A stretch of 64,000 nt of DNA. Source: an uncultured Candidatus Saccharibacteria bacterium. Its GTDB lineage: Bacteria > Patescibacteriota > Minisyncoccia > Phycocordibacterales > DATDWN01. The stretch spans positions 15,439 through 79,438 of the forward strand of contig CAZKCA010000004.1 of assembly GCA_964551495.1 (NCBI GenBank). The letters are read 5' to 3'. The notes beneath the pieces were generated by a model, which did no database searches, was not told the origin of the DNA, and saw only the letters and a list, made by a program, of their open reading frames with translations. This document shows, piece after piece, positions 1-64,000 of this stretch (position 1 is the stretch's first letter; each line of letters starts with the position of its first letter). The position numbers and the translations under genes are program-made.

Positions 1-994
1 TGGTTAATCTCTTAAATCCATCTTCATCATAAGGAAACCTCATCGATTCTATGAGTAGATCTAAAGAAACTGTTGCCAATGATATTGTTGTATCAGTTGA
101 ACCATAATAAATATATAGATCTTTATTTTTAATAATTGCACCACTTGGAAATATAGTATTTGGAACAGTTCCATATATTTCATATTGTTCTTCTGGAACC
201 AAAATAGGACCTCTTGTTTTACCTATAACTTTTAATGGATTCTTAAGATCCAAAAGAAGACACTCTATACCAAATATTTTATGAGAAGATAAGTAGTTTT
301 GAATATGAGCGTAAACTAAAATCCATCCGTGTTTGGTTTTTATAGGACAAGAACCTATTTCTACATGATCACCTGGTTTTTTTGGTATATTAAGAACGTA
401 TTTTTCAAAATTTTTATACCACTTATTCCAAAATTCTTCTGACCATATTTCTTCTATTTTGTTAAACTGAGCCAAAGCAATAAAAGAAGGAGGCATATCT
501 GGATGAACAGTTAAAAGAGCCGTGTATTTACCATTTATCTTTTCCGGAAAAAGAGTCATGGCCTTTGCATTAAAAGGAGTTATGAGATGTTTTTCATCAA
601 CTTTTTTTAAATTTTTACTGATAGCCAAACCAACTCTTATTCCTTGAGCAGAAAAAGGGTGAACAGATAATGCAGTATAGAAAGTATAATATTTGGAACC
701 AATTTTAGTCACCCTAGGATCTTCGCAACCAAATCTTTCCCATTTTTCTTCTGGAAAAATAAACTGTTCTCTATTTTTAAAATTAATACCGTCACGACTA
801 GTTGCTTTACTTATAGTAGAAAGAGAAAATACATCACTCCCCACTTTTTCTGGTAAAGACTGGGCCCTATATAATATTTCTATATTAGAACCAACCAAAA
901 CAGGATTAGCATTAAACACAGCATAACCTTCAGAAGAATGACCTTTTTGTGGACCTAGTAATGGATTTTTTTGATTTCTTTTTACGACAAACAT
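1..994 (-). CDS. Glycoside hydrolase family 130 protein (beta-mannoside phosphorylase-like). Start codon at 992-994; C-terminus runs past the window start (partial).
   Basis: Own translation of the minus strand gives MFVVKRNQKNPLLGPQKGHSSEGYAVFNANPVL...GCEDPRVT...LLLDLKNP...YYGSTDT. The CEDPRV motif and overall pattern are typical of GH130 (DUF377). Not in the supplied ORF track because it runs off the window edge. Confidence 0.6.
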   Translation of the reverse strand, partial: MFVVKRNQKNPLLGPQKGHSSEGYAVFNANPVLVGSNIEILYRAQSLPEKVGSDVFSLSTISKATSRDGINFKNREQFIFPEEKWERFGCEDPRVTKIGSKYYTFYTALSVHPFSAQGIRVGLAISKNLKKVDEKHLITPFNAKAMTLFPEKINGKYTALLTVHPDMPPSFIALAQFNKIEEIWSEEFWNKWYKNFEKYVLNIPKKPGDHVEIGSCPIKTKHGWILVYAHIQNYLSSHKIFGIECLLLDLKNPLKVIGKTRGPILVPEEQYEIYGTVPNTIFPSGAIIKNKDLYIYYGSTDTTISLATVSLDLLIESMRFPYDEDGFKRLT

Positions 995-1001
995 TTTTGT
1001 A

Positions 1002-2885
1002 TTATATCATTCTTTCAGAAACTTTTTTTAAACTATAAGTTTCTTCTGGCTCATTAACTAAATAATTTAATAAATCATGTAACTTTGTTGTTGCTACACA
1101 AATAACCTTATCTCCTCCTCCGTAGTATATATACAGATCATCATCTTTTATTGTTGCCCCAGAATTATAAACAACACCAGGTTTGCCATCATTTTCATAA
1201 TGCATATCAGGAGAAAGAATTGGTCTAGGTGATCTATGGAGAATTTTTGTTGGATCTTCTAAGTCAAGAATCATAGCACCTAGCTTATACTTATTTGGAT
1301 CAAACTTATCCATAGCATGATAAAACAAAAGCCAACCTAAAGAAGTTTTAAGAGGAGGAGGTCCGGCTCCACGCATTTTGTTATCCCAGTATTTTTCCCT
1401 TCCACCTTTAGGAGGAGAACTTTTTATATATTTTGTTCCATCAAATTCATCTAGATTATCCACATAGTCAACAAGTATTTTTGGAGAAATTCCATGAAGT
1501 ATCGCATACTTACCATTTATTTTCTCAGGAAACAAAACCCAATTCTTATGAACTTCACCTGGAGGAGATATTAAAACAGGTTTTTTCCATCTCCAATTTC
1601 CTTTTTTAAAATCCTCATTACTTATTGAAGTAATGGCTATCCTAACAGAATACCAACCCTCAAAAGCCACATAAATCATATAGATCCTATCCCCTATTTT
1701 TACCGCTCTTGGATCTTCAGCTCCGGCCCAGCCCCCACCAGAAGTATAATATGCTGGATGATATCCGATAGGACCTTTATATATTTTTCTATCAGGCAAA
1801 CCAAAACCCAAAGATGGTTCAAAAACTGGATAATCTAATCTTTTTGCAAAAGATACCCCATCTAAACTTTGAGCATAACCAACCCTAGATATACCATCTC
1901 CCCCCATGGCTCTATATAAAACATGAATAACTCCTTCCTCATCTGAAAAAACAGCTGGATTAAAGACAGCTTCTGACTCCCATTCATTATCAGGATGTGG
2001 TTGCATTATTGGGTTTAAGATACATCTCTTTAAAACTTCAGCTGTCTTAATGTGAGGAATTAAAACATCTCTAAATATTATAGGTACGGATACAACAATT
2101 AAAGAAGAGTTGTCCAAAAGCCAATAAGCGTTTATTTTCTGATTTGAAATTACTATACCCAAACAAACAAGTTTAGAATTTTTATTTGAGGTTTCTATTA
2201 TTGATTGAATTACTGGATCATCCCCTCTCCAAAGGAGCCTTTTATCGTTATCTTTGTCAATCAATACGGCCCCCATCTGTAACAAAACTTTATTTTTATT
2301 ATGTAAAGATGAATCATAAAATAATAATGTGCCTCTCTCTGTTTTAAATCCACCTACTATACTTATCGGATCTTCATCAAACTTACCTCCTCTTGAAGTA
2401 AACAACAAAACAGGGTTGGTTTTCCATTTAGATATGGAATCAGATATATTTACTTTAACAAAAAGCCCGTCTCTCCATAATTCATATTTATCTAAATGTT
2501 CGTTGTAAGTAAGACTGGACCTGGCTGAATCCAAAGCTTCAATTTCTGATTTATAGGACCACAAATAACCATCTTTTGAGTGGCAAACTATTATTTTTTT
2601 ATCTTTTTTATCTTCTTTTATATAGGTTAAAACAAAACCTTTAGATGTAGAAGAAATAGAAAAATTATAACAGTGTGATAATTTTTCTTCTTTTTTATTT
2701 TTATCTAGTATTGAAACTTTTTTTGTATCAGGATAAAAATTTAGACCATCTTTGCTTATAGACAAAAATAAACTCTCTTTTGTCTTAAGTTTATTTTTAG
2801 ATAACATCGCCGAGCACTCTCCAAAATTAAATACAGCTAATGGCTCTCCTGTTATTTTTTTAGACTTGGCGATATTTTTTTTCAT
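1002..2885 (-). CDS. Two-domain GH130-family glycosidase/phosphorylase. The C-terminal ~350 aa is a GH130 domain; the N-terminal ~270 aa is an extra domain.
   Basis: GWAGAEDPRAVKIGDRIYMIYVA and YRAMGGDGISRVGYAQSLDGVSF are characteristic GH130 motifs. A paralog lies immediately upstream (1-994). Confidence 0.6.
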   Translation of the reverse strand: MKKNIAKSKKITGEPLAVFNFGECSAMLSKNKLKTKESLFLSISKDGLNFYPDTKKVSILDKNKKEEKLSHCYNFSISSTSKGFVLTYIKEDKKDKKIIVCHSKDGYLWSYKSEIEALDSARSSLTYNEHLDKYELWRDGLFVKVNISDSISKWKTNPVLLFTSRGGKFDEDPISIVGGFKTERGTLLFYDSSLHNKNKVLLQMGAVLIDKDNDKRLLWRGDDPVIQSIIETSNKNSKLVCLGIVISNQKINAYWLLDNSSLIVVSVPIIFRDVLIPHIKTAEVLKRCILNPIMQPHPDNEWESEAVFNPAVFSDEEGVIHVLYRAMGGDGISRVGYAQSLDGVSFAKRLDYPVFEPSLGFGLPDRKIYKGPIGYHPAYYTSGGGWAGAEDPRAVKIGDRIYMIYVAFEGWYSVRIAITSISNEDFKKGNWRWKKPVLISPPGEVHKNWVLFPEKINGKYAILHGISPKILVDYVDNLDEFDGTKYIKSSPPKGGREKYWDNKMRGAGPPPLKTSLGWLLFYHAMDKFDPNKYKLGAMILDLEDPTKILHRSPRPILSPDMHYENDGKPGVVYNSGATIKDDDLYIYYGGGDKVICVATTKLHDLLNYLVNEPEETYSLKKVSERMI

Positions 2886-3232
2886 GATACTCTATTGTAC
2901 TTATCTTCTATTCTAATTATATCATTCTCATCAAAATCACCTTTGGAAATTTCTAGAATAACAACATCGTCGTTGGGAGCACTTATTCTATGGTTAACAC
3001 CTTTGGGGACAATAAAATCTTGACCTGCGCTGGCAGTAATTTTATCTTGACCTATTGTAATCTCAGGGTTACCAAGAATAACTCTCCAAAACTCTTCTCT
3101 ATTTTGATGATATTGAAGACTTAAAACTTCACCTTTATTTACATAAATTAATTTGACAGTAGATAGTTCATTGTGTGTAAACATATCAAATGAACCCCAA
3201 GGTCTATCCTCGTGTACAGTATTCATAATCAT
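2882..3232 (-). CDS. Cupin-domain protein, mannose-6-phosphate isomerase (type II C-terminal domain)-like.
   Basis: DRPWGSFD...YHQNREEFWRVILG...HRISAP. The RPWG cupin signature matches the ManC/PMI cupin. Confidence 0.55.
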   Translation of the reverse strand: MIMNTVHEDRPWGSFDMFTHNELSTVKLIYVNKGEVLSLQYHQNREEFWRVILGNPEITIGQDKITASAGQDFIVPKGVNHRISAPNDDVVILEISKGDFDENDIIRIEDKYNRVS

Positions 3233-3289
3233 ATTGTATCATAACAAAACAAGCACAAATAATAGCTTTTTTAGTGACTGTGTATAACT

Positions 3290-4042
3290 CTATATATATC
3301 TAGAAATCTCCTTCGCTGTCTCTTCTGGACCACTAACTGAAATAGTCAAAACACCAGTTCGCTTGACGCTCTCATCATTACCACCAGGAAATAAAGCGTC
3401 TCCAAAAAAGACAATGTCTTCCGTTTTACACTCCAAAACTTCTATTATTTTACCGATAGCATAAGCTTTATCTATACCTTTAGGAGTTATATCTATAGAA
3501 GTTGTTCCTCCTATTTTTATTTCAAAGTCAGAAAGCTCATCTTTAATCTGATTTACAATTTTTTGACGTTTAGAGTTATCTTTATCCCAAAGCTCTTTAA
3601 CTTCTAGTGGAGCCTTCTGCCCACAACCAGAAAAAGTTATTTGACCTCCCCTGTCTTCTATAATATCCCCAAAAGAATTAGATACATCTATACCCAAAGT
3701 ATCTAGTGCCCTGTTTAAACTATTAATTATTCTTTCTTTATCTTCTTCTTTTAGTTTTTCTTCATAAATAACCACCCAAGCATCAGCATCTTTGCTATAT
3801 CCATAACAAGCCGTTCCATTAGTTGGAAATATAAATAAATTTTCCTTCCTATCTGAGCTACATTTTATCTGAGAAAGAAATTGACTTTTAAATTGACCAA
3901 AAGCCGCTCCAGAAATAACAGCAAAACGATTTTTTTCTAAAACCTTACAAATAATTTCTGCCATCTCTTTAGATAAATTAGCCTTACTTAATGCTAATGT
4001 TCCATCTAAATCACAGACAATAACTTTATTAAAATCAGACAT
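3290..4042 (-). CDS. HAD-superfamily IIB hydrolase (phosphomannomutase/sugar-phosphatase-like).
   Basis: N-terminal VIVCDLDGTL (DxDGT nucleophile motif) and C-terminal FFGDALFPGGNDES (HAD motif IV). Confidence 0.5.
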   Translation of the reverse strand: MSDFNKVIVCDLDGTLALSKANLSKEMAEIICKVLEKNRFAVISGAAFGQFKSQFLSQIKCSSDRKENLFIFPTNGTACYGYSKDADAWVVIYEEKLKEEDKERIINSLNRALDTLGIDVSNSFGDIIEDRGGQITFSGCGQKAPLEVKELWDKDNSKRQKIVNQIKDELSDFEIKIGGTTSIDITPKGIDKAYAIGKIIEVLECKTEDIVFFGDALFPGGNDESVKRTGVLTISVSGPEETAKEISRYI

Positions 4043-4056
4043 ATTTTTATATTATA

Positions 4057-5178
4057 TCAGATAACATCTACACCTACGGCATCACTTATATTCCTAAAAC
4101 GATCTCTTTTTAATAAATACGAAAGATCTTTGTTTATTTGACCAACATTTTGCGGACCTTCATATATAAGTCCAGTTATCATTTGAACCAAAGATGCTCC
4201 CATTCTAATTTTTTTATAAGCGTCCTCAGCTGAAAACACTCCTCCACAACCTATCAACACAAATCTTTTTGGATATCTTCTGTATATATACGATATAAAA
4301 TCATCTGACTTGTCTTGAACAATCTTACCGCTCATACCACCAACAGGAGGAAGTATATCTTCGACTATTTTAGGATTATCCCTTTTTTTAGTTAGGTTTG
4401 TAGATATTATACCGTCTATTTTATGTTGGTCTGCTATATCCAATATTCTATTTAAATCATCTAAAGACATATCTGGAGATAATTTCAAAAATATTGGTTT
4501 TTTTGTATTTATTTGATCTATTTCAAATAAAAGTTTTTCTAGATTTTCTGGGACCGAAAAAGGTTGTCCTCCTTCTGCATTTGGACAACTTATATTTATA
4601 GTAAAATAATGCCCAATATCTACAAACGCAATAAATGCTTTTTTGTAATCTTGTACAGCATTTGTCAGATCTAAATTTTCTTTACAATTGGTCATTGCAA
4701 TACTTGTTCCAACTGGAATTACAAATTTTTTATTTCTTAAAAAATTTGAGATATACTCTGAACCTTTATTTTTTAAACCATAATAGACCACTAAAGCTTC
4801 TGATTTTGGTAGTCTCCATAATCTTGGTTTTGGATTGCCTTCACAATAATTTCCAGTAATAGAACCGACTTCAACAAATCCAAAACCAACATATGGCATA
4901 ATTTCTGTTAAAACCGCATCCTTATCGAATCCAGCGGCTAAACCTATTGGATTTTCAAAATTAATACCTAATATGTTTTGACTTAAAACACTACTCTTAT
5001 AATTAAAACTTAAACTAGTCAAAAATCTAAAAATAGAATAGCGACCCAAAAACACGCCAATCCTAACCATAAAATCATGGACTTTTTCAGGATCATTAAT
5101 AAAAAAAATAGGCTTTAATATATATTTATAACAAAACCTAAAAAAATTATTTCTTAATTGGATAATATAGTCCAACAT
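4057..5178 (-). CDS. pyrD: Dihydroorotate dehydrogenase (quinone), class 2, membrane-anchored.
   Basis: FENPIGLAAGFDKD, NISCPN, GIISTNLT, GGMSGK, IGCGGVFSAEDAYKKIRMGASLVQ, and an N-terminal hydrophobic helix. Confidence 0.8.
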   Translation of the reverse strand: MLDYIIQLRNNFFRFCYKYILKPIFFINDPEKVHDFMVRIGVFLGRYSIFRFLTSLSFNYKSSVLSQNILGINFENPIGLAAGFDKDAVLTEIMPYVGFGFVEVGSITGNYCEGNPKPRLWRLPKSEALVVYYGLKNKGSEYISNFLRNKKFVIPVGTSIAMTNCKENLDLTNAVQDYKKAFIAFVDIGHYFTINISCPNAEGGQPFSVPENLEKLLFEIDQINTKKPIFLKLSPDMSLDDLNRILDIADQHKIDGIISTNLTKKRDNPKIVEDILPPVGGMSGKIVQDKSDDFISYIYRRYPKRFVLIGCGGVFSAEDAYKKIRMGASLVQMITGLIYEGPQNVGQINKDLSYLLKRDRFRNISDAVGVDVI

Positions 5179-5209
5179 TAACTTTATTATACACCTAAAT
5201 TGTAGGAAA

Positions 5210-6310
5210 TTAATGGTGGTGACCTTGGTGCATACTTATTTCGTTTGGTTTTATAAACATTACAGCTAAAAAGGTAGTTATTGGAACCGTCAGAATTAAC
5301 CCTATACTACCAACAATAGTTCTTACGATTTCAGTAGAAAATACCTCACTATTTATTATCTTTAATATACTTGTATCAGATTGAGATATTAAAAGAAGTA
5401 GTGGCAAAGAAACACTTGTATATGCTAACACTAATGTATTAACCAAAGAGCTTGTATGATCTTTCCCAACTTTTATAGCCTTAAGATATAAATCCTTTTT
5501 AGACAAATTGGAATTAGCTGATTTAAGTTCTCCTACAACAGAAACTTGGGTTACAGCTATATCATCCAAAACACCCAAAACACCTATAATAATTGCTCCC
5601 AAAAGTAAGCCTTGAAAATCTAAAGTTCCTCCTGTATTAAAGTTTAAAAAAACAGCTTCATCAGAAAAAAATCCCGTTAATTTAGTAAAACTAATAGCAA
5701 AATTGGCTAAAAATCCTGTAAATAAAACAGCAATTACGGTTCCACCAAATGCAACCGATGAGTGTTTATTAAATCCATGAGTAAAATATATTGCAAAAAA
5801 TAAAATTAGCGCACCAATAAAAATACTTGTCCAAACTGGATTGTATCCCTTTATAACAAGCGGTAAAAGAACATAAATTATAACTACAAAACTGGCGATA
5901 AGGGATAGAATAGACCTGACTCCTTGCAAACCACTAAATAAAACAACAACCAAAACAAATAAAGCAACTATAAATAATATAGGATTTTGTCGATCTATAT
6001 CTCTTATGGAGTAAAGTTCTGTTCCGTTTGGAGTAGAAATATAACTAAAAAAGAACCTGTCTCCAACATTTAAATCAAAAAGATCATTCTCTATTTCTAT
6101 AATTTGACCTTTTTTAGACCCTTCTAAAACTTCAGCTTTTAAATACTGAATACTAGAAATAGCTCCTGTCCCAGGAATAACTCTTTGTTCTTCGGAAATA
6201 ACTCCAACCACTTCTGCTCTTATTATTTCTGATAAATTACTATCTAACTCCTGACCAAATGATAAAATTGGATGAAGCAAAAATACCAATAATATAAGAA
6301 TTTTTTTCAT
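5210..6310 (-). CDS. YibE/F-like polytopic membrane protein.
   Basis: Signal peptide plus ~100-aa extracytoplasmic segment, followed by about 8 TM helices. Family call from overall architecture only. Confidence 0.4.
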   Translation of the reverse strand: MKKILILLVFLLHPILSFGQELDSNLSEIIRAEVVGVISEEQRVIPGTGAISSIQYLKAEVLEGSKKGQIIEIENDLFDLNVGDRFFFSYISTPNGTELYSIRDIDRQNPILFIVALFVLVVVLFSGLQGVRSILSLIASFVVIIYVLLPLVIKGYNPVWTSIFIGALILFFAIYFTHGFNKHSSVAFGGTVIAVLFTGFLANFAISFTKLTGFFSDEAVFLNFNTGGTLDFQGLLLGAIIIGVLGVLDDIAVTQVSVVGELKSANSNLSKKDLYLKAIKVGKDHTSSLVNTLVLAYTSVSLPLLLLISQSDTSILKIINSEVFSTEIVRTIVGSIGLILTVPITTFLAVMFIKPNEISMHQGHHH

Positions 6311-6325
6311 TATAAATCTATGAAT

Positions 6326-6829
6326 TTAAGCTTCTATAAATTCAACTCCAGAAGGAAGAGTAAACACAGAAGGATCTACTACCCAACCCTTACATGTATA
6401 ATCCAAATTCTGACCATAATCAAAAGATTGTGAAGTATTTTCTTCGGCTCCACCTTTTTCTACTGGAACTTTATAACCCTGGGAAGTCATATCAGTCCAT
6501 GTATATACAGAAGCTCCATCACTTATCATATAACTCTTTATAACCATATTAGCCACAGCAACATTTGAGGTAAAATTTCCTCTAATTTTTTCATCGGTAA
6601 TATAAACCACACCATTTGATGTGCCAACACCGGTGGTATGTGAAAAAGTACACTCATAATTACCTCCCCTTTTGGCCAAATCCAAGATAGAACTATTAAT
6701 TTTTTCTTCAGTAGTAGTGTCTACAAATTCATTACTATTTGTCTCTACCAATTTATCAGATTTATTAAAATAATAAATACCTAAAGAGGTTAAAATAATA
6801 ATAACAACAGTAATAATACCTATTTTCAT
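6326..6829 (-). CDS. Hypothetical membrane-anchored secreted protein.
   Basis: ORF with N-terminal TM helix (IITVVIIILTSLGIYYF); no recognisable motifs. Confidence 0.45.
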   Translation of the reverse strand: MKIGIITVVIIILTSLGIYYFNKSDKLVETNSNEFVDTTTEEKINSSILDLAKRGGNYECTFSHTTGVGTSNGVVYITDEKIRGNFTSNVAVANMVIKSYMISDGASVYTWTDMTSQGYKVPVEKGGAEENTSQSFDYGQNLDYTCKGWVVDPSVFTLPSGVEFIEA

Positions 6830-6875
6830 TTTCTATAAATTTAAAATTATAATGCTTGAAATTATACCAAAATTA

Positions 6876-7394
6876 TTAATTATCGAAAAACACAGGCATA
6901 GATACAGAGTCAGCATTTTCAGGTAAACCAGATGGATTATCTTTTTCAAAAACCAAATATCCTATATCGCCTACAGAATTTTGAAAATTGATAGTTACAC
7001 TAAAAGGAACATAGTCCTCTGTCATCCAATCTCCTTCGGCTTGAGCTATACCTACCGCTATCTCATTTCCATCTTCATCCAAAAGCCTTACAGGGAAACT
7101 TGCTTCAAAAAACCAATAACCTCTTGCTTGTCCTTTAATAACCAAAGGAGAAGATATTAAGTTACCTGATTTTGGAGATGTCACTCTTAATAAATCTTTG
7201 TATTGAAAATCTCCAATCTCCTCTACAAATAAGTTACCGTTGTCACTACATTGTCTAGGATAAGATTCCATTACAGGATTCCCTTTTTGGACACACTCCT
7301 CAAAATTAGTAGCTAATTTTGAATCTTTATTCATCCAAAAATAAGCAACACCAATTAATACCAATAATAAGATTAAATATAATATTTTTTTCAT
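6876..7394 (-). CDS. Secreted Ig-like (Gmad2/GerMN-like) domain protein.
   Basis: N-terminal TM/signal. LLRVTSPKSGNLISSPLVIKGQARGYWFFEASFPVRLLDEDGNEI resembles the Gmad2 Ig-like domain. Confidence 0.4.
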   Translation of the reverse strand: MKKILYLILLLVLIGVAYFWMNKDSKLATNFEECVQKGNPVMESYPRQCSDNGNLFVEEIGDFQYKDLLRVTSPKSGNLISSPLVIKGQARGYWFFEASFPVRLLDEDGNEIAVGIAQAEGDWMTEDYVPFSVTINFQNSVGDIGYLVFEKDNPSGLPENADSVSMPVFFDN

Positions 7395-7407
7395 CTTTCT
7401 ATTTTAA

Positions 7408-8148
7408 TTATTTTTTGTTAAAACCCTCCAGAGCTTTCAATATTTCCAACGGTATCATATAAACCACCGTATTACTTTGATCTGATGACATATCATTCAC
7501 AGATTGTAAGGTTCTAAGATGTAGTGCTCCAGGAGTTTTTGCTAACATTTCAGCAGCCTTAGCTAGATTTTGTGAAGCAGCTAGTTCTCCTTCAGAGTTA
7601 ATTATAACAGCTCTTTTCTCTCTTTCGGCTTCGGCTTGTTTACCTATGGTTCTTTCAAGATCAGGAGGAAGACTTACATCTTTTAATTCAACATTAGAAA
7701 CCTTAAGACCCCAAGCATCTGTCTCTTGATCAACTATCTGTCTAATTCTATCAGCAATTTTATCTCTACTTGAAAGTAATTCATCAAGAGTTACCTCACC
7801 CACTATATTTCTCATTGTTGTTTGGGTATACTGAGATATAGCATATCTAAAATCTTCTACCTCTATAATCGCTTTTTCTGCTTCAGAAACTTTGTAATAA
7901 ATAACAGCATTTACCCTAACTGAAACATTATCTCTTGTGATAGCATTTTGATCTGGAACATCCACTGCCTTAACTCTTATATCAACCTTTTGATATGTCT
8001 GAAAAACTGGCCAAACAATTCTCCAGCCAGGATTCATAACACTACTAAATTTACCGAAGGTAAATTTAACTCCTCTCTCATATTGATTTACTTGTTTTAT
8101 ACTAGACAAAACAAGTAATATAAAAAATGTAAATATTATATATGGCAT
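7408..8148 (-). CDS. SPFH/band-7 (stomatin/prohibitin-like) membrane protein.
   Basis: N-terminal TM, QYERGVKFTFGKF...RVNAVIYYKV band-7 core, and a C-terminal coiled-coil AEAEREKRA. Confidence 0.75.
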   Translation of the reverse strand: MPYIIFTFFILLVLSSIKQVNQYERGVKFTFGKFSSVMNPGWRIVWPVFQTYQKVDIRVKAVDVPDQNAITRDNVSVRVNAVIYYKVSEAEKAIIEVEDFRYAISQYTQTTMRNIVGEVTLDELLSSRDKIADRIRQIVDQETDAWGLKVSNVELKDVSLPPDLERTIGKQAEAEREKRAVIINSEGELAASQNLAKAAEMLAKTPGALHLRTLQSVNDMSSDQSNTVVYMIPLEILKALEGFNKK

Positions 8149-8152
8149 AGAT

Positions 8153-9352
8153 TTAATTTATATTATTAATAGACTTTCTTCTGCTATATAAATATAACAA
8201 TATAATACAAACAAGTAAAAAACCTAAGAAATATAGCCAGTATTTTTGCACAAAATCCATTACATTAGGAGGATTTATATCTATACCTACTTCCCTTATG
8301 TTTCCAGCATTATCAAAAGCTCTAACTATTACATGCAATTTTGATCCAGTTTTTATCGGAACCTGAAAAGGACTTTCTGATTCAACAAAAACAGGAGAGA
8401 CCGTAAGTGGTTCTGTTTTATCAATTATTCCAACTTCGTATCTATTTATGCCTGATAAATTATCCGTAGTAAAAAATGATACCAATACCCTCTCTACTAC
8501 TATAGTACTTGCCAATAAATAATTTACCTCTGGCTCAAACATAGCAGGAGGATTTGTATCTATTTTTATAATATAGGAACCGGTCTGTCCCCATATTCCA
8601 TTTTTATTTGATTTTATATGAAAATACCAAACACCATCCTCTAAATCTTGAAATTGAATAGTTGTATCTTCTGTATCAACTGTGTTATCAGGAATTGTAT
8701 TTGGTTGATTGTCTAGCACATAACTAAATCCAGAAACCCCTCCCTCTTTCTCCCATGATAATATTGGATTATTATTCTTAGACCAATCACCTTCTACAGG
8801 ATGAGTTTCAGAAAAAATATTAACTCCAATAGGTGGCTTAGATACAATAAAATAATCTGATCTGCCTAAATTTACCCTTGCTTCACTACCTAAACCATCG
8901 TTCAACAAAACCTTTGATCCTGAATCTATATAAACTGAAGCCTTTCCTGTTGACTTTGCTTTAAAAGTAATTACCCCCACCAAACCTGAAGAAGTTTTTA
9001 TACCCCCAGGAATAACACCAACATAACTTGCTGTACCTAGTGTATTGTTAAAAACAGGTGGTTCTACCCACACACCAATAATTGAGGTTCCCCCAGAAGG
9101 TTTTACTATAGACAACTTATTTGGATCAAATTTTATTTTTATTTCTACACCATTCACACTCTGATCTTTGGTATCAATTAAAATAGGAACCTCGAAGGTT
9201 GATTCTTGAACAAAAGAACCGCTAGATGGAGATAGAGATAGTGTAACTTTAGGTACTAAGTTGTCTGCATCTATATCAATAGTTTGAGCAAAAGAAACAT
9301 CATTAAAAACTAATGAGCAAAAAACGATTATTAATAAAATTAATTTTTTCAT
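8153..9352 (-). CDS. Cell-surface protein with cohesin-like domain and C-terminal TM anchor.
   Basis: Signal peptide. The ~140-aa block KVTLSLSPSSGSF...VNGVEIKIKFDPNKLSI...GVIPGGIKTSSGLVGVITFKAK...LLNDGLGSE has a cohesin-like pattern. C-terminal helix YWLYFLGFLLVCIILLYLYSRRK. Paralogous to the next two genes. Confidence 0.4.
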   Translation of the reverse strand: MKKLILLIIVFCSLVFNDVSFAQTIDIDADNLVPKVTLSLSPSSGSFVQESTFEVPILIDTKDQSVNGVEIKIKFDPNKLSIVKPSGGTSIIGVWVEPPVFNNTLGTASYVGVIPGGIKTSSGLVGVITFKAKSTGKASVYIDSGSKVLLNDGLGSEARVNLGRSDYFIVSKPPIGVNIFSETHPVEGDWSKNNNPILSWEKEGGVSGFSYVLDNQPNTIPDNTVDTEDTTIQFQDLEDGVWYFHIKSNKNGIWGQTGSYIIKIDTNPPAMFEPEVNYLLASTIVVERVLVSFFTTDNLSGINRYEVGIIDKTEPLTVSPVFVESESPFQVPIKTGSKLHVIVRAFDNAGNIREVGIDINPPNVMDFVQKYWLYFLGFLLVCIILLYLYSRRKSINNIN

Positions 9353-10611
9353 GTTTTCTCAATATCTTTAATTTCTTTGATTATTATATCTTCCGCTTCA
9401 CTTAAATCCTTTTTTATTTCTTTTATTTTTTCTCTTTCTGAAGTAGAGATCTTTCTATAAGCAACATCATCCACATCTTCATTTATTATTTTAAAAGATC
9501 TTCTAACAATATCTTGAGCTTCTCTAGATTCTTTTTTTATTTTTTTCAAAAGTAATCTATTTTTAATCGACATGAAATGATTTTTGAAAATAAAATACAA
9601 AAGAATTATTAATAACAAAAACAAAATACCTCTAACTCTCATACTCGTATCTAGAAAAATATTTCCAACTCTAACAATAACCTCATTTGACCTACCACTG
9701 TAATCAAGATTATCATCAACAACAACAGACCAAACTCTATAAAAACCGGACTTTAGACTGGCAGGTATAGTAATCGAAAAATTACCATCACTATCAGTTT
9801 TAGAATTTATAAATATTCTTGAACTATTTTGATCATTTTCAAAAGCTATTAAAATCTGACTATCTTTATACTCAGTCCTTCCACACAATAGTTTATCATT
9901 AAAACTTAGACCCAAACTTTGTTCTATTTCAGAATAATCAATAACTAAACACTTCAGATTTTGATCAAGTCTCCCATAAAAAATTTCTGGCGCTTTTAGT
10001 TTTGGATCAACCTCAAAAGCAAAAAAATCTGTTGTAACTTTATTATTTTCAGTAATGTTTAAAACTTCAGATGCAATAGGTGTACTTGGCAAAACATTCT
10101 CTGTTTTCTTATTCTCTTCTTTTTCTGTAAAAACTTTTGGTTTAACTATGAAACTAGATCCAGATAAATTACTAGTTAGATCTGTTCCTAGACCATCGTT
10201 AGCCAATACTTGACCAGATTTAAAATTTATATTTCCTGAACCTTCTTTGTTAGCCTTTAAAACAACATTTAAAACAGTTCCTGTCCCACCAGAAAAACCG
10301 CCCAAAGAAACACCTTCAAATTGAACAGTTCCTGCACCAGAAGAAAAATTAGGTTCTGTAACCCAAAAATTTAATATTGAGTTAGATTTAGATATTGATT
10401 CAATTAAAAAAATAGAAGGAAAAGAGAGTGTTCCAGATACAGCATTTATTGGTAAATCACTTGAAACAAGAATCCTTAAAGTAACCCTATCGCCAACCTC
10501 TAGAGTTCCACTCACAGGACTAGTTGATAAATTAGCCGCTTTTACAAAAAAAGGGAAAAACAAAAAAACAAAAAATAGACCTATTAAAATTTCCCTGATT
10601 TTCTTTTCCAT
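9349..10611 (-). CDS. Cell-surface protein with cohesin-like domain, internal TM segment and charged C-terminal coiled-coil tail.
   Basis: Signal peptide. Cohesin-like block LSTSPVSGTLEVGDRVTLRILV...AVSGTLSFPSIFLIESI...FEGVSLGGFSGGTGTVLNVVLKANKEGSGNINF...LANDGLGTD, then a TM helix (ILFLLLIILLYFIF) and a KE-rich tail. Confidence 0.4.
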   Translation of the reverse strand: MEKKIREILIGLFFVFLFFPFFVKAANLSTSPVSGTLEVGDRVTLRILVSSDLPINAVSGTLSFPSIFLIESISKSNSILNFWVTEPNFSSGAGTVQFEGVSLGGFSGGTGTVLNVVLKANKEGSGNINFKSGQVLANDGLGTDLTSNLSGSSFIVKPKVFTEKEENKKTENVLPSTPIASEVLNITENNKVTTDFFAFEVDPKLKAPEIFYGRLDQNLKCLVIDYSEIEQSLGLSFNDKLLCGRTEYKDSQILIAFENDQNSSRIFINSKTDSDGNFSITIPASLKSGFYRVWSVVVDDNLDYSGRSNEVIVRVGNIFLDTSMRVRGILFLLLIILLYFIFKNHFMSIKNRLLLKKIKKESREAQDIVRRSFKIINEDVDDVAYRKISTSEREKIKEIKKDLSEAEDIIIKEIKDIEKT

Positions 10612-11456
10612 CTATATAAAATTACAAAAATAAAGACTGATATAGATATAATTATAATCAAAATAAGCTTAGATTCATACCAGACAGGTGGATATGTTGG
10701 AGGTATGATAGCCAACCTTTCATTGTCATAATTATCTACAGATTTAATTTCTATGTAACTCTGCAAAGACTGGTCTTTTAGTAAATACGGTGAATTAGAT
10801 TTTGTAAATTTAGATAAGAAAGACAGGTTTTTATATTTAAACTCCCTTATTTCATAATGAGAAATACCTGAATCTTTATCTTGAGTATAAAAAACAGCGA
10901 AATATTTACCGTCATAAATTGAAAGATCTTTTGATACAATTGGATTAAAATACTCTGGTGGATAAAAATCATAAGTCCTTTCTTCTCTATCTTTACTATC
11001 TCCTTTTTTTATAACAAAATCAGAATTTACTATTTTTACATAAGACAAAGATCCAGAACCATCGTTTTTTAACAATTTTAGATCATTTAAAACCAAGCCA
11101 CTTAAACCTTCTTTTTTAGCCACGAATACGGCACTAAAAATATTGGTCTTGCCCACAAATCCTCCTGGGGTTATACCTGAGAAATATATTCTTGACTGGC
11201 TTGTTTTTTGAGGCTTATCAATCCAAAAATTTACACCAGAATTTCCGTCTTTTATATAAGATAGTTCAAGATAATTACTGTCAAAATCTAAATTTCCTTC
11301 TATAGCATTTATAGACTCATTAGGATATAAAACTAAATCCACAACAAACTCTTCCCCAGATCTTATATTGACCTTGTTAAATTCCATCCTTACTTCTGAA
11401 GAAAAAACAAAAGATGGAAAAAATATAATTAATAATATAATAAATAGTTTTTTCAT
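10584..11456 (-). CDS. Cell-surface protein with cohesin-like domain and C-terminal TM anchor.
   Basis: Signal peptide. FNKVNIRSGEEFVVDLVLYP...AIEGNLDFDSNYLELSYI...FSGITPGGFVGKTNIFSAVFVAKKEGLSGLVLNDLKLLKNDGSG. C-terminal helix LILIIIISISVFIFVILYRWKRK. Confidence 0.4.
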   Translation of the reverse strand: MKKLFIILLIIFFPSFVFSSEVRMEFNKVNIRSGEEFVVDLVLYPNESINAIEGNLDFDSNYLELSYIKDGNSGVNFWIDKPQKTSQSRIYFSGITPGGFVGKTNIFSAVFVAKKEGLSGLVLNDLKLLKNDGSGSLSYVKIVNSDFVIKKGDSKDREERTYDFYPPEYFNPIVSKDLSIYDGKYFAVFYTQDKDSGISHYEIREFKYKNLSFLSKFTKSNSPYLLKDQSLQSYIEIKSVDNYDNERLAIIPPTYPPVWYESKLILIIIISISVFIFVILYRWKRKSGKF

Positions 11457-11457
11457 T

Positions 11458-12504
11458 TTATCCTGTCCAATTAAAGGCCATTATACTAAAATCAATCAAA
11501 TCAACTTTTCCATCAGAGTTTAAATCAACATTTTTTGGTGGGTTTTGCTTTCTATACCAAAAAGCAACAATACTAAAATCAACTAAGTTTACCCTAAAAT
11601 CCCCATTAACATCTCCTTTTTGAGTTGATTGAATTTTCTCTTTGGCAACATTTTTATCGCCAACTTTAAAATTTACGATATTACTTAGAGAACTAAGATC
11701 TCCTTCTATGCTGGACTTTGACTTAGTCTCATGTTCACCCTTATCTAAAACTAAAGTATCAAAATTTAAAAGATAAACACCATCTTTATCTGCCTGTCTT
11801 TTTATAATAAATTCTTGTGGAGAATTAACACTTATTGTGATCTCAGAATTTGGCACACTTTGACCGAATATAGCTATATTATCACCTCTCCTAACTTCAC
11901 TTTTATCTACTGAAATTGTTGGTGCAATAAATATCCCACCTATTTTTGTGGTAACTCCTGATGTAATAAAAATAGGAAAAGAAAATAGAGATGATCTTAA
12001 ACCATTTTTATCTTCACCATAAACAGCAAAAGTGTAGTTACCAGAGGAAAGACCTGAAACAGTGGCTGTGAAATTACTATCAGGACCAGCTATAGTAGTC
12101 ACGACAAGCTGACCATCTTTTAAAATAGATACTCTACTTAATGGGTATGCCCTGCCAGAAAAAACAACATTTGTATTTGGAACATTTGGAACTATTGGTG
12201 AAATTGGACCTCCCCCACCTCCCCCACCACCAGAAGAAGGTGGGTTTTGTGGAGCCAACAAACACTGAGATGTGTTAAATGTACAAGCCGAACTGCAAGA
12301 TAAAATCCCTGAACTAAAACCTAAAGAAGAACAAGAAGATCCCCCGAGATTAGAACCGTCACATTGTTCTCCAGAAGTTATTAAACTATCACCACAACCA
12401 GGAACTGTTGCAAATATTTCGACAGTTAAGCTAGAAAAAGTCCAATTTGGAATTAGACAAAACAATACCAATATAACAAACTGTATTATTTTTAAAAATT
12501 TCAT
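11458..12504 (-). CDS. Secreted dockerin-domain protein with Gly-run linker.
   Basis: C-terminus KGDVNGDFRVNLVDFSIVAFWY...VDLNSDGKVDLIDFSIMAFNWTG is a canonical duplicated dockerin calcium-binding repeat. Also has a signal peptide and a GGGGGGGGP linker. Confidence 0.7.
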   Translation of the reverse strand: MKFLKIIQFVILVLFCLIPNWTFSSLTVEIFATVPGCGDSLITSGEQCDGSNLGGSSCSSLGFSSGILSCSSACTFNTSQCLLAPQNPPSSGGGGGGGGPISPIVPNVPNTNVVFSGRAYPLSRVSILKDGQLVVTTIAGPDSNFTATVSGLSSGNYTFAVYGEDKNGLRSSLFSFPIFITSGVTTKIGGIFIAPTISVDKSEVRRGDNIAIFGQSVPNSEITISVNSPQEFIIKRQADKDGVYLLNFDTLVLDKGEHETKSKSSIEGDLSSLSNIVNFKVGDKNVAKEKIQSTQKGDVNGDFRVNLVDFSIVAFWYRKQNPPKNVDLNSDGKVDLIDFSIMAFNWTG

Positions 12505-13484
12505 CCATTATTGTTTTGCATTGCCTTAGCAATAATAAAACTATTATATTTTTTAAGAAACCACTTTCCTCCTATTATTATTATAAATAGAACAATAAAC
12601 ACTATGATAAGTAGCTGCCATGGTATTATAAAAAAACTATAGCTTAAATTGGCTGTCTGATTTGATTCACCCCAAACAACACCTAACTCTGCAGTGTAAA
12701 ACCCAAAACGAAAATCTTTTAACTGATTTAAAGCTGTTCCAAAAAAACCAGATTCTTTATTTTGTTCTCCCCAAATTATTTCAAATTTACGTATACTGTT
12801 AGGTAAGACACTACCTTCATTTTCATTGGCTAATAAAGTTGCCGTCTTAATCCTTAAAGTATTTTTAATCTTTATTTCACCTTTTGGAACAACTCTATCT
12901 CCACCTGTATTATTAAATCTATACTCAAAATTTAGAGGTAAGCCTGTAAAAATTTTTTTATTATTTTTTTCTGAAAAATCAATAAGACCTCCACTCTCTT
13001 CTATGTCACCAGAAACCCTAAGTAAAACCAAAACCCCTATTTTACCACCTATAGAAACTTCTCCTCCTTCTTGAGCTTTAGATGGAGCTGTTCCAAAAAA
13101 TATTGCCGCAAAATAACCACCGGGTTTTGCAGATTGAGGTATATTAATACTATAAGGAATATATATTTTTTCACCTGAAGGAATCAAAACTGACTCTTCT
13201 ATATTTATCCATGTAGCCAAACCATCTTTTGCTCCAATAAAATAAGGTGATCCAGAATCACCCCTAGGTTCAAAATTTTCATAGGAAATAAAGAATTTCT
13301 TTTCAGATTTCTCTTCATTAAACAATTCTATTTCCCCAGTAACTGTTTGACCTGGATCACCTGTTATTTCTATCTTTGCAGGAGAAACTGTTAGAGCAAA
13401 AACAGGAAAAGCCAATGACCACAAGGCTATTCCTATTAATATTGTATTTAATTTTTTATTCATAATCGGAGCCAATATTAGCAC
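12501..13484 (-). CDS. Cell-surface protein with C-terminal TM anchor (DUF916/CscA-like architecture).
   Basis: Signal peptide, ~270-aa extracytoplasmic beta-rich region, C-terminal helix QLLIIVFIVLFIIIIGGKWFLKKY. Family assignment by architecture only. Confidence 0.35.
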   Translation of the reverse strand: MLILAPIMNKKLNTILIGIALWSLAFPVFALTVSPAKIEITGDPGQTVTGEIELFNEEKSEKKFFISYENFEPRGDSGSPYFIGAKDGLATWINIEESVLIPSGEKIYIPYSINIPQSAKPGGYFAAIFFGTAPSKAQEGGEVSIGGKIGVLVLLRVSGDIEESGGLIDFSEKNNKKIFTGLPLNFEYRFNNTGGDRVVPKGEIKIKNTLRIKTATLLANENEGSVLPNSIRKFEIIWGEQNKESGFFGTALNQLKDFRFGFYTAELGVVWGESNQTANLSYSFFIIPWQLLIIVFIVLFIIIIGGKWFLKKYNSFIIAKAMQNNNG

Positions 13485-13497
13485 ACTTAATGAACAC

Positions 13498-14601
13498 TTA
13501 GAAGTTAGCTGTGGCTACATATGTTAATGTAGCAGAATAAGAACCAGCTTCTGTGTTTGAGGCTATGTTGGCCAAATATCTTACAGAATAAGTGGTGTTA
13601 GCTGTCGCTCCAGTAGCACTAGCCACTTCATCTGGAAAGGCAGCTGTATCAAAAGCGAAACCAGAAGCAGCATAGGGAGCTGAAACTGTTCCAGAGCCAC
13701 CAGAAGCTGTCATTCTAAGTCCAAATTGTTCTGTTCCAACAGAAGAGGAAGAGTTTGTGTTGCCTATAGCATTTATAGTCGCCCCTCCACAAGCAGAACA
13801 AGTAAGTGTTGCTCCGTTAACTGTCATTGTGTAGCCATTAGCAGCATTTGTTCCAACAACCAAATTATGGGCTTCTGTCTCTGAACCTGTACCAGAAGTA
13901 TCTCCTGTTGCATACCTAGCTGCAGAAGCTGAAAGTGGCCCAAAGCCAATTGAGTTATCGGATATAGTAAATGTAAGAGATTGGGCAACAGTAGCTGATA
14001 CAGAAACCTGATCATCGTTCAATATATTTATTGTTATGTCACCAGAATCACCAAATGCTCCACTAATTGATATTGAGTAACTTGCAGCAGAAGCATGATT
14101 TGTTATTTGTGTGTTACCGGTTACTCCTGTTGTAGCATTTGTTCCTATTTCTATTTGTATACAAGCATTAGCTGCAATAGCGGCCGCACCAACACCATCT
14201 GAAGGAGCTGTCAAAGTTATAACTTGACCAGAAAGAGCTGCCCCCCAAGCAGTAGCTGAAGGTGTAGATGCTAACGTTTCGTTATTTGTAAAAGAAACCC
14301 CTGAACAACTAGATTGGCTTCCTGCAGAATGAGCCAAGTCTATATCTTCAAAATCTAGTGAGTTCATATTGAAACCAGATGGAAAAGTTATAGTTATAGT
14401 GTCAGTATTTTCTGCTGCACCAGTTGGAGTTCTAAATACTATAGTATGATTCGAAGCTGTACTAACTTTTTGGCTAGACATTATATCTGATGCATTTGCT
14501 ATTGAAGCAGCAGACACTGTTTTAAAAGAAACCAAAGAAAAAATGAGCGCAACCACAAGAGATACACTCAAAAAATTTTTCAAAAATGAAATATTGATCA
14601 T
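13498..14601 (-). CDS. Secreted Ser/Thr/Ala/Gly-rich surface protein. Its C-terminal ~160-aa domain is shared with the giant neighbouring protein (possible WxL-like wall-binding domain).
   Basis: Signal peptide. The C-terminal block SITFTISDNSIGFGPLSASAARYATGD...TLTCSACGGATINAIG...GSYSATLTYVATANF is about 60% identical to the C-terminus of the 14677-18504 protein. Confidence 0.5.
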   Translation of the reverse strand: MINISFLKNFLSVSLVVALIFSLVSFKTVSAASIANASDIMSSQKVSTASNHTIVFRTPTGAAENTDTITITFPSGFNMNSLDFEDIDLAHSAGSQSSCSGVSFTNNETLASTPSATAWGAALSGQVITLTAPSDGVGAAAIAANACIQIEIGTNATTGVTGNTQITNHASAASYSISISGAFGDSGDITINILNDDQVSVSATVAQSLTFTISDNSIGFGPLSASAARYATGDTSGTGSETEAHNLVVGTNAANGYTMTVNGATLTCSACGGATINAIGNTNSSSSVGTEQFGLRMTASGGSGTVSAPYAASGFAFDTAAFPDEVASATGATANTTYSVRYLANIASNTEAGSYSATLTYVATANF

Positions 14602-14676
14602 AAATTAATTATTAAATTGTTGAGTTAATTGTAACATTAGAGTTAAAAACAATAAAAAAATCTGTGGATATCTTTT

Positions 14677-17600
14677 TTAAAAAGTGGCGGTGATTGTATA
14701 AGTTATAGTTGCATTATAATTTCCTGCTGAAGTTGCGCTGTCTATATTACCAATATAACGAACCCCAAAAACAGTTTCTACTTCATCACCATCACCTGAA
14801 AAAATCAAATCAGGAAAAGCAGATGTATCTAATGCCCAATCTGAACTGTTATAAGGAGAAGCGACGGTTCCATTTCCAGAACTAACCGTTGCTCTTAATC
14901 CAAACTGTTTTGTTCCAACAGAAGAAGGTGTAGAAACGCCACCTATAGCATCTATAGTTGCCCCTCCACAAGCTGTACAAGTAAGAGTTGTTCCGCTGAC
15001 AGTTATTACATATCCTCCAGAGGCATTTGTTGAAGCAGATATTGTATGAGCTGAAGCAGAATCAGATCCAGAACCATTACTATCCCCAGTTGCATATCGA
15101 GCAGCAGAAGGATTTAGAGTTCCAAAACCTATAGAATTATCGGATATTGAAAAAGTGATAGACTGAGCTCCTCCTGTTGAAGCAGTTGTGATTTCAGGAT
15201 ATGAAGAATAACTATTTAAAGCCGAGCCATTTGACTTTACCACCCTAAAACAAAAAGTTGTGTCTGGATCAGCACCGTTATCAATCAAAGAAAAATCCCA
15301 TTTACCATCTTGACCAGAAGGTATGGCTGACTGACTATTTGTAAAATTATTTGACTCTTCGTATGTCTGATTAACAATTGTATCTCCGCTATGGGTTGGA
15401 TCATTAGCATTTGAAGTTAAAGCCGATCCATCAGAAGGAGTTGCGTTATCATTAAAAGCTATAACTGTTGCCCCTGTCACATCAGTATAAGAAGCTGGAC
15501 TACCACCAGATGGAGAAGCACAGCTTCCAGCACCCTTATCAACAAACTGCAATTTAAAACTTTGTCCATTTTGAGCAACCTGATTACTTCCTACATGAAT
15601 TAAAGTTCTGAGTCTAAAAGGATCACCAGAAGAAGTTAAAGTAGCAGGAGTGTCTTGTAGAGCTAGAGCAGAACCAACATCGGTTGAATTAGAGTTTGCA
15701 AAGAAACGATATGCCGACTGTTCAAAAGTTGGTAGTATATACCTTTCCGAAGCTACTGCTATCTTTGTTAGGGGTAATCCCGTCCTAGCTACAGGACCAC
15801 CCCAAAGAGCCGAGGCTGTTCCCCATGTCTGAGATCCTCCAGTTAATCTATTTTCTGTGATATCCATTGATGCTGCTGCCGAACTTTCGTAGGCAACTAA
15901 AAACATTGCACCAGAATTAGGATGAGCATTAAGCAACATAAAATCAGTATCATCTCCCTGAGTTGTGGCAGTCCCCCACGAAGAAGTTGGACCATTCCAA
16001 AGTTTTCTAGAAATTGTGTTTCCGTCTCCATAAACAAGCCAAGCATCATCTGGATTACTTGAATGAGTCTCAAACTTTATATCAAATGCCTGAGAAGCGT
16101 TTGTCTCCGCTGCTGCTGTATGTTCCGTATGCACAGCACTCCAAGCAGTTCCGCTCCATATGAAAGTGTTTAAGTCAGACCCACCATCAAGTGAACCATA
16201 CAATATCTGGTTAGAAGTAGAAGAACCTGTATTAGGAGCTAATATCATCCAGTTATTTACCGCTCCAGCGTTTGGGTTATCTAGCAAAGTAGCAGCAGAC
16301 AAAACTCCACCAGAATAAGTTCTATAATATTGATCCGTTGAAACCGAATCTCCCCAAATAAACATTGCATCTCCCGATGCGGTCTCATAAGCAACATCTA
16401 TAGATTTTTCAGTAGCAATAGAAGCAGTTGCATCCCAAACAGCAGCTGTTCCCATATTGTCCCAAGCACTGCCTGTCCAGCGCATACCATAAACATCAGT
16501 ATTTGCATCTAAAACAATCATTGCTAACTCATCTGAGTTGGGTCTTGAAGCAAGCTCAATCCAGTTTGGTCTTCCAGTCGTGGGTATGTCTATGTTTGTA
16601 GGACCTGTCCAACCAGTTCCATTCCACACATGATAGTTTGGATCAGCGGTTCCATCTCCTGTCACAACAATGGCATCCCCTGAAGTATTTTCATACTCAA
16701 TATCAAATCCTCTATACAAAGATTGAACATCTCTGCTCCCTTGGGCATTATTCATAGTGTTTAACAGAGTAGCTTGACCCCAAACAGAATTTTGCCCATC
16801 CCAAACTTGAGCTTCTACTCTTCCACTGTTACCAGCTGTTAAAAGTATTGCCTCATCTCTTGTTGGAGAAGTTTTTAAAACCATATGCCTTAATTCACCA
16901 GACACAGGAGATGTACTAGCTGGACTACCCCAAGCTGAACCCGTCCATCTTCTATATTGTGGATAAGTAACAGAACTTTCGTCTGTATAAGCCATCATTG
17001 CTTCTGTAGAGGAATTATAAGACTGAGAAGCAAGTACTGATCTACTTGCTCCCATATTTCTTTTAACCGGACCACCCCATATAACAGCAGCTGTTCCCCA
17101 AGTCTGAGATCCTCCCGTTAATCTATTTTCTGTAATATCATCCGTAGCCGCAGTATCATCTTCATAAACAAGAGAAAATACAGCACCAGAATTAGGTTGG
17201 GCATTCAATGAAATTACAGCTGTATCATCTCCTTGAGTGGTAGCAGTTTGCCAAGCAGAAGTGCCTCCATCCCACAACCTCCTTGAGACAGTAGTAGAGT
17301 TTCCCCACCAAAGCCACGCATCATTTGGATTTGAACTATGTGTTTCAAATACAATATCAAAATTCATATCAACAATATCTTCTGTTCCCGCACTATGCTC
17401 TGCATGCACTGCACTCCAAGCAGTTCCACTCCATATAAAAGTGTTAAGGTCTGCACCGGCATCCAAAAGCCCGATCATTATTTGATCCGACCCGGAAGTA
17501 GGGTTTGATGAAAGCTTTAACCAATGAACAACACCACCATTGTTTGCATTGGTAACGTTTGTCACCGCACCCAAAACCCCTCCCGAATAAGCCCTGTATC

Positions 17601-18504
17601 TAAAATGAGCTGTAGCTGCAGTTGCAAATCCCCAGGCAAACATTATATCTCCAGATGTTGTCTCAAAAGCAACATCTACAGCCTTTTTAGTTCCTATTGA
17701 CCCAGAAGCGTCCCATACAACAGCTGTTCCCATATTATCCCAGGCGCTACCTGTCCAACGCATACCATAAACATCGTTATTTGAATCAATAGAAATCATT
17801 GCCAACTCATCGGAACCGGGCCTAGACGCTAATTCTATCCAATAAGGCCTCCCTGTTGTTGGTATGTCTATGTTTACTCCAGAAGCCCAGCTTGTCCCAT
17901 TCCATACATAATAATTTGGATCAGCACTACCATCTGCTGCCACAACTATGGCATCCCCAGAAGTTTGTTCATACTCAACATCAAATCCTCTGTATAAAGA
18001 ACCTCCATCTGGACTACCATTTACATCATTTAATGTAACTAATGTAGTAGGAGTACCCCAAGAAGATCCATTAAATATTTGAGCCTGAACTTCACCTGTG
18101 TTTGTTAAAACAACAAGCACTGCTTCATCTCTTGTGGGAGCATACTTTAACTGCATATGTCTTATATCTGTTCCGTTTACATCAGAAGCAGATAACTCAG
18201 ATCCCCAGGCAGATCCATTCCATACTCTATACTTTGGAGTAGAAGTTCCTGATAAAGTATCATAAACAACCATAGCATCAGAAAGACCATCAGCATATGT
18301 TGTTTTATTTGTCATTTTTGAAAAATACTCATCAACAACATTTGAATCCTTTGATGCTAAATACATCTGATCAACAACATTTGAATCTCTTAGATAACTC
18401 AAGAAAGCCTCAAAAGGAGCTCCAAACCAAAAAATCCCAATAATTAAAAAGGAAGTGAATGCGACTTTAATTATTTTTTTAAAGAATTTAGTATTCGGAA
18501 ACAT
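14677..18504 (-). CDS. Giant (1275 aa) secreted repeat protein. It has two tandem ~400-aa Trp/Gly-rich propeller-like repeat units plus the shared C-terminal domain.
   Basis: N-terminal TM/signal. Residues ~80-480 and ~515-915 are near-duplicates (KYRVWNGSAWGSELSASDVNGTDIRHMQLKYAPTRDEAVL... versus QYRRWTGSAWGSPASTSPVSGELRHMVLKTSPTRDEAIL...). This shows as a ~1.2-kb DNA tandem repeat. The C-terminus matches the 13498-14601 protein. Confidence 0.55.
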   Translation of the reverse strand: MFPNTKFFKKIIKVAFTSFLIIGIFWFGAPFEAFLSYLRDSNVVDQMYLASKDSNVVDEYFSKMTNKTTYADGLSDAMVVYDTLSGTSTPKYRVWNGSAWGSELSASDVNGTDIRHMQLKYAPTRDEAVLVVLTNTGEVQAQIFNGSSWGTPTTLVTLNDVNGSPDGGSLYRGFDVEYEQTSGDAIVVAADGSADPNYYVWNGTSWASGVNIDIPTTGRPYWIELASRPGSDELAMISIDSNNDVYGMRWTGSAWDNMGTAVVWDASGSIGTKKAVDVAFETTSGDIMFAWGFATAATAHFRYRAYSGGVLGAVTNVTNANNGGVVHWLKLSSNPTSGSDQIMIGLLDAGADLNTFIWSGTAWSAVHAEHSAGTEDIVDMNFDIVFETHSSNPNDAWLWWGNSTTVSRRLWDGGTSAWQTATTQGDDTAVISLNAQPNSGAVFSLVYEDDTAATDDITENRLTGGSQTWGTAAVIWGGPVKRNMGASRSVLASQSYNSSTEAMMAYTDESSVTYPQYRRWTGSAWGSPASTSPVSGELRHMVLKTSPTRDEAILLTAGNSGRVEAQVWDGQNSVWGQATLLNTMNNAQGSRDVQSLYRGFDIEYENTSGDAIVVTGDGTADPNYHVWNGTGWTGPTNIDIPTTGRPNWIELASRPNSDELAMIVLDANTDVYGMRWTGSAWDNMGTAAVWDATASIATEKSIDVAYETASGDAMFIWGDSVSTDQYYRTYSGGVLSAATLLDNPNAGAVNNWMILAPNTGSSTSNQILYGSLDGGSDLNTFIWSGTAWSAVHTEHTAAAETNASQAFDIKFETHSSNPDDAWLVYGDGNTISRKLWNGPTSSWGTATTQGDDTDFMLLNAHPNSGAMFLVAYESSAAASMDITENRLTGGSQTWGTASALWGGPVARTGLPLTKIAVASERYILPTFEQSAYRFFANSNSTDVGSALALQDTPATLTSSGDPFRLRTLIHVGSNQVAQNGQSFKLQFVDKGAGSCASPSGGSPASYTDVTGATVIAFNDNATPSDGSALTSNANDPTHSGDTIVNQTYEESNNFTNSQSAIPSGQDGKWDFSLIDNGADPDTTFCFRVVKSNGSALNSYSSYPEITTASTGGAQSITFSISDNSIGFGTLNPSAARYATGDSNGSGSDSASAHTISASTNASGGYVITVSGTTLTCTACGGATIDAIGGVSTPSSVGTKQFGLRATVSSGNGTVASPYNSSDWALDTSAFPDLIFSGDGDEVETVFGVRYIGNIDSATSAGNYNATITYTITATF

Positions 18505-19471
18505 ATTGATAAGTTTTTTCAGATATATCTTTCATTATCCTTAGTGCCTTTTCCCTTCCCATGTTATTTGATTTATAGTCAATAAGTACAGAAATAAGAT
18601 ATGGCCTATTTTCCACATAAACTATTCCTGAATCCAAAACAACACCAACCTCATCATTTTCCCCTATTTTATGAGAAAATGTGACATCATCGGGAATACC
18701 TTGACCCAAATAACTTTCATAAGGAGTTTTAGATAAAATCTCTAAAAGTTTTTGAGAATTTGCTCTGTTTAAATAACTTGAAACATACAAAACTCTAAAA
18801 AGTCGGGTATATTCTTTGGCACTTATTTTCCCTTCCTCGTTAAATAATTCTTCCAACCCAACCGCCAAAATAACATCTTGTAATTCATCAAATGATAAAT
18901 TTCTATATAAAACTCTAAAAGCAGTATTGTCTGAATTAGTTAACATTTCCTCCAAAAGTTTCTCTATAGTTACTCTTGTACCAACAGGATTTTTATGCAC
19001 ATCTCCCCAAGCATAATCTCTATCTTCCTTCATAATTACCAACTCATTGTGAAGATCCCAATCGCCTTTTTCTACTTTTTTCATAACAGCCAGAGCTAAA
19101 GGAACCTTGACAAGAGAAGCTGGAAATATTCTTAAATCTTGATTTATTGAAATATTTGCTCCTGTATTTAAATACTCAACATAGATAGAAATATCATTTG
19201 GTCCATTTTCATTTACCAAGTCGGTGAAATATTCTCTTATAGGTTGAAGGGTGTTTATAAAATGCTCTTGAGGAATAAGGTTTCTAGAAATATCTATAAA
19301 AGGATACTCTTTTTTGAAAGATTCTAAATTTTCTTTGTCTTTAAAGAAGATAATGGAAATAAAAATAATATTAGATAAAAGCAGAATAAATAATAAAAAT
19401 TTTAATAAATTTTTATTTAGAAAATTATCAGTTTTTTTATTGGACATTAATTTATTATATTTATCTGGCAT
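18488..19471 (-). CDS. Membrane-anchored class-A beta-lactamase-fold serine hydrolase (PBP/beta-lactamase-like).
   Basis: N-terminal TM. SLVK (SxxK) is followed about 60 aa later by SDN (LTNSDNTAF), and a KIG (KTG-like) motif about 90 aa further on. This is the class A serine beta-lactamase spacing. Confidence 0.5.
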   Translation of the reverse strand: MPDKYNKLMSNKKTDNFLNKNLLKFLLFILLLSNIIFISIIFFKDKENLESFKKEYPFIDISRNLIPQEHFINTLQPIREYFTDLVNENGPNDISIYVEYLNTGANISINQDLRIFPASLVKVPLALAVMKKVEKGDWDLHNELVIMKEDRDYAWGDVHKNPVGTRVTIEKLLEEMLTNSDNTAFRVLYRNLSFDELQDVILAVGLEELFNEEGKISAKEYTRLFRVLYVSSYLNRANSQKLLEILSKTPYESYLGQGIPDDVTFSHKIGENDEVGVVLDSGIVYVENRPYLISVLIDYKSNNMGREKALRIMKDISEKTYQYVSEY

Positions 19472-21129
19472 AAATTGTAAGACTCCTTATCACTATCTAT
19501 TTTATATATAATTGTAATATTAAAACTTCCTTCTTGGGCTCCGAATTCTTTACTGAACAACAAATCCAACTTCTTTATTTTTTTATCGACAGAAATTTCA
19601 TATTGGTTGTTATCAGAAAAAGTAGCATCTATACCATAAGGTAGACTTCCTATTTTTAGGATCCCTCCCTTACTATCATTTACTAAATCCAACCTAATAG
19701 AAATTGTTTTATTATCTTTAAATTGATAAGAGAAATTTGCGGGGCCGCAACTATGCCTTGCTTCAGGATCTATAGAAACTTCTTCAACTACCCTGTTTTT
19801 TAAACTTAATAAAGAATAATTTTCATTTAAAAATTCTGGATTGGATCTGCTCTCTCCGGCGCCCTCACCCAAAACTGGTTCATTATCATAATTTGTATCA
19901 AAAACTAATTCTTCTTCAACTATAACTTGTTCAACATTTTCATCAGCAATTACATCATCCTTATTAAAAAAATCTTTAATTAATTCAACAAAGGATGCCG
20001 ATAAAGATTGATCTTCTACCTTATCAACCTGATTTGTGTCTACATTCTCATATAAAACCTCTATCCATACAGAATCAAAGTAAATAATAACTGGGTTACC
20101 ATCTAAAATAGGCACACTTCTAACTCCAATCTGTATCCTTGAAATATCCTCCCAGTTTTTAGCTTCTTCTATTGGTATTTCAAAATGCTGAGCTTTAAAT
20201 TGGTTTTTCTCTACAAAACCGAGACTTTTCCAATTTACACCATCTAAAGTATAGACAACTTCAACTAAACCATAAGGAATAATTTCTTCTATAACCTCCT
20301 CTACTCCTTCTGTTGTTGTAGATGTGATCTCTTCATTATTTTCTATAACAATTTCTTCTTCGGCATAAGCTACTTTGTATAAAAATCTAAGGAAAGAAAT
20401 AGGTTCTTCTGTCACATTAGAGGTTTCATTACTTGAATTATCTTGATTTTCTGGAATAACTTCTGGCACAACCTCAGGTACAACCCCATCATTAAGTTGA
20501 TTATTTTCTATATTTGATTCTTCTGGAACAACCTCATCTTCTACATTATCAATCACCTCTTCCTCTGTATTATTTTCTGTAGAAGTTGAAAATTCTCCTT
20601 CTAAAAAATTATCTGTTGATGTCCCAGTTTCATTTTCAATTAAACCTTCTGTTGTAGTAGAAATATTTGGGATTAATTCACTTTCATAAAAAGCTTGCCA
20701 AGAAAATCTTATTGTAATTTTTTTTGGAACTGCTTCTTCTAAGATGTCACCCTGAAAACCTCCACAAAATATCTGTCCATGAGCATTTGATCTTAGTATA
20801 GAAGAATTTTGGTCTGTAAAGGAAGCTTCCTCTATAACTTCCGGTGCTCCTGTTGCAAGATGTGGATTTTCCCAGCCCCCCAAACAAGAAGTAGCATACA
20901 GATTTAAAGTATTAGCATAAGTAACCACTTTGTATATACCGAAAGTAGTTACTAAAATAAAAACAGTAGTTAATAAATAAAGTTTATTTTTACCATTTAC
21001 CAAAAATAACCAAAATTTGTAGGGCTCAAAGACAAAAGTTTTCTTTTTCAAATTTAAAACTCTTGGTCTTGAAGACACAACATCAGACCAACTATTTTTG
21101 TTGTAGTTTTTTTTATACCAAAAAGGCAT
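19447..21129 (-). CDS. Hypothetical membrane-anchored protein with an acidic Glu/Val-rich extracellular region.
   Basis: 560-aa ORF with an N-terminal TM helix (LYLLTTVFILVTTFGIY) and long acidic low-complexity stretches. Confidence 0.45.
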   Translation of the reverse strand: MPFWYKKNYNKNSWSDVVSSRPRVLNLKKKTFVFEPYKFWLFLVNGKNKLYLLTTVFILVTTFGIYKVVTYANTLNLYATSCLGGWENPHLATGAPEVIEEASFTDQNSSILRSNAHGQIFCGGFQGDILEEAVPKKITIRFSWQAFYESELIPNISTTTEGLIENETGTSTDNFLEGEFSTSTENNTEEEVIDNVEDEVVPEESNIENNQLNDGVVPEVVPEVIPENQDNSSNETSNVTEEPISFLRFLYKVAYAEEEIVIENNEEITSTTTEGVEEVIEEIIPYGLVEVVYTLDGVNWKSLGFVEKNQFKAQHFEIPIEEAKNWEDISRIQIGVRSVPILDGNPVIIYFDSVWIEVLYENVDTNQVDKVEDQSLSASFVELIKDFFNKDDVIADENVEQVIVEEELVFDTNYDNEPVLGEGAGESRSNPEFLNENYSLLSLKNRVVEEVSIDPEARHSCGPANFSYQFKDNKTISIRLDLVNDSKGGILKIGSLPYGIDATFSDNNQYEISVDKKIKKLDLLFSKEFGAQEGSFNITIIYKIDSDKESYNLCQINIIN

Positions 21130-21186
21130 ATACTTTTATTAAATTATACTACATAAAATTTTTTTTAATTTATGAATATCCACAAA

Positions 21187-21220
21187 CACAAAACCCACAC
21201 TAAATTGTGTGGGTTTTGTG
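21187..21220. terminator. Perfect 14-bp inverted repeat hairpin (cacaaaacccacac / gtgtgggttttgtg), intrinsic-terminator-like.
   Basis: Seen directly. Lies in the intergenic region downstream of the minus-strand genes. Confidence 0.45.
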
Positions 21221-21242
21221 GACTAAACTAGTTTAGTATAAC

Positions 21243-21360
21243 TATGCAGCAGATTCTTCTGATGTCTCAGAAGTCTCTTCAGTAGGAACTTCCATTCCTT
21301 CTTCTTTCTTTTTCTCTTCTGTCATAGGATCCATAGCTGGATTTGTATTTGTTTCGTCCA
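21243..21360 (-). CDS. Small acidic ORF (39 aa, MDETNTNPAMDPMTEEKKKEEGMEVPTEETSETSEESAA).
   Basis: Own translation. Followed by a strong hairpin. No clear SD. Below the ORF-track length cutoff. Confidence 0.25.
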
Positions 21361-21451
21361 TAATTTTAGATTTAAGTTAAACTGACAAAGACGACCTATT
21401 TGAAACCATAACAAAATAAAGCTTACATTGCAATCTTTTTATAATTTAAAT

Positions 21452-21480
21452 TTGACTTTTTTATAAAATAGGTATATAAT
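21452..21480 (+). promoter_or_regulatory. Sigma70-type promoter: TTGACT, 17 bp spacer, TATAAT.
   Basis: Near-consensus hexamers with a 17-bp spacer, about 150 nt upstream of ORF 21631-21822. Confidence 0.5.
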
Positions 21481-21630
21481 ACAGGTATAAGTAATTTGAA
21501 AATTTAAAGACCGGAACCTCTTTTCTTTACTGCGGATTTAAGTCCCTAGTAAAGAGAGGGGTAGCTGGTAATTAGCTGGCTTGTTGGGCTTGTCCGCACA
21601 ACAACTTCGCTTCTCTCAAGATTAAAAAGT

Positions 21631-21822
21631 ATGAAAATCTTTACAATTTTGGGTTGGGGCCTTCTAATTATTATGCTAAAGTTCCTGACCCCAGAGATTT
21701 ACTCTGGTATCATGGACACCCTCGTAGTGTTCTTTGATACCGCACAAGCCGTCCTAGCCAAAGGCAAAGATGGTATGGAAGCTTCTGTGATCCTTCCAAG
21801 TATTGCTCCGCTAGCCAAATAG
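21631..21822 (+). CDS. Small hydrophobic ORF (63 aa), or alternatively part of a small RNA transcription unit.
   Basis: ORF bracketed by the consensus promoter and a strong intrinsic terminator. The 150-nt leader has a hairpin whose loop (ugcgga) is complementary to a downstream uccgca. Confidence 0.3.
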   Translation: MKIFTILGWGLLIIMLKFLTPEIYSGIMDTLVVFFDTAQAVLAKGKDGMEASVILPSIAPLAK

Positions 21823-21830
21823 AAAACTAA

Positions 21831-21860
21831 AACCGAACGACATCCGTTCGGTTTGTTTTT
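21831..21860. terminator. Bidirectional intrinsic terminator (aaccgaacg-acat-cgttcggtt plus T-run).
   Basis: 9-bp GC-containing stem flanked by an A-run and a T-run. Serves the plus small ORF and the minus DM13 gene. Confidence 0.7.
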
Positions 21861-21865
21861 TATTT

Positions 21866-22351
21866 TTAATTTAAAACTGCGTATGGGAATAAAACACCAA
21901 ATTCTTTGCACCAAATAACAACACTTTTAAAATCTTCTAAATTTTCTGGTAATTCATAGTTTTGATTTCCAATGTTTCCTTTTAATACACCCAAATCAAC
22001 ATAGCTTCCTAGATTTTCTTTTGGATTTTCTGAATCTGAAAGATAAACAAACAAATCTGGACCATTTGTGACTTCAAAATCTTCAAACCTTAAAATCCTG
22101 CTTCCATCTGGATATTCTATAACTTTGGCCTTGCCAGTACCTTTATGAATAAAATCTGAATCTACAAAATTTCCCTCTTTTAAAACTACTGGCTCTAGAC
22201 CTTCTTCCATCTCAGGCATTTCTTCATCTACCCTATTATCTATAAAGTATGTTTGAAACTGAAAGTAGTAAAAACCCAAAGCTAGTAAACCAATAAGTAT
22301 TACAAATAAAATTATTTTTTTCATAATGAGATTATAGCAAAAATCGAACAT
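21866..22351 (-). CDS. DM13 domain protein, membrane-anchored.
   Basis: N-terminal TM. GNFVDSDFIHKGTGKAKVIEYPDGSRILRFEDFEVTNGPDLFVYLS matches the DM13 domain pattern. Confidence 0.6.
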   Translation of the reverse strand: MFDFCYNLIMKKIILFVILIGLLALGFYYFQFQTYFIDNRVDEEMPEMEEGLEPVVLKEGNFVDSDFIHKGTGKAKVIEYPDGSRILRFEDFEVTNGPDLFVYLSDSENPKENLGSYVDLGVLKGNIGNQNYELPENLEDFKSVVIWCKEFGVLFPYAVLN

Positions 22352-22388
22352 TTTTGTTCGATTTTTATTTTCATAATTTTACAAAAAT

Positions 22389-22499
22389 TATTTCTTCTTT
22401 TTCTTTAGAGCCAGTCTAGCTTTTTTTGTAGCTAATCTCTTTTTTGTTTTTTTAGAACGAGAAGTTTTATTTTTTGTATTTGTTGCTGCTCTTTTTGCC
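22389..22499 (-). CDS. Small very basic ORF (36 aa, MAKRAATNTKNKTSRSKKTKKRLATKKARLALKKKKK).
   Basis: Own translation. No SD. Could be a basic nucleic-acid-binding peptide or not expressed. Confidence 0.2.
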
Positions 22500-22769
22500 A
22501 TAAAAATATTATAACAGTTTTTTATTTATTTACTAATTTCATAAAATAAAAAACCGATCCAGGAAGGTGGTTTGTTTGAAGATTTCGCACGCCACTACTT
22601 TCTTCCCACCTTCTGGTATCGGTTGACTAAAGCCCCTGGCCGGTTCGTCATTCCAACCAGGTAAGCACGGCATTTAGGAAACAGTTTGTTGTTCCATATA
22701 GAAAATTATACTGATTAAAAATTTTTTTACAAATTTTATAACAATTTAAAAGGGTGGCTATTTGCTACC

Positions 22770-22925
22770 CTAGACACCAAAAATGAATTTAATCTTGGTT
22801 CTTTTTGCTCTTTTGATTTTTTCATCACAAAAGTTGATCCTAAAAACAATTCTTCTTAAGATGTAGTCTATATGATCATCAGTAAGTTTTCTAAAGAGTT
22901 TTTTCTTTCCTCTTCTGGTTTTCAT
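22770..22925 (-). CDS. Small basic protein (51 aa from the internal Met of track ORF 22770-23018).
   Basis: The internal start MKTRRGKKK has a GGGTGA SD-like sequence 6 nt upstream. The longer track ORF would overlap the upstream VanY-like gene. Confidence 0.3.
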   Translation of the reverse strand: MKTRRGKKKLFRKLTDDHIDYILRRIVFRINFCDEKIKRAKRTKIKFIFGV

Positions 22926-22965
22926 GATTTCACCCTTTCTATTTACGATACTACCACAAAAATAG

Positions 22966-23898
22966 CTAATCAAAAATATTTGCCAAATACTTATCAATCT
23001 CTCTTTGGTCCATATCATAGAAATTCATATTGTTGTTATGAAGATAAGTGGCCAGTTTTACCCCGACAAATCTCCAATGCCAAGGTTCAAAAATATAATA
23101 AGAATTATCTTTTGGATACGAAAGTGTAAAGCCAAATTTATGTGCATTTTCCTGCATCCATTTGTAGGCTTCTGTTTTATCAAAACCCGTAAGCTGACCA
23201 TTTAGTCCTGTGGTTATAAAATCTGCTGTGGTCCCTATTTGATGCTCAGAGTAACCCTGATCGGCAGAAAATGTGTTTGCTGTCCCTGCTCCATATGTAA
23301 TAGTGTAATAAGATTTCAAAGACCTTTGTTCATCAAAAGATCTATACGCAGATTTAACATAAAGAGTTACTCCATCTGCTTTTGCGCTATCTAGCATCAT
23401 TTTTAAAAATGGCCAAGCCTGAGACAAAAACCCTTCTTTTCTAGCTGAGCTATAAGTATATTCTGCTGGTATCTCGACCACACCTTGAGGTCTGTAATTT
23501 TCATTTAGAAAATAAACTTTAGAATATTTTTTCAATAATTCATCGTCTGTATTAGCTAACTTTTCTAAAGTTCCAACTGTGCCAGAAATTGTCCCGACTG
23601 TCTGCTCTACCCCACCAACTTTGTTTCTTACATCATCCACATTTCTTTGGGTACTAGAAAGTGTATCAGAAAGTCCTGTTGTTTTATCTTTCAAATCGGC
23701 AATGTTTTTAGAAAAATCATCAAAATTTAGGGCCAAAAATTCAGTCGTAGAAGCAAGCTCCGAATTTAAAACTTCAACGTTTTTAGATAGTTTGGAAATC
23801 TGAAAAGCTTGAATGATAGAGAAAGTACCAAGTAAAATAAAAACCACAATAGCAGGTATTAGGTGATGATTTTCTTTTATAATTTTCCTGTAATTCAC
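22966..23898 (-). CDS. VanY/peptidase-M15-like D-alanyl-D-alanine carboxypeptidase with N-terminal TM and coiled coil.
   Basis: LYVKSAYRSFDEQ...SEHQIGTTADF...FEPWHWRF. The SxHxxGxAxD and EPWHxR motifs place it in the LAS metallopeptidase VanY family. Confidence 0.65.
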   Translation of the reverse strand: MNYRKIIKENHHLIPAIVVFILLGTFSIIQAFQISKLSKNVEVLNSELASTTEFLALNFDDFSKNIADLKDKTTGLSDTLSSTQRNVDDVRNKVGGVEQTVGTISGTVGTLEKLANTDDELLKKYSKVYFLNENYRPQGVVEIPAEYTYSSARKEGFLSQAWPFLKMMLDSAKADGVTLYVKSAYRSFDEQRSLKSYYTITYGAGTANTFSADQGYSEHQIGTTADFITTGLNGQLTGFDKTEAYKWMQENAHKFGFTLSYPKDNSYYIFEPWHWRFVGVKLATYLHNNNMNFYDMDQREIDKYLANIFD

Positions 23899-23933
23899 TA
23901 GATAATTATACCACTACAGTAACCATACAAAAA

Positions 23934-23951
23934 GGTGGCCGTTTGGCCACC
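23934..23951. terminator. Perfect palindrome ggtggcc-gttt-ggccacc with A/T flanks (bidirectional terminator-like).
   Basis: Seen directly. The same ggccgtttggcc core recurs at 32101. Confidence 0.5.
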
Positions 23952-24079
23952 TAGAAATTGAAGACGAACTCCAAAATCTTCCGAGAAACTCTCCCATCGA
24001 GAGCAAAATCTTTTTCTGCCCGCTCGATTATCTCAAGTTTCTCAGCTAAAATTCTATCGAATTCTTCGACTGATTGCAT
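23951..24079 (-). CDS. Small ORF (42 aa, MQSVEEFDRILAEKLEIIERAEKDFALDGRVSRKILEFVFNF) with a good SD.
   Basis: GGGAGGA lies 5 nt upstream of the ATG. Ends at the palindromic terminator. Confidence 0.4.
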   Translation of the reverse strand: MQSVEEFDRILAEKLEIIERAEKDFALDGRVSRKILEFVFNF

Positions 24080-24109
24080 AGATCCTCCCTACAAGAATAA
24101 TACCATAAA

Positions 24110-24412
24110 TTAAACTAAAATTTTTATAGAAAAGTTTACAATATCTTTATCAAATATTTTTTCTTTCCTTCTTACTTCAGATTTTAAAGGCAACAAATAT
24201 GTTTCCGATCTTTTGTCTGGAAAAATAGAAGTCCTCCATTTTGTTTTACCCAAAGAAACTTCTACAGGAAGAGATCCCCAACCCCTATTCAAACCCTTAA
24301 ACCTATCACTTATTATTTTTGTCTCTTTTTTTGGAACAGACACAAAATGCCAAGCGGCAAAAGAACTTGGATAAATCCAAACTTCAGATTTTATTTTGAA
24401 AATTTTTTGCAT
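24110..24412 (-). CDS. DUF1905 domain protein.
   Basis: WHFVSVPKK...GSLPVEVSLGKTKWRTSIFPDKRSETYLLPLKSEVRRKE matches the DUF1905 pattern. Confidence 0.55.
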   Translation of the reverse strand: MQKIFKIKSEVWIYPSSFAAWHFVSVPKKETKIISDRFKGLNRGWGSLPVEVSLGKTKWRTSIFPDKRSETYLLPLKSEVRRKEKIFDKDIVNFSIKILV

Positions 24413-24415
24413 AAA

Positions 24416-24964
24416 TTAAACAAAACGATCAGTAAAAAATAAAGAAAATGTTACTACAAAAATTTCAAAAACAATATAATAACTAAGTGCTTCCAAAAAC
24501 GAAAAAGGTATAGATGGTAACGAACCAAGTATCACTGTAAAAGTCCAAGAAGTAACAGAAACAACACCACTCGCTACCAACAGTTTTTTCTTTCTACTAA
24601 ATTCATCAGAAGAAGGATAATGATGATCTACATGACGGTCTATTCTAGGTAAATGAACTAAATGAAAAACTAAACCATTTAATAAAATAACAAAAACAAT
24701 AAAAACTTTTATTAAAAATTTTGAAGAATCTAGGTATAAAGAAGTATTGGTAGAAAATATGAGTAATCCAGTGATAATAAGAATAACGAGTCCTGTCCAG
24801 ACAAAAATACTACCTATTTTCATAAATCTAAGCTCTGTTTGAGATATAACTTTATCTTTTACAGAACTTAGAAAGATTATATCACTTACATAAGCTCCTC
24901 CTGCACCGATTATTGCTCCAAAAATATGTAGTAATAAATAAAAATCTCTAATACCTAATTCCAT
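24416..24964 (-). CDS. Hypothetical integral membrane protein (4-5 TM).
   Basis: Hydrophobic helices throughout. No motifs recognised. Confidence 0.45.
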   Translation of the reverse strand: MELGIRDFYLLLHIFGAIIGAGGAYVSDIIFLSSVKDKVISQTELRFMKIGSIFVWTGLVILIITGLLIFSTNTSLYLDSSKFLIKVFIVFVILLNGLVFHLVHLPRIDRHVDHHYPSSDEFSRKKKLLVASGVVSVTSWTFTVILGSLPSIPFSFLEALSYYIVFEIFVVTFSLFFTDRFV

Positions 24965-25029
24965 TATATTAAATTATATCATTAAAATAATTAGAAATGG
25001 CGACACCCTTTTAGTATCGCCATTTTCAG

Positions 25030-25233
25030 CTAGTTTTCACTACCAGAAGACTGTTGTAAGCCTCTGGCAAGATCAAAAACGTGGCCAATCACTCCTCCTT
25101 CGTGATGTAAATCTGCCTTAACTTCGGCAGACATAACCATCTTGATTGCCTTTGAGATATTGCCTGGACTAGGAGGCAACTCCTCATTTGCTATTGCGAA
25201 GTCAACGACCGCCTGATGACTTACTGTTGACAT
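25030..25233 (-). CDS. Small hypothetical protein (67 aa from MSTVSHQ) in a GC-elevated segment.
   Basis: GGAGGAGGT SD lies 7 nt upstream of the internal Met. Local GC is clearly higher than the genome background. Confidence 0.35.
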   Translation of the reverse strand: MSTVSHQAVVDFAIANEELPPSPGNISKAIKMVMSAEVKADLHHEGGVIGHVFDLARGLQQSSGSEN

Positions 25234-25429
25234 AGGAGTTACCTCCTCCAATATAATTATATTACTTATAAAAATTCAAACAACACAAACTGTTGAAAAA
25301 AATTTCGAGTCCAAGTCGCAAAGCAATGCTTTGCTTCTGACATAAAAAAGCCAAAGCTTTTTTGCTGGCCGTCTCGAGCTAGAACCTTTTGATACCAAGC
25401 CCTGCTTGACCGTTCACCTATATTATACA

Positions 25430-25939
25430 CTACTCCCACGACGCGTCTCGTGCGGCTTCAAGAATAGCGATATCCCGCGGCACCATATATTCTTTTGATT
25501 CAATCTGCTCTGCTTTGCTTCTCTTAATAATATCGAGTGCTTCGTTATACGGAAGCCACACCACCTCAAATCCTTCTGCAATTTCAGATTCAGTAAAGTC
25601 AGGTATTCCTTTTTCACCTACAACCTTGGCGAAGTAGCAATATGAAATTTGATGGAGATTACAAAACCTGCGCCACTCATTCACTAATCCGATCTCACCC
25701 ATAACCTCCACATCACATCCGATTTCTTCTCGACACTCTCGTTTGAGAGCAGTTACTTTGTTTGTATCGTCATCCAAGCCACCACCAGGAAGCTTGTAGT
25801 AATCGGTTTTGATGGCATGTAGAAGAGCTATATTATTTTCTTTATCGAAAACGACAGCGCGAGCAGCTTCTCTGGTACTATAAGTCTTTACCTCCTCTTC
25901 GGATACATTTTCGGGATTAAGTAAGATGAGTTCTTTCAT
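25430..25939 (-). CDS. NUDIX hydrolase.
   Basis: Nudix box GGGLDDDTNKVTALKRECREEIG (Gx5Ex7REUxEExGU). The gene is GC-elevated. Confidence 0.75.
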   Translation of the reverse strand: MKELILLNPENVSEEEVKTYSTREAARAVVFDKENNIALLHAIKTDYYKLPGGGLDDDTNKVTALKRECREEIGCDVEVMGEIGLVNEWRRFCNLHQISYCYFAKVVGEKGIPDFTESEIAEGFEVVWLPYNEALDIIKRSKAEQIESKEYMVPRDIAILEAARDASWE

Positions 25940-26142
25940 AAATTAATTATATCGCTTTCTGTGATTTTGCTAAGCACACGCCTCGGGCACTATAACCTAT
26001 CACGAGTTGGCTGGCAGACTTGGAATCTTCACACCTGGGAAACCCACGGTTTTCCCAATCCTTCCTCCACGGGAAACTCCCGTTTCCCGACCCTTTCCCA
26101 GTTCGAGTCCAAGTCTGAACAACAAAACAGCTCCGCTGTTTG

Positions 26143-26213
26143 CTGCCAGACTTGGACTCGAACCAAGATAACCTCCTCCAGAGGGAGGTGTCCTACCATT
26201 AGACGATCTAGCA
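26143..26213 (-). tRNA. tRNA-Gln(CUG).
   Basis: Manual fold: acceptor TGCTAGA/TCTGGCA, D arm GTCT-AATGGTA-GGAC, anticodon stem CCTCC/GGAGG with loop CTCTGGA (anticodon CUG), T arm CTTGG-TTCGAGT-CCAAG. Confidence 0.7.
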
Positions 26214-26468
26214 ATACAAAAACAATACTCCAAAATTTATTTTTTTACAATGAAAAAGGCGCCGTCCACACACTAAGGACGGCGCCTGAACCAGAGGAGT
26301 CGTAATGGCTTAAAGCCCTCCTCTAGCTCTTCACTGTATTATAGCACTTTTCAATAAAAAAGTAAAGCCCCATGTGTCCTTCACTACGCATGGGGCTTTG
26401 GGAAGAAAGCTGGTAGAGAAATCTCCCCAATCTGGCAAGATACTACCATATTTTAAAAAATAAAAAAA

Positions 26469-26493
26469 CTCTCACGGGACAAGCCTGTGAGAG
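26469..26493 (-). terminator. Intrinsic terminator of pyrG (ctctcac...gtgagag followed by a U-run on the minus strand).
   Basis: 7-bp stem directly downstream of the pyrG stop, followed by TTTTTTTATTTTTT on the minus strand. Confidence 0.6.
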
Positions 26494-26537
26494 GTGGGTT
26501 AGTTCTGAAATGTCTGAATAGAGTATAGTAAAAAATT

Positions 26538-28175
26538 TTATTTTAAACAAGCTGATATAAAAGCAGAAAATAATGGATGAGGATTCATTGGTCTAGCTTT
26601 AAACTCTGGATGAAATTGTGTCCCCAAAAAGAAAGGATGTTTGTCTTTTGGAAGTTCTGCTATTTCCATAAGTCTTCCATCTGGAGATGTACCAGAAAAG
26701 ACAAGTCCCGCTTTTTCTATCTGTTCTATATATTCTGGATTTACTTCGTATCTGTGTCTATGTCTTTCTGAAATTTCATCCAAACTGTAAGCTCCTCTTG
26801 CAATGGTTCCCTCCTTTAACACTGCTTTGTATGCCCCCAACCTCATTGTTGCTCCATATTTACCATCTTCTAAAATTTTTTTCTGTTCTGGCATTATGTC
26901 TATAACAACCTTTGAAGCTTTTGGATTTATCTCTGCCGTATGAGCATCTTTCCAACCTAAAACATTTCTAGAGTATTCAATAACTGCAAGTTGCATGCCG
27001 TAACAAAGTCCTAGATAAGGTATTTTATTTGTTCTAGCGTAATGTATTGCCATAATGACACCTTCTATACCAGACTCACCAAAACCACCAGGAACAATTA
27101 TGCCGTCATAATTTTTTAATTCTGAGACTTTCTTTGGGTCTATTTCATAGTCTTTTGAATTTATCCAAGTCAAAACAGGTCTAGCGTCTTTCCAAAAGGC
27201 AGAAAATTTAATGGCTTCAATAACAGAAACGTAAGCGTCTGAAAGTACAAAATCTCCTGTATCAAAATATTTACCAACTACCGCTATTTTTAACTCCCTC
27301 TTTGCCTTTTGTCTTTTATTTACAAATTTTTTCCAATCTTTTAGATTTTCTTCTTTTGACTTGGCTCTCATATGCAAAGATTTTAAAATTGTTGAACCAA
27401 TTTTATCTTTTTCAAAATTTAAAGGAACATCGTAAACACTTTCTATATCTGGCGCAGAAATAACATTTTCTATAGAAATAGCACAAGCCATTGCGATCTT
27501 TTCTTTTCTTTTACTATCTAGAGGAAGTTTGCTACGAGCGATTATTATATCCGGCTGAACTCCATATGAATTTAACTGTCTTACAGCGTTTTGAGTTGGT
27601 CTTGTTTTCATTTCCCCTAATGAACCTGGTATAGGAAGATAAGAGACCATTATAAAAATAACATCTTGAGGTTGTTTTATTTTCAAAGTTCTTGCTGCTT
27701 CTATGAAAAGAATATTCTGATAATCACCTATTGTTCCACCTATTTCTATGAGAGATATGTCTGACTCATGTGTATCTGCTGCTTTTTTTATTCTTCTGAT
27801 TATTTCTTCTGTAATATGAGGTATTGCCTCAACACATTTTCCTCTATAACCTAGGTTTCTTTCTTTTTCAATAACATGTTTGTAAATCATTCCAGAAGTC
27901 ATATAGTCAACAGAATTTAGATCCATTTCTAAAAATCTTTCATAATTTCCCATATCTTGATCTGTCTCAAGTCCAGAATCAAGAACAAAAACTTCTCCAT
28001 GCTCTGTGGGGTTCATTGTACCAGCATCTACGTTTAAGTATGGGTCAACTTTAATAGGGTTAACTTTGTAACCTTTGCTTTGAAGTATTTTACCTATAGA
28101 CGACGAAGCTATACCCTTACCTACACCCGACATAACACCCCCTACAACAAATATATATTTATGGTTTTTTTTCAT
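26538..28175 (-). CDS. pyrG: CTP synthase.
   Basis: GGVMSGVGKGIASSS, GNYERFL, the glutamine amidotransferase domain GLCYGMQ, and 545 aa length. Confidence 0.9.
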   Translation of the reverse strand: MKKNHKYIFVVGGVMSGVGKGIASSSIGKILQSKGYKVNPIKVDPYLNVDAGTMNPTEHGEVFVLDSGLETDQDMGNYERFLEMDLNSVDYMTSGMIYKHVIEKERNLGYRGKCVEAIPHITEEIIRRIKKAADTHESDISLIEIGGTIGDYQNILFIEAARTLKIKQPQDVIFIMVSYLPIPGSLGEMKTRPTQNAVRQLNSYGVQPDIIIARSKLPLDSKRKEKIAMACAISIENVISAPDIESVYDVPLNFEKDKIGSTILKSLHMRAKSKEENLKDWKKFVNKRQKAKRELKIAVVGKYFDTGDFVLSDAYVSVIEAIKFSAFWKDARPVLTWINSKDYEIDPKKVSELKNYDGIIVPGGFGESGIEGVIMAIHYARTNKIPYLGLCYGMQLAVIEYSRNVLGWKDAHTAEINPKASKVVIDIMPEQKKILEDGKYGATMRLGAYKAVLKEGTIARGAYSLDEISERHRHRYEVNPEYIEQIEKAGLVFSGTSPDGRLMEIAELPKDKHPFFLGTQFHPEFKARPMNPHPLFSAFISACLK

Positions 28176-28190
28176 CGTCTTATCAAATTA

Positions 28191-29117
28191 TCAAACTTGT
28201 AAATATTTTCTGACTGCCAAAAAGCTTGAGAAAGCCCCTATGCCAATTCCAGAAAATACAAGTATAAGAAAGATTTGACCAAAGTTTGATGTGTAATATT
28301 GGAAAACATTAAGACCAACAAAAAAGTCTGCTGTCGTATCACCAAGCCATAGAGTAATTGGGTAGAACAATATCAAAGTAATAATCGCTGCGATAAAACC
28401 ATACAAAGCTCCAGTCACAAAAAACGGACCTCTGATATAACCAGTGCTTGCACCAACAAGACGCATAACTGCTATCTCATCTTTGGACATATAAATAACA
28501 AGTCTTATTGTGTTAAATGTGATAAGTATAGAAGTGATTATAAGTATCAAATTTACAACAAAACCTAACCTATTTGCAGAACTAATTACTCTTGTTAGGC
28601 GGTCTATAGCCTCTTTGTTTTGATAATAATTTATATTATCTACGATAACAGTCCCATCGCTACCTAAAATATTTTGACCCTGAAGAAAATCAGCAATACT
28701 TGCATACTGAGAAGGATCTTTTGCTCTAATATTTAAAGCTGCCCCAAGTGGGTTTTCACCCAATTCTTCCAATGCCTGCAAAGTAAATTCATCATTTTCA
28801 TGTCTAGCTCTAAAATTAGCCAAAGCTTCTTCTCTGGATACATAGGTTATAGGAGGCAAAACCTCTGGTAATTGTTCTAATTTTGATTTTAAGGCTAAGA
28901 TATCTTCTTCTTTGGCCGAGTTTAAGAAATAAACATTAACATCTACTTTTTCTCGTATCGTGTCCAAAGTGGATTGCAGTATTGCTCCAGAAAAAATAGT
29001 TGAACCTATAACGAAAAGTGTAACGACCATAACAAGCATAGAAGAAAGAGAAACAAAACTATTTCTCCAAAAACTAAAGAATCCTGCTCTGATTATTCTT
29101 TTAAATATTACTAACAT
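28191..29117 (-). CDS. ftsX: Cell-division ABC transporter permease FtsX.
   Basis: Four-TM FtsX-like architecture directly downstream of ftsE. Confidence 0.7.
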   Translation of the reverse strand: MLVIFKRIIRAGFFSFWRNSFVSLSSMLVMVVTLFVIGSTIFSGAILQSTLDTIREKVDVNVYFLNSAKEEDILALKSKLEQLPEVLPPITYVSREEALANFRARHENDEFTLQALEELGENPLGAALNIRAKDPSQYASIADFLQGQNILGSDGTVIVDNINYYQNKEAIDRLTRVISSANRLGFVVNLILIITSILITFNTIRLVIYMSKDEIAVMRLVGASTGYIRGPFFVTGALYGFIAAIITLILFYPITLWLGDTTADFFVGLNVFQYYTSNFGQIFLILVFSGIGIGAFSSFLAVRKYLQV

Positions 29118-29123
29118 TGTATT

Positions 29124-29804
29124 TTATATTATATATTTACCTGACTTGTCGTCACGAATAATTTTACCATTTTCCATTGTAATAACCCTCTTACCTAAAG
29201 AATCTATAACTCCTTTATTGTGGGTTGTTAGAATAACCGTCGTCCCTAAATCATGAATTTTCTTAAGTATCTGAACAATATCATAAGTATTTAGTGGATC
29301 TAAATTTCCTGTCGGTTCATCAGCAATTATGACATCTGGTTGGTTTACTATAGCTCTAGCGATAGCCACTCTTTGTTTTTCTCCACCAGAAAGCTCACTT
29401 GGGAAATTCCATATTTTTTTACCCAAATCAACTAGATCCAAAACATGAGGAACATCTGCCTCTATTTCTTCATCTGTTCTTCCAGCCGCTTCCATAGCAA
29501 AGGCTATGTTTTCATAAACATTTTTATGTGGCAATAACCTAAAATCTTGAAAAACAGCTCCAATCTTTCTTCTATAATCATTTATCTCGTCTTTTCTTAG
29601 ACTATGAACATCAGTTGATTCAAAAAATACTTTTCCGTCACTCGGCCTTTCCTCCGCCAAAATCATTTTTATAAGAGTTGTTTTACCAGCTCCAGAATGG
29701 CCAACAATAGAAACAAACTCATTTGGTTCTATTGTGAAAGATATATCCTCCAAAGCAACAGAATTGTCAGGATAAATCTTTGAAACTTTATCGAAATAAA
29801 TCAT
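29124..29804 (-). CDS. ftsE: Cell-division ABC transporter ATP-binding protein FtsE.
   Basis: Walker A GHSGAGKTT, ABC signature LSGGEKQRVAIARA, Walker B IIADEPTGNLD. Confidence 0.85.
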   Translation of the reverse strand: MIYFDKVSKIYPDNSVALEDISFTIEPNEFVSIVGHSGAGKTTLIKMILAEERPSDGKVFFESTDVHSLRKDEINDYRRKIGAVFQDFRLLPHKNVYENIAFAMEAAGRTDEEIEADVPHVLDLVDLGKKIWNFPSELSGGEKQRVAIARAIVNQPDVIIADEPTGNLDPLNTYDIVQILKKIHDLGTTVILTTHNKGVIDSLGKRVITMENGKIIRDDKSGKYII

Positions 29805-29827
29805 CCCTGTAGTAGAATTTTAGTTTG

Positions 29828-30094
29828 TTAAATCTTTCGACCGAAATTATATAAATAATCTTTTAATCTCCTTTTTAGAAGCCTTGCTCCTTGTGTAGTT
29901 TTTAAATATCTTTCTCTTCTCCTTGCATCACTTTCTACAAGACACGCTTCATAATATATTACCTTCCAAGGTAAACCTTTTTTAGTTGAAAGATTTAACC
30001 CTTGATTATGTTCCTTTAATCTTTTCTTTAAATCAGAAGTATAACCCTTGTATAAATCATCGTCCTTGTTTTGTAAAACATAAATATAGAACAT
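29828..30094 (-). CDS. GIY-YIG nuclease-domain protein (UPF0213/YhbQ-like).
   Basis: FYIYVLQNKDDDLYKGYTSDLKKRLKEHN...YYEAC. The GIY...YIG and R...E residues are arranged as in this family. Paralog at 52417-52662. Confidence 0.7.
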   Translation of the reverse strand: MFYIYVLQNKDDDLYKGYTSDLKKRLKEHNQGLNLSTKKGLPWKVIYYEACLVESDARRRERYLKTTQGARLLKRRLKDYLYNFGRKI

Positions 30095-30174
30095 AATCTA
30101 ACTAAAATTTCACTACAGGGTCATACCTATTTAGTATAACTCATTAAAAAAGGGTTCGCAAAAATACTAAAACC

Positions 30175-31047
30175 TTATTTTTCCTCCTTTTTTGCCTCTA
30201 TAAACTCATCTATCTCTCCATCCAAGACTTTATCCACATTTCCAGTCTCTACTCCAGTCCGATGGTCTTTGACCATTTTATAAGGATGCAAAACATAAGA
30301 CCTGATCTGATTTCCCCATTCGGCTTGAGTGGTTTTTGAAACATACATTCCTTTTTCCTTAGCAATTCTTTCTTCCTCTAATGCTTTAAAAATTTTACCT
30401 TTTAAAATCTGGAGAGCTTTTTCTTTATTCTGGGCTTGAGATCTCTGATTGTCGCTCTGTGCAGAAATATTTGTTGGGATGTGTACAACCCTGACAGCAG
30501 TTTCTCTTTTATTTACATTTTGTCCTCCTGGACCAGAAGATCTAGAAAGCTCTACTTTTATTTCATCTTCAGGAATATCAAAATCAGTCACTTTTTCAAA
30601 TTTTGGAATAACTTCAACCATTGAAAAAGAAGTATGTCTTAAACTTTTTGCATTAAAAGGAGAAATCCTGACCAGACGATGAACCCCGGATTCACCTTTT
30701 AGGATCCCATATGCATTTTTGCCAGAAATTTCTATAGTAATATTCCTATAACCACCATGATCATTTTCATTTTGGTGTAAAACTGTAACAGTGAAATTTT
30801 TCTTCTGACAATATTTCAAATACATATTCAAAAGTATTGCTGAAAAATCTTCAGCATCATCTCCTCCTGCTCCAGAAAAAATAGTCATGACAGCATCGCC
30901 TTTATCATACTTTCCCTCACCAGCAATTTCAGCTTTCAATTCTCCGATTCTTTTTATTATAGACTGAGCCAAATTTTTATCATTCCAAAAATCTGACTGT
31001 GACATTTTTTCTTCTAAACTTTGTAACTCTTTTTTTAATTCTTCCAT
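30175..31047 (-). CDS. prfB: Peptide chain release factor 2 (short form, lacks the usual N-terminal ~70 aa).
   Basis: SPF tripeptide (ISPFNAKS), GGQ motif (SGPGGQNVNK) and 290 aa length. No room for the canonical +1 frameshift site. Confidence 0.8.
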   Translation of the reverse strand: MEELKKELQSLEEKMSQSDFWNDKNLAQSIIKRIGELKAEIAGEGKYDKGDAVMTIFSGAGGDDAEDFSAILLNMYLKYCQKKNFTVTVLHQNENDHGGYRNITIEISGKNAYGILKGESGVHRLVRISPFNAKSLRHTSFSMVEVIPKFEKVTDFDIPEDEIKVELSRSSGPGGQNVNKRETAVRVVHIPTNISAQSDNQRSQAQNKEKALQILKGKIFKALEEERIAKEKGMYVSKTTQAEWGNQIRSYVLHPYKMVKDHRTGVETGNVDKVLDGEIDEFIEAKKEEK

Positions 31048-31055
31048 ATTTTTTG

Positions 31056-31128
31056 AGCCGATAAAGAGACTTGCACTCTTGACCTCACCCTTACCATGGG
31101 TGTGCTCTACTACCTGAGCTATATCGGC
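31056..31128 (-). tRNA. tRNA-Thr(GGU).
   Basis: Manual fold: acceptor GCCGATA/TATCGGC, D arm GCTC-AGGTAGTA-GAGC, anticodon stem CACCC/GGGTG with loop ATGGTAA, T arm AAGAG-TGCAAGT-CTCTT. The unusual G at T-loop position 55 lowers confidence. Confidence 0.55.
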
Positions 31129-31145
31129 AAAACACCTAGACAGTA

Positions 31146-31838
31146 TTAATTTATTGAATTTTCCTTTTTTTGCAAATATTTCCCATATCTTTGAAAAACA
31201 AAAATTCCAATAAACATAGCTACCAGAGAAAGAACGATCAAAGTACCTTTACCAATACTTTCTATCTGCATAAATATTGAAGTTAGATAAGAAGTTCCAA
31301 AGGCAAAAGCAAAGGCAAAAGGTAAATGAACAAAAAAGAATGTTTTGAACTTAACACTGCTTAGCCCCGCCACATAGTTTATTATATCTGGAAGCATTAC
31401 AAGGAAAATATGTATAGCAACCAACCCCCTTACAGAAGACATTGACTCTAGTATTTTAGGAATCAAAGCCTCTTCTTTGTCTCCAAAAAGTTTGTTTACA
31501 ATACCTTGACCAAATTTCCTTGCTATAAAAAAACTAACAATAGCTCCAATCATATCACCAATAAAAGCATACAGCCCTCCCAAAATAGGACCATACAGAG
31601 CAGCGGCTAAAATATAAAAAGGAGCACCATTTATAGGAGCAACAACCAAAGCTAGTGCTTTTGCAAATATCAAAATAAGCGGACCGAAGATACCTAAAGT
31701 TTCTATAAGATCTGTAATAAATTCGGTCTCAACAAATCTCAAAGTTAGGACAACAATTAAAATCAAGACAACAAGTCCTAAAATAGATTTCAAAGTGAGT
31801 TCTCTGCTAAATTTTTTTATTTCTTCTGCAATGGCCAT
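31146..31838 (-). CDS. DedA/TVP38 (VTT-domain) family membrane protein.
   Basis: Multi-TM protein. ALALVVAPINGAPFYILAAALYGPILGGLYAFIGDMIGAIVSFFIARKFG resembles the DedA/VTT core. Confidence 0.5.
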   Translation of the reverse strand: MAIAEEIKKFSRELTLKSILGLVVLILIVVLTLRFVETEFITDLIETLGIFGPLILIFAKALALVVAPINGAPFYILAAALYGPILGGLYAFIGDMIGAIVSFFIARKFGQGIVNKLFGDKEEALIPKILESMSSVRGLVAIHIFLVMLPDIINYVAGLSSVKFKTFFFVHLPFAFAFAFGTSYLTSIFMQIESIGKGTLIVLSLVAMFIGIFVFQRYGKYLQKKENSIN

Positions 31839-31905
31839 ACAAAGTAGTATAACAAGAAGAAAGATAAAGGCAAAAAATATTTAGAATGTAAAAATCCGCA
31901 GTGAC

Positions 31906-32047
31906 AAAGGTATCATCTGCGGACTTGGTTCAGAAATCTCTCAAGCCAAAATGACCTAAAAGTTTCTGGGGTTGCTTTTTGATTCCGCCGGCCTATTGAA
32001 AGACCGACAAAAATGGATGCAAGGAAAAGTATGATAATCTCCTGCAT
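31906..32047 (-). CDS. Small hydrophobic peptide (46 aa, MQEIIILFLASIFVGLSIGRRNQKATPETFRSFWLERFLNQVRR).
   Basis: Strong SD GGAGGTGAG directly upstream. A hairpin overlaps the stop. Confidence 0.4.
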
Positions 32048-32100
32048 CTCACCTCCTACACTGTATTATATCATATTTTGACTTTAAATGCAAATTAAAA

Positions 32101-32118
32101 GCTGGCCGTTTGGCCAGC
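32101..32118. terminator. Perfect palindrome gctggcc-gttt-ggccagc with A-run and T-run flanks.
   Basis: Lies downstream of the GNAT gene on the minus strand. Shares the ggccgtttggcc core with 23934. Confidence 0.6.
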
Positions 32119-32125
32119 TTTTTGT

Positions 32126-32710
32126 CTAACGAACTTTTCCAGTTTTTTGATATAGTTTCCAAATCGGAAACCATTCATTTCTGAAAAGTCCAAGTTCGAT
32201 AAGGTCACGGTATTTACCATCTTTAAAAACATGTTTTCTTCTTGTACCCTCAACTTTATATCCGCAGTGAAGACTGTAGTTTAAACTACGCTTGTTATAA
32301 GAAATAACAGTAGAGCAAACTTTATGAAGATTCAGATCATCAAAGATATATTTTAGAAGATGCATTTTTGCATCTGTTCCAAAACCTTTTCCCCAAAAAT
32401 CTTTCTCCCCTATTATTGCTCCCGTCGTACAGGTTCTGTGTACCCAATCTATTCTATGGACACCCATAACCCCAATAAACTGACCTTCTTTGGTTTCTAT
32501 ACCGAAAACAATGTTCTCCTCATCTTTTTCCAACCCCTCTATCCATACCTCCTCAAAATGAACGGTTCTGGGAAAAACATTGGAAACAAGAAATCTAACT
32601 TCTGGATCATTGATCCAGGTGGCCAACTTGTTTGAGTCAGCTTTTTCCAGAGGACGAAGATTGGTTATCTTGCCCGACAAAAAAACAGATTGTTTGTTTT
32701 CGTTCGACAT
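32126..32710 (-). CDS. GNAT family N-acetyltransferase (RimJ/RimL-like).
   Basis: KGFGTDAKMHLLKYIFDDLNLHKV acetyl-CoA binding region and a ~190 aa Acetyltransf_3-like layout. Confidence 0.65.
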   Translation of the reverse strand: MSNENKQSVFLSGKITNLRPLEKADSNKLATWINDPEVRFLVSNVFPRTVHFEEVWIEGLEKDEENIVFGIETKEGQFIGVMGVHRIDWVHRTCTTGAIIGEKDFWGKGFGTDAKMHLLKYIFDDLNLHKVCSTVISYNKRSLNYSLHCGYKVEGTRRKHVFKDGKYRDLIELGLFRNEWFPIWKLYQKTGKVR

Positions 32711-32929
32711 TTTTTCTCCTCAAAGAACAAAATTGCTCTGGTTTGTGCCAGAGCAATTTATAAAACCCTATTTTTATTTTCTTAATTACAAAATTAGAGA
32801 TTCATAGATTGTTCCAGCATAATAAACACCCACAAAACCTGTGGAGTTATTAAGATTCATATTAATGCAGAAATTTCTATGATATTTCATAGTTTTTATA
32901 TAATACAATAATTTTATAAATAATGCAAA

Positions 32930-33400
32930 TTATACATATTCTCCATCAATAAAAAATCTTGATAAATTTGGTTCATGTTTTAACTTTTTATAAAACTCAA
33001 CAAAAAGTTTTGACATCCTAAACCACTTACCTTCTGGGATTTCATCCAAATAAAACCATTGCCAATCTTCAGCTTTATGAGGCTCCGGATTTGGAGGTAT
33101 TTCTTCTGACTCTGCTACAGCCACAAAACCTATATGAATCGGTCTTTCTTTTCCATAATAAAAAGTGTTTGACATACATAGAAATTGTGAATCTTTTATT
33201 TTAATTCCAGTTTCTTCCTCCCCTTCTCTAGCTACAGCCATAAAAGCATTTTCCTTGTTTCCATAGTCAACAGTCCCACCAGGAAGTTGCCAACCTCCTA
33301 AATCTGGACCTTTCTTCCTTTTAGAAAGTAGAACTTTGTTTTTTTCCGGATTTAAAATAACTAAACCACAACCAACATAGACTTTATGATCTTCTTTCAT
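32930..33400 (-). CDS. NUDIX hydrolase.
   Basis: Nudix box LPGGTVDYGNKENAFMAVAREGEEETGIKI. Confidence 0.7.
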   Translation of the reverse strand: MKEDHKVYVGCGLVILNPEKNKVLLSKRKKGPDLGGWQLPGGTVDYGNKENAFMAVAREGEEETGIKIKDSQFLCMSNTFYYGKERPIHIGFVAVAESEEIPPNPEPHKAEDWQWFYLDEIPEGKWFRMSKLFVEFYKKLKHEPNLSRFFIDGEYV

Positions 33401-33813
33401 TTTTCATTTTGGTTAAAATATTTCTCCAATATCTCAAAATATTGAGTACCATCATCTACTTCTTTGTAATTATCTTTATTTACCCACCTAAATTTATTGT
33501 GCTCATCACTCAGTATGACTTCTCCAGAAACATATTCGCATTTGAACGCAACAAGGTAAACTTTTTTACCAGTATATTTATGATGAGAAGGAAAAGAATT
33601 TTGCCAAACAGCAAATGGTTCTCCAACTTTTATTTCTAAACCACTTTCTTCCATCACTTCTCTCTGAAGAGATTTGTCCAAATCCATTTCTCCTTCCTGA
33701 ATCTTTCCTCCAGGTAAATCTAAACCCTCAGTTGGGTCACTTAATACCAAAACTTCATTTCCTCTTTTAATAAAAGCTTTTTGTCCAACCCAGTAATTTT
33801 GGTCTTCTTTCAT
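33397..33813 (-). CDS. NUDIX hydrolase.
   Basis: Nudix box LPGGKIQEGEMDLDKSLQREVMEESGLEI. Confidence 0.7.
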   Translation of the reverse strand: MKEDQNYWVGQKAFIKRGNEVLVLSDPTEGLDLPGGKIQEGEMDLDKSLQREVMEESGLEIKVGEPFAVWQNSFPSHHKYTGKKVYLVAFKCEYVSGEVILSDEHNKFRWVNKDNYKEVDDGTQYFEILEKYFNQNEK

Positions 33814-33888
33814 ACTAAAATTCTACCACAGTTCTGCATCCTGTAGGGGTGTGATTTTTTATCTTTTTTTACTTAGCTAAAAACGATG

Positions 33889-34173
33889 CGCGACCGACCG
33901 GACTTGAACCGGCAGCCTCTCCCGTGCACTTATCCAATATTTTCATAAAGGCGTGGACTATATCTTCACCTTAGATTCAAAATCCTTAGGCGCTCTGGTA
34001 TCTAGTCTCTACGGCGCTCTCGTGATAAAAATCACAAGTTCCCACGGTATTAGCATATTCAAGTAATGAACTTAGCCTTCACCGTTATCCCAAAGAGTTT
34101 CAATCTACCATTTCGATAGAAAGCTGCAGTTAACCTACAGGGGAGTGCTCTAACCAAATTGAGCTACGATCGC
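33889..34173 (-). tRNA. tRNA-Asp(GUC) interrupted by a group I intron. Exons 34137-34173 and 33889-33926; intron 33927-34136 between anticodon-loop nt 35 and 36.
   Basis: 5' half GCGATCG-TA-GCTC-AATTTGGTTA-GAGC-A-CTCCC-CTGT. 3' half CAC-GGGAG-AGGCT-GCCGG-TTCAAGT-CCGGT-CGGTCGC-G. The spliced anticodon loop CUGUCAC and discriminator G73 are as in bacterial tRNA-Asp. Confidence 0.7.
33927..34136 (-). ncRNA. Group I (IC3-like) self-splicing intron, ~210 nt, no ORF.
   Basis: The exon end CUGU can pair with intron GCAG (IGS) with a U-G wobble at the splice site. R-like GUAGAGACUAGA and S-like AAGAUAUAGUCC core elements are present. The intron ends in G just before exon 2. Confidence 0.65.
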
Positions 34174-34314
34174 ATTTTTATATATTTATCAAAAATCTCT
34201 TTCTTACGAGCCAAATATAAACCCGTATTTATACCATTATACATAAAATAATATAATTTCAAAGTGATCTTTGCTATTCCGTTTTTTTAAATTTTTTGAT
34301 ATATTGCTTCTATT

Positions 34315-34391
34315 GTCGGCGTAGCTCAGTTGGTTAGAGCGTGGGACTCATAAGCCCAAGGTCGGAGGTTCGATCCCCCCCGCCGACACCA
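34315..34391 (+). tRNA. tRNA-Met(CAU) (elongator or Ile2-type), CCA encoded.
   Basis: GTCGGCG-TA-GCTC-AGTTGGTTA-GAGC...loop CTCATAA...GGAGG-TTCGATC-CCCCC-CGCCGAC-A-CCA. Close to E. coli elongator tRNA-Met. Confidence 0.75.
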
Positions 34392-34572
34392 GAGTGTCTA
34401 GGAGAAAGCTCTGGGAGAGCTTTCGTGGGGGATCGAAGCCCGATTGAGCTATTTTATGAGCTAGCTAAATAAAATAGCCAATTGGGATACTGATCCTGTA
34501 AGGATCGATCCTTCAATACAGAACCGACAAGCAGGAAAATATTTGTCGAAGATTCCCTCCCCCGCCGACACA
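34392..34572 (+). repeat. tRNA-abutting structured element, copy A (family shared with 34822-35016, 52756-53087 and 61734-61901).
   Basis: Starts right after the CCA of tRNA-Met. Contains hairpin gctattttat-GAGCTAGCTA-ataaaatagc and module UACUGA-ucc-UGUAA-gga-UCGAUCC. Ends with cccccgccgacaca, a copy of the tRNA-Met 3' end. Confidence 0.55.
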
Positions 34573-34579
34573 AAAATAT

Positions 34580-34792
34580 ATGAAAAAAATACAATATTAC
34601 ACACTACGAATATTTTTAACAATGATGGTTTTATGTGCCAGTCTAATGCTACATATGATATGGAGAGGTGGACCAGATGAGTTTGATGTAATAAATCAAT
34701 TGACCATTAGTTCTTTCGTAATAGGATTGGGATCATTTCTTATTTGGATTACTACTATTATAATTGAAGTGAAAAATAATATATTGAAGTAG
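34580..34792 (+). CDS. Small two-TM hypothetical protein (70 aa).
   Basis: ORF starts immediately after element A and has hydrophobic helices. No SD. Confidence 0.3.
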   Translation: MKKIQYYTLRIFLTMMVLCASLMLHMIWRGGPDEFDVINQLTISSFVIGLGSFLIWITTIIIEVKNNILK

Positions 34793-34821
34793 GATTAGGA
34801 TTTGGTCATAAATTAATAATG

Positions 34822-35016
34822 TAGGGACCAGGATTTTTTCCATAATTTAACTCGCCGTCGCTCATTAAATTATGGAACGCAGATTTTCGACAAGCTCTAC
34901 TGAGTTTGTAAACCGAAAATCTGTGCAAATCCTGACATAAACTGCTCCCAGCAGTTTACTGTCCGCGCAAAATATAAAATAAAAACCGCCCTTTGGGGCA
35001 GTTTTTATTTTGATTG
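34822..35016 (-). repeat. tRNA-abutting structured element, copy D (downstream of minus-strand tRNA-Met).
   Basis: Read on the minus strand it has an imperfect hairpin plus U-run, then the perfect 10-bp stem cagauuuucg/cgaaaaucug enclosing acaagcuc-uacu-gaguuuguaaac, then ccauaauuuaa-UGAGCGACGGCGAG-uuaaauuaugg. It ends aauccuggucccuac, which copies the T-loop/acceptor 3' end of tRNA 35017-35087. Confidence 0.55.
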
Positions 35017-35087
35017 TTGCGGGACCAGGATTTGCACCTGGGCCTACAGGTTATGAGCCTGTCGAGCTACTACTGCTCTATCCCGCT
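35017..35087 (-). tRNA. tRNA-Met/Ile2(CAU).
   Basis: AGCGGGA-TA-GAGC-AGTAGTA-GCTC-G-ACAGG-CTCATAA-CCTGT-AGGC-CCAGG-TGCAAAT-CCTGG-TCCCGCA-A. There is an A1-A72 mismatch. The anticodon stem is not initiator-like. Confidence 0.6.
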
Positions 35088-35137
35088 ATGAAACAAACGT
35101 CCGCAAAATTTTATCATATTTAAAATATATTGCAAGA

Positions 35138-36073
35138 CTATATAATCTGAAACTCTTCAAAAACTTGTCTGTATAATTCAATAACTCTCCTTGCTTCCCT
35201 TTGAGTAAGGACGAAATTCGATCCTTCATGAGCAATTTGATTTCTTATTTTGTGAGCTTCCCATGCCAAATCTATAGTGGTAAAGTCACTCCTTTCTATT
35301 TGTTTTAATTTCTCTCCCAAAGTATCCCCTGTGACAGACATTTTTTGAACTAAACTATCCAGCATCACATCAGCTTCTATTATTGCCAGTCTCCAATCAT
35401 TTTCATTTATAGATTCGATATGATTTATAATTTTTTCCCACTGAGGATTTTTTAAACCATTTTGTTCTGGAAGAATAGGAGGATACATCAAAGCTCTCTG
35501 GCTCATCCTAACCTTGGTTAAACCGCGTATGATATAAATACTAAATATTAGAAAAGCCAGAGAAATAATTACTGAAATGACTCGTATTATAAAAACAATA
35601 GAATAAAATGTCATTATAATTCTTTCTATCAAACTAGGTTCACGCTCCAAATACCCAATATCATCTTCTGAAACCCAACCATCTGGATCTTCTTCAAAAT
35701 CAACATACCAATATCTTTTTCCATCTATTTCTACCGGTCCCTGCAAAATAACTCCTCTGGAATTAAATTTTTGACTTCCTATTTTATTACCGCCAGGAGA
35801 AGAAAAGACGGATGTTTCTTTTTTAAGAGTGGCCACTTTAGCATTTATTGGATTTGCCAAAGAAGATATTGGCCTAGTGTTATAAGATAAAATACCCTCC
35901 GGAGTTAAACCTCTCCATCCTCTAGAAAATAAATTGCTACTAGAAATAGAAGCTAGTAAAGCATTTAATAAATAAATAAAAACAAAAATAGCAACTATGA
36001 AAAAAATAATTTCCGTAAAGGGATCCTTATAGGGTTCCGCAGCAGGTTTTACATCTTTTTTTTCTTCAGCCAT
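35138..36073 (-). CDS. Membrane protein with a cytoplasmic C-terminal helical domain (possible HEPN-like Rx4H motif).
   Basis: Two TM helices. The C-terminal segment AHKIRNQIAHEGS contains R-x4-H. Weak evidence. Confidence 0.35.
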   Translation of the reverse strand: MAEEKKDVKPAAEPYKDPFTEIIFFIVAIFVFIYLLNALLASISSSNLFSRGWRGLTPEGILSYNTRPISSLANPINAKVATLKKETSVFSSPGGNKIGSQKFNSRGVILQGPVEIDGKRYWYVDFEEDPDGWVSEDDIGYLEREPSLIERIIMTFYSIVFIIRVISVIISLAFLIFSIYIIRGLTKVRMSQRALMYPPILPEQNGLKNPQWEKIINHIESINENDWRLAIIEADVMLDSLVQKMSVTGDTLGEKLKQIERSDFTTIDLAWEAHKIRNQIAHEGSNFVLTQREARRVIELYRQVFEEFQII

Positions 36074-36092
36074 AGCTAAAGTTAATTATACA

Positions 36093-37520
36093 TTAAAAAT
36101 CTTCTCCTAGAAATTTTTTGCCGATATTAAATAGCAAGTCTTCTCTATCATGTTCTGCCATAAATTGAATAGCAACTGGCATCTCCTTTGTATCTGTGGA
36201 AACAAAACCAGATGGTACAGAAATAGCTGGTATACCGACTATATTAGCTGGTACTGTAAATATATCGGCCATATACATAGACAAAGGATCAGATGCCTTC
36301 TCGCCTATTTTAAAAGCTGGCATTGGAGTTGTTGGAGTAGCAATAACATCAACTTCTTCAAAAGCTTTTTTGAAATCTTGTCTTATTTTTTCTCTAACAG
36401 CTAAAGCTTTTTTGTAATAATCGTCTGCATAACCAGCAGATAAAACATAAGTTCCAATTAAAATTCTTCTTCTTACTTCTTTACCAAAACCTTCACCTCT
36501 AGTTTTTAAATAATCCTCTAAAAGATTATCTCCTTCTAAATGAAGACCGTACTTAACACCGTCAAAACGAGCCAAATTAGAAGAAACTTCAGCTGGCATA
36601 AGTATATAATAAACAGAAAGAGAATAAGATATTGTTGGTAGTTTTATGTCCCTTATTTCAAAACCTTTTTCTTTAAGTTTTTCTAAGGATTCTTCAAAAT
36701 TTTTCTTAACTTCTTTATCTATTCCATCTTTTTCTAGTATTTCAAAAGGAACGCCAACAACATTACCCTTCCTTTCTTTTTTTGGATACAGATCTTCCCC
36801 ATAAGTAGTACTATCCATTTTATCTAAACCTCTTATAGTATTAAATAAAACTTCAGAGTCAGAAACTGTTTTAGTAGCTGGCCCAATAATATCTAAAGAA
36901 GAACCCATAGCCATAAGCCCATATCTTGAAACACTTCCATAAGTTGGTTTAAGTCCTACAACACCACAAAAAGCAGCTGGTTCCCTTACCGAACCTCCAG
37001 TATCAGAACCCAAAGAGGCAAGCGCTCCTTGCATAGCAACAGAAGCAATAGATCCTCCAGAAGAACCTCCTGCTACTCTTTCTAGATCTAAAGGGTTTTT
37101 TGTAACACCAAAAGCAGAATTTTCTGTGGAACCACCCATAGCAAACTCATCCATATTTGTTCTACCTAAAAACACAACATTTTGATCTTTCAGTTTTTTT
37201 ATAGAAGTAGCATCATAAGGAGCAACAAATCCTTCTAAAATTTTTGAAGCTGAAGAGACTTTCTTACCTTTCAAAAGTAGATTGTCTTTTATAGAAATTG
37301 GAATTCCTGTAAGAGGCTTTATGTTGCCTAAAGAAATTTGCTTGTCAGCTTCCCGAGCCTGTTCTAAAACATCATCATAAACCTCAAGATACGCATTTAT
37401 ACTTGGGTTGATTTTCTCTATCTGAGAAAGATAGGCTTTGGCCAAATCTTCGGCAGAAAATTCTCCTTTATCCAAAGACTTTCTTGCACTCTTTATTGTT
37501 ATATTTTTTAAATCAATCAT
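36093..37520 (-). CDS. gatA: Glutamyl-tRNA(Gln) amidotransferase subunit A.
   Basis: Amidase signature GGSSGGSIASVA and catalytic Ser region, 475 aa, adjacent to gatC. Confidence 0.85.
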   Translation of the reverse strand: MIDLKNITIKSARKSLDKGEFSAEDLAKAYLSQIEKINPSINAYLEVYDDVLEQAREADKQISLGNIKPLTGIPISIKDNLLLKGKKVSSASKILEGFVAPYDATSIKKLKDQNVVFLGRTNMDEFAMGGSTENSAFGVTKNPLDLERVAGGSSGGSIASVAMQGALASLGSDTGGSVREPAAFCGVVGLKPTYGSVSRYGLMAMGSSLDIIGPATKTVSDSEVLFNTIRGLDKMDSTTYGEDLYPKKERKGNVVGVPFEILEKDGIDKEVKKNFEESLEKLKEKGFEIRDIKLPTISYSLSVYYILMPAEVSSNLARFDGVKYGLHLEGDNLLEDYLKTRGEGFGKEVRRRILIGTYVLSAGYADDYYKKALAVREKIRQDFKKAFEEVDVIATPTTPMPAFKIGEKASDPLSMYMADIFTVPANIVGIPAISVPSGFVSTDTKEMPVAIQFMAEHDREDLLFNIGKKFLGEDF

Positions 37521-37524
37521 ATTA

Positions 37525-37803
37525 TTAGAAAATATTTTTTACATCAACATAACCCCCTTCCTTTTTTGGGGCATTATTTAAGATATCTTCAGTATATTCA
37601 TTAGGATCGTTAGTTAAAATATCATCCCTTAAAATATTTCTTAGTATAGGTTTTTGAACATCTAATTCTTCTGAGAATGATTTTATTTGACTGACATATT
37701 CCAATATAGAATCAATTTCTTTTGTTAAAGATACAGCCTCATCGTCTTTTATACCAACTCTGGCCAAAGAAGCTAGATTTTTTATATCCTCTTTATTTAT
37801 CAT
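37525..37803 (-). CDS. gatC: Asp/Glu-tRNA amidotransferase subunit C.
   Basis: From internal Met: MINKEDIKNLASLARVGIKDDE...GGYVDVKNIF, GatC-like, ~92 aa, immediately upstream of gatA. Confidence 0.65.
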   Translation of the reverse strand: MINKEDIKNLASLARVGIKDDEAVSLTKEIDSILEYVSQIKSFSEELDVQKPILRNILRDDILTNDPNEYTEDILNNAPKKEGGYVDVKNIF

Positions 37804-37868
37804 AAAAGTAATACTAGCATAATTTGCAAAATAATAAAGATTATAGTTTAATCGAGTCGGAGGACAAG

Positions 37869-38201
37869 ATGTTTTACTTTTTCTTGGGACAAACATTAAA
37901 GAACCACAGAAAAAATATCCTTAAATGTAGTATGAAAAGTATTTCTAAAGATACAGGTATTAGAACTACACAATTGTCGTGTTGGGAGAATGGCCAAACT
38001 TTACCAACAAAAGAAAGCTTAACCAAGATATCTGAGGGTTATAAAATTTCTATAGAAGAATTGGAAAAAATAAGACAAATGGACTTAGATGAAAGGAATA
38101 AGTACAAATACGCAACTAGAACTACAAAGCCAAAAATAAAAAACAGAGCAATATTTGATACAAACATTAGATGCTCTGTTTCTGGAATTAGAAAGAGATA
38201 A
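37869..38201 (+). CDS. XRE-family helix-turn-helix DNA-binding protein.
   Basis: LKNHRKNILKCSMKSISKDTGIRTTQLSCWENGQTLPTKESLTKISEGYKISIEELEKI fits the HTH_3 pattern. Start set at an internal Met to avoid overlap with gatC. Confidence 0.55.
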   Translation: MFYFFLGQTLKNHRKNILKCSMKSISKDTGIRTTQLSCWENGQTLPTKESLTKISEGYKISIEELEKIRQMDLDERNKYKYATRTTKPKIKNRAIFDTNIRCSVSGIRKR

Positions 38202-38202
38202 A

Positions 38203-40224
<2,022 letters not shown>

Positions 40225-40734
40225 CTAATATATAATTTCTGTTCCTCTTTCAAATCTCCTTCCAGAAGATGTATCACAAGTATTATAACCCCTTGATTGA
40301 ATATTTGTATCTCCATCTGCCTCTTTAATAACAGTTACTATAGCACAAGACCCATTGGAAAATGTTAGGTAAAATATACTGTTTGGATCTGCCGATCCTC
40401 CTCCACCAATTTTACTTAACTGACTTGGGTTTGTTGGTATAGTTTGACTATTTGAAGTTACTAATTGATCGTTACATCTTATTGCACCAGCTGTAGTGGT
40501 AGAAAAAGCACTTAAATTAGGATTATCTGGATTTTTTATATCCCAGTATAAAGCACATTCAATACCACTCTCTGCCGCATAAAAAGCATGCTGAGACTCT
40601 TGGCCTGTATAAACTAAAATAAGTTGCTTTAATGAAATATTGATAACAACAAAACTAACCAATAAAAGTATGCTTGTGGTTATTATAGAAATAAGTAAAG
40701 TAAATCCTTTTCTTTTTTTATTTAAATCTTTCAT
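40225..40734 (-). CDS. Pilin-like protein (minor pilin/pseudopilin, PilX-like).
   Basis: N-terminal KRKGFTLLISIITTSILLLV class-III signal-like segment. Part of the T4P operon. Confidence 0.5.
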   Translation of the reverse strand: MKDLNKKRKGFTLLISIITTSILLLVSFVVINISLKQLILVYTGQESQHAFYAAESGIECALYWDIKNPDNPNLSAFSTTTAGAIRCNDQLVTSNSQTIPTNPSQLSKIGGGGSADPNSIFYLTFSNGSCAIVTVIKEADGDTNIQSRGYNTCDTSSGRRFERGTEIIY

Positions 40735-40736
40735 AA

Positions 40737-41327
40737 TTAATTTTTATCAAAAACAGACTGCCTAACAGTTATTGTTTTACCAAATGGACCACTGTTCCAA
40801 GAAACTCTAACAACTACAACAACCTCTTCTGCGGTTACTTGTTCAAATTGTATTTCTCTTCTAAATTTTGTTTCAATCCAACCGGCGGAAGTAGAATACC
40901 CATAAAGTTTTGTTGTCGAATTTTGCCTCAAAACAGAACAGGTTCCAAAACCTCCAGGACAAGCTGTCATTGTTTTAAGTGGAGAATCAATAATGCAAGT
41001 TTTTCCAAAATAACAAGGATCCGCTGGAACAGCAGACATCCCATTTAGCCAGTTAACTTCTGTTCCGCCAAATTCTAGGGCATAGAGATTTGCTATACCA
41101 TTATCATCTCTAATATTTCTGACATATTCCATAGCTTCCTGAATCAAATAAAAAGCAGTTACCTGATCTTTTGCAAAAGAAGATGTTGCTAAACCGTTTT
41201 GAACAGCAGTAAAAGTCCCAAGTATAGACATGGTCAGTATAGAAATAGCAATCAAGGTTTCTACTAAAGTAAAACCTAGTTTATTTTTATAACTGACAGT
41301 ATAATTTTTTTTATTTTTATTTACCAT
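40737..41327 (-). CDS. Type IV minor pilin (PilV-like).
   Basis: Prepilin motif KLGFTLVETLIAISILTM (G/FTLxE). Confidence 0.6.
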   Translation of the reverse strand: MVNKNKKNYTVSYKNKLGFTLVETLIAISILTMSILGTFTAVQNGLATSSFAKDQVTAFYLIQEAMEYVRNIRDDNGIANLYALEFGGTEVNWLNGMSAVPADPCYFGKTCIIDSPLKTMTACPGGFGTCSVLRQNSTTKLYGYSTSAGWIETKFRREIQFEQVTAEEVVVVVRVSWNSGPFGKTITVRQSVFDKN

Positions 41328-41329
41328 TT

Positions 41330-41881
41330 TTATATAAAATCTATTTGCCTTTGAGAAACAGTTGTTTGTAAGCTAAAAGATGATCTGGTGTCCAAATCTG
41401 GACCTGAATGACCTCTAATTAAAATTATTACTCTCGGTTGGTTTAAATTTCCTGGATAAACAGAAGACCCGAACACCCAAAAGGTTAGATCTTCTACTGT
41501 TATATCTGGAGATGTTACATAATAATCAACTCCAGCATCATTTCTTACAATTCTTCCTCCAGATAAACTATAAGTAACCTGTGTTCCTGTCTGAGATAAA
41601 AGGGTTAAAGAAGAAGCTCCTCCAGCACAATCCATTGGCTGACTTAAAACACCAGTAGTACCACAGTGGTAATTTACCCCAAACCTAATTTGTCTGGTCA
41701 TACCTTCTAAAGAAGAATTTAGGTTATCCATAACCGCTCTTAAGTTTTGAGACTTACGATTGGCATCCAAAACAGTCAAAATTGATCCCATACATATAAC
41801 CATAACCAAAGTGAAAACTGAGACAGAAACCATAAGTTCAACAAGTGTAAATCCTTTTTTGTTTTTTATATTTTTAAACAT
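41330..41881 (-). CDS. Type IV minor pilin (PilW-like).
   Basis: Prepilin motif KKGFTLVELMVSVSVFTLV. Confidence 0.6.
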   Translation of the reverse strand: MFKNIKNKKGFTLVELMVSVSVFTLVMVICMGSILTVLDANRKSQNLRAVMDNLNSSLEGMTRQIRFGVNYHCGTTGVLSQPMDCAGGASSLTLLSQTGTQVTYSLSGGRIVRNDAGVDYYVTSPDITVEDLTFWVFGSSVYPGNLNQPRVIILIRGHSGPDLDTRSSFSLQTTVSQRQIDFI

Positions 41882-41885
41882 AATT

Positions 41886-42491
41886 TTAATCTACTGAAAT
41901 CTGCCCTGTGTTTTCAATATTTATTGTAACAGTATTACCTAGTGGAGACCTCAAAACTATACCTCCTGTTTTGTATAATCCTCCAAAAAATTCATAACCT
42001 GGATTTGTAAATCTTATTTTAGCATCTGGATTAGGTCTTAAAAAGCTTATATTAATACCTATAACACTTGGGTTGACAGGACAATTTGAGGCACCGTTGA
42101 AAGGTGTGCCACAAACCTGACTTACATAGATTCCATTTCTAATTTGTTGTTTAGATATACACTCCCCAACACAATCATTAGTATGATCATATTTTTGATC
42201 ATTATTTAAATCAGCGTACAAATAATAAACAGTTGGATTGCTTATATCAAAATAAATACCATAAGCATTATCAAAATCCTGAGTACCCGAACCAGTTTCC
42301 CTAACGGAAACTCCATAAGCCTGAGACTCTCTTATTGCTATGGCTATTTCCTGGGCAGTAGAAGAAAGAGATAATCTGTCACTAAATTCCCTATAGCCAA
42401 ATAAAACAACAGCACTTATTAAAACAACGATAGCTATGACTATATTCATCTCTATAAGAGTAAATCCTTTTTGGTTAAAATTATTTTTCAT
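41886..42491 (-). CDS. Type IV minor pilin (FimT/GspH-like).
   Basis: Prepilin motif QKGFTLIEMNIVIAIVVLI. Confidence 0.6.
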   Translation of the reverse strand: MKNNFNQKGFTLIEMNIVIAIVVLISAVVLFGYREFSDRLSLSSTAQEIAIAIRESQAYGVSVRETGSGTQDFDNAYGIYFDISNPTVYYLYADLNNDQKYDHTNDCVGECISKQQIRNGIYVSQVCGTPFNGASNCPVNPSVIGINISFLRPNPDAKIRFTNPGYEFFGGLYKTGGIVLRSPLGNTVTINIENTGQISVD

Positions 42492-42492
42492 A

Positions 42493-43347
42493 CTATAAAA
42501 CTATAAGTGAAATAAACTTTTCTATACTAAATACGTCTATCTGACTAAAAAAGGCAATGAACGTTCCTAAAATTAAAAAAGGAGCAAAAGGAATTTCAGA
42601 TTTCATACCAACAAATTTTCTTTTATTTATTCTATCAAAAATAATCATCCCCACGCTCCACAAAGCTCCTACCCAAAAAGCAAAAATAATAGCTGAAATA
42701 CCAATAGCAAATCCCAAAAGTGCCCCTATACCAAATATCAGTTTTATATCTCCAAAACCAATTAATCTACCTTTTGACATAAGCCATAGTAAATAAAATG
42801 GGATAGAAAGTAAAAACGGAGATAAAGCATCAAAAATATCTATAATGTTTAAATCATTTATTTTGTAGCTTAAAAATAAAATAAGTTTGATTGAGGCAAT
42901 AAATATAAAAAGATAAACCAATCTATCTGGTATAATCATGTGTTTTAAGTCATACAGACCTATGACAACCAAAAGACTGAAGGAAACAATATATGATAAA
43001 AATAAAAATAAAATATAAGGAAAACTGTTTTCAAAAACTGAATTGTAAACTGGCAAATAATAGAGATGTCTAATAACGACGCCAACAAAAAGAAGTCCTA
43101 CCAAAACTTCCACAATAAAATACCTTGGGGATATCTGACTTTTACAAGATCTACATTTGCCTCCCAAAAATAAATAACTAAACAAAGGTATTAGTTCATA
43201 CCATTTAAGTTTTGAAGAACAATGAAAACACTCAGACCTACCGGAAACAATAGGCATACCACTGTTATATCTTAAAGCTACAACATTTAGAAAACTTCCA
43301 ACCAGAGCTCCTAAGAAAAAAACATATAAAAACAGAAAAGTCTCCAT
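42493..43347 (-). CDS. pilD: Prepilin peptidase (A24 family).
   Basis: N-terminal CxxC...CxxC zinc-binding segment (CFHCSS...CRSC), eight TM helices. Conserved-Asp region not confirmed. Confidence 0.75.
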   Translation of the reverse strand: METFLFLYVFFLGALVGSFLNVVALRYNSGMPIVSGRSECFHCSSKLKWYELIPLFSYLFLGGKCRSCKSQISPRYFIVEVLVGLLFVGVVIRHLYYLPVYNSVFENSFPYILFLFLSYIVSFSLLVVIGLYDLKHMIIPDRLVYLFIFIASIKLILFLSYKINDLNIIDIFDALSPFLLSIPFYLLWLMSKGRLIGFGDIKLIFGIGALLGFAIGISAIIFAFWVGALWSVGMIIFDRINKRKFVGMKSEIPFAPFLILGTFIAFFSQIDVFSIEKFISLIVL

Positions 43348-43459
43348 GTATATATTATATATGTTTAGAGAGATATTAAAAAATATAATTGGTGATAACT
43401 AGACAACAAAAAACCGGTGATACCGGTCTTTTGTTAGGTTTAAACCAAGATAATTTGGA

Positions 43460-43882
43460 TTAAGGACAAACTGTAACAGCTCCAGCCGGATTTGTTGTTA
43501 ACAATTTTGATTGACCTGTAGAGTCAACACACCATGAATCTGTTGGTTCTGTTTTTAGTTCTACCCAAGCAGCCCAAGCTGTTGCAGAATCTGCACATCT
43601 TGTAGCCAGTGTTCCAGCAGATCCAGCAGCTGTTATAGCAGCGTTAACAGCATTAGTCACTTGTGTGTTATCACAAACAGTTTCATAACTTCCATTAGCT
43701 CCATCATAAACCAACTCTGCTTGAGCACGAATATTGTTTAGGTTTGATTTAATGGCAGCATCAGCACCTTTACCTCTTGCTGTGTTTAGAGAAGCTAAAA
43801 CGACAGAAGAAAGAATACCGATGATTGCGATAACCACTAGAAGTTCGATAAGTGTGAAACCGCGACTATATGTTTTTTTCAT
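43460..43882 (-). CDS. pilA: Type IVa major pilin.
   Basis: From internal Met: MKKTYSRGFTLIELLVVIAIIGILSSVVLASL. C-terminal Cys pair (C...C) forms the D-region. Confidence 0.75.
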   Translation of the reverse strand: MKKTYSRGFTLIELLVVIAIIGILSSVVLASLNTARGKGADAAIKSNLNNIRAQAELVYDGANGSYETVCDNTQVTNAVNAAITAAGSAGTLATRCADSATAWAAWVELKTEPTDSWCVDSTGQSKLLTTNPAGAVTVCP

Positions 43883-44009
43883 AAATAATTTTGTATACAA
43901 ACTTATATAAAAACTGATAATAAAATCCTTTACGGATTGTCGTTTTTTAAACGAATACTTATATTATACTTTAATAATGGCTAGAAAAAAGGTTGCCTGT
44001 GGATAATCA

Positions 44010-44435
44010 CTAAGGGCAGTTTGTTGTAGTCGGAGCAGTATCTGAAAGTCTTGCTACCCCAGAACTGTCTATACACCAATAATCTACACCTGATGATCCA
44101 TTTACCAAGTTTTGACTTTTCAAAGGAGCTGCTGCAGCCCAGTTTGATGTGTTATCAAAGCAAACATCAGAAGTTGTGTTCCCTGCCCCTGTTTGACTTG
44201 CCTCATTCAATGCTCTTGTTACTGTAGTATCAGCACAGACATTATCATACGTCCCACTATCTAAATCATACCTAAGTTCGGCTGAAGCCCTTACTGAATT
44301 TAGGTTTGATTTAACAGCTGCATCTGCGCCTCTTTGTCTAGCCGAGTTTAGAGAAGCCAAAACAACAGAAGAAAGAACTCCTATAATAGCTATAACGACC
44401 AGTAACTCTATCAATGTAAAACCTTTATTTTTCAT
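44010..44435 (-). CDS. pilA: Type IVa pilin, second paralog.
   Basis: From internal Met: MKNKGFTLIELLVVIAIIGVLSSVVLASLNSAR. C-terminal Cys pair. Confidence 0.7.
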   Translation of the reverse strand: MKNKGFTLIELLVVIAIIGVLSSVVLASLNSARQRGADAAVKSNLNSVRASAELRYDLDSGTYDNVCADTTVTRALNEASQTGAGNTTSDVCFDNTSNWAAAAPLKSQNLVNGSSGVDYWCIDSSGVARLSDTAPTTTNCP

Positions 44436-44460
44436 TTTTGTAAAATAAACTGATAATATT

Positions 44461-45669
44461 TTATACTCCAGCAGAAGCAATGTTATAAATAGGCATAAGA
44501 ACAGAGGCTAGAAGTATTCCTACACCAAGACCCAATGCCACAATCATAATAGGCTCTATCAACCCGACAAGAGTATCTACCGCTGTAGTAACCTCTCTTT
44601 GATAAAACTTGGCTAAAGTTTTTAAAATATTTCCAAGCTCCCCTGTCTCTTCTCCAACTTTTATCATCTGGACCATTATACCTGGAATTTCTTTATACTG
44701 AGCAAAAGCACTAGATAGAGTTCCCCCACTTTTTACATCATATAAAGTTTGATCGATGATTTTTTTATAAACAGCATTATCTACCACCGCTCCTGTAATT
44801 TCCAAGGCTCTAAGTATAGGTATACCAGATATAATCATGGTGTTCATGTTGTCAGCAATCCTAGAAAGATAAAGCTTCCTATACAAATCACCCAAGTAAG
44901 GAATCTGAAGTTTTATTTCATCTAATCGATAAGCACCCTCTTCTGTTTGAGAATACTTCCAGACAAAAAAACCAATTATAACAGCACCTACAGCCATAAA
45001 CACACCGTAGTTCAAAAATAGATTACTTATACCTAAAACGATTTTAGTATAAATAGGGATTTCCTGTCCTGATTCAGTAAGCATGACAGATATTTTTGGA
45101 ATAATAACTGTAAGCATAAGTATCATAACGCCAACAAAAGTTGCAATAACAAAAGCTGGGTAAACTAAGGCATTTTTAGCTTTTGATGTTACTTCATAAG
45201 TCCTATCCAAATAATCAGCAAGATAATTAAAAGTATCATCCAATTTTCCTGATTCTTCTCCCGCTTTGACCATGTTCACATAAAAAGGAGAAAAAGCGTC
45301 TGGATGTTTGGACAAAGCATTTGAAATAGAAGAACCTCCTTGCAAATCATCTGCTATCTGGAATAAATTCTTTTGAAGTAAAGTATTGCTCGATTGTTCA
45401 GCTACCAATCTAAAAATTCTCAAGGCTGAAACTTGAGCTTGGAATAAAGTAGCCATCTGACGAGACAATATAACAATATCTTTATTAGATATTTTATTTA
45501 GAAAAGGAATTTCTATATTAAAAGGTTTTTTCTCTTCTGGAGCTTTTATATCTACTATTATAAGGTTTTGTTTTTGAAGCAAACCTATAGCACTATCAGC
45601 TCCAGGAGCCTCTATTGTTCCTTCTACTTTCTCACCTGTTTGTTTTAAAGCTTTATAAGAATACAGCAT
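44461..45669 (-). CDS. pilC: Type IV pilus inner-membrane platform protein (GspF family).
   Basis: Two GspF repeats, three TM helices, 402 aa. Confidence 0.8.
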   Translation of the reverse strand: MLYSYKALKQTGEKVEGTIEAPGADSAIGLLQKQNLIIVDIKAPEEKKPFNIEIPFLNKISNKDIVILSRQMATLFQAQVSALRIFRLVAEQSSNTLLQKNLFQIADDLQGGSSISNALSKHPDAFSPFYVNMVKAGEESGKLDDTFNYLADYLDRTYEVTSKAKNALVYPAFVIATFVGVMILMLTVIIPKISVMLTESGQEIPIYTKIVLGISNLFLNYGVFMAVGAVIIGFFVWKYSQTEEGAYRLDEIKLQIPYLGDLYRKLYLSRIADNMNTMIISGIPILRALEITGAVVDNAVYKKIIDQTLYDVKSGGTLSSAFAQYKEIPGIMVQMIKVGEETGELGNILKTLAKFYQREVTTAVDTLVGLIEPIMIVALGLGVGILLASVLMPIYNIASAGV

Positions 45670-45679
45670 AACTAAATAA

Positions 45680-46747
45680 TTATAACATTCTTTCTAATCC
45701 CCTTGGATTTTGTGAAAACATGTAAGCATTTTCAATAGTTATCTCGCCTTGTCTAACTAGTTCTGTAAGATACCTGTTTAAATCTATCATTCCAAATTCT
45801 GAACCAGTTTCTATAACAGAACCTATTTCATGTATCCTGTTTTCTCTAATCAAGTTGGCTACAGCATTATTGTTTATCAAAAGCTCACATGCTGGTATCA
45901 ATCCTCCAGAAACTCTTGGTATCAATCTTTGAGAAAATATTCCGAGTAAACTTGATGAGAGCTGAACCCTAATTTGGTTTTGTTGTTCTCCTGGAAAAGA
46001 GTCTATTATACGAGCAATGGTTTGAGCAGCATTATTTGTGTGCAATGTAGAAAACACCAAGTGTCCTGTTTCAGCAGCAGTCACAGCTGTAGCTATTGTC
46101 TCAGGATTTCTCATTTCACCTATCATAACCACATCAACATCTTGTCTAAAAAGATCTTTCAAGGCTTGAGCAAAATCTGGTGTATCTTCCCTAACTTCTC
46201 TTTGGTCAACCAAAGATTTTTTATCTTCAAATATATACTCTACAGGATCTTCTATAGTTATTATATGTTCTAATCTTCTTTCATTGACCATATCTATCAT
46301 TGCTGCCAAAGTGGTACTTTTACCTTGCCCTGTAGGACCAACAACCAAGAAAAATCCTTGTTGTTTTGTTGTAAAAGTTTCTAAGATAGAAGGTAGCTTT
46401 AGTTCTTCTAAAGTTTTTATTCTGTTTGAAATAAGACGCATAGCAATACCAACTTTACCTAACTGGAAAAATACATTGATCCTAAACCTTGCATCTTCTT
46501 TATACTGATAAGAAAAATCTATAGCTTTATCATTTAAAAACTTAGCCTTTTTTGGCTCATCCAAAAGCTCCTCCAAAATTCCCTTTATATCATTTTTTGT
46601 TATAACCTCATGTTTAACTATTGGTATTAAAGACCCGGCAACACGGATAATAGGAGCTTTACCTTCAGAAAGATGCAAATCTGAAGCATCTTCTTTCAAA
46701 ACAATTTGTATTAAATTTTCTAAAACTTTTTTATAATCAGCAGTCAT
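45680..46747 (-). CDS. pilT: Twitching-motility/retraction ATPase PilT.
   Basis: Walker A GPTGQGKSTT, Asp/His boxes, no N-terminal GSPII_E_N domain, 355 aa. Confidence 0.8.
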   Translation of the reverse strand: MTADYKKVLENLIQIVLKEDASDLHLSEGKAPIIRVAGSLIPIVKHEVITKNDIKGILEELLDEPKKAKFLNDKAIDFSYQYKEDARFRINVFFQLGKVGIAMRLISNRIKTLEELKLPSILETFTTKQQGFFLVVGPTGQGKSTTLAAMIDMVNERRLEHIITIEDPVEYIFEDKKSLVDQREVREDTPDFAQALKDLFRQDVDVVMIGEMRNPETIATAVTAAETGHLVFSTLHTNNAAQTIARIIDSFPGEQQNQIRVQLSSSLLGIFSQRLIPRVSGGLIPACELLINNNAVANLIRENRIHEIGSVIETGSEFGMIDLNRYLTELVRQGEITIENAYMFSQNPRGLERML

Positions 46748-47137
46748 TTATTTTTTATTATCTTTATAAATAGAAACAACCTGATCAACAACCTCTGAAG
46801 GTATAGTTGTCGCTTTTACAATATAACCAGCAACACCAAGCTCTTTTGCTTTATCCACCTCATCTGGTTGATTTGTAAGCATAACCACAATAGCCTCTGG
46901 GCAAAGTTTTTCTTTTCTAATATTTTCTAAAAGCTCTATACCATCCATTCCTGGCATTATTATATCCAAAACAATTATGTCATACTCCTCTCCTGCTCTT
47001 AGTTTATCTAAAGCATTTATACTGCTTGAAACAACAGTCACATCCAGATCTGCTTTCTTGAATTTCAAAGAATACATATCCAAAAGAAAACTATCGTCAT
47101 CTACAAGCATTATTTTTGTTTTTTCTTTTTCTGTCAT
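46748..47137 (-). CDS. Single-domain response regulator (CheY-like receiver).
   Basis: KIMLVDDDSFLLDMY...DIIVLDIIMPGMDGIELLENIRK, conserved Asp pocket, 129 aa. Confidence 0.75.
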   Translation of the reverse strand: MTEKEKTKIMLVDDDSFLLDMYSLKFKKADLDVTVVSSSINALDKLRAGEEYDIIVLDIIMPGMDGIELLENIRKEKLCPEAIVVMLTNQPDEVDKAKELGVAGYIVKATTIPSEVVDQVVSIYKDNKK

Positions 47138-47146
47138 ATAAGTTAA

Positions 47147-48910
47147 TTATAACGTATTTACCTCTTCAAAAGGAATTTCCTTGTGCATTGCTTTAAGTAT
47201 TGCATCTTCTTTCATTGAGAGCATTCCCTTTTGTCTAGCCAATTTAGTAATTTCAATTTCTGTAGGATTTTTCAAAACAACACTTTCTAACTCTTTATCC
47301 ATTTCCAGAACCTCCAAAACAGCCAACCTGCCTCTTGTTCCATTTGGACAATCTGAAGTCCCAGAAGCTTCGTAAACAGAATCTGTAAACTCTAATTGAT
47401 TTCTATATTTCTCTGGCAAATCAGCAAATTGTTTCTCTACCATCATTTGTATAGCCCCCTCAACAGGTATAGCCTTACCTGCTCCAGGACAAAGACCTTT
47501 AACAAGTCTCTGAGCAATAGCTAGTATCAGGGTTGGTGCAATAAGATAAGGATCTACACCCATATCTATAAGTCTTGGAATAACTCCAACAGCAGAGTTT
47601 GTGTGAATAGTAGAAAATACCAAGTGTCCTGTAAGAGCCGCTTGTATAGCCAACTGAGCAGTTTCTTTATCTCGAATCTCACCAACCATAATTATATCTG
47701 GATCTTGACGTAGAGTTGTACGAAGTCCTGAGGCAAAAGTATACCCTATCTCTGGTCTTATTTGTGACTGTGAAATACCTTCCATGTTGTACTCAACGGG
47801 ATCTTCCAAAGAAAGAACATTTTGATGTTCTCTATCAAGCTCATTTAGCATGGCATAAAGAGTTGTTGTTTTTCCCGAACCAGTTGGACCAGAAATAAGA
47901 ATTAGTCCATATGGTCTTTCTATTGCTTTATGAATTTTTTCCAAGTTACTTTTAGAAAGACCCAGCTTATCAAGAGGTCTAACTCCTTTTTCCTGATCCA
48001 AAATTCTCATCACAATTTTCTCTCCAAAATACGAAGGAAAAGTAGAGACACGAAAGTCAATTTTCCTACCCTCTATTCTTGCTGTAAAACGACCATCCTG
48101 AGGTTTTCTTTTTTCATCAAGTCTCATATTACAAAGGATTTTTATACGAGCCACAACAGCTGAATGGAGTTTGGAAGGTAGAACCAAACTTGTGTTCATA
48201 ACACCATCTACACGAAATCTAACTTTCACATTTTCTCTCCAGGGTTCTATGTGAATATCGGAAGCGTTTCCATCTGTTGCATATCTCAAAATAGTAGCCA
48301 CAATTTTTGTAACAGGAGCATCTTCATTTATTTTTCCATCTTTCCCACCAGAATCCCCAGAATCCGGAGAATCTCCAGAATCATGACTTTCATCATCATT
48401 ATCATCTCCTTTTTTCTTTTTATTAACTTCTTCCTCTATTTTTAGTTCTGTTTCTAGTTCAGACAACGCCTTAGAAACTTCACCCGTCAAACCCTTGTAT
48501 GAAGAAAATATTTTATTAAAATCTGTTTCAGAAATTAAAAATATCTTAAAAGGCATTTCTAATTTTGCTGAAATAAAATTCAAAGCATCTCTGGCCTCAA
48601 TATTGTCAGGATTAACCATCCCAACCTCCAAAACTCCATCTTCTACACCAATCGGAATAAATTGATAATGAGATGCTGATTCTTCTGGTATGTACTCCAA
48701 AATCTTACCTGGTACATCCTTACCTTCCATGTTTCTTGTTGGTACACCTAAATACTCTCCTTGCACTTCCAAAATATCTGAAGCAGAAAATCCTTTTTGT
48801 ATTAAAACTTGTTCAGGAGTTAAACCAAGTCTAGCAGATTCTTTACTGACCTGTTTTAACTGATCATCTGAAATTTTTCCCTTTTGGAGTAATAGGTTTA
48901 AAATATCCAT
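47147..48910 (-). CDS. pilB: Type IV pilus assembly ATPase PilB (GspE family), with an acidic Ser/Asp low-complexity insert.
   Basis: N-terminal GSPII_E_N domain, Walker A GPTGSGKTT, tetracysteine motif region CPGAG...C. Insert KKKKGDDNDDESHDSGDSPDSGDSGGKDGK. Confidence 0.85.
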   Translation of the reverse strand: MDILNLLLQKGKISDDQLKQVSKESARLGLTPEQVLIQKGFSASDILEVQGEYLGVPTRNMEGKDVPGKILEYIPEESASHYQFIPIGVEDGVLEVGMVNPDNIEARDALNFISAKLEMPFKIFLISETDFNKIFSSYKGLTGEVSKALSELETELKIEEEVNKKKKGDDNDDESHDSGDSPDSGDSGGKDGKINEDAPVTKIVATILRYATDGNASDIHIEPWRENVKVRFRVDGVMNTSLVLPSKLHSAVVARIKILCNMRLDEKRKPQDGRFTARIEGRKIDFRVSTFPSYFGEKIVMRILDQEKGVRPLDKLGLSKSNLEKIHKAIERPYGLILISGPTGSGKTTTLYAMLNELDREHQNVLSLEDPVEYNMEGISQSQIRPEIGYTFASGLRTTLRQDPDIIMVGEIRDKETAQLAIQAALTGHLVFSTIHTNSAVGVIPRLIDMGVDPYLIAPTLILAIAQRLVKGLCPGAGKAIPVEGAIQMMVEKQFADLPEKYRNQLEFTDSVYEASGTSDCPNGTRGRLAVLEVLEMDKELESVVLKNPTEIEITKLARQKGMLSMKEDAILKAMHKEIPFEEVNTL

Positions 48911-48939
48911 AAACTATATTATTAAAAAAAACAAAATAA

Positions 48940-49233
48940 TTATCTACCGAACTGAGAAAACGGATTGTCTCTACCTTGAATTTCTTGACTCCTAGGTGAC
49001 CCCGGCTCACGAAGGCTTCTAAACAAAGGACTTGAAAAAACAGAGGCATTTATAACTGTCATATCAAATGTTTCAGCTAATTGTATTATATCTTGTGTAG
49101 TCTGGTCAGCTTCCGAGGTTAATTGATCTGTTGGAACAGGCGCACTTTTAAAGAAAGAGTTGTATATTATAAACCCCGCTATTCCAAACATAAATATTGC
49201 TATTGTTGCTTTTTGTGTTTGTGATAATGCCAT
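48940..49233 (-). CDS. Small pilus-cluster protein (possible PilP-like), hypothetical.
   Basis: N-terminal TM. Lies between pilO and pilB. Confidence 0.35.
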   Translation of the reverse strand: MALSQTQKATIAIFMFGIAGFIIYNSFFKSAPVPTDQLTSEADQTTQDIIQLAETFDMTVINASVFSSPLFRSLREPGSPRSQEIQGRDNPFSQFGR

Positions 49234-49237
49234 ATGT

Positions 49238-49795
49238 TTAACGTAAAATATATGTGTTAGCTTCGACCGAAAAATTTAAGACTGATGAATTTTGATCATC
49301 ACTACCGGCAGATATAGAAACTGAATAAACATCTATAATCTGAACATTTGACTCCAGATCTTTCAAAAAACTTATAAACTGAGGATAGGTACTACTAATA
49401 TCAAAGGTTATTCTAACTTTTTTAAAGGGAGATAAGTTAGAATCTTCTAGTTGAGCCTGAGAACTATTTTCTTCTGGTATATTTGAATTAAAAGAATCTA
49501 TAGAGGTATTATATCTTGAAGCTAAATAATTCAAATCATTGACCAAACCTGGACCATCAAAAGTAGGAGGTACAACTTTTTTCATTTTCTCTATATCTTC
49601 TAATGATATAGAATTGTATTGACCAAGCAATTCCTCTCTTTTTTGAGATATATTTTTGGCTTTATCTAATACATCAGCATACTTATTTTTTTCTTCTCTG
49701 GTTAATTGCATTTCTGCATATAAAGGAGAAATATACATATAGTATGCAGCTATACATATGATGATTATAATAAATGGTGTTAAGGTTGATTTCAT
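49238..49795 (-). CDS. pilO: Type IV pilus assembly protein PilO-like.
   Basis: N-terminal TM followed by a coiled coil. Position downstream of pilN. Confidence 0.55.
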   Translation of the reverse strand: MKSTLTPFIIIIICIAAYYMYISPLYAEMQLTREEKNKYADVLDKAKNISQKREELLGQYNSISLEDIEKMKKVVPPTFDGPGLVNDLNYLASRYNTSIDSFNSNIPEENSSQAQLEDSNLSPFKKVRITFDISSTYPQFISFLKDLESNVQIIDVYSVSISAGSDDQNSSVLNFSVEANTYILR

Positions 49796-49799
49796 AATT

Positions 49800-50447
49800 T
49801 TATTCCTCTATTAATTCACTCTCATTAACTATGATTTCTGTATTCTCCGAAGAAACAATATTATCTACTAAATTTTTTTCATAAGATAATATACTTTTAT
49901 CTATTATGGCACTAAAATTAGCTTCTACCGCTCCCGATTCTGTTACGATAAAATCTGAAAACTCTGGGTTTATAATAAAACTTTGGTTTTTAAAAATTTC
50001 GGATTGTTGAGCAAAAGCTGCATAACTAGCACCTTGCATAACAATCTCTACTAAAACTTGACCACTTATTTCTGAATAAGAAAATTCAATGAACTGTATT
50101 GGTCTAACTGTTAATGATTGTAGAGAATCAAATAATGCAGATACAGATATGTGGTTTTGTAGTAACTGATTTGTTGATTTAATTGAGTTACTAAAATCAA
50201 TAAGTTCATTTATTGTTTCAGGCTCAAAAGCTTCTCTGGTGTCTGCTATATCCTGCTTCAATCTAACAATTTCATTGTTTAAATTATTTTTATAAAAATA
50301 CAAACCTCCCCAAGCTCCCAACGTAAGAATAAATAGGATAGTTGCTACAGTAGAAAACAAATTAAAAGATTTGACTCTTTTAAAAGAATCTTCTCTTGGA
50401 GATATTGTATTTTTAGGAATGAACGATGTTTGAAATTTAGGTTCCAT
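49800..50447 (-). CDS. pilN: Type IV pilus assembly protein PilN-like.
   Basis: Short cytoplasmic N-terminus, TM helix, coiled-coil. Position after pilM. Confidence 0.55.
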   Translation of the reverse strand: MEPKFQTSFIPKNTISPREDSFKRVKSFNLFSTVATILFILTLGAWGGLYFYKNNLNNEIVRLKQDIADTREAFEPETINELIDFSNSIKSTNQLLQNHISVSALFDSLQSLTVRPIQFIEFSYSEISGQVLVEIVMQGASYAAFAQQSEIFKNQSFIINPEFSDFIVTESGAVEANFSAIIDKSILSYEKNLVDNIVSSENTEIIVNESELIEE

Positions 50448-50491
50448 ACTTTACTAAATTATATTACACACAAAAACAAAATGCTATAAAG

Positions 50492-51622
50492 TTATTCCAC
50501 TTCCTGTAACTTTCTCAAGGCTAAACCAACAGCTACAGTAAATTGAGGACCTGTTTGTCTTAAAATATCTTCTAGAAAAGCCGGAGTGACAACTTTTGAA
50601 AAAGGATCTCCGCTTATAACCTCTGTCTGAAAGCTTTTTTGAGCAACATCTTTTATACCAATCAAAGCACTTCCCCCTCCTACCAAAAATATCTTGCTTA
50701 CATTTTTACTGTATTTTTTTTCATAAGCCAGAACAACCCGATTTGCTTCTGAAAATATATAATCTAAAGTCACAGTAATAACATCTTTTATCCCCATATT
50801 TTCTGGAGAAAGAGATAGGCCTTTTTCTCTCTTCATTATTTCAGCTTCAGCAAACGAAATACCTAATGCTTTAGATAAAGCCTGAGTTATATTATAAGAC
50901 CCATTGTTTATCGTATGAGAAGCTCTAAGTATCCCCTTTTCTACTATATAAATTTTAGTCGTCATTGCCCCCATATCCAAAATCATCACAGGAGTAACAT
51001 CTTGATCCAAAACAGACCTCATTGTACTAAATATTTCTATTTCAAAAAAATCAGCCTGCAAACCACTTTGAGTAGTTATTTTTTTATATTTTTCTATAGT
51101 TGAATTATGCAAAGCCACAACCAATACCTCTAATCTTGGTGGTATTGGTCTACCATCTAGACCCATTTTTTGATTTGGATCTGATTCAGGATTTTTATCT
51201 TGTGGAATCAGTGACCAATCTATAACAACTTCAGACATTGGAACCGGGATATACTTCCTGGCTTCAATAGGAACCATATTTGATAATTCTTTAATTGGAA
51301 CCACTGGAAAATCTATAACAGAAACTAAACTGGAGGCAAAAGGGATTGAGAGTCCAGCAACTCTTGATGTTATATTTACTTCTTTTTCAACTAATAAATC
51401 ATTAATTGCCTCTATAACTTTGTCCAAAGGAAGATTTGTTGCCTCTCCTACACTACCTTTTGCATAAGGACCCAAGGAAAGCTCTCCATAAGTCTCTAAG
51501 ATAGCCCTTCCGTTTTTTCTAGAAAGTTGCACAACTTTCAATGAAGATGTACCAATATCTAGACCAATAACACTTGGACTCTGCCTATTAAAAAGCTTGG
51601 TGAAAAAATTCGCCATATTCAT
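50492..51622 (-). CDS. pilM: Type IV pilus assembly ATPase-fold protein PilM.
   Basis: Actin-like fold with SVIGLDIGTSSLKVVQL N-terminal phosphate-1 motif, 376 aa. Confidence 0.75.
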   Translation of the reverse strand: MNMANFFTKLFNRQSPSVIGLDIGTSSLKVVQLSRKNGRAILETYGELSLGPYAKGSVGEATNLPLDKVIEAINDLLVEKEVNITSRVAGLSIPFASSLVSVIDFPVVPIKELSNMVPIEARKYIPVPMSEVVIDWSLIPQDKNPESDPNQKMGLDGRPIPPRLEVLVVALHNSTIEKYKKITTQSGLQADFFEIEIFSTMRSVLDQDVTPVMILDMGAMTTKIYIVEKGILRASHTINNGSYNITQALSKALGISFAEAEIMKREKGLSLSPENMGIKDVITVTLDYIFSEANRVVLAYEKKYSKNVSKIFLVGGGSALIGIKDVAQKSFQTEVISGDPFSKVVTPAFLEDILRQTGPQFTVAVGLALRKLQEVE

Positions 51623-51646
51623 TAATTAGTATACCACAGCATATGG

Positions 51647-52318
51647 TTGTATAATATATATATGTTGAAAAGTATAAAGGATTTTGTATCCAAAGTACTA
51701 GATTCAATCTTCCCAAATAGGTCAGATTTCCAAAAAATAAACTCCTTATCAACAGAAGACATAAACTCTCTACCTAAAGCAGAAAATTTGGAAAAATTTG
51801 ATTGGATTTTTTCTATTTTTAAATACAAAAATGAAATCGTTCGATCGATAATCTGGGAACTTAAATATAGGCAAAATACAAAACCAATAGAATACATAGG
51901 TAAGATAATGTATGACTCGATAATAGCTCAAATATCAGATATGCTTATATTCGACAATGATGCTATTTTTACAATAATACCCGTCCCCATGTATCCCCTA
52001 CGAAAATTTGAAAGAGGTTTTAACCAAAGCGAAATAATAGCAAAAGCAATAATAGCAAATGATAATGAAAGAAAGCTTTTATATGCACCTCAATGGTTAG
52101 AAAAAATAAAAGATACCCAAAAACAAAGTAGAAGTGAAAGTAAAGAAGAAAGATTAAAAAACCTAAAAGATTGTTTTAGGGCAAATCCTAAGGTTAATAA
52201 TTACTATGTTTTTTTAATAGATGACGTAACAACAACTGGTAGTACCCTAATTGAAGCCAAAAAAACCCTGATGGAAGCTGGTGCAAAAGATGTTTTTGGA
52301 TTTACCATAGCTCATTAA
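51647..52318 (+). CDS. comFC: ComF family phosphoribosyltransferase-domain protein (competence protein ComFC-like).
   Basis: C-terminal PRTase motif VFLIDDVTTTGSTLIEAKKTL. The true start may be an internal Met. Confidence 0.65.
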   Translation: MYNIYMLKSIKDFVSKVLDSIFPNRSDFQKINSLSTEDINSLPKAENLEKFDWIFSIFKYKNEIVRSIIWELKYRQNTKPIEYIGKIMYDSIIAQISDMLIFDNDAIFTIIPVPMYPLRKFERGFNQSEIIAKAIIANDNERKLLYAPQWLEKIKDTQKQSRSESKEERLKNLKDCFRANPKVNNYYVFLIDDVTTTGSTLIEAKKTLMEAGAKDVFGFTIAH

Positions 52319-52416
52319 TATGATAATCTGTTACCTATTGGAGAGTTGGCTTCAGCCCAAGGCTGATCCGCCTCGGGCGGAGAGTGGTCGAAAACTTTTC
52401 TAACATTAATAGTCAT

Positions 52417-52662
52417 ATGTATTATGTATACATATTAAAAAGCAAAATAAATTCAAAACTATACAAAGGTTTAACTTCTGACTTGAAAAGAAGAGTTAAA
52501 GAACATTGTTCTGGAAATTCAAAATTTACTAGTGAAAATGGACCTTGGGAACTAGTTTATTATGAAGCTTTTAATAAAAAAGATGATGCGATAAGAGAAG
52601 AAAAGTTTTTAAAGTCAGGAAAAGGACGAGAAAGAATAAAATACTTGTTAAACATTAAATAA
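52417..52662 (+). CDS. GIY-YIG nuclease-domain protein (UPF0213/YhbQ-like), paralog of 29828-30094.
   Basis: From internal Met: MYYVYILKSKINSKLYKGLTSDLKRRVKEH...YYEAF. Ends 4 nt before tRNA-Ser. Confidence 0.65.
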   Translation: MYYVYILKSKINSKLYKGLTSDLKRRVKEHCSGNSKFTSENGPWELVYYEAFNKKDDAIREEKFLKSGKGRERIKYLLNIK

Positions 52663-52666
52663 TTAT

Positions 52667-52753
52667 GGAGACGTGGCTGAGTGGTCGAAAGCACCTCACT
52701 GCTAACGAGGCAGGGTCTAAAAGCCCTCCAGGGTTCGAATCCCTGCGTCTCCG
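52667..52753 (+). tRNA. tRNA-Ser(GCU), class II with long variable arm.
   Basis: GGAGACG-TG-GCTGAGTGGTCGAAAGC...loop CTGCTAA...variable CAGGGTCTAAAAGCCCTCC-AGGG-TTCGAAT-CCCTG-CGTCTCC-G. Confidence 0.75.
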
Positions 52754-52755
52754 CA

Positions 52756-52911
52756 GGAGAAATTTAACAAAGTTAAATTTAGTAGAGCAGGTTTTGTAAT
52801 CAAAACCGTCGCGAGGATTCGAAGCCCGATTGAGGTATTTTATGAGCTTACGAAATAAAATACCCAATTGGGGTACTGAAACTGTAAGTTTCGAATCCCT
52901 GCGTCTCCGCA
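52756..52911 (+). repeat. tRNA-abutting structured element, copy B.
   Basis: Hairpin gguauuuuau-GAGCUUACGA-aauaaaauacc (compensatory to copy A). Module UACUGA-aac-UGUAA-guu-UCGAAUCC. Ends with cctgcgtctccgca, an exact copy of the tRNA-Ser 3' end. Confidence 0.55.
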
Positions 52912-53087
52912 ACAGCAGATTGAGTTGAGTACATCTCAACAAAATCTGATGTCGGTAGAAGTTAGGGATGAGAAAGACGGAGGCGGTATACAAGCGAGCA
53001 AAGCGAGGCTTGTCGCCGAGTCGGGGTCGAAAGTTCTTATGAGCGGAGCGAATTAGAAACTTGTGACCGAATCCCTGCGTCTCCGCC
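52912..53087 (+). repeat. tRNA-abutting structured element, copy C (divergent), in tandem with B.
   Basis: GC-richer. Hairpin aaguucuuau-GAGCGGAGCGA-auuagaaacuu. Ends with gaatccctgcgtctccgcc, a third copy of the tRNA-Ser 3' end. Confidence 0.45.
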
Positions 53088-53093
53088 AAAAAT

Positions 53094-53114
53094 AAAACAC
53101 CCTAAGGGTGTTTT
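53094..53114. terminator. Bidirectional intrinsic terminator (aaaacaccc-taa-gggtgtttt).
   Basis: 9-bp stem with an A-run and a T-run. Lies between element C and the end of the protease gene. Confidence 0.65.
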
Positions 53115-53124
53115 ATTTTTTCTA

Positions 53125-55623
53125 TTATCTATTTTTTCCACCTCCTCCCCCAGAATCTGCCGCATTTTTAATAATAGAAACGGATGTTTCAGATGAATTT
53201 GAGACCGGACCAGCTTTATCAAAAGCTTCAACTTTTATGGTGTGTGTTCCTGCAGATAAGTTATTTGCAGATACACTAGCATCACACCTTGTTGTGTTGT
53301 AACAATTTTTCAAAACAACATCATTTAATTTAACTACAATTTGAGATATTCCACTAGAATCCGAAGCCGTTGAGCTTATGCTTACCTTTCCTCTAGATAC
53401 AGTTGTTCCATTTGTAGGTTTGCTTATTTTTACAACAGGAGGAGTGACATCTGAAGTCTGAACACTAATAGATGCAGATGCAGATGTTTTGTAACTAGTA
53501 AATGAGCTATTTTGGGCTGTTTGAGTGATTGTGTAAGACGTCCCTGTTAAAGTAGTAGGAAGAGTAACTATCAAAGATCCTGTTATGGATTGACCGCTAG
53601 CCAAAGAATGACTTATTGAGCTAGGTGTCTGTGTAAATCCGGAAGGTAAAGTAGGTATTACAGAATATGTCTGATTTGGACAATTTGAAGAATTGTTATT
53701 TTTAAGTGTATAACTAAATGATGTGGATTGGCCGGCAAAAAGAGAAGCTGAGGTAGGTGTCATGGTAAAAGAAGGATTTGTCTGAGTGCATGGCAATTCA
53801 CCAAAAGTTACATTTACAGTTGCCCCAGTAGTAGCAACAGCAACATTTGTAATACTTATAGACTTTGATGAGTCTGTAAATGTCCTACCTACTGCCAAAG
53901 GAGCATCGTCAAATACACTTGTACTAGGAACAGTATCTATCAACTTACTTTTATCAACAACATTGTAATCTGAAGCAATTCTTATTATTAATCCATTTGT
54001 AGCATAAGAACTGATATTTGCATCAAAACCTATTGGTTGACGGAATTCAACATAATAATAATCAAGAGGTTTACCATCTGATCCAATGTTTCTTGGGATC
54101 CTAAGAGATTGTATCCCTGATGAAGAAGATTCAATTGGAACCAAAGTATAATTACCACCAGAGTTTCTATCTAAAGTTTTTGTGTTTGTTGAATTTAGCC
54201 AATTTAAAGAATAGACGGTAGTTCCTTTATTATAGTTGCTCATATGTTTCCAACTACTAGATCTACCCATTACATTATACATATCTCCATACTCACCTAA
54301 GCTACAATTATAATTTTCACTTATAGAAACAGGAACACCTCCTTCAGTACAAGACCAGGAACTTGCATGATGAGCACCTAAATTGTGTCCTATTTCGTGC
54401 ATTATAGTACCCTGTGCAGTGGTATTTATCCATGAAGAAGCAGGTGCTCCTCCAATATTTCCTAACCCAGACCAACCGCAAGAAGACAGGTATGGAAATA
54501 TATACATTTTCATATCATAACCAGTCAAATCTACGCCAGAATTTCTTAATTGAGTATCAGCTGCATTGGACCATGTTCTATACATTGAACTACAGCTAGT
54601 ATTATCGTAAGGAATTGTTACATAACCATAAACATCACCATCAGTATTGTTTTTACCTACCAAATCCATTTTACCGAAAGAATTTTCTCTATAATATGCT
54701 CTAGCTGAATTTGGATTTGTAAAAATAGTAGCCCTCGCACTATCTACTGTAAATGATGTCCTAGTATCATTCTGCCAATTGATAAGTATAACTGCCAACT
54801 TCTTTTTTACAGGTGTTGTAGTTTGAGCTTCTGCCTTATTTAACTTAAACAAACTAGATATTTTTGAAAAAAATTTCTCTAATTTAGAGTCTTTTTGATT
54901 AACAGAGACACCTTTACTTCTGTTAGGAGAAGATATCAAATTTATTAAGTTTTCACTTGTTGCAATATTATCATCCAAAACAACACCATCTATAGTTACA
55001 AGATCATCAGTCATAAGGTTTGGCTCACCTTTCATATAAACTTTATATCTTTTATTTGTTTTCTCTTCAGTCAAATAAAATTCATCTACAGAAAATCCTG
55101 TGTCATAATCCCCATAGTGGACAACTAGGTACTCGAATTTTCCTGAAACCTTTTTCCTTTCTTCCAAATTTTTTATTGCATCAGCTGACCCTCCCTTAAC
55201 AACATTTGATGACAAAGTATTACTCAATACATAATCCGGGTCATTTTTCATCTTGTCCAATACCAAGTCTTTCCTTAGCAGGACATACTCATTTATTCTT
55301 TTGGCTGCAACTGGTTTTTTATTAGCAGGGGCTAATTTTACTTCATTGACTAAATTTAATATGACAACATTATAATCCTCAATTTTCTTAAAAGGAGGAA
55401 CTGTTATATTTTCATCTGAAGTTTCTTCGGTTGCTATAACATTAGCAAGAAGATTCCTTTCCTCATATAAAGATCCTATGTCTATAGCGTAGAGTAATAC
55501 AAAAGATAATAATGTTGATGTAATCAAAAACAAACCCCAGTGAACTTTATTGTAATTTTCATTATTATGAATACTTGAATAAAGTTTGCTAGATTCTAAT
55601 AATTTATTGTGGATTTTTTTCAT
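53125..55623 (-). CDS. Membrane-anchored secreted metzincin zinc metalloprotease with C-terminal Ig-like Ser/Thr-rich repeats.
   Basis: HEIGHNLGAHH (HExxHxxGxxH), N-terminal TM, 832 aa, C-terminal GGGGGKNR. Confidence 0.6.
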   Translation of the reverse strand: MKKIHNKLLESSKLYSSIHNNENYNKVHWGLFLITSTLLSFVLLYAIDIGSLYEERNLLANVIATEETSDENITVPPFKKIEDYNVVILNLVNEVKLAPANKKPVAAKRINEYVLLRKDLVLDKMKNDPDYVLSNTLSSNVVKGGSADAIKNLEERKKVSGKFEYLVVHYGDYDTGFSVDEFYLTEEKTNKRYKVYMKGEPNLMTDDLVTIDGVVLDDNIATSENLINLISSPNRSKGVSVNQKDSKLEKFFSKISSLFKLNKAEAQTTTPVKKKLAVILINWQNDTRTSFTVDSARATIFTNPNSARAYYRENSFGKMDLVGKNNTDGDVYGYVTIPYDNTSCSSMYRTWSNAADTQLRNSGVDLTGYDMKMYIFPYLSSCGWSGLGNIGGAPASSWINTTAQGTIMHEIGHNLGAHHASSWSCTEGGVPVSISENYNCSLGEYGDMYNVMGRSSSWKHMSNYNKGTTVYSLNWLNSTNTKTLDRNSGGNYTLVPIESSSSGIQSLRIPRNIGSDGKPLDYYYVEFRQPIGFDANISSYATNGLIIRIASDYNVVDKSKLIDTVPSTSVFDDAPLAVGRTFTDSSKSISITNVAVATTGATVNVTFGELPCTQTNPSFTMTPTSASLFAGQSTSFSYTLKNNNSSNCPNQTYSVIPTLPSGFTQTPSSISHSLASGQSITGSLIVTLPTTLTGTSYTITQTAQNSSFTSYKTSASASISVQTSDVTPPVVKISKPTNGTTVSRGKVSISSTASDSSGISQIVVKLNDVVLKNCYNTTRCDASVSANNLSAGTHTIKVEAFDKAGPVSNSSETSVSIIKNAADSGGGGGKNR

Positions 55624-55742
55624 GTTATTATATTAATAATACCTTTTGGTTAATTATATACCTTTTTGAATGTATTAATAAAACCTATACACAGTTCACA
55701 GCAAAGTTAGACAAACTTTCTCATTTTTCATACAATTAGTAT

Positions 55743-56348
55743 ATGAAAAATCCTATGTTTATCTTATTTATATTTATTTTAATAGTTATTGTTATTTCAG
55801 CCTTCTTCTTTTTTGGACAAACAAAAACTGCATCCTTAACAAATGAACCCATGAAAGAAGTTAGCCCAAACACACCTTTTGAAATGTCCCCTGGAGAAAC
55901 GGCAAAAATGGGAGAATTAACCTTGACCTATAATAACCTTCAACTTCCTCCCCCATCTTTCCAAGGCAATAAAGATGAATACACATATCCTCAATTTACA
56001 GCCTTAGAAAAAGAAGATAAATACAGATTTGCCCTAAGCTCACAGTTTAACTCACAATACTATCATGATTACCTTATTAGACTTCTAGAAAGAGATGGAG
56101 AAAAAATAAAAGTAACAATTGAAAAAGCCCCATCAACAAACAAGATACCTGAATATGTTGCTGTTAAAAAAGCTTTGGAGGTAGCAAAAGAAGCTAACGC
56201 TCCGATGCCAGAAGCAAGATTAAGAATTTTGGAGAAAAACGTTTGGAAAATTGAAATGTCACTTGGTCCAACAGATTCATATATGATGGTAGAAATAGAT
56301 GCTATTACAGGTGAAGTTATAAAATCTGAAAGACAAAACAGAGTATAG
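55743..56348 (+). CDS. PepSY-domain membrane-anchored protein.
   Basis: N-terminal TM. C-terminal WKIEMSLGPTDSYMMVEIDAITGEVIKSE is typical of PepSY. Confidence 0.55.
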   Translation: MKNPMFILFIFILIVIVISAFFFFGQTKTASLTNEPMKEVSPNTPFEMSPGETAKMGELTLTYNNLQLPPPSFQGNKDEYTYPQFTALEKEDKYRFALSSQFNSQYYHDYLIRLLERDGEKIKVTIEKAPSTNKIPEYVAVKKALEVAKEANAPMPEARLRILEKNVWKIEMSLGPTDSYMMVEIDAITGEVIKSERQNRV

Positions 56349-56352
56349 AAAA

Positions 56353-56377
56353 AGCGACGGCCTCCCGTCGCTTTTTA
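56353..56377 (+). terminator. Intrinsic terminator (gcgacgg-cctc-ccgtcgc plus TTTTT).
   Basis: Seen directly after the PepSY gene stop. Confidence 0.7.
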
Positions 56378-56555
56378 GTTTACTTTGTTTGTTTATTTTC
56401 TGGAGGTGACACCTCCTCTTTTGGTTTTTCCTGTTCTTTTCTCCAAGGACACCTTGGGCGACGCCTTGGTTTGTGATTTTGAGACAAAAAACACCCCTTT
56501 CCTCTAAAATTCTAACACAAAATAAATAAAATAAAATCTGATATAATAGCCCAGT

Positions 56556-57755
56556 ATGAAAAAAGACATAAAAACCATTATCACCTCAGAGGAAAGAAGA
56601 CAAAATGAAACAATAAATCTAATTGCCTCTGAAAACTACCCTAGCAAAGAAGTAAGGAGTCTTTCTGCTTCTATTTTTTCTTCAAAATACGCTGAAGGAT
56701 ACCCAGGAAAAAGGTACTACGCAGGTTGTCAAAATATAGATGAGATGGAAATACTTGCAATTGAACTGACTAAAAAAGTTTTTAAAGTAAAGTTTGCCAA
56801 TGTTCAACCTCACTCAGGTAGCAATGCAAATTTAGCTGCCTATTTTTCAATCTTAGAACAAGGAGATAAAATATTGGCTCCTAGACTTGATTGTGGAGGA
56901 CATTTAACTCATGGTTCCCCTGCCAGTATAACCTCAAAAATCTGGAAATTTGAACATTATGGAGTAAATGAAGAAGGTCTTTTTGATTATGAAAATATAC
57001 TAAAACTAGCTAAAAAATTTAAACCAAAACTAATAATAGCTGGGACAAGTGCCTACCCGATTTCTATTGATTGGAAAAGATTTAGACAAATAGCTGATCA
57101 CGTTGGAGCATTCCTTTTGGCAGATATAGCTCACCTATCAGGATTAATAGCTGGAGGTAAACATAAAAACCCTAGTCAGTTTGCCGACATTATAACAACA
57201 ACAACCCAAAAAACTCTTCGTGGTCCCCGTGGAGGAATAATAATGACAAATAAAGAAGACTTGGCTAAAAAAATAGACCGCACTATATTCCCCAAACTTC
57301 AGGGTGGACCGCATATGCACACCATTTCGGCAAAAGCCCAATCTTTGAAAGAAGTGGATTCAAACCAGTTTAAAAAATACATAGACCAAGTAATAAAAAA
57401 TTCAAAAACAATACATAATGAACTAAAAGATCTAGGTTGTGTTATGTGGTCTAGCAAAACAGAAACTCATTTAACAAACGTAAACACAATAAAATCATTT
57501 GGGATCTCAGGTAGAGAAGCTGAAGAAAGATTAGAAAAAATGGGAATAATAGTAAACCGTGAAGCGTTCCCTTATGACAAAACACCTCCAACAGAAACTT
57601 CTGGAATAAGAATAGGTACCCCGGCTATGACCACAAGAGGAATGAAAGAAAAAGAAATGAAAATAGTAGCCAAATTAATATTTGATATACTTAAAGGTGG
57701 AGAAAATAAGAGTAAAGAAGTTATAAAACTGGCCAAAAAATTCCCTTTGAAATAA
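56556..57755 (+). CDS. glyA: Serine hydroxymethyltransferase.
   Basis: NLIASENY, GYPGKRYYAGC, HLTHGSP, PLP-lysine region TTTTQKTLRGPRGG, 399 aa. Confidence 0.9.
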   Translation: MKKDIKTIITSEERRQNETINLIASENYPSKEVRSLSASIFSSKYAEGYPGKRYYAGCQNIDEMEILAIELTKKVFKVKFANVQPHSGSNANLAAYFSILEQGDKILAPRLDCGGHLTHGSPASITSKIWKFEHYGVNEEGLFDYENILKLAKKFKPKLIIAGTSAYPISIDWKRFRQIADHVGAFLLADIAHLSGLIAGGKHKNPSQFADIITTTTQKTLRGPRGGIIMTNKEDLAKKIDRTIFPKLQGGPHMHTISAKAQSLKEVDSNQFKKYIDQVIKNSKTIHNELKDLGCVMWSSKTETHLTNVNTIKSFGISGREAEERLEKMGIIVNREAFPYDKTPPTETSGIRIGTPAMTTRGMKEKEMKIVAKLIFDILKGGENKSKEVIKLAKKFPLK

Positions 57756-57779
57756 ATTAAAATATAGTAAAATAAAAAA

Positions 57780-58022
57780 ATGAAAAAAATAATAATACTT
57801 ATAATAATATTATTAGCCTTGTGGGGAGGTTATGAATATTTTACAAAAGATAGCTCACCTGTTAGCGAAATACCAAGTAGAACAGATGAAATAATGTGTA
57901 CCATGGACGCTAGAATGTGCCCAGATGGTTCTTATGTAGGGAGACAGGGTCCAGATTGTCAATTCCAACTATGTCCAGATGGAAGTGATGTAAATGACCA
58001 AAATCCAGAAATTGTGCAGTAA
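57780..58022 (+). CDS. Small secreted Cys-rich protein (80 aa).
   Basis: N-terminal TM/signal. CTMDARMCPDGSY...CQFQLCPDGS repeated CPDGS motif. Followed by a terminator. Confidence 0.45.
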   Translation: MKKIIILIIILLALWGGYEYFTKDSSPVSEIPSRTDEIMCTMDARMCPDGSYVGRQGPDCQFQLCPDGSDVNDQNPEIVQ

Positions 58023-58030
58023 ATAAAATA

Positions 58031-58057
58031 AAGACCCTTAAGGGTCTTTATTTTATT
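58031..58057 (+). terminator. Intrinsic terminator (aagaccctt/aagggtctt plus T-run).
   Basis: Seen directly. Confidence 0.7.
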
Positions 58058-58078
58058 TTTATAGTAGAATAACAGATT

Positions 58079-60235
58079 ATGGAACTCGATTCAGTATTGA
58101 TAAAAGAATTTAGATTATCTGAGATACAAAAAAAGGCTCTCAAAAAACTTGGCTTAGAAACCTTAGAAGATTTGTTATACCACTTCCCTGTAAGATACGG
58201 CGATACCAGCCAAGTCAAAAACATAGAAACTTTATCTAAAGGAGAAAATGCTACCATATTTGGAAAAATATCTGGACTAAAAACATCAAAAGCTTTTATA
58301 AAGAAAATCCCCATGTCTGAAGCCACAATCACAGACGACACAGGAAGCATAAAGTCTATTTGGTTCAATCAGCCCTATATAGCAAAAATGCACCATGAAG
58401 GACAATTGGTTAGGGTTGAAGGAAAAGTGACAGAAAGAAAAGGTTTTCTTTACTTAAGCAACCCAAAAATAGAAAGTGTAAAAACTATTCCTACTGCAGT
58501 CGGAGAATCATTATTTGGAGTAGGTCATGATGAGCACTCTCTCTATCCAGTCTATCCAGAAAGCAAAGGAATAACTTCGGAGTGGATATATTTCGCTATA
58601 CAAAAAATATTTAGTAATGGCATATTGGAAAAAATAAATGATCCTATCCCAGAAGAAATTTTAAACAAATACCACCTACCAAATTTAAAAACATCTATCA
58701 TATGGATACATACACCAAAAAAAACAGAGGATGCCCTTTCGGCAAGAAAAAGATTTGCATTCCAAGAAATATTTTTTATCCAGATCAAAAAACAAAAAGA
58801 AAGAGCTTCTTGGAAAGATAAAAAATCTTTCAAAATAATTCCTGATAAAAAATTATTAGAAGAATTTATTAAAAAATTCCCGTTTAAACCAACTGATTCT
58901 CAAATAAATGGAATAAACACTATCATTTCAGATTTCAATAAAGATTATCCAATGTCTCGACTACTTGAAGGAGATGTTGGGTCTGGAAAAACAGCCATAG
59001 CCGCAACAACAATATTTGCCATAACAAAAACAAGGCCTGAAAATAAAGATTATGGTAACCTGCAAAGCGCTTATATGGTCCCTACTGAAATTTTGGCCAA
59101 ACAACACTACGAAAATTTTATATCTTACTTTAAACATCTACCTATAAAAATTGGCCTTATAACAGGAAGTGAATGTAAAATATTCCCTTCCAAAATAGAC
59201 AAAAACAAACCTACCAAAATATCCAAACCTCAACTTTTAAAATGGGTGGCAAATGGAGAAGTCCCTATTTTAATCGGAACTCATGCATTAATACAAAAAA
59301 CTGTTAAGTTTAAACACTTGGCCTACGTTGTTATAGATGAACAGCACCGTTTTGGGACAATGCAGAGACAAAAATTAACCCAAAAAAATGAATTGACTCC
59401 TCATCTACTTTCAATGACAGCCACTCCTATACCTAGAACACTATCCCTAACAATATACGGAGATTTAGACCTAACGCTTCTTGAAGGAATGCCTCTAGGT
59501 AGAAAACCTGTCATCACAAAAATTATTTTACCCACCGAAAGAAAAAATACATATGATGAAATAAAAAAAGAACTCCAAAACGGAAGACAGCTTTATGTAA
59601 TATGTCCAAGAATAAATGAACCAGACCCTACAAAAGAAATGGCACTGAATGCCAAGTCAGTTGTAGAAGAAGCCAAAAGACTAAAGCAGGATGTTTTCAA
59701 AGATTATTCTATAGATATATTACATTCCAAGATGACCCCTCTTGAAAAAGAAAAGGTTATGGAAAAATTTTCAAATAAAAAGACCGACATCTTGGTAGCT
59801 ACTTCTGTAGTAGAAGTTGGAGTAAATGTACCAAATGCAACAATGATAATAATAGAAGGTGCAGAAAGATTTGGACTTTCTCAACTTCACCAACTAAGAG
59901 GAAGAGTTATAAGATCTAACCACCAAGCTTATTGTTATGTTTTCACAGAAAGTAAAAGTCAAAAAACCAAAGAAAGACTAAAAGCTTTGACTGAAGCCAA
60001 AAATGGTTTTGAACTAGCTGAGTTTGATTTATCCCAAAGAGGGTCAGGAACACTTTATAGTGGAAAACAATGGGGTGTATCTGATGTTGCAATGGAAGGA
60101 TTAAAAAACATAAAACTTGTAGAATTGGCCAGAAAAGAAGCAACCGAAATAGTAGAAAAAGATCCCACTCTTTCAAAATACCCCTCAATAAAAAAATACA
60201 TTGAATCTATAAAAGAAGAAATTCATATGGAATGA
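58079..60235 (+). CDS. recG: ATP-dependent DNA helicase RecG.
   Basis: Wedge/OB N-terminal domain, helicase motifs GDVGSGKT, DEQHRFG, TATPIPRTL, HQLRGRVIR, 718 aa. Confidence 0.85.
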   Translation: MELDSVLIKEFRLSEIQKKALKKLGLETLEDLLYHFPVRYGDTSQVKNIETLSKGENATIFGKISGLKTSKAFIKKIPMSEATITDDTGSIKSIWFNQPYIAKMHHEGQLVRVEGKVTERKGFLYLSNPKIESVKTIPTAVGESLFGVGHDEHSLYPVYPESKGITSEWIYFAIQKIFSNGILEKINDPIPEEILNKYHLPNLKTSIIWIHTPKKTEDALSARKRFAFQEIFFIQIKKQKERASWKDKKSFKIIPDKKLLEEFIKKFPFKPTDSQINGINTIISDFNKDYPMSRLLEGDVGSGKTAIAATTIFAITKTRPENKDYGNLQSAYMVPTEILAKQHYENFISYFKHLPIKIGLITGSECKIFPSKIDKNKPTKISKPQLLKWVANGEVPILIGTHALIQKTVKFKHLAYVVIDEQHRFGTMQRQKLTQKNELTPHLLSMTATPIPRTLSLTIYGDLDLTLLEGMPLGRKPVITKIILPTERKNTYDEIKKELQNGRQLYVICPRINEPDPTKEMALNAKSVVEEAKRLKQDVFKDYSIDILHSKMTPLEKEKVMEKFSNKKTDILVATSVVEVGVNVPNATMIIIEGAERFGLSQLHQLRGRVIRSNHQAYCYVFTESKSQKTKERLKALTEAKNGFELAEFDLSQRGSGTLYSGKQWGVSDVAMEGLKNIKLVELARKEATEIVEKDPTLSKYPSIKKYIESIKEEIHME

Positions 60236-60236
60236 T

Positions 60237-60267
60237 AAAAGCGGAGGTTATTCCTCCGCTTTGGTTT
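60237..60267. terminator. Bidirectional intrinsic terminator (gcggagg-ttatt-cctccgc).
   Basis: Seen directly between recG and the convergent minus-strand small ORF. Confidence 0.65.
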
Positions 60268-60412
60268 CCAGTTTGTAAACTGGTTGTTCTTCTGGTTCTG
60301 ATGAAGAAAATTTTTTAAATTTCTTCATCAATCCTTCGTAGCAAACAGCACACTCCCCTTCGGAAGTGACTGCGGGCGCTTGCCCGCAGGAATTACAATA
60401 AGGTACTGGCAT
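60248..60412 (-). CDS. Small zinc-ribbon protein (54 aa, MPVPYCNSCGQAPAVTSEGECAVCYEGLMKKF...).
   Basis: CxxC...CxxC and the SD AGGAGG 5 nt upstream of the ATG. Below the ORF-track cutoff. Confidence 0.45.
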   Translation of the reverse strand: MPVPYCNSCGQAPAVTSEGECAVCYEGLMKKFKKFSSSEPEEQPVYKLETKAEE

Positions 60413-60433
60413 ACTGCCTCCTCTCACATTAAA

Positions 60434-61696
60434 TCACATATCTAGAATTTGCTCAATTTTAATCCCTCGAGAACCTTTCAAAAGAAAAGTGAATCCTTTA
60501 AAATCCTCTCTATTAAACCACTCTTTAGCTTCTTCTGAGTTAGTAAACCATTTATACTCAAATGAATCATCTAAAACTTCCTTAAAATTTGGTCCAACAA
60601 AAATCACTGTATCAAAATTGTATTCCCTTACCTGATCTACTATTTTTTTGTGTTCTTCTTTTGAGTATTTTCCTAGCTCAAGCATATCACCTAAAATAAC
60701 ACCCTTTGGTTTTTGAAAAGATTTTGCAAAACTTTCCAAAGATAATTTCATGCTAGAAGGATTTGCATTGTAACAATCCAAAACAAAAGTATTTCCATCT
60801 TTTTCCAAAAGTTCTGACCTTTTTGTAAATGGTTTTAATTGGGATAAAGTTTCTAAAGCTTGATGTAGGTCTATGTTGAAATACTTAGCCAAAGAAAGAG
60901 TGAGTTGTATATTTGAAATATTATAATCCCCTATTAAATTTGTAACGTAATCATTTTCTTCAAAATTTATTTTCAAATATTTTTCATTTGAATAAGAAAG
61001 TTCAAATTCCGGATACAAAATCCTTTTTAGTTTATAAGAATCCTCTACTAAATCTTCTAAATTTTTGTTAACAAAGGCTAGGACTTCATTTTCATAGGCC
61101 CAATTGTATATTTCTTTGTTTGCTTCTCGGACACCTTCTGGAGAACCAAAACCCTCTAAATGATCCATTCCATTATTTGTAACCACAACTATTGTGGGCT
61201 CTAGTATTTTTAAAAGCTTTGTGTGTTCACCTTTATGATTTGCGCCTATTTCAAAAACACCAATTTCAGAATCTTTTGGTATTTGCAAAATAGAAAGAGG
61301 AAGTCCTATGTGATTATTTAAGTTTTCTTTTGTTACATAAGTTTTGTATTTTGTTTTCAAAACTTCTCCTACAAGTTCTCGACTGGTTGTTTTGCCATTT
61401 GATCCTCCTATAACTATTATTGGAATATTAAATTCTTTTCTGTATTTGTTGGCTACAAATTGCAAAGTTTCTAAAACATCAGAAACTAAATATATTTTAT
61501 CCCCTACTTTTTCTGGATTATCTGTGACAGAGGCGATAGCTCCTTTAGATAGAGCTTCTTTTACAAAATTGTTTCCATCAAAATTTTCTCCTTTTAGAGC
61601 AAAATAGACAGATCCAACAAGGTCTTTTCTGGTGTCTGTTGAGATTTTGAAATTGTTTTCTTGCAGTTTCTGCCAAATAGGCGAAATGTCGTTCAT
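60434..61696 (-). CDS. murF: UDP-N-acetylmuramoyl-tripeptide--D-alanyl-D-alanine ligase (Mur ligase family).
   Basis: Mur ligase P-loop GGSNGKTT, central and C-terminal Mur domains. N-terminus LKGENFDGNNFVKEALSKGA is MurF-like. Confidence 0.65.
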   Translation of the reverse strand: MNDISPIWQKLQENNFKISTDTRKDLVGSVYFALKGENFDGNNFVKEALSKGAIASVTDNPEKVGDKIYLVSDVLETLQFVANKYRKEFNIPIIVIGGSNGKTTSRELVGEVLKTKYKTYVTKENLNNHIGLPLSILQIPKDSEIGVFEIGANHKGEHTKLLKILEPTIVVVTNNGMDHLEGFGSPEGVREANKEIYNWAYENEVLAFVNKNLEDLVEDSYKLKRILYPEFELSYSNEKYLKINFEENDYVTNLIGDYNISNIQLTLSLAKYFNIDLHQALETLSQLKPFTKRSELLEKDGNTFVLDCYNANPSSMKLSLESFAKSFQKPKGVILGDMLELGKYSKEEHKKIVDQVREYNFDTVIFVGPNFKEVLDDSFEYKWFTNSEEAKEWFNREDFKGFTFLLKGSRGIKIEQILDM

Positions 61697-61733
61697 AGGG
61701 GTATTATACAGATGATTTTAAAAAGGCACACCA

Positions 61734-61901
61734 GGATTCGACCCTTACAGGGTCAGTACTGAGCACCAGGACTCTCCCTCGAAATTTTTTCGTCGCCACT
61801 CAAAAATTTCTGGGCACCGGTTTGTCGACAAACTCTGGTGAGTTTGTAAACCGACAAACCGTTCGAATCCTTAATACAAAGCTACGCTTTGTACTTACGT
61901 G
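61734..61901 (-). repeat. tRNA-abutting structured element, copy E (downstream of tRNA-Ile).
   Basis: On the minus strand: hairpin plus U-run, then the 10-bp stem cgguuugucg/cgacaaaccg (compensatory to copy D) enclosing acaaacuc-ugguga-guuuguaaac, then UACUGA-ccc-UGUAA-ggg-UCGAAUCC. It ends with cuggugugcc, a copy of the tRNA-Ile T-arm/acceptor 3' end. Confidence 0.55.
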
Positions 61902-61974
61902 TGCACGTACCAGGATTCGAACCTGGGACCGGTCGTGTATAAGACGACTGCTCTACCAACTGAGCTATACGTGC
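61902..61974 (-). tRNA. tRNA-Ile(UAU).
   Basis: GCACGTA-TA-GCTC-AGTTGGTA-GAGC-A-GTCGT-CTTATAC-ACGAC-CGGTC-CCAGG-TTCGAAT-CCTGG-TACGTGC-A. Fully canonical cloverleaf. Confidence 0.8.
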
Positions 61975-62108
61975 AATATATCTAACTTTAAACAACTGAC
62001 TGTGTCCGCCATAGCCTGCCTTAGCAATCGACGGTGGGGCTAACCTCTAATATTAACTACATTAAAATACCATAATTACAAAAAATAAAAAAGGGTTATA
62101 ATATAGAC

Positions 62109-62372
62109 ATGGAAGAAGAAAAGCAAAATAAAAAACTATGGTTCAAAGCCAAAAGATTTGGTTGGGGCTGGTATCCAGCTTCTTGGGAAGGATGGCTTGT
62201 AACAATAGTATACATAGGAGTAATACTAGCTTTAGCATTTAGTCTAGATGAAAATTCAACAGACAAAGAAGCTTTGTTCGTACTAGTCTTACCTATGATT
62301 CTTTTAACAATAACTTTTATTCGTATTGCATACAGAACAGGAGAAAAGCCGAGATGGCGTTGGGGTAAGTAG
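62109..62372 (+). CDS. Small membrane protein (87 aa).
   Basis: Two TM helices. Followed by a terminator. Confidence 0.4.
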   Translation: MEEEKQNKKLWFKAKRFGWGWYPASWEGWLVTIVYIGVILALAFSLDENSTDKEALFVLVLPMILLTITFIRIAYRTGEKPRWRWGK

Positions 62373-62376
62373 TTGA

Positions 62377-62404
62377 AAGGCCGGATAAAATCCGGCCTTT
62401 TGTT
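62377..62404. terminator. Bidirectional intrinsic terminator (aaaggccgga-taaaa-tccggccttt).
   Basis: Seen directly between convergent genes. Confidence 0.7.
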
Positions 62405-62613
62405 TAGAAAGAAAACTTGAGCTCAAGTGAAAGCTGTTGCTCAGGTAATCTTTCTGGTGGTTGTCCTTTGAGCTCAAACGGCTCGCATGGTTTACTGTGA
62501 CAATTCACACATGCAGTGTGAATAAAAAATTTTCCCCCTTCGGCAGAAAGGTGTTCTTTTAATTCCCCTTCACAGGTCCCGTGACCTGTGGGTTTCTGGC
62601 ATTTTTCTATCAC
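62404..62613 (-). CDS. Small Cys-rich protein (69 aa).
   Basis: C-x8-C ... C-x2-C-x4-C pattern (CQKPTGHGTC...CVNCHSKPC). Possible metal-binding. Confidence 0.35.
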   Translation of the reverse strand: MIEKCQKPTGHGTCEGELKEHLSAEGGKFFIHTACVNCHSKPCEPFELKGQPPERLPEQQLSLELKFSF

Positions 62614-62715
62614 TATTAGTGCCTCCTTTGAAAATATTACTCCTGTCTAAAAATAAAATCAATCCCGTAGTGAATTTGTTATACAAATATACTACGGGAT
62701 AAATCCCAAAACCAA

Positions 62716-64000
62716 CTAGTCTTGGTGTTCTATATCAAGCTTCTTTTTTGGTGTCACGCCATTTGCAATCAAAAGATTTTCAAATTCTTCTCTTTCTATC
62801 GTTTCAACTTCCATAAGTTTTATAGCTATACTATCCAAAAGCTTCCTGTTTTCTATAATTATTTTGTGAGCCTTTTCTTCTGCCTCTTTCATTATTTTTG
62901 AAACTTCTGCATCAATATCAGCCGCCACTTTTTCAGAAAAAGCTTTTTCTTCTACTCCTCTTCCAAACAAAACTTTTCCTCCTTGTCCTTCCAAAGCTAT
63001 TGGTCCAAGTTTTTCAGACATACCATATTTTGTAACCATTTCTCTAGCCAAAGCTGTTGAAACCTGTAAATCATTTGATGGACCTGTAGTTAAATCTTCA
63101 AATAATAACTTTTCTGTAACATATCCACCTAAAGATACTGCAATATCATCTAGAAACTCTTTCTTAGATTGTAATTTTCTGTCTTCTAACGGAAGTTTCA
63201 AAACATACCCAGCAGCTCTACCTCTAGAAATGATAGATATTTTGTGAACAGGATCAGCATAAGGAAGTATTGATGCAAGAACAGCGTGGCCCGCCTCATG
63301 ATAGGCTGTAATTTCTTTTTCTTTCTTTGAAAGGATATGGCTCTTTCTTTCTGGACCGAGCATAACTTTTTCAATAGAACGAATCAAATCATATTGAGAA
63401 ACTTGTGTTCTGTTTTCCCTAGCAGCCAATATTGCTCCCTCGTTCATAAGAGAGTGCAAATCTGCCCCAGAAAAACCTGGTGTTCTTTCAGCAATGACAG
63501 CCAAATTTACATCTTCAGCAAGAGGTTTCTTTACAGCATGAACTTTCAGTATTTCTTCTCTATCACCCCTATCTGGTAAATCCAAAGTTACTCTTCTATC
63601 AAATCTTCCTGGACGAAGTAAAGCAGGGTCCAAAACATCTGGCCTATTTGTTGCAGCCATAACAATAACCTTTTCATTTGGTTCAAAACCATCCATTTCT
63701 ACCAATATCTGATTTAGAGTTTGCTCTCTTTCGTCATTCCCTCCTCCTGCACCAACTCCTCTAACCCTTCCAACAGCATCTATTTCATCCACAAAAATAA
63801 TAGCAGGAGACATCTTCTTCGCCATCAAAAACAAATCTCTTACTCTACTTGCACCAACTCCAACAAACATCTCTACAAATTCAGAACCGGAAATAGAAAA
63901 GAATGCTACTCCAGCCTCCCCCGCCACAGCCCTAGCAAGCAAAGTTTTTCCTGTACCAGGAGCACCCATTAAAAGTATTCCTTTTGGAATTCTTGCTCCA
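62716..64000 (-). CDS. ftsH: ATP-dependent zinc metalloprotease FtsH (N-terminus beyond the window end).
   Basis: The reading frame continues past 64000 ([18 protein letters not shown] Walker A). AAA SRH region, M41 motif HEAGHAV. Confidence 0.9.

Follow-up and report, generated by a model that had tools for sequence, protein, structure and literature searches.

Elements B and C behind a Saccharibacteria tRNA-Ser gene as probable members of a superfamily of short insertions at the 3′ ends of Patescibacteria tRNA genes

Two elements, B and C, lie in tandem behind the tRNA-Ser(GCU) gene in the stretch of DNA analysed here (hereafter the window; 64 000 nt from an uncultured Candidatus Saccharibacteria bacterium). 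They are probably two unrelated members of a superfamily of short (about 55–250 nt), non-coding, strand-specific insertion elements found at the 3′ ends of tRNA genes in Patescibacteria, a reading to which a probability of roughly 0.6 is assigned. Because such an element ends with the sequence of its own target, every insertion recreates the target, and arrays such as that formed by B and C can result.

The tRNA-Ser(GCU) gene was located with ARAGORN and Rfam at positions 52667 to 52754 or 52753 of the + strand (G73 at 52753, C74 at 52754), and was found to be uninterrupted itself (ARAGORN). The last 18 nt of the gene (X1, 52737–52754), which span T-loop G57 to C74, have the sequence GAATCCCTGCGTCTCCGC. 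Exactly three copies of this 18-mer are present in the window, where 0 would be expected, at 52737–52754, 52893–52910 and 53069–53086; they form the 3′ ends of the tRNA, of element B and of element C, respectively. The original prediction of two tandem elements after tRNA-Ser, each with the same 3′ end, was therefore true, as were its element sizes of 156 and 176 nt; its limits of 52756–53087 are displaced by one base from the actual 52755–53086. The exact junctions read ...CGTCTCCGC|B...CGTCTCCGC|C...CGTCTCCGC|CAAAAATAAAACA. The remainder of the encoded CCA and an intrinsic terminator follow at 53087–53120 (the terminator itself at 53088–53120). This is the sole + strand intrinsic terminator within 52200–53250, a region in which a scan detected no sigma-70-like promoter, and tRNA-Ser, B and C fall within one predicted transcription unit in the window. 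The G+C contents are 0.40 for B, 0.50 for C and 0.34 for the window. Both elements are much more stably folded than shuffled controls (z = -6.2 for B and z = -4.1 for C).

Homologues of ComF and MurF were used to find related loci, in place of exact-sequence look-ups, which returned no match for the small GIY-YIG gene upstream of tRNA-Ser (GIY1, discussed below) or for the neighbouring gene of 832 aa. Relatives of ComF (51647–52318) showed identities of 84, 83 and 66 %. At L209/L210 (83 %), the tRNA-Ser gene is 100 % identical to that of the window and is situated 45 nt after ComF; CCA and the terminator follow, a homologue of the 832-aa gene lies on the other side, and neither B, C, a GIY gene nor a 5′ tRNA fragment was detected at the locus. 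B, C and GIY1 are likewise absent from L206 (84 %), in which tRNA-Ser is followed directly by CCA and the terminator. The sequences corresponding to 53087–53120 thus adjoin the tRNA itself at the empty site. An empty site behind an identical tRNA-Ser indicates that B and C are insertions or an insertion/deletion polymorphism. As the three ComF lineages are approximately equidistant, parsimony slightly favours one gain on the branch to the window over two precise losses, which could have occurred by recombination between the direct repeats. Serial insertion into a regenerated target had been proposed for this locus, with the expectation that relatives would differ in their number of inserts; B and C do look separate, and the zero-insert state was found in L209/L210 and in L206.

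Element B (52755–52910, 156 nt, + strand) was delimited from the limits of the repeat, a family motif and covariation. It comprises a hairpin hp0 (52760–52780), a hairpin hp1 (52790–52807), a segment termed anti-T, CGCGAGGATTCGAA (52810–52823), that complements the T-loop and the 3′ strand of the T-stem of the tRNA, a hairpin hp2 (52824–52873), a TACT junction with hairpin hp3 (GAAAC-TGTAA-GTTTC, 52874–52892) and the terminal copy X2 (52893–52910). Its core, TACTGA-NN-CTGTAAG-NN-TCGA with a covarying stem, defines type 1 and is common to B, to the first part of element A and to element E. Element A follows tRNA-Met (34392–34571, + strand); its type-1 part, with anti-T at 34427–34437 and the core motif at 34488–34508, is succeeded by a short second unit that ends in a copy of the tRNA-Met 3′ end (34551–34571). 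Element E follows tRNA-Ile(UAU) on the – strand (61725–61900), and has a type-1 core and a different, longer middle section. The claim that B is conserved relative to A and E accordingly holds in outline.

The type-1 motif was scanned in one genome per species. It was found at at least 120 loci, nearly all of them in Patescibacteria MAGs, and there were 3 matches among 2.9 million viral contigs. A same-strand tRNA ended 85–300 nt upstream for 97 of the 124 hits listed, and for 12 further hits the upstream sequence was missing. These tRNAs were those for Ser, Ile, Cys, Lys, Arg, Leu, Ala, Tyr, Gln, Val, Pro, Gly, Glu, Asn, Met and His. The bases 3′ of the motif are a copy of the 3′ end of the local tRNA, often an exact one; the TCGA of the search pattern is itself tRNA-derived.

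Type 2 was found by listing tRNA-flanked inserts devoid of the type-1 core, followed by a pattern search. Its order is ...TCGAA-AGMCGGAG-hairpin-GAGKC-GGGGTCGMR-hairpin-TGTGACCGA-X2, and its core, GGGGTCG...GTGACCGA, is present at at least 17 loci. Element C (52911–53086, 176 nt, + strand), delimited by the type-2 pattern search and by folding, matches this layout box by box: hp0 (52913–52951), a degenerate complement of the tRNA end, CGGTAGAAGTTAGGGAT (52953–52969), the box GAGAAAGACGGAG (52970–52982), hairpin a (52983–53017), the box GAGTCGGGGTCGAA (53018–53031), hairpin b (53032–53061), TGTGACC (53062–53068) and the third copy of the 18-mer, X3 (53069–53086). The closest relative of C is the copy at L055; in the type-2 copy at L123 the GGTC/GACC pair is replaced, in compensatory fashion, by GGCC/GGCC. 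Judged by their sequences, B and C are different families, unrelated beyond the frame that they share. The idea that C is an older, diverged copy of B is contradicted by these boxes, which belong to a family of its own. The higher G+C content of C is a trait of that family and not of age.

Additional types are present in the window. Element D, after tRNA-Gln on the – strand (26010–26141), represents a type 3, with a core common to L148; 17 nt at 26101–26117 are perfectly complementary to the tRNA end, and the 3′ copy at 26010–26024 is followed by CCA. The element after a second tRNA-Met (34820–35015, – strand) has yet another core, with a terminator-like hp0, an anti-acceptor segment, hp1 (34935–34960), anti-T (34923–34934) and a 3′ copy (34820–34836). 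Five of the six tRNAs of the window therefore bear elements, which have at least four core types. The only one without an element is tRNA-Thr, 8 nt downstream of which prfB begins. The presence of types 1, 2, 3 and others in a single genome is more in line with a population of elements than with one cellular RNA.

Types 1 and 2 share a frame, which consists of anti-X, a structured core and a directly repeated 3′ segment of the tRNA. The tRNA is kept intact, and the element begins after position 73/74. Anti-X, near the 5′ end of the element, is the reverse complement of positions ~54–73 of the host tRNA and is frequently split by a hairpin at the boundary between acceptor and T-stem. X2, at the end of the element, is a direct copy of tRNA positions ~55–74. 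Pairing of anti-X with X2 in the tRNA-sense strand produces a helix, resembling an acceptor/T-arm, that closes the core. The reverse complement of the tRNA end inside each element had been overlooked in the original prediction. The type-1 order 3′ of the tRNA, read from 90 elements placed side by side, is an optional hp0, the anti-acceptor (6–10 nt complementary to the 3′ strand of the acceptor), hp1, anti-T (10–13 nt complementary to the 3′ strand of the T-stem and to the T-loop, and always ending in ...TCGAA), the long hairpin hp2, (G)TACT, hp3 (GANNC-TGTAA-GNNTC) and X2. The hairpins hp1 and hp3 sit near opposite ends of the element. In 37 of 87 loci (43 %) the tRNA is separated from the element by an hp0 that resembles a terminator, which argues against an obligatory function as a co-transcribed RNA. 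The gap from anti-T to X2 was always at least 64 nt, and no frame lacking a core was seen.

The longest stretch complementary to the tRNA end had a mean length of 10.3 nt, compared with 5.3 nt in shuffled sequence. It is apparent that anti-X tracks the actual tRNA, unusual T-loops included (ATTTGAA for TTCAAAT, GCTCGAA for TTCGAGC). It still matches the real tRNA where X2 differs, is interrupted or has been lost; insertions in X2 and the alignment to X1 bias this comparison, in which the unusual T-loops weigh most. X2 also tracks variation in the T-loop of its own locus (TTCAAGT in L214, for instance). At some loci the sequence from the tRNA end through hp0 into anti-X/anti-acceptor forms a perfect palindrome with arms of 22–27 nt, in keeping with templating at the DNA level.

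The folded state is supported by covariation. Both free pairs of hp3 were paired in 71 of 71 elements, with four Watson–Crick pair types per position, and the basal 8 bp of hp2 were paired in 58–67 of the 71, a range that none of the shuffled sets reached (shuffle means 32–47). The tRNA-sense strand was more stable than its reverse complement in 80 of 90 elements (p = 4e-14), and G.U pairs numbered 292 in that strand and 149 in the other. Such a strand-specific fold implies that the element acts as single-stranded RNA or DNA of tRNA sense; the G.U excess fits either, as DNA hairpins tolerate G.T pairs too.

Comparisons among copies provide a picture of their turnover. The hp2 of A and that of B are 84 % identical over 86 nt, whereas their hp1, hp3 and frames differ, and at L114 an unusual hp1 is common to elements of tRNA-Leu and tRNA-Lys. 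The tRNA-Ile beside murF bears E both in the window and, as an orthologous copy, in L213 (MurF 84 %); in L214 (MurF 77 %) it bears a type-1 element with an hp2 nearly that of A and B, and the L212 contig (MurF 93 %) starts within an element similar to the latter. Compensatory changes were observed between the seemingly orthologous copies of L063 and L082. Many related contigs stop at tRNA-Ser or start inside an element, as is expected of multi-copy repeats.

Under the preferred reading, the elements would move, or be exchanged, as single-stranded nucleic acid of tRNA sense. Anti-X would pair with the 3′ segment of the tRNA gene and so fix the point of insertion, in a manner formally like that of the guides of IS200/IS605. 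Alternatively or additionally, elements might pass from one genome to another through DNA uptake followed by recombination, with the conserved tRNA and X2 serving as portable homology arms; type IV pilus and ComF genes are encoded in the window. After arrival, palindrome-templated correction may keep anti-X perfectly complementary to the functional tRNA. The elements would, in such a scheme, be selfish. Pfam searches of 20 small ORFs of the window revealed no transposase, integrase, HUH enzyme or reverse transcriptase, and no mobility enzyme was found linked to the elements.

Besides the lack of a mobility enzyme among those ORFs, several observations count against this insertion-element reading. 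Simple cut-and-paste movement fails to explain how, when a new tRNA is colonised, parts that belong to the element (hp1, core) end up alternating with parts that match the tRNA (anti-acceptor, anti-T, X2); the compensatory changes between L063 and L082 also suit a functional RNA; tRNA-Ser, B and C share a predicted transcription unit; and core-less frames were not seen. A combined view, in which a mobile element needs its fold for its own propagation, is possible. A bolder suggestion, put forward only tentatively, is that the elements represent a new self-targeting mobile class, in which an antisense segment of ~20 nt would recognise the 3′-terminal part of a tRNA gene (on ssDNA or in an R-loop) and host enzymes or an unrecognised small nuclease would carry out the insertion, or else that each tRNA has a purpose-built RNA mimic. 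If the former were true, it would describe an enzyme-poor, guide-bearing parasite of tRNA genes.

Among known mobile elements, those of the IS200/IS605 family and PATEs are strand-specific and rich in hairpins, and insert just 3′ of a defined target, which stays intact. In IS200/IS605, which use a Y1/HUH transposase, guides of 4–5 nt at the foot of a hairpin pair with the flanking target, and a right end that resembles the target permits seamless excision. The elements described here resemble this group in their strand-specific subterminal hairpins and their insertion 3′ of a specific sequence. They differ in that the complement is about 20 nt long and specific to the tRNA, in that the right end copies the target exactly, and in that no Y1/HUH transposase was present among the 20 small window ORFs tested.

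The nearest published parallels are two classes of insertion in the same phylum. The rRNA genes of the CPR contain short (<200 bp) ORF-less insertions, as well as GIY-YIG-encoding ones, that are not introns of group I or group II; these are situated at the tips or bases of stem-loops, their ends pair into a stem, and they are thought to be removed by RNase III (PMC11270868). No tRNA-linked case is described in that paper, in which the word ‘tRNA’ occurs 0 times. The present elements, by contrast, follow an intact tRNA and have a closing stem built from copies of the tRNA end; the long closing stem recalls an rRNA intervening sequence, but the location is outside the tRNA. Group I introns in Patescibacteria tRNA genes, the second parallel, interrupt the anticodon loop at 35/36, self-splice and match Rfam intron models (PMC13011429). 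These introns are selfish structured RNA elements that are likewise associated with tRNA genes, whereas B and C follow the tRNA without interrupting it and have no Rfam match.

The main rival, although a rather unlikely one, is that the elements are structured RNAs, beneficial to the host, that are released from the tRNA transcript and mimic the acceptor/T-arm helix of the specific tRNA. The U-G-U-A-A loop of hp3 would rebuild the elbow; RNase P, RNase Z, RNase III or the CCA-adding enzyme could act on the mimic, which might serve in tRNA 3′-end maturation, in quality control or as a decoy. The covarying stems, a fold specific to the tRNA-sense strand and the agreement of the acceptor and T-stem sequences with the cognate tRNA are all consistent with such a role, as are the presence of elements at five of six window tRNAs, the single terminator that serves tRNA-Ser, B and C, and the same-tRNA copies that persist across species with compensatory changes (L063/L082; E in L213). 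Known tRNA-like RNAs (mascRNA, the viral TLS, bacterial Y RNA) also terminate a larger RNA on its 3′ side with a helix that resembles the acceptor/T-arm; these, however, have one fixed sequence, whereas each element mimics its own neighbouring tRNA, with a T-loop closed by pairing.

Dispensability, the diversity of cores, the terminators and the decay of X2 count against a host-useful mimic. B and C are missing after an identical tRNA-Ser in relatives, and no type-1 element was found at any of 105 tRNAs (0 of 105) of the loci selected for GIY genes, which together imply that the elements are dispensable and restricted to some lineages. Cores of at least four unrelated kinds are present in a single genome, 43 % of loci have a hairpin resembling a terminator ahead of the element, X2 is often truncated or broken by insertions while anti-X stays perfect, and arrays of mixed type are present that have no obvious functional logic.

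The small gene immediately upstream of tRNA-Ser was also considered as an agent of element movement. GIY1 (52417–52662, + strand) encodes 81 aa that consist of a GIY-YIG domain only (Pfam PF01541, E 4e-17) of UPF0213-like type, and its stop codon lies 4 nt 5′ of the tRNA, as had been predicted. The paralogue GIY2 (29828–30094, – strand; PF01541, E 7e-17) is 45 % identical to it and, in agreement with the earlier figure of about 1 kb, is 961 nt from tRNA-Thr, with prfB between. Both proteins (81–88 aa) comprise the catalytic domain alone, with no added DNA-binding domain. The PDB relatives of GIY1, 1zg2 and 1ywl, are both UPF0213 proteins, and its score against the NCBIfam intron-endonuclease model was 21.8 bits, the cutoff being 56 bits. 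GIY1 and GIY2 thus belong to the UPF0213 subgroup of the GIY-YIG superfamily and, having the catalytic domain only, do not fit the I-TevI/SegB type of homing endonuclease, which has an additional DNA-binding domain and demonstrated site-specific cleavage.

The left flank of GIY1 (52340–52395) contains, by sequence comparison, a copy of tRNA-Ser positions 1–26. Positions 1–12 are represented by GGAGAGTTGGCT (52340–52351), an allele different from that of the resident tRNA, and positions 13–26 by 52382–52395; the two halves of this 26-nt copy are split by two GC hairpins, TCAGCCCAAGGCTGA and TCCGCCTCGGGCGGA (52352–52381). The 12-nt copy of the D-loop noted earlier, GAGTGGTCGAAA, does exist, at 52382–52393 rather than 52367–52378, and is part of this longer copy, not an isolated match. 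Similarly split 5′ copies, whose D-loop is interrupted by a pair of covarying GC hairpins, were found at L121, L124, L127, L122 and L144; at L158 a 3′ copy is broken in the T-loop. At L206 the arrangement of the tRNA-Ser alleles is the reverse of that in the window, and this swap between fragment and intact gene suggests exchange between strains. The GIY1 cassette appears to duplicate part of a tRNA, as the elements do, but on the 5′ side.

A metagenome scan with GIY1 yielded 472 relatives, the best 80 of which were examined. In about 47 of these 80 a same-strand tRNA lies 2–60 nt after the stop codon (mostly tRNA-Ser, with any anticodon, but also those for Cys, Gly, Arg, Asn and Val), and in about 12 more one lies just upstream, so that about 59 of the best 80 GIY genes are within tRNA transcription units; for a random gene, the rate of such a tRNA neighbour is put at a few percent, a rough estimate rather than a computed control. 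The positional tie between GIY-YIG genes and tRNAs that had been anticipated is thus borne out. A copy of the first 12 nt of the tRNA precedes 26 of the 39 testable cassettes upstream of a tRNA, and a copy of the 3′ part follows 6 of the 16 that are downstream of one. GIY2 and several non-tRNA cassettes are flanked by inverted repeats of 13–21 nt; GIY2 is located exactly at the start codon of ftsE, and the prfB–ftsE region is present without it in L048 and L097. The GIY genes, carrying their own partial tRNA duplications or inverted repeats, look like separate insertion cassettes tied to tRNA units.

It is improbable that these minimal proteins act as nucleases of the homing type, cleaving tRNA genes (at T-loop DNA, for instance) and thereby causing elements such as B and C to be copied. 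Their residence in tRNA units, the partial tRNA copies beside them on either side, the nearly constant association of the closest GIY1 clade with tRNA-Ser, the empty-site genome that lacks GIY1, the occurrence of both GIY genes and many elements in the window, and the GIY-YIG genes within non-intron insertions of CPR rRNA genes (PMC11270868) would all be in keeping with it. A further precedent is SegB of phage T4, a free-standing GIY-YIG homing endonuclease encoded in a tRNA cluster (PMC2330249); GIY1 is similar in lying amid tRNA genes and in its presence/absence polymorphism between relatives. SegB, however, has extra DNA-binding parts and proven site-specific cleavage, whereas GIY1 is an 81-aa UPF0213-type domain alone. 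Furthermore, type-1 elements were detected at 0 of the best 80 GIY loci, and GIY genes at 2 of 120 type-1 loci among the matches listed. These co-occurrence figures reveal no local link and leave the suggested role of the GIY-YIG proteins in spreading B and C unsupported. Copying from allele to allele at one site, as in classical homing, also fails to explain anti-X or spread to different tRNAs, and an intact tRNA beside the gene would stay a target.

It is very improbable that B and C are decayed remnants (att sites, or CIME-like relics) of integrase elements. Integrases of ICEs, prophages and CIMEs insert at tRNA 3′ ends, duplicate the 3′ segment, regenerate the tRNA and allow tandem accretion, and the direct 18-nt repeat, present three times in tandem, fits such insertion. 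However, B and C are non-coding and no integrase gene or gene remnant is present (nor any recombinase among the 20 small window ORFs). The elements, of 55–250 nt, have an inverted copy of the target inside them, form compact, conserved, covarying folded families at nearly every tRNA type, and have 3 motif matches among 2.9 million viral contigs. The notion of an ordinary non-mobile spacer, or of local tandem duplication of one sequence, accounts for the three tandem 18-mers and can otherwise be dismissed, being already contradicted by the lack of sequence relationship between B and C apart from the frame, by the many type-1 and type-2 relatives at other tRNAs in other genomes, and by the empty site.

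Other identities were considered and rejected. In Rfam 15 the tRNA alone reached threshold in the gathering scan, and a permissive scan of 52300–53150 (E up to 10) gave no meaningful match over B or C. A group I intron with a GIY-YIG endonuclease is excluded by the lack of any intron model match, the small size of the elements, the uninterrupted tRNA and the free-standing GIY1. Inspection of the type-1 three-way junction by eye showed that the GA/UGAUGA positions required of a hammerhead core (CUGANGA...GAAA) or a box C/D motif are absent. A retroelement-like primer-binding site does not fit, as anti-X stops short of the tRNA 3′ terminus and is split by hp1, and a reverse transcriptase was not found. 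An origin by spontaneous inverted triplication, with a core captured later, is at odds with the frames, all of which had cores and a gap of at least 64 nt. The left copy, which truly complements non-palindromic T-loops (ATTTGAA for TTCAAAT), speaks against a simple 4-bp TCGA target duplication inside a T-arm that was itself duplicated in direct orientation. MITEs have terminal inverted repeats that are conserved among copies and a short target-site duplication of fixed length; here the inverted termini (anti-X and X2) vary by copy and match the local tRNA, and the repeat is about 18–20 nt.

A literature search found no description of these tRNA-abutting elements. They are probably small, non-autonomous insertions that target genes for structured RNAs, and there is a real chance that their mechanism is new. 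They seem to be a major class of repeat that has gone unnoticed in the tiny genomes of Patescibacteria, and they break metagenome assemblies, several related contigs ending or beginning within them. The search likewise found no functional literature on the UPF0213 family or on tRNA-linked UPF0213 genes; the widespread, uncharacterised small GIY-YIG proteins of this family in these bacteria appear as insertion cassettes inside tRNA transcription units, a context that points to the D-loop or T-loop DNA of tRNA genes as a hypothetical substrate. As for the elements themselves, no standard mechanism of transposition or integration explains a design in which inverted and direct copies of a tRNA end surround interchangeable folded cores, and this design may point to a guide- or recombination-based colonisation of conserved RNA genes.

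The second tRNA-Met gene of the window (35016-35087, minus strand) bears a tRNA-framed element at 34820-35015 on the same strand. Its parts are a terminator-like hairpin, an anti-acceptor (GCGCGGAC), the hairpin hp1 with a CTGGGAG loop, an anti-T (CAGGATTTGCAC) and the 3′ copy (AAATCCTGGTCCCTACA). The middle hairpins of this element and of element E are alike.

In many copies of type 1, the core family that includes elements B and E, the T-loop part of X2 (the direct copy of the host tRNA 3′ end) is interrupted by a mini-hairpin of 12-14 nt or by an AT dinucleotide (L001, L014, L025, L030-L032, L041, L050, L063, L066, L073, L082, L083, L091, L103 and L116). The mini-hairpin follows the pattern NNNN-TAMT-NNNN, e.g. 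AAGCGTACTCGCGG and ACATGTACTCATGG, with covariation in its stem; such an interruption has the look of an insertion nested within the pseudo T-loop. At four further loci (L022, L034, L009 and L081) the type-1 motif is present and no upstream tRNA was found by ARAGORN. The X2 of these cores still resembles a tRNA 3′ end, e.g. TCCTACCCGCGGAGC, and the upstream gene may be an intron-containing tRNA-Asn or tRNA-Asp overlooked by standard tools; intron-containing tRNA genes of this kind, missed by such tools, have been described (PMC13011429).

Long internal direct repeats at 13763-18164, of 70-86% identity and with a period of ~1.18-1.28 kb, lie within large minus-strand ORFs (~13.5-18.5 kb), where they probably correspond to repeated protein domains; they have no relation to the tRNA-abutting elements. 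The window also carries a tRNA-Ile with the anticodon UAU (61901-61974, minus strand), as do L003, L033, L075 and L214. The usual bacterial solution is a CAU tRNA with a lysidine modification rather than a UAU tRNA-Ile.

The small GIY-YIG gene GIY2, with its flanking repeats, occupies 29805-30120 (minus strand). Inverted repeats of 21 nt (CCCTGTAGTGAAATTTTAGTT / AACTAAAATTCTACTACAGGG) are situated on both sides of the gene, which is also flanked by an ATGA direct repeat, and its insertion point is exactly the ftsE start codon. In L048 and L097, which lack GIY2 at this site, prfB lies directly beside ftsE. Similar flanking repeats accompany the GIY genes of L163, L168 and L183-L186.

The tRNA-Ser locus is directly adjoined by a type IV pilus and competence cluster (40225-51622 and 51647-52318) encoding pilins with the N-methyl motif, PilM/N/O and ComF; its relevance to that locus is solely as evidence of a capacity for DNA uptake. 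Metagenome contigs of close relatives (L204-L208, L211-L213) repeatedly end just past ComF or at tRNA-Ser, or start within an element, which is consistent with assemblies broken by these repeats. Tandem units, each of a tRNA 5′ fragment and a GC double hairpin, with or without a GIY ORF, precede the intact tRNA-Ser in L122 (3930-4360), L144 (3920-4370; ~15 nt of upstream flank is repeated too) and L124 (60-450), and units of a GIY gene and a tRNA-Leu 3′ copy stand in tandem in L158 (930-1330). In a comparison with L206 (1213-1290), the upstream tRNA-Ser fragment of the window (52340-52351) agrees with the allele of the intact tRNA-Ser of L206 (GGAGAGTTGGCT), and the upstream fragment of L206 with that of the window's intact tRNA-Ser (52667-52678; GGAGACGTGGCT). 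These reciprocal alleles suggest that the cassette or the tRNA has been exchanged between strains.

Follow-up and report, generated by a model that had tools for sequence, protein, structure and literature searches.

A putative composite, partly decayed member of a non-coding modular cassette family behind tRNA-Ile(UAU) in Paceibacteria

The trailer that follows the tRNA-Ile(UAU) gene in the window, the 64,000-nucleotide stretch of DNA analysed here, spans 177 nt (61901-61725, minus strand, downstream of the gene) and consists of two tandem units, each closed by its own decaying copy of the tRNA 3' end, and not of a single fused element. This trailer, referred to as copy E, is a composite that has partly decayed and belongs to a family of modular, non-coding cassettes located in the tRNA 3' flanks of Paceibacteria (Patescibacteria/CPR). 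There is an even chance that the units of this family are non-autonomous recombining cassettes anchored on the T-loop and 3' end of the tRNA, the hairpins of which would act in single-stranded form. The family is apparently large and undescribed, with non-coding hairpin cassettes behind most tRNA genes of one ultra-small (CPR) bacterial group. In what follows, S0 denotes the 3'-terminal tRNA segment, AS its antisense copy, X the hairpin that splits AS, and S1 the direct copy of S0 that closes a unit. The parts of copy E are as follows.

61902-61974, minus strand: tRNA-Ile(UAU), without an encoded CCA (ARAGORN; Rfam tRNA, 74 bits)
61921-61902, minus strand: S0, the last 20 nt of tRNA-Ile and template of the copies in the element, TTCGAATCCTGGTACGTGCA
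61896-61901, minus strand: aAcc, CACGTA, the first AS half, complementary to the acceptor 3' strand TACGTG and abutting the tRNA end
61873-61895, minus strand: X, hairpin GTACAAAGC-GTA-GCTTTGTAT (from folding), splitting AS near the acceptor/T-stem junction
61862-61872, minus strand: aT, AAGGATTCGAA, the second AS half, complementary to the T-loop and to the 3' strand of the T-stem
61818-61861 (read 61861-61818), minus strand: cargo module i, common to copy D, a 10-bp stem CGGTTTGTCG/CGACAAACCG around GTTT-ACAAACTC-ACCA-GAGTTTGT
Within 61818-61861, minus strand: inner part of module i, an 8-bp stem ACAAACTC/GAGTTTGT with loop ACCA
61773-61817, minus strand: cargo module h3 (from folding), GTGCCCAG, then a hairpin GAAATTTTT/AAAAATTTC with loop GAGTGGCGACGA, then GAGGGAGA
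61761-61772, minus strand: S1', GTCCTGGTGCTC, inner partial direct copy of the tRNA 3' end, closing the first (type iii) unit
61738-61758, minus strand: UGUAA hairpin module TACTGA-CCC-TGTAA-GGG-TCGA (TACTGAcccTGTAAgggTCGA), as in copies A and B
61725-61741, minus strand: S1'', TCGAATCCTGGTGTGCC, terminal direct copy with 12 exact nucleotides and a decayed acceptor part
61724-61720, minus strand: run of five T directly after S1''

The first unit would be of type iii (AS-X-aT, module i, h3 and S1'), while the second may be what is left of an older type ii unit (UGUAA hairpin and S1''); the UGUAA hairpin stands here without the module ii hairpin that normally precedes it. In a split alignment, the AS of copy E matches the tRNA at 16 of 20 positions, and its S1 matches the tRNA end at 13 of 20. 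Past its 12 exact nucleotides S1'' departs from the tRNA (GTGCC versus ACGTGCA), and the decayed ending GGTGCTC is common to S1' and to the S1 of locus L003. The trailer folds at -75 kcal/mol (z = -7.4 versus shuffles), S1' being predicted to pair with aT; with S1 decayed, the predicted fold of copy E keeps the native tRNA. A scan of copy E for terminators and promoters revealed no simple terminator. The h3 module, with loop GAGCGACGGCGA, is also found in copy D and in L168, L075, L086, L088, L006 and L057, and the sub-modules of copy E occur in reverse order in L088.

The sequence-only reading that preceded this analysis had placed the element at 61734-61901, as a combination of a D-type stem module with the UGUAA module of copies A and B that ends in a copy of the 3' part of tRNA-Ile. 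The element itself was confirmed, with its actual end at 61725 (61720 including the T run) and not at 61734, and the three features proved to be real. The 28-nt core pattern of the D-type module occurs exactly twice in the window (in copy E and at 34888-34915 in copy D), with none expected from dinucleotide-preserving shuffles; the UGUAA module has three exact matches in the window (A at 34488, B at 52874, and E) against 0.03 expected; and TCGAATCCTGGT is present twice, in the T-arm (61920-61909) and at 61741-61730, against 0.07 expected. The sequence then given as gaguuuguaaac is the plus-strand reading of GTTTACAAACTC, and aAcc, aT, X, the h3 hairpin and the inner tRNA copy S1' had been missed.

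Copy E is one of several such units in the window, which has a G+C content of 33% and harbours six tRNA genes, none of them encoding CCA. Homologues of the MurF encoded there assign the window to Patescibacteria/Parcubacteria. Cassette units follow five of the six (Ile, Gln, both Met, and Ser, which carries two), and no unit was found downstream of tRNA-Thr. The remaining units and the hairpin that follows the tRNA-Ser pair are the following.

34389-34570, plus strand: copy A behind tRNA-Met(CAU), with X hairpin, aT GTGGGGGATCGAA, module ii, UGUAA hairpin, an extra hairpin and S1 GATTCCCTCCCCCGCCGACA
52754-52909, plus strand: copy B behind tRNA-Ser(GCU), with hairpins, aT GAGGATTCGAA, module ii, UGUAA hairpin and S1, the last identical to tRNA-Ser over 20 of 20 nt
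52910-53085, plus strand: second tandem unit behind tRNA-Ser, with type iv cargo agacggag...gagtcggggtcg...cttgtgac, a decayed AS and S2 CGAATCCCTGCGTCTCCG
53088-53121: intrinsic-terminator-like hairpin after the second tRNA-Ser unit
34820-35016, minus strand: copy D behind an initiator-like tRNA-Met, with terminator-like hairpin, aAcc, X (CUGGGAG loop), aT GTCAGGATTTGCA, module i, h3 and S1 AATCCTGGTCCCTACA
26011-26142, minus strand: element behind tRNA-Gln(CUG), with a hairpin, a 17-nt AS CAGACTTGGACTCGAAC, a two-hairpin cargo of another type and S1 ATTCCAAGTCTGCCAG

Units of the family span 130-330 nt, contain no real ORF and follow a fixed order: S0, AS split by X, cargo, and S1, a terminator-like hairpin often standing between S0 and AS (in about half of the units, with a T-run). 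S1 is a direct copy of S0, the segment from the T-loop to the discriminator, whereas AS is the antisense of S0 through C74 and always ends in ...TCGAA, the cargo beginning right after it. The shared core of the repeat is the T-loop TTCGAA, to which the anti-T-loop ATTCGAA in AS corresponds, the remaining repeat sequence being specific to each tRNA. Across 105 units, the identity of AS to the tRNA is 0.93-1.0 at positions 54-62 and 0.65-0.83 at positions 64-73, that of S1 to S0 is 0.86-0.98 at positions 58-73, and X splits AS most often at the acceptor/T-stem boundary. These values were obtained with an ungapped or one-insertion alignment scheme; a gapped scheme with cheap long gaps over-fitted, yielding false 'perfect' S1 and AS copies, and was discarded. 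X is a single hairpin in 53 of 61 cases, often with a UGGGA loop, and is more stable than shuffled sequence (-9.6 versus -3.0 kcal/mol). At G-U pairs of the tRNA, AS is Watson-Crick complementary to the base of the 3' strand and not to that of the 5' strand (about 40 versus 3 cases), and in about 25 of 28 units AS is preceded by G, which complements C74; AS genuinely complements the tRNA gene. AS and S are complementary and can fold into a hairpin, and AS pairs with S1 when the trailer is folded alone. At least four cargo families can be distinguished (type ii, module i, h3 and type iv), type ii being composed of GCCCGAUUGAG...CCAAUUGGG and the UGUAA hairpin; the smallest cargo measures about 50 nt, and no cargo-less AS-S1 hairpins were found.

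Copy E displays this same frame, with an AS of its own tRNA, cargo after ...TCGAA, a terminal direct copy and the orientation of the tRNA. Since D/E-type and A/B-type cargo sit in an identical frame (AS, X, anti-T-loop ...TCGAA, cargo, tRNA-end copy) and cargo types replace each other at orthologous tRNAs, the two sub-families represent one element type, as had been suggested from copy E.

The family was traced beyond the window with the pattern CAATTGGGRTACTGANNNTGTAAG, which was searched across species-representative genomes; counts refer to the matches listed and are therefore a lower bound. The pattern is present in more than 117 such genomes, which are all Patescibacteria (Paceibacteria) among the matches listed, and 97 of the 125 matches listed lie 76-600 nt behind a co-oriented tRNA and are followed, after the hairpin, by a repeat of the 3' end of that tRNA. 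In the loci of these matches, S1 was detected downstream of 111 of 218 tRNAs against 2 of 221 in the upstream control, and AS downstream of 128 of 218 against 11 of 221; all units (100%) share the orientation of their tRNA. The element is not restricted to a single tRNA identity: the A/B-type module, followed by a tRNA copy, recurs in more than 117 species-level genomes, and the tRNAs of all 20 amino-acid identities are represented once all cargo types are pooled. The type ii pattern returned no match in 2.9 million viral contigs. A gathering-threshold scan of the whole window against Rfam 15 detected tRNAs only, and permissive E-value scans of the E, A/D and B/C regions gave no meaningful match. 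Full-text literature searches yielded no description of the units, only the anticodon-loop group I introns of Patescibacteria (PMC13011429) and a paper on the finishing of CPR genomes in which the units are not mentioned.

The cargo stems covary. When module i is aligned across E, L168, D and L059, pairing holds in 98.6% of 72 cells, both partners are changed in eight of the 18 pairs, and none of 500 shuffles scores as high. Across 28 type ii units, 92.4% of cells pair, as opposed to 80.1% after shuffling, and again 0 of 500 shuffles attain that value; pairing reaches 96.5% in the module ii hairpin, where both partners differ in nine pairs, and 98.6% in the UGUAA hairpin of 28 family members, where two pairs covary. 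Covariation, for which the sequence-only reading had suggested a test, is present in both module i and type ii. One-sided changes in the type ii cargo stems yield only G-U or U-G pairs, and one G-U pair is conserved; the cargo structure therefore belongs to the tRNA-sense strand.

Folding of 45 full transcripts placed AS against S0 in 41 and the 5' acceptor strand of the tRNA against S1 in 43, while the alternative conformer, with a native tRNA and an AS:S1 rod, was only 5-11 kcal/mol less stable than the best fold. Given such near-equal energies, the three repeats (S0, AS and S1) can exchange strands, and in these models the transcript looks bistable. A host-useful pre-tRNA trailer acting in cis is the main rival of the cassette reading, though less probable than it. 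AS, S0 and S1 would then form a three-strand exchange switch with two states, one with the native tRNA and a trailer rod (AS:S1), the other with S0:AS paired and the tRNA body closed by S1. The rod would mimic the acceptor/T-stem helix of the tRNA, with one side arm (X) at the tRNA junction, and the switch might control or punctuate tRNA 3' maturation (entry of RNase P, RNase Z or RNase III) or deliver stable, tRNA-framed cargo RNAs. Besides the apparent bistability, such a role is favoured by the covariation of the cargo stems on the tRNA-sense strand, with a conserved G-U pair and conserved loops (UGGGA, GAGCNNGCGAA and UGUAA), by the complete co-orientation with the tRNA, by the placement of X at the acceptor/T-stem boundary, by S1 and aT tracking the tRNA in orthologous sets and by the spread of the family among streamlined genomes.

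The evolutionary behaviour of the repeats, on the other hand, argues against such a switch. Where S1 differs from S0, AS agrees with S0 in 233 instances and with S1 in 10; AS:S0 mismatches, in contrast to those of the cargo stems, show no wobble preference (41 G-U versus 34 A-C). AS and S1 are not co-selected as a helix and decay without mutual compensation. One or the other is often decayed (E, L003, L009 and L012) with the tRNA still retained, and AS also covers the antisense of the discriminator and C74, a feature foreign to tRNAs. Roughly half of the units carry the terminator-like hairpin and T-run ahead of AS, and many tRNAs, including orthologues, have no unit at all, as exemplified by tRNA-Thr in the window and by tRNA-Ile(UAU) elsewhere: a metagenome scan for orthologues with the anticodon arm of tRNA-Ile(UAU) returned 63 loci, 58 of them usable, and a unit was present at only six of these and lacking at 52.

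The cargo, moreover, is freely exchanged. The tRNA-Ile genes carry type iii cargo in the window and in L168 and type ii cargo in L003 and L180, and L185 and L186, whose tRNA-Ser(tga) genes are identical, differ in the cargo that occupies the same AS frame. Two cargo interiors from one assembly resemble each other more closely than two from separate assemblies (0.81 versus 0.65, p = 3e-6). L168, a metagenomic orthologue of copy E, retains the identical two-unit order; its module i and h3 stems differ in a compensatory manner, its AS fits its own tRNA (CACGCA versus TGCGTG; aT AAGGACTCGAA (GGACTCGAA) versus the T-loop TTCGAGT), and its S1', UGUAA hairpin and S1'' have decayed independently of, and differently from, those of copy E. 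Tandem units, each ending in its own S, are found at tRNA-Ser in the window (two), in copy E (two), in L086 (three), in L017 and in L088, and stack in either order; the direct repeat reaches into the terminator in nine of 76 units. Also observed are a 1-kb gene-bearing segment between S copies (L013), a GIY-YIG ORF between S0 and AS (L061) and an ectopic chimeric copy (L025). As far as the T-stem of tRNA-Ser, L188 and L189 share 99.8% identity. Beyond a breakpoint inside the acceptor 3' strand they differ completely: the L189 allele is empty, the tRNA being followed by recG, while that of L188 has a foreign acceptor strand, AS, cargo and S1, and its downstream genes also differ. This breakpoint marks a recent recombination inside S.

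In the cassette reading, units would be inserted, stacked in tandem, swapped and homogenized through recombination or templated copying within the segment from the T-loop to the 3' end. The order S0-loop-AS-cargo-S1 could be the product of a small rod-shaped element, with S paired to AS, recombining with the chromosomal S in a manner comparable to Campbell integration or to the folded-hairpin sites of integron attC and CTXphi. The proximal S would keep the tRNA intact, leaving the distal S and AS copies free to decay, and the cargo hairpins may be selected cis-signals that are active single-stranded on the tRNA-sense strand, as ssDNA and/or read-through trailer RNA. We infer the excised or rod intermediate and the enzyme acting on it, whereas the architecture, distribution, covariation, decay, cargo exchange and breakpoint within S are observed directly. 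A Pfam scan of the 57 ORFs of the window detected no recombinase, transposase, integrase or RT. The small gene for an 80-aa GIY-YIG nuclease, found in close linkage with tRNA genes, is no more than a candidate for the enzyme: its adjacency in tRNA-centred loci (5/10) is not significant owing to sampling bias, and in an unbiased protein-based sample six of six lie next to tRNA-Ser, which is suggestive and provides no link between the nuclease and the units.

Several observations are less readily accommodated by recombining cassettes. No free or circular form was seen. The tRNA-Gly(UCC) units are orthologous in five genomes, with covarying terminator stems and with S1 and aT following lineage-specific changes of the tRNA; units that persist for so long and track their tRNA require gene conversion or selection. 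The cassette reading does not account for the re-templating of AS and S for a new tRNA, and all copies are co-oriented with the tRNA. The cargo loops and junction nucleotides are strongly conserved class-wide in very compact genomes, which a host-useful RNA would fit at least equally well. Some units lack a terminator before AS and must therefore be transcribed together with the tRNA.

Conventional integrase scars, that is attL/attR remnants of prophages or other integrative elements at tRNA 3' ends that were later reduced by deletion, are an improbable origin of the units. Such scars would account for tRNA 3' ends repeated in direct orientation, for tandem stacking and for the occasional gene-bearing insert between S copies, but not for units of 130-330 nt devoid of ORFs, in a window where no integrase was found, nor for the same conserved hairpin cargo across all tRNA identities in more than 117 genomes. 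A tRNA-specific antisense copy is, furthermore, foreign to attP/attB sites, and the pattern is absent from the 2.9 million viral contigs.

It is still more improbable that the units are intervening sequences of the T-loop in split or intron-containing tRNAs, with S1 as the true 3' exon and S0-AS-cargo removed from the transcript. Minimum-free-energy folds do close the tRNA body with S1, leaving S0:AS and the cargo as a T-loop insertion, but the tRNA that S0 completes is in every case canonical and high-scoring, S1 often has truncations or mismatches (13/20 in copy E; also in L003, L009 and L012), no group I, group II or other ribozyme match was obtained, and it is the anticodon loop that harbours the known tRNA introns of Patescibacteria (PMC13011429). 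A similarity that arose by chance in AT-rich DNA, or through faulty assembly, has nothing in its favour beyond the low G+C content (33%) and can practically be dismissed, given that the shared segments occur two to three times against 0-0.07 expected in shuffles, that S1 is found at 111/218 downstream versus 2/221 upstream positions, and that covariation and recurrence extend over more than 100 independent assemblies.

Four further candidates were considered and rejected. A retroelement primer-binding site would call for a CCA complement, and TGG precedes AS in only two of 28 units, the tRNA genes themselves being without encoded CCA. In a tandem partial tRNA duplication or a tRNA-like structure, AS would not be antisense at G-U pairs and through the T-loop, and tRNA models miss the units. 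A group I intron within the tRNA is contradicted by the uninterrupted upstream tRNA and by the lack of intron matches in the Rfam scans. As for hammerhead or other small self-cleaving ribozymes, inspection showed the CUGA to be directly followed by a hairpin stem, with no NGA, and Rfam yielded no ribozyme match.

The scale of the phenomenon is considerable, with units at five of six tRNA genes in the window and at roughly one in two tRNAs of the related loci, in genomes that otherwise retain little beyond the essentials. If the units are mobile, any tRNA gene could be targeted through a copied sense and antisense target, without an integrase encoded by the element, and this would account for recombination breakpoints and gene-order changes at CPR tRNA genes. 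If they are instead functional RNAs, they would represent a new layer of control over tRNA precursors or a natural 'tRNA scaffold' for small RNAs. In practical terms, tRNA annotation, the prediction of att sites and prophages, and metagenome assembly can all be led astray by the additional tRNA 3' fragments and the 20-nt repeats.

Among known systems, tRNA-targeting integrative elements resemble the units in that direct repeats reaching from the T-loop to the end of the tRNA flank the insertion, the tRNA remains intact, accretion is tandem and the displaced copy decays. A sublocation pattern of tyrosine-integrase att sites at the 3' ends of tRNA genes was reportedly described by Williams in 2002. 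Unlike such elements, the units have neither integrase nor coding capacity, measure 130-330 nt, carry a tRNA-specific antisense copy, share hairpin cargo across all tRNA identities and are absent from the viral contigs searched. The REP/BIME-REPIN, MITE and IS200/IS605-derived PATE elements are likewise short, non-coding, hairpin-forming and multi-copy, evolve in concert within a genome and would need a factor acting in trans; the ends of the units, however, are copies of the local target and not a fixed terminal repeat, the units lie only behind tRNAs and always in the orientation of the tRNA, and neither RAYT nor TnpA was seen in the window.

Group I introns of Patescibacteria tRNAs interrupt the anticodon loop (including position 35/36), match RF00028 and self-splice (PMC13011429). 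They occur in the same phylum and, like the units, are structured, non-coding and inserted in tRNA genes, most of them lacking homing endonuclease genes, but the units match no intron model, follow an intact tRNA and duplicate its 3' end. Attenuators and the expression platforms of riboswitches share with the units a middle segment (here AS) that can pair with an upstream (S0) or a downstream (S1) partner in near-isoenergetic folds; in the units, by contrast, the competing helix involves the tRNA body, nothing points to a ligand or to leader-peptide logic, and termination would precede the synthesis of AS.

Integron attC sites and CTXphi attP(+) offer a further comparison. The core sites of attC are R''/R' (RYYYAAC/GTTRRRY), and they function with an IntI/attI platform. 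The units lack the R''/R' core as well as any IntI/attI or dif/Xer context, no intI-like gene being present in the window, and their inverted repeat is 20 nt long, different for each tRNA and anchored on the tRNA T-loop. In common with attC and attP(+), they possess inverted copies of the target with a structured spacer between them that can fold into a target-mimicking duplex, features specific to hairpins and to one strand, an organization in arrays, and a structure that is kept while the sequence varies. A tentative extension, which we place somewhat short of even odds, is that the units form a protein-less, integron-like platform in which any tRNA serves as 'attI': rod elements with the sense and antisense tRNA 3' end would insert, stack and exchange cargo at the T-loop in a hairpin- or template-directed manner, resulting in a bistable pre-tRNA. 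If so, AS could strip the tRNA of its 3' strand and S1 could replace that strand, which would amount to a new route for the integrase-free spread of DNA, or for the gating of tRNA maturation, in CPR bacteria.

Two near-isogenic contigs, L188 and L189, which are 99.8% identical over 900 nt upstream and encode the same GIY-YIG protein, part company inside the acceptor 3' strand of tRNA-Ser (around locus position 1757-1850). Beyond this point, L189 continues with the canonical tRNA-Ser end and CCA, followed by recG, whereas L188 has an acceptor strand with mismatches, followed by a hairpin, AS (the antisense copy of S0, the last 20 nt of the tRNA), cargo, S1 (a direct copy of S0) and genes other than those of L189. 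The point of divergence marks a recent recombination breakpoint within the repeated segment.

The GIY-YIG protein may itself be considered a candidate trans-acting nuclease, and its gene was found at the following places.

52384-52662, plus strand: gene for a small GIY-YIG nuclease (PF01541, about 80-92 aa)
29873-30109, minus strand: further GIY-YIG entry in the window
Outside the window: GIY-YIG entries in L185-L190, L061, L067 and L147

In the window, tRNA-Ser(GCU) begins 5 nt past the end of the plus-strand gene. Homologues with 65-80% identity occur throughout Patescibacteria and, among contigs fetched by protein identity, a co-oriented tRNA-Ser follows the gene after 4-12 nt in six of six. 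The gene also precedes tRNA-Ile(UAU) in L067 and L147 and, in L061, is located within a unit, between S0 and AS.

In the tRNA-Phe trailer of L006, the terminator hairpins following S1 and S0 are alike except for an inverted 4-nt loop (AGTA versus TACT, respectively), as expected if the palindrome's opposite strand had served as the template for one copy. Gene-sized segments are also found between or beside tRNA-end copies: in L013 (629-1783), 1 kb with ORFs separates S1 from a second AS-cargo-S2 (S2 being a further direct copy), while in L001 (1-820) the unit and murF are separated by an inserted ORF of 203 aa, which has no Pfam match and is absent from the window.

Further regions of the window were annotated.

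31055-31128, minus strand: tRNA-Thr(GGU), called by ARAGORN
40225-51622 and 8153-18504, minus strand: type IV pilus/competence-like cluster and upstream large-protein genes

The tRNA-Thr(GGU), which has an unusual T-loop (GUGCAAG) and carries no unit, fell short of Rfam's gathering score for tRNAs when the whole window was scanned; the prfB start codon lies within about 8 nt downstream. The pilus cluster comprises PilM, PilO, PilB/T ATPases, PilC, a prepilin peptidase and several pseudopilins, and has upstream of it genes for large proteins that look secreted and contain cohesin, dockerin and Ig domains, as well as a 1275-aa ORF without a Pfam match in a locally G+C-richer region.

The surroundings of tRNA-Ile(UAU) comprise three features.

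61902-61974, minus strand: tRNA-Ile, anticodon UAU
61975-62060, minus strand: G+C-rich segment (GCCCCACCGTCGATTGCTAAGGCAGGCTATGGCGGACACAGTCAG), directly upstream of tRNA-Ile
61694-61711, minus strand: murF start region

For the G+C-rich segment, the sole match was to permuted tmRNA; it was weak, below threshold and on the opposite strand. The murF gene appears to be leaderless or nearly so. Its ATG at 61696 comes 7 nt after an extended -10 box (TGTATAAT, 61711-61704), a layout shared by L001. The same tRNA-Ile(UAU) anticodon arm is present in 63 metagenomic loci; the usual bacterial route for decoding AUA is a CAU anticodon with lysidine, rather than UAU.
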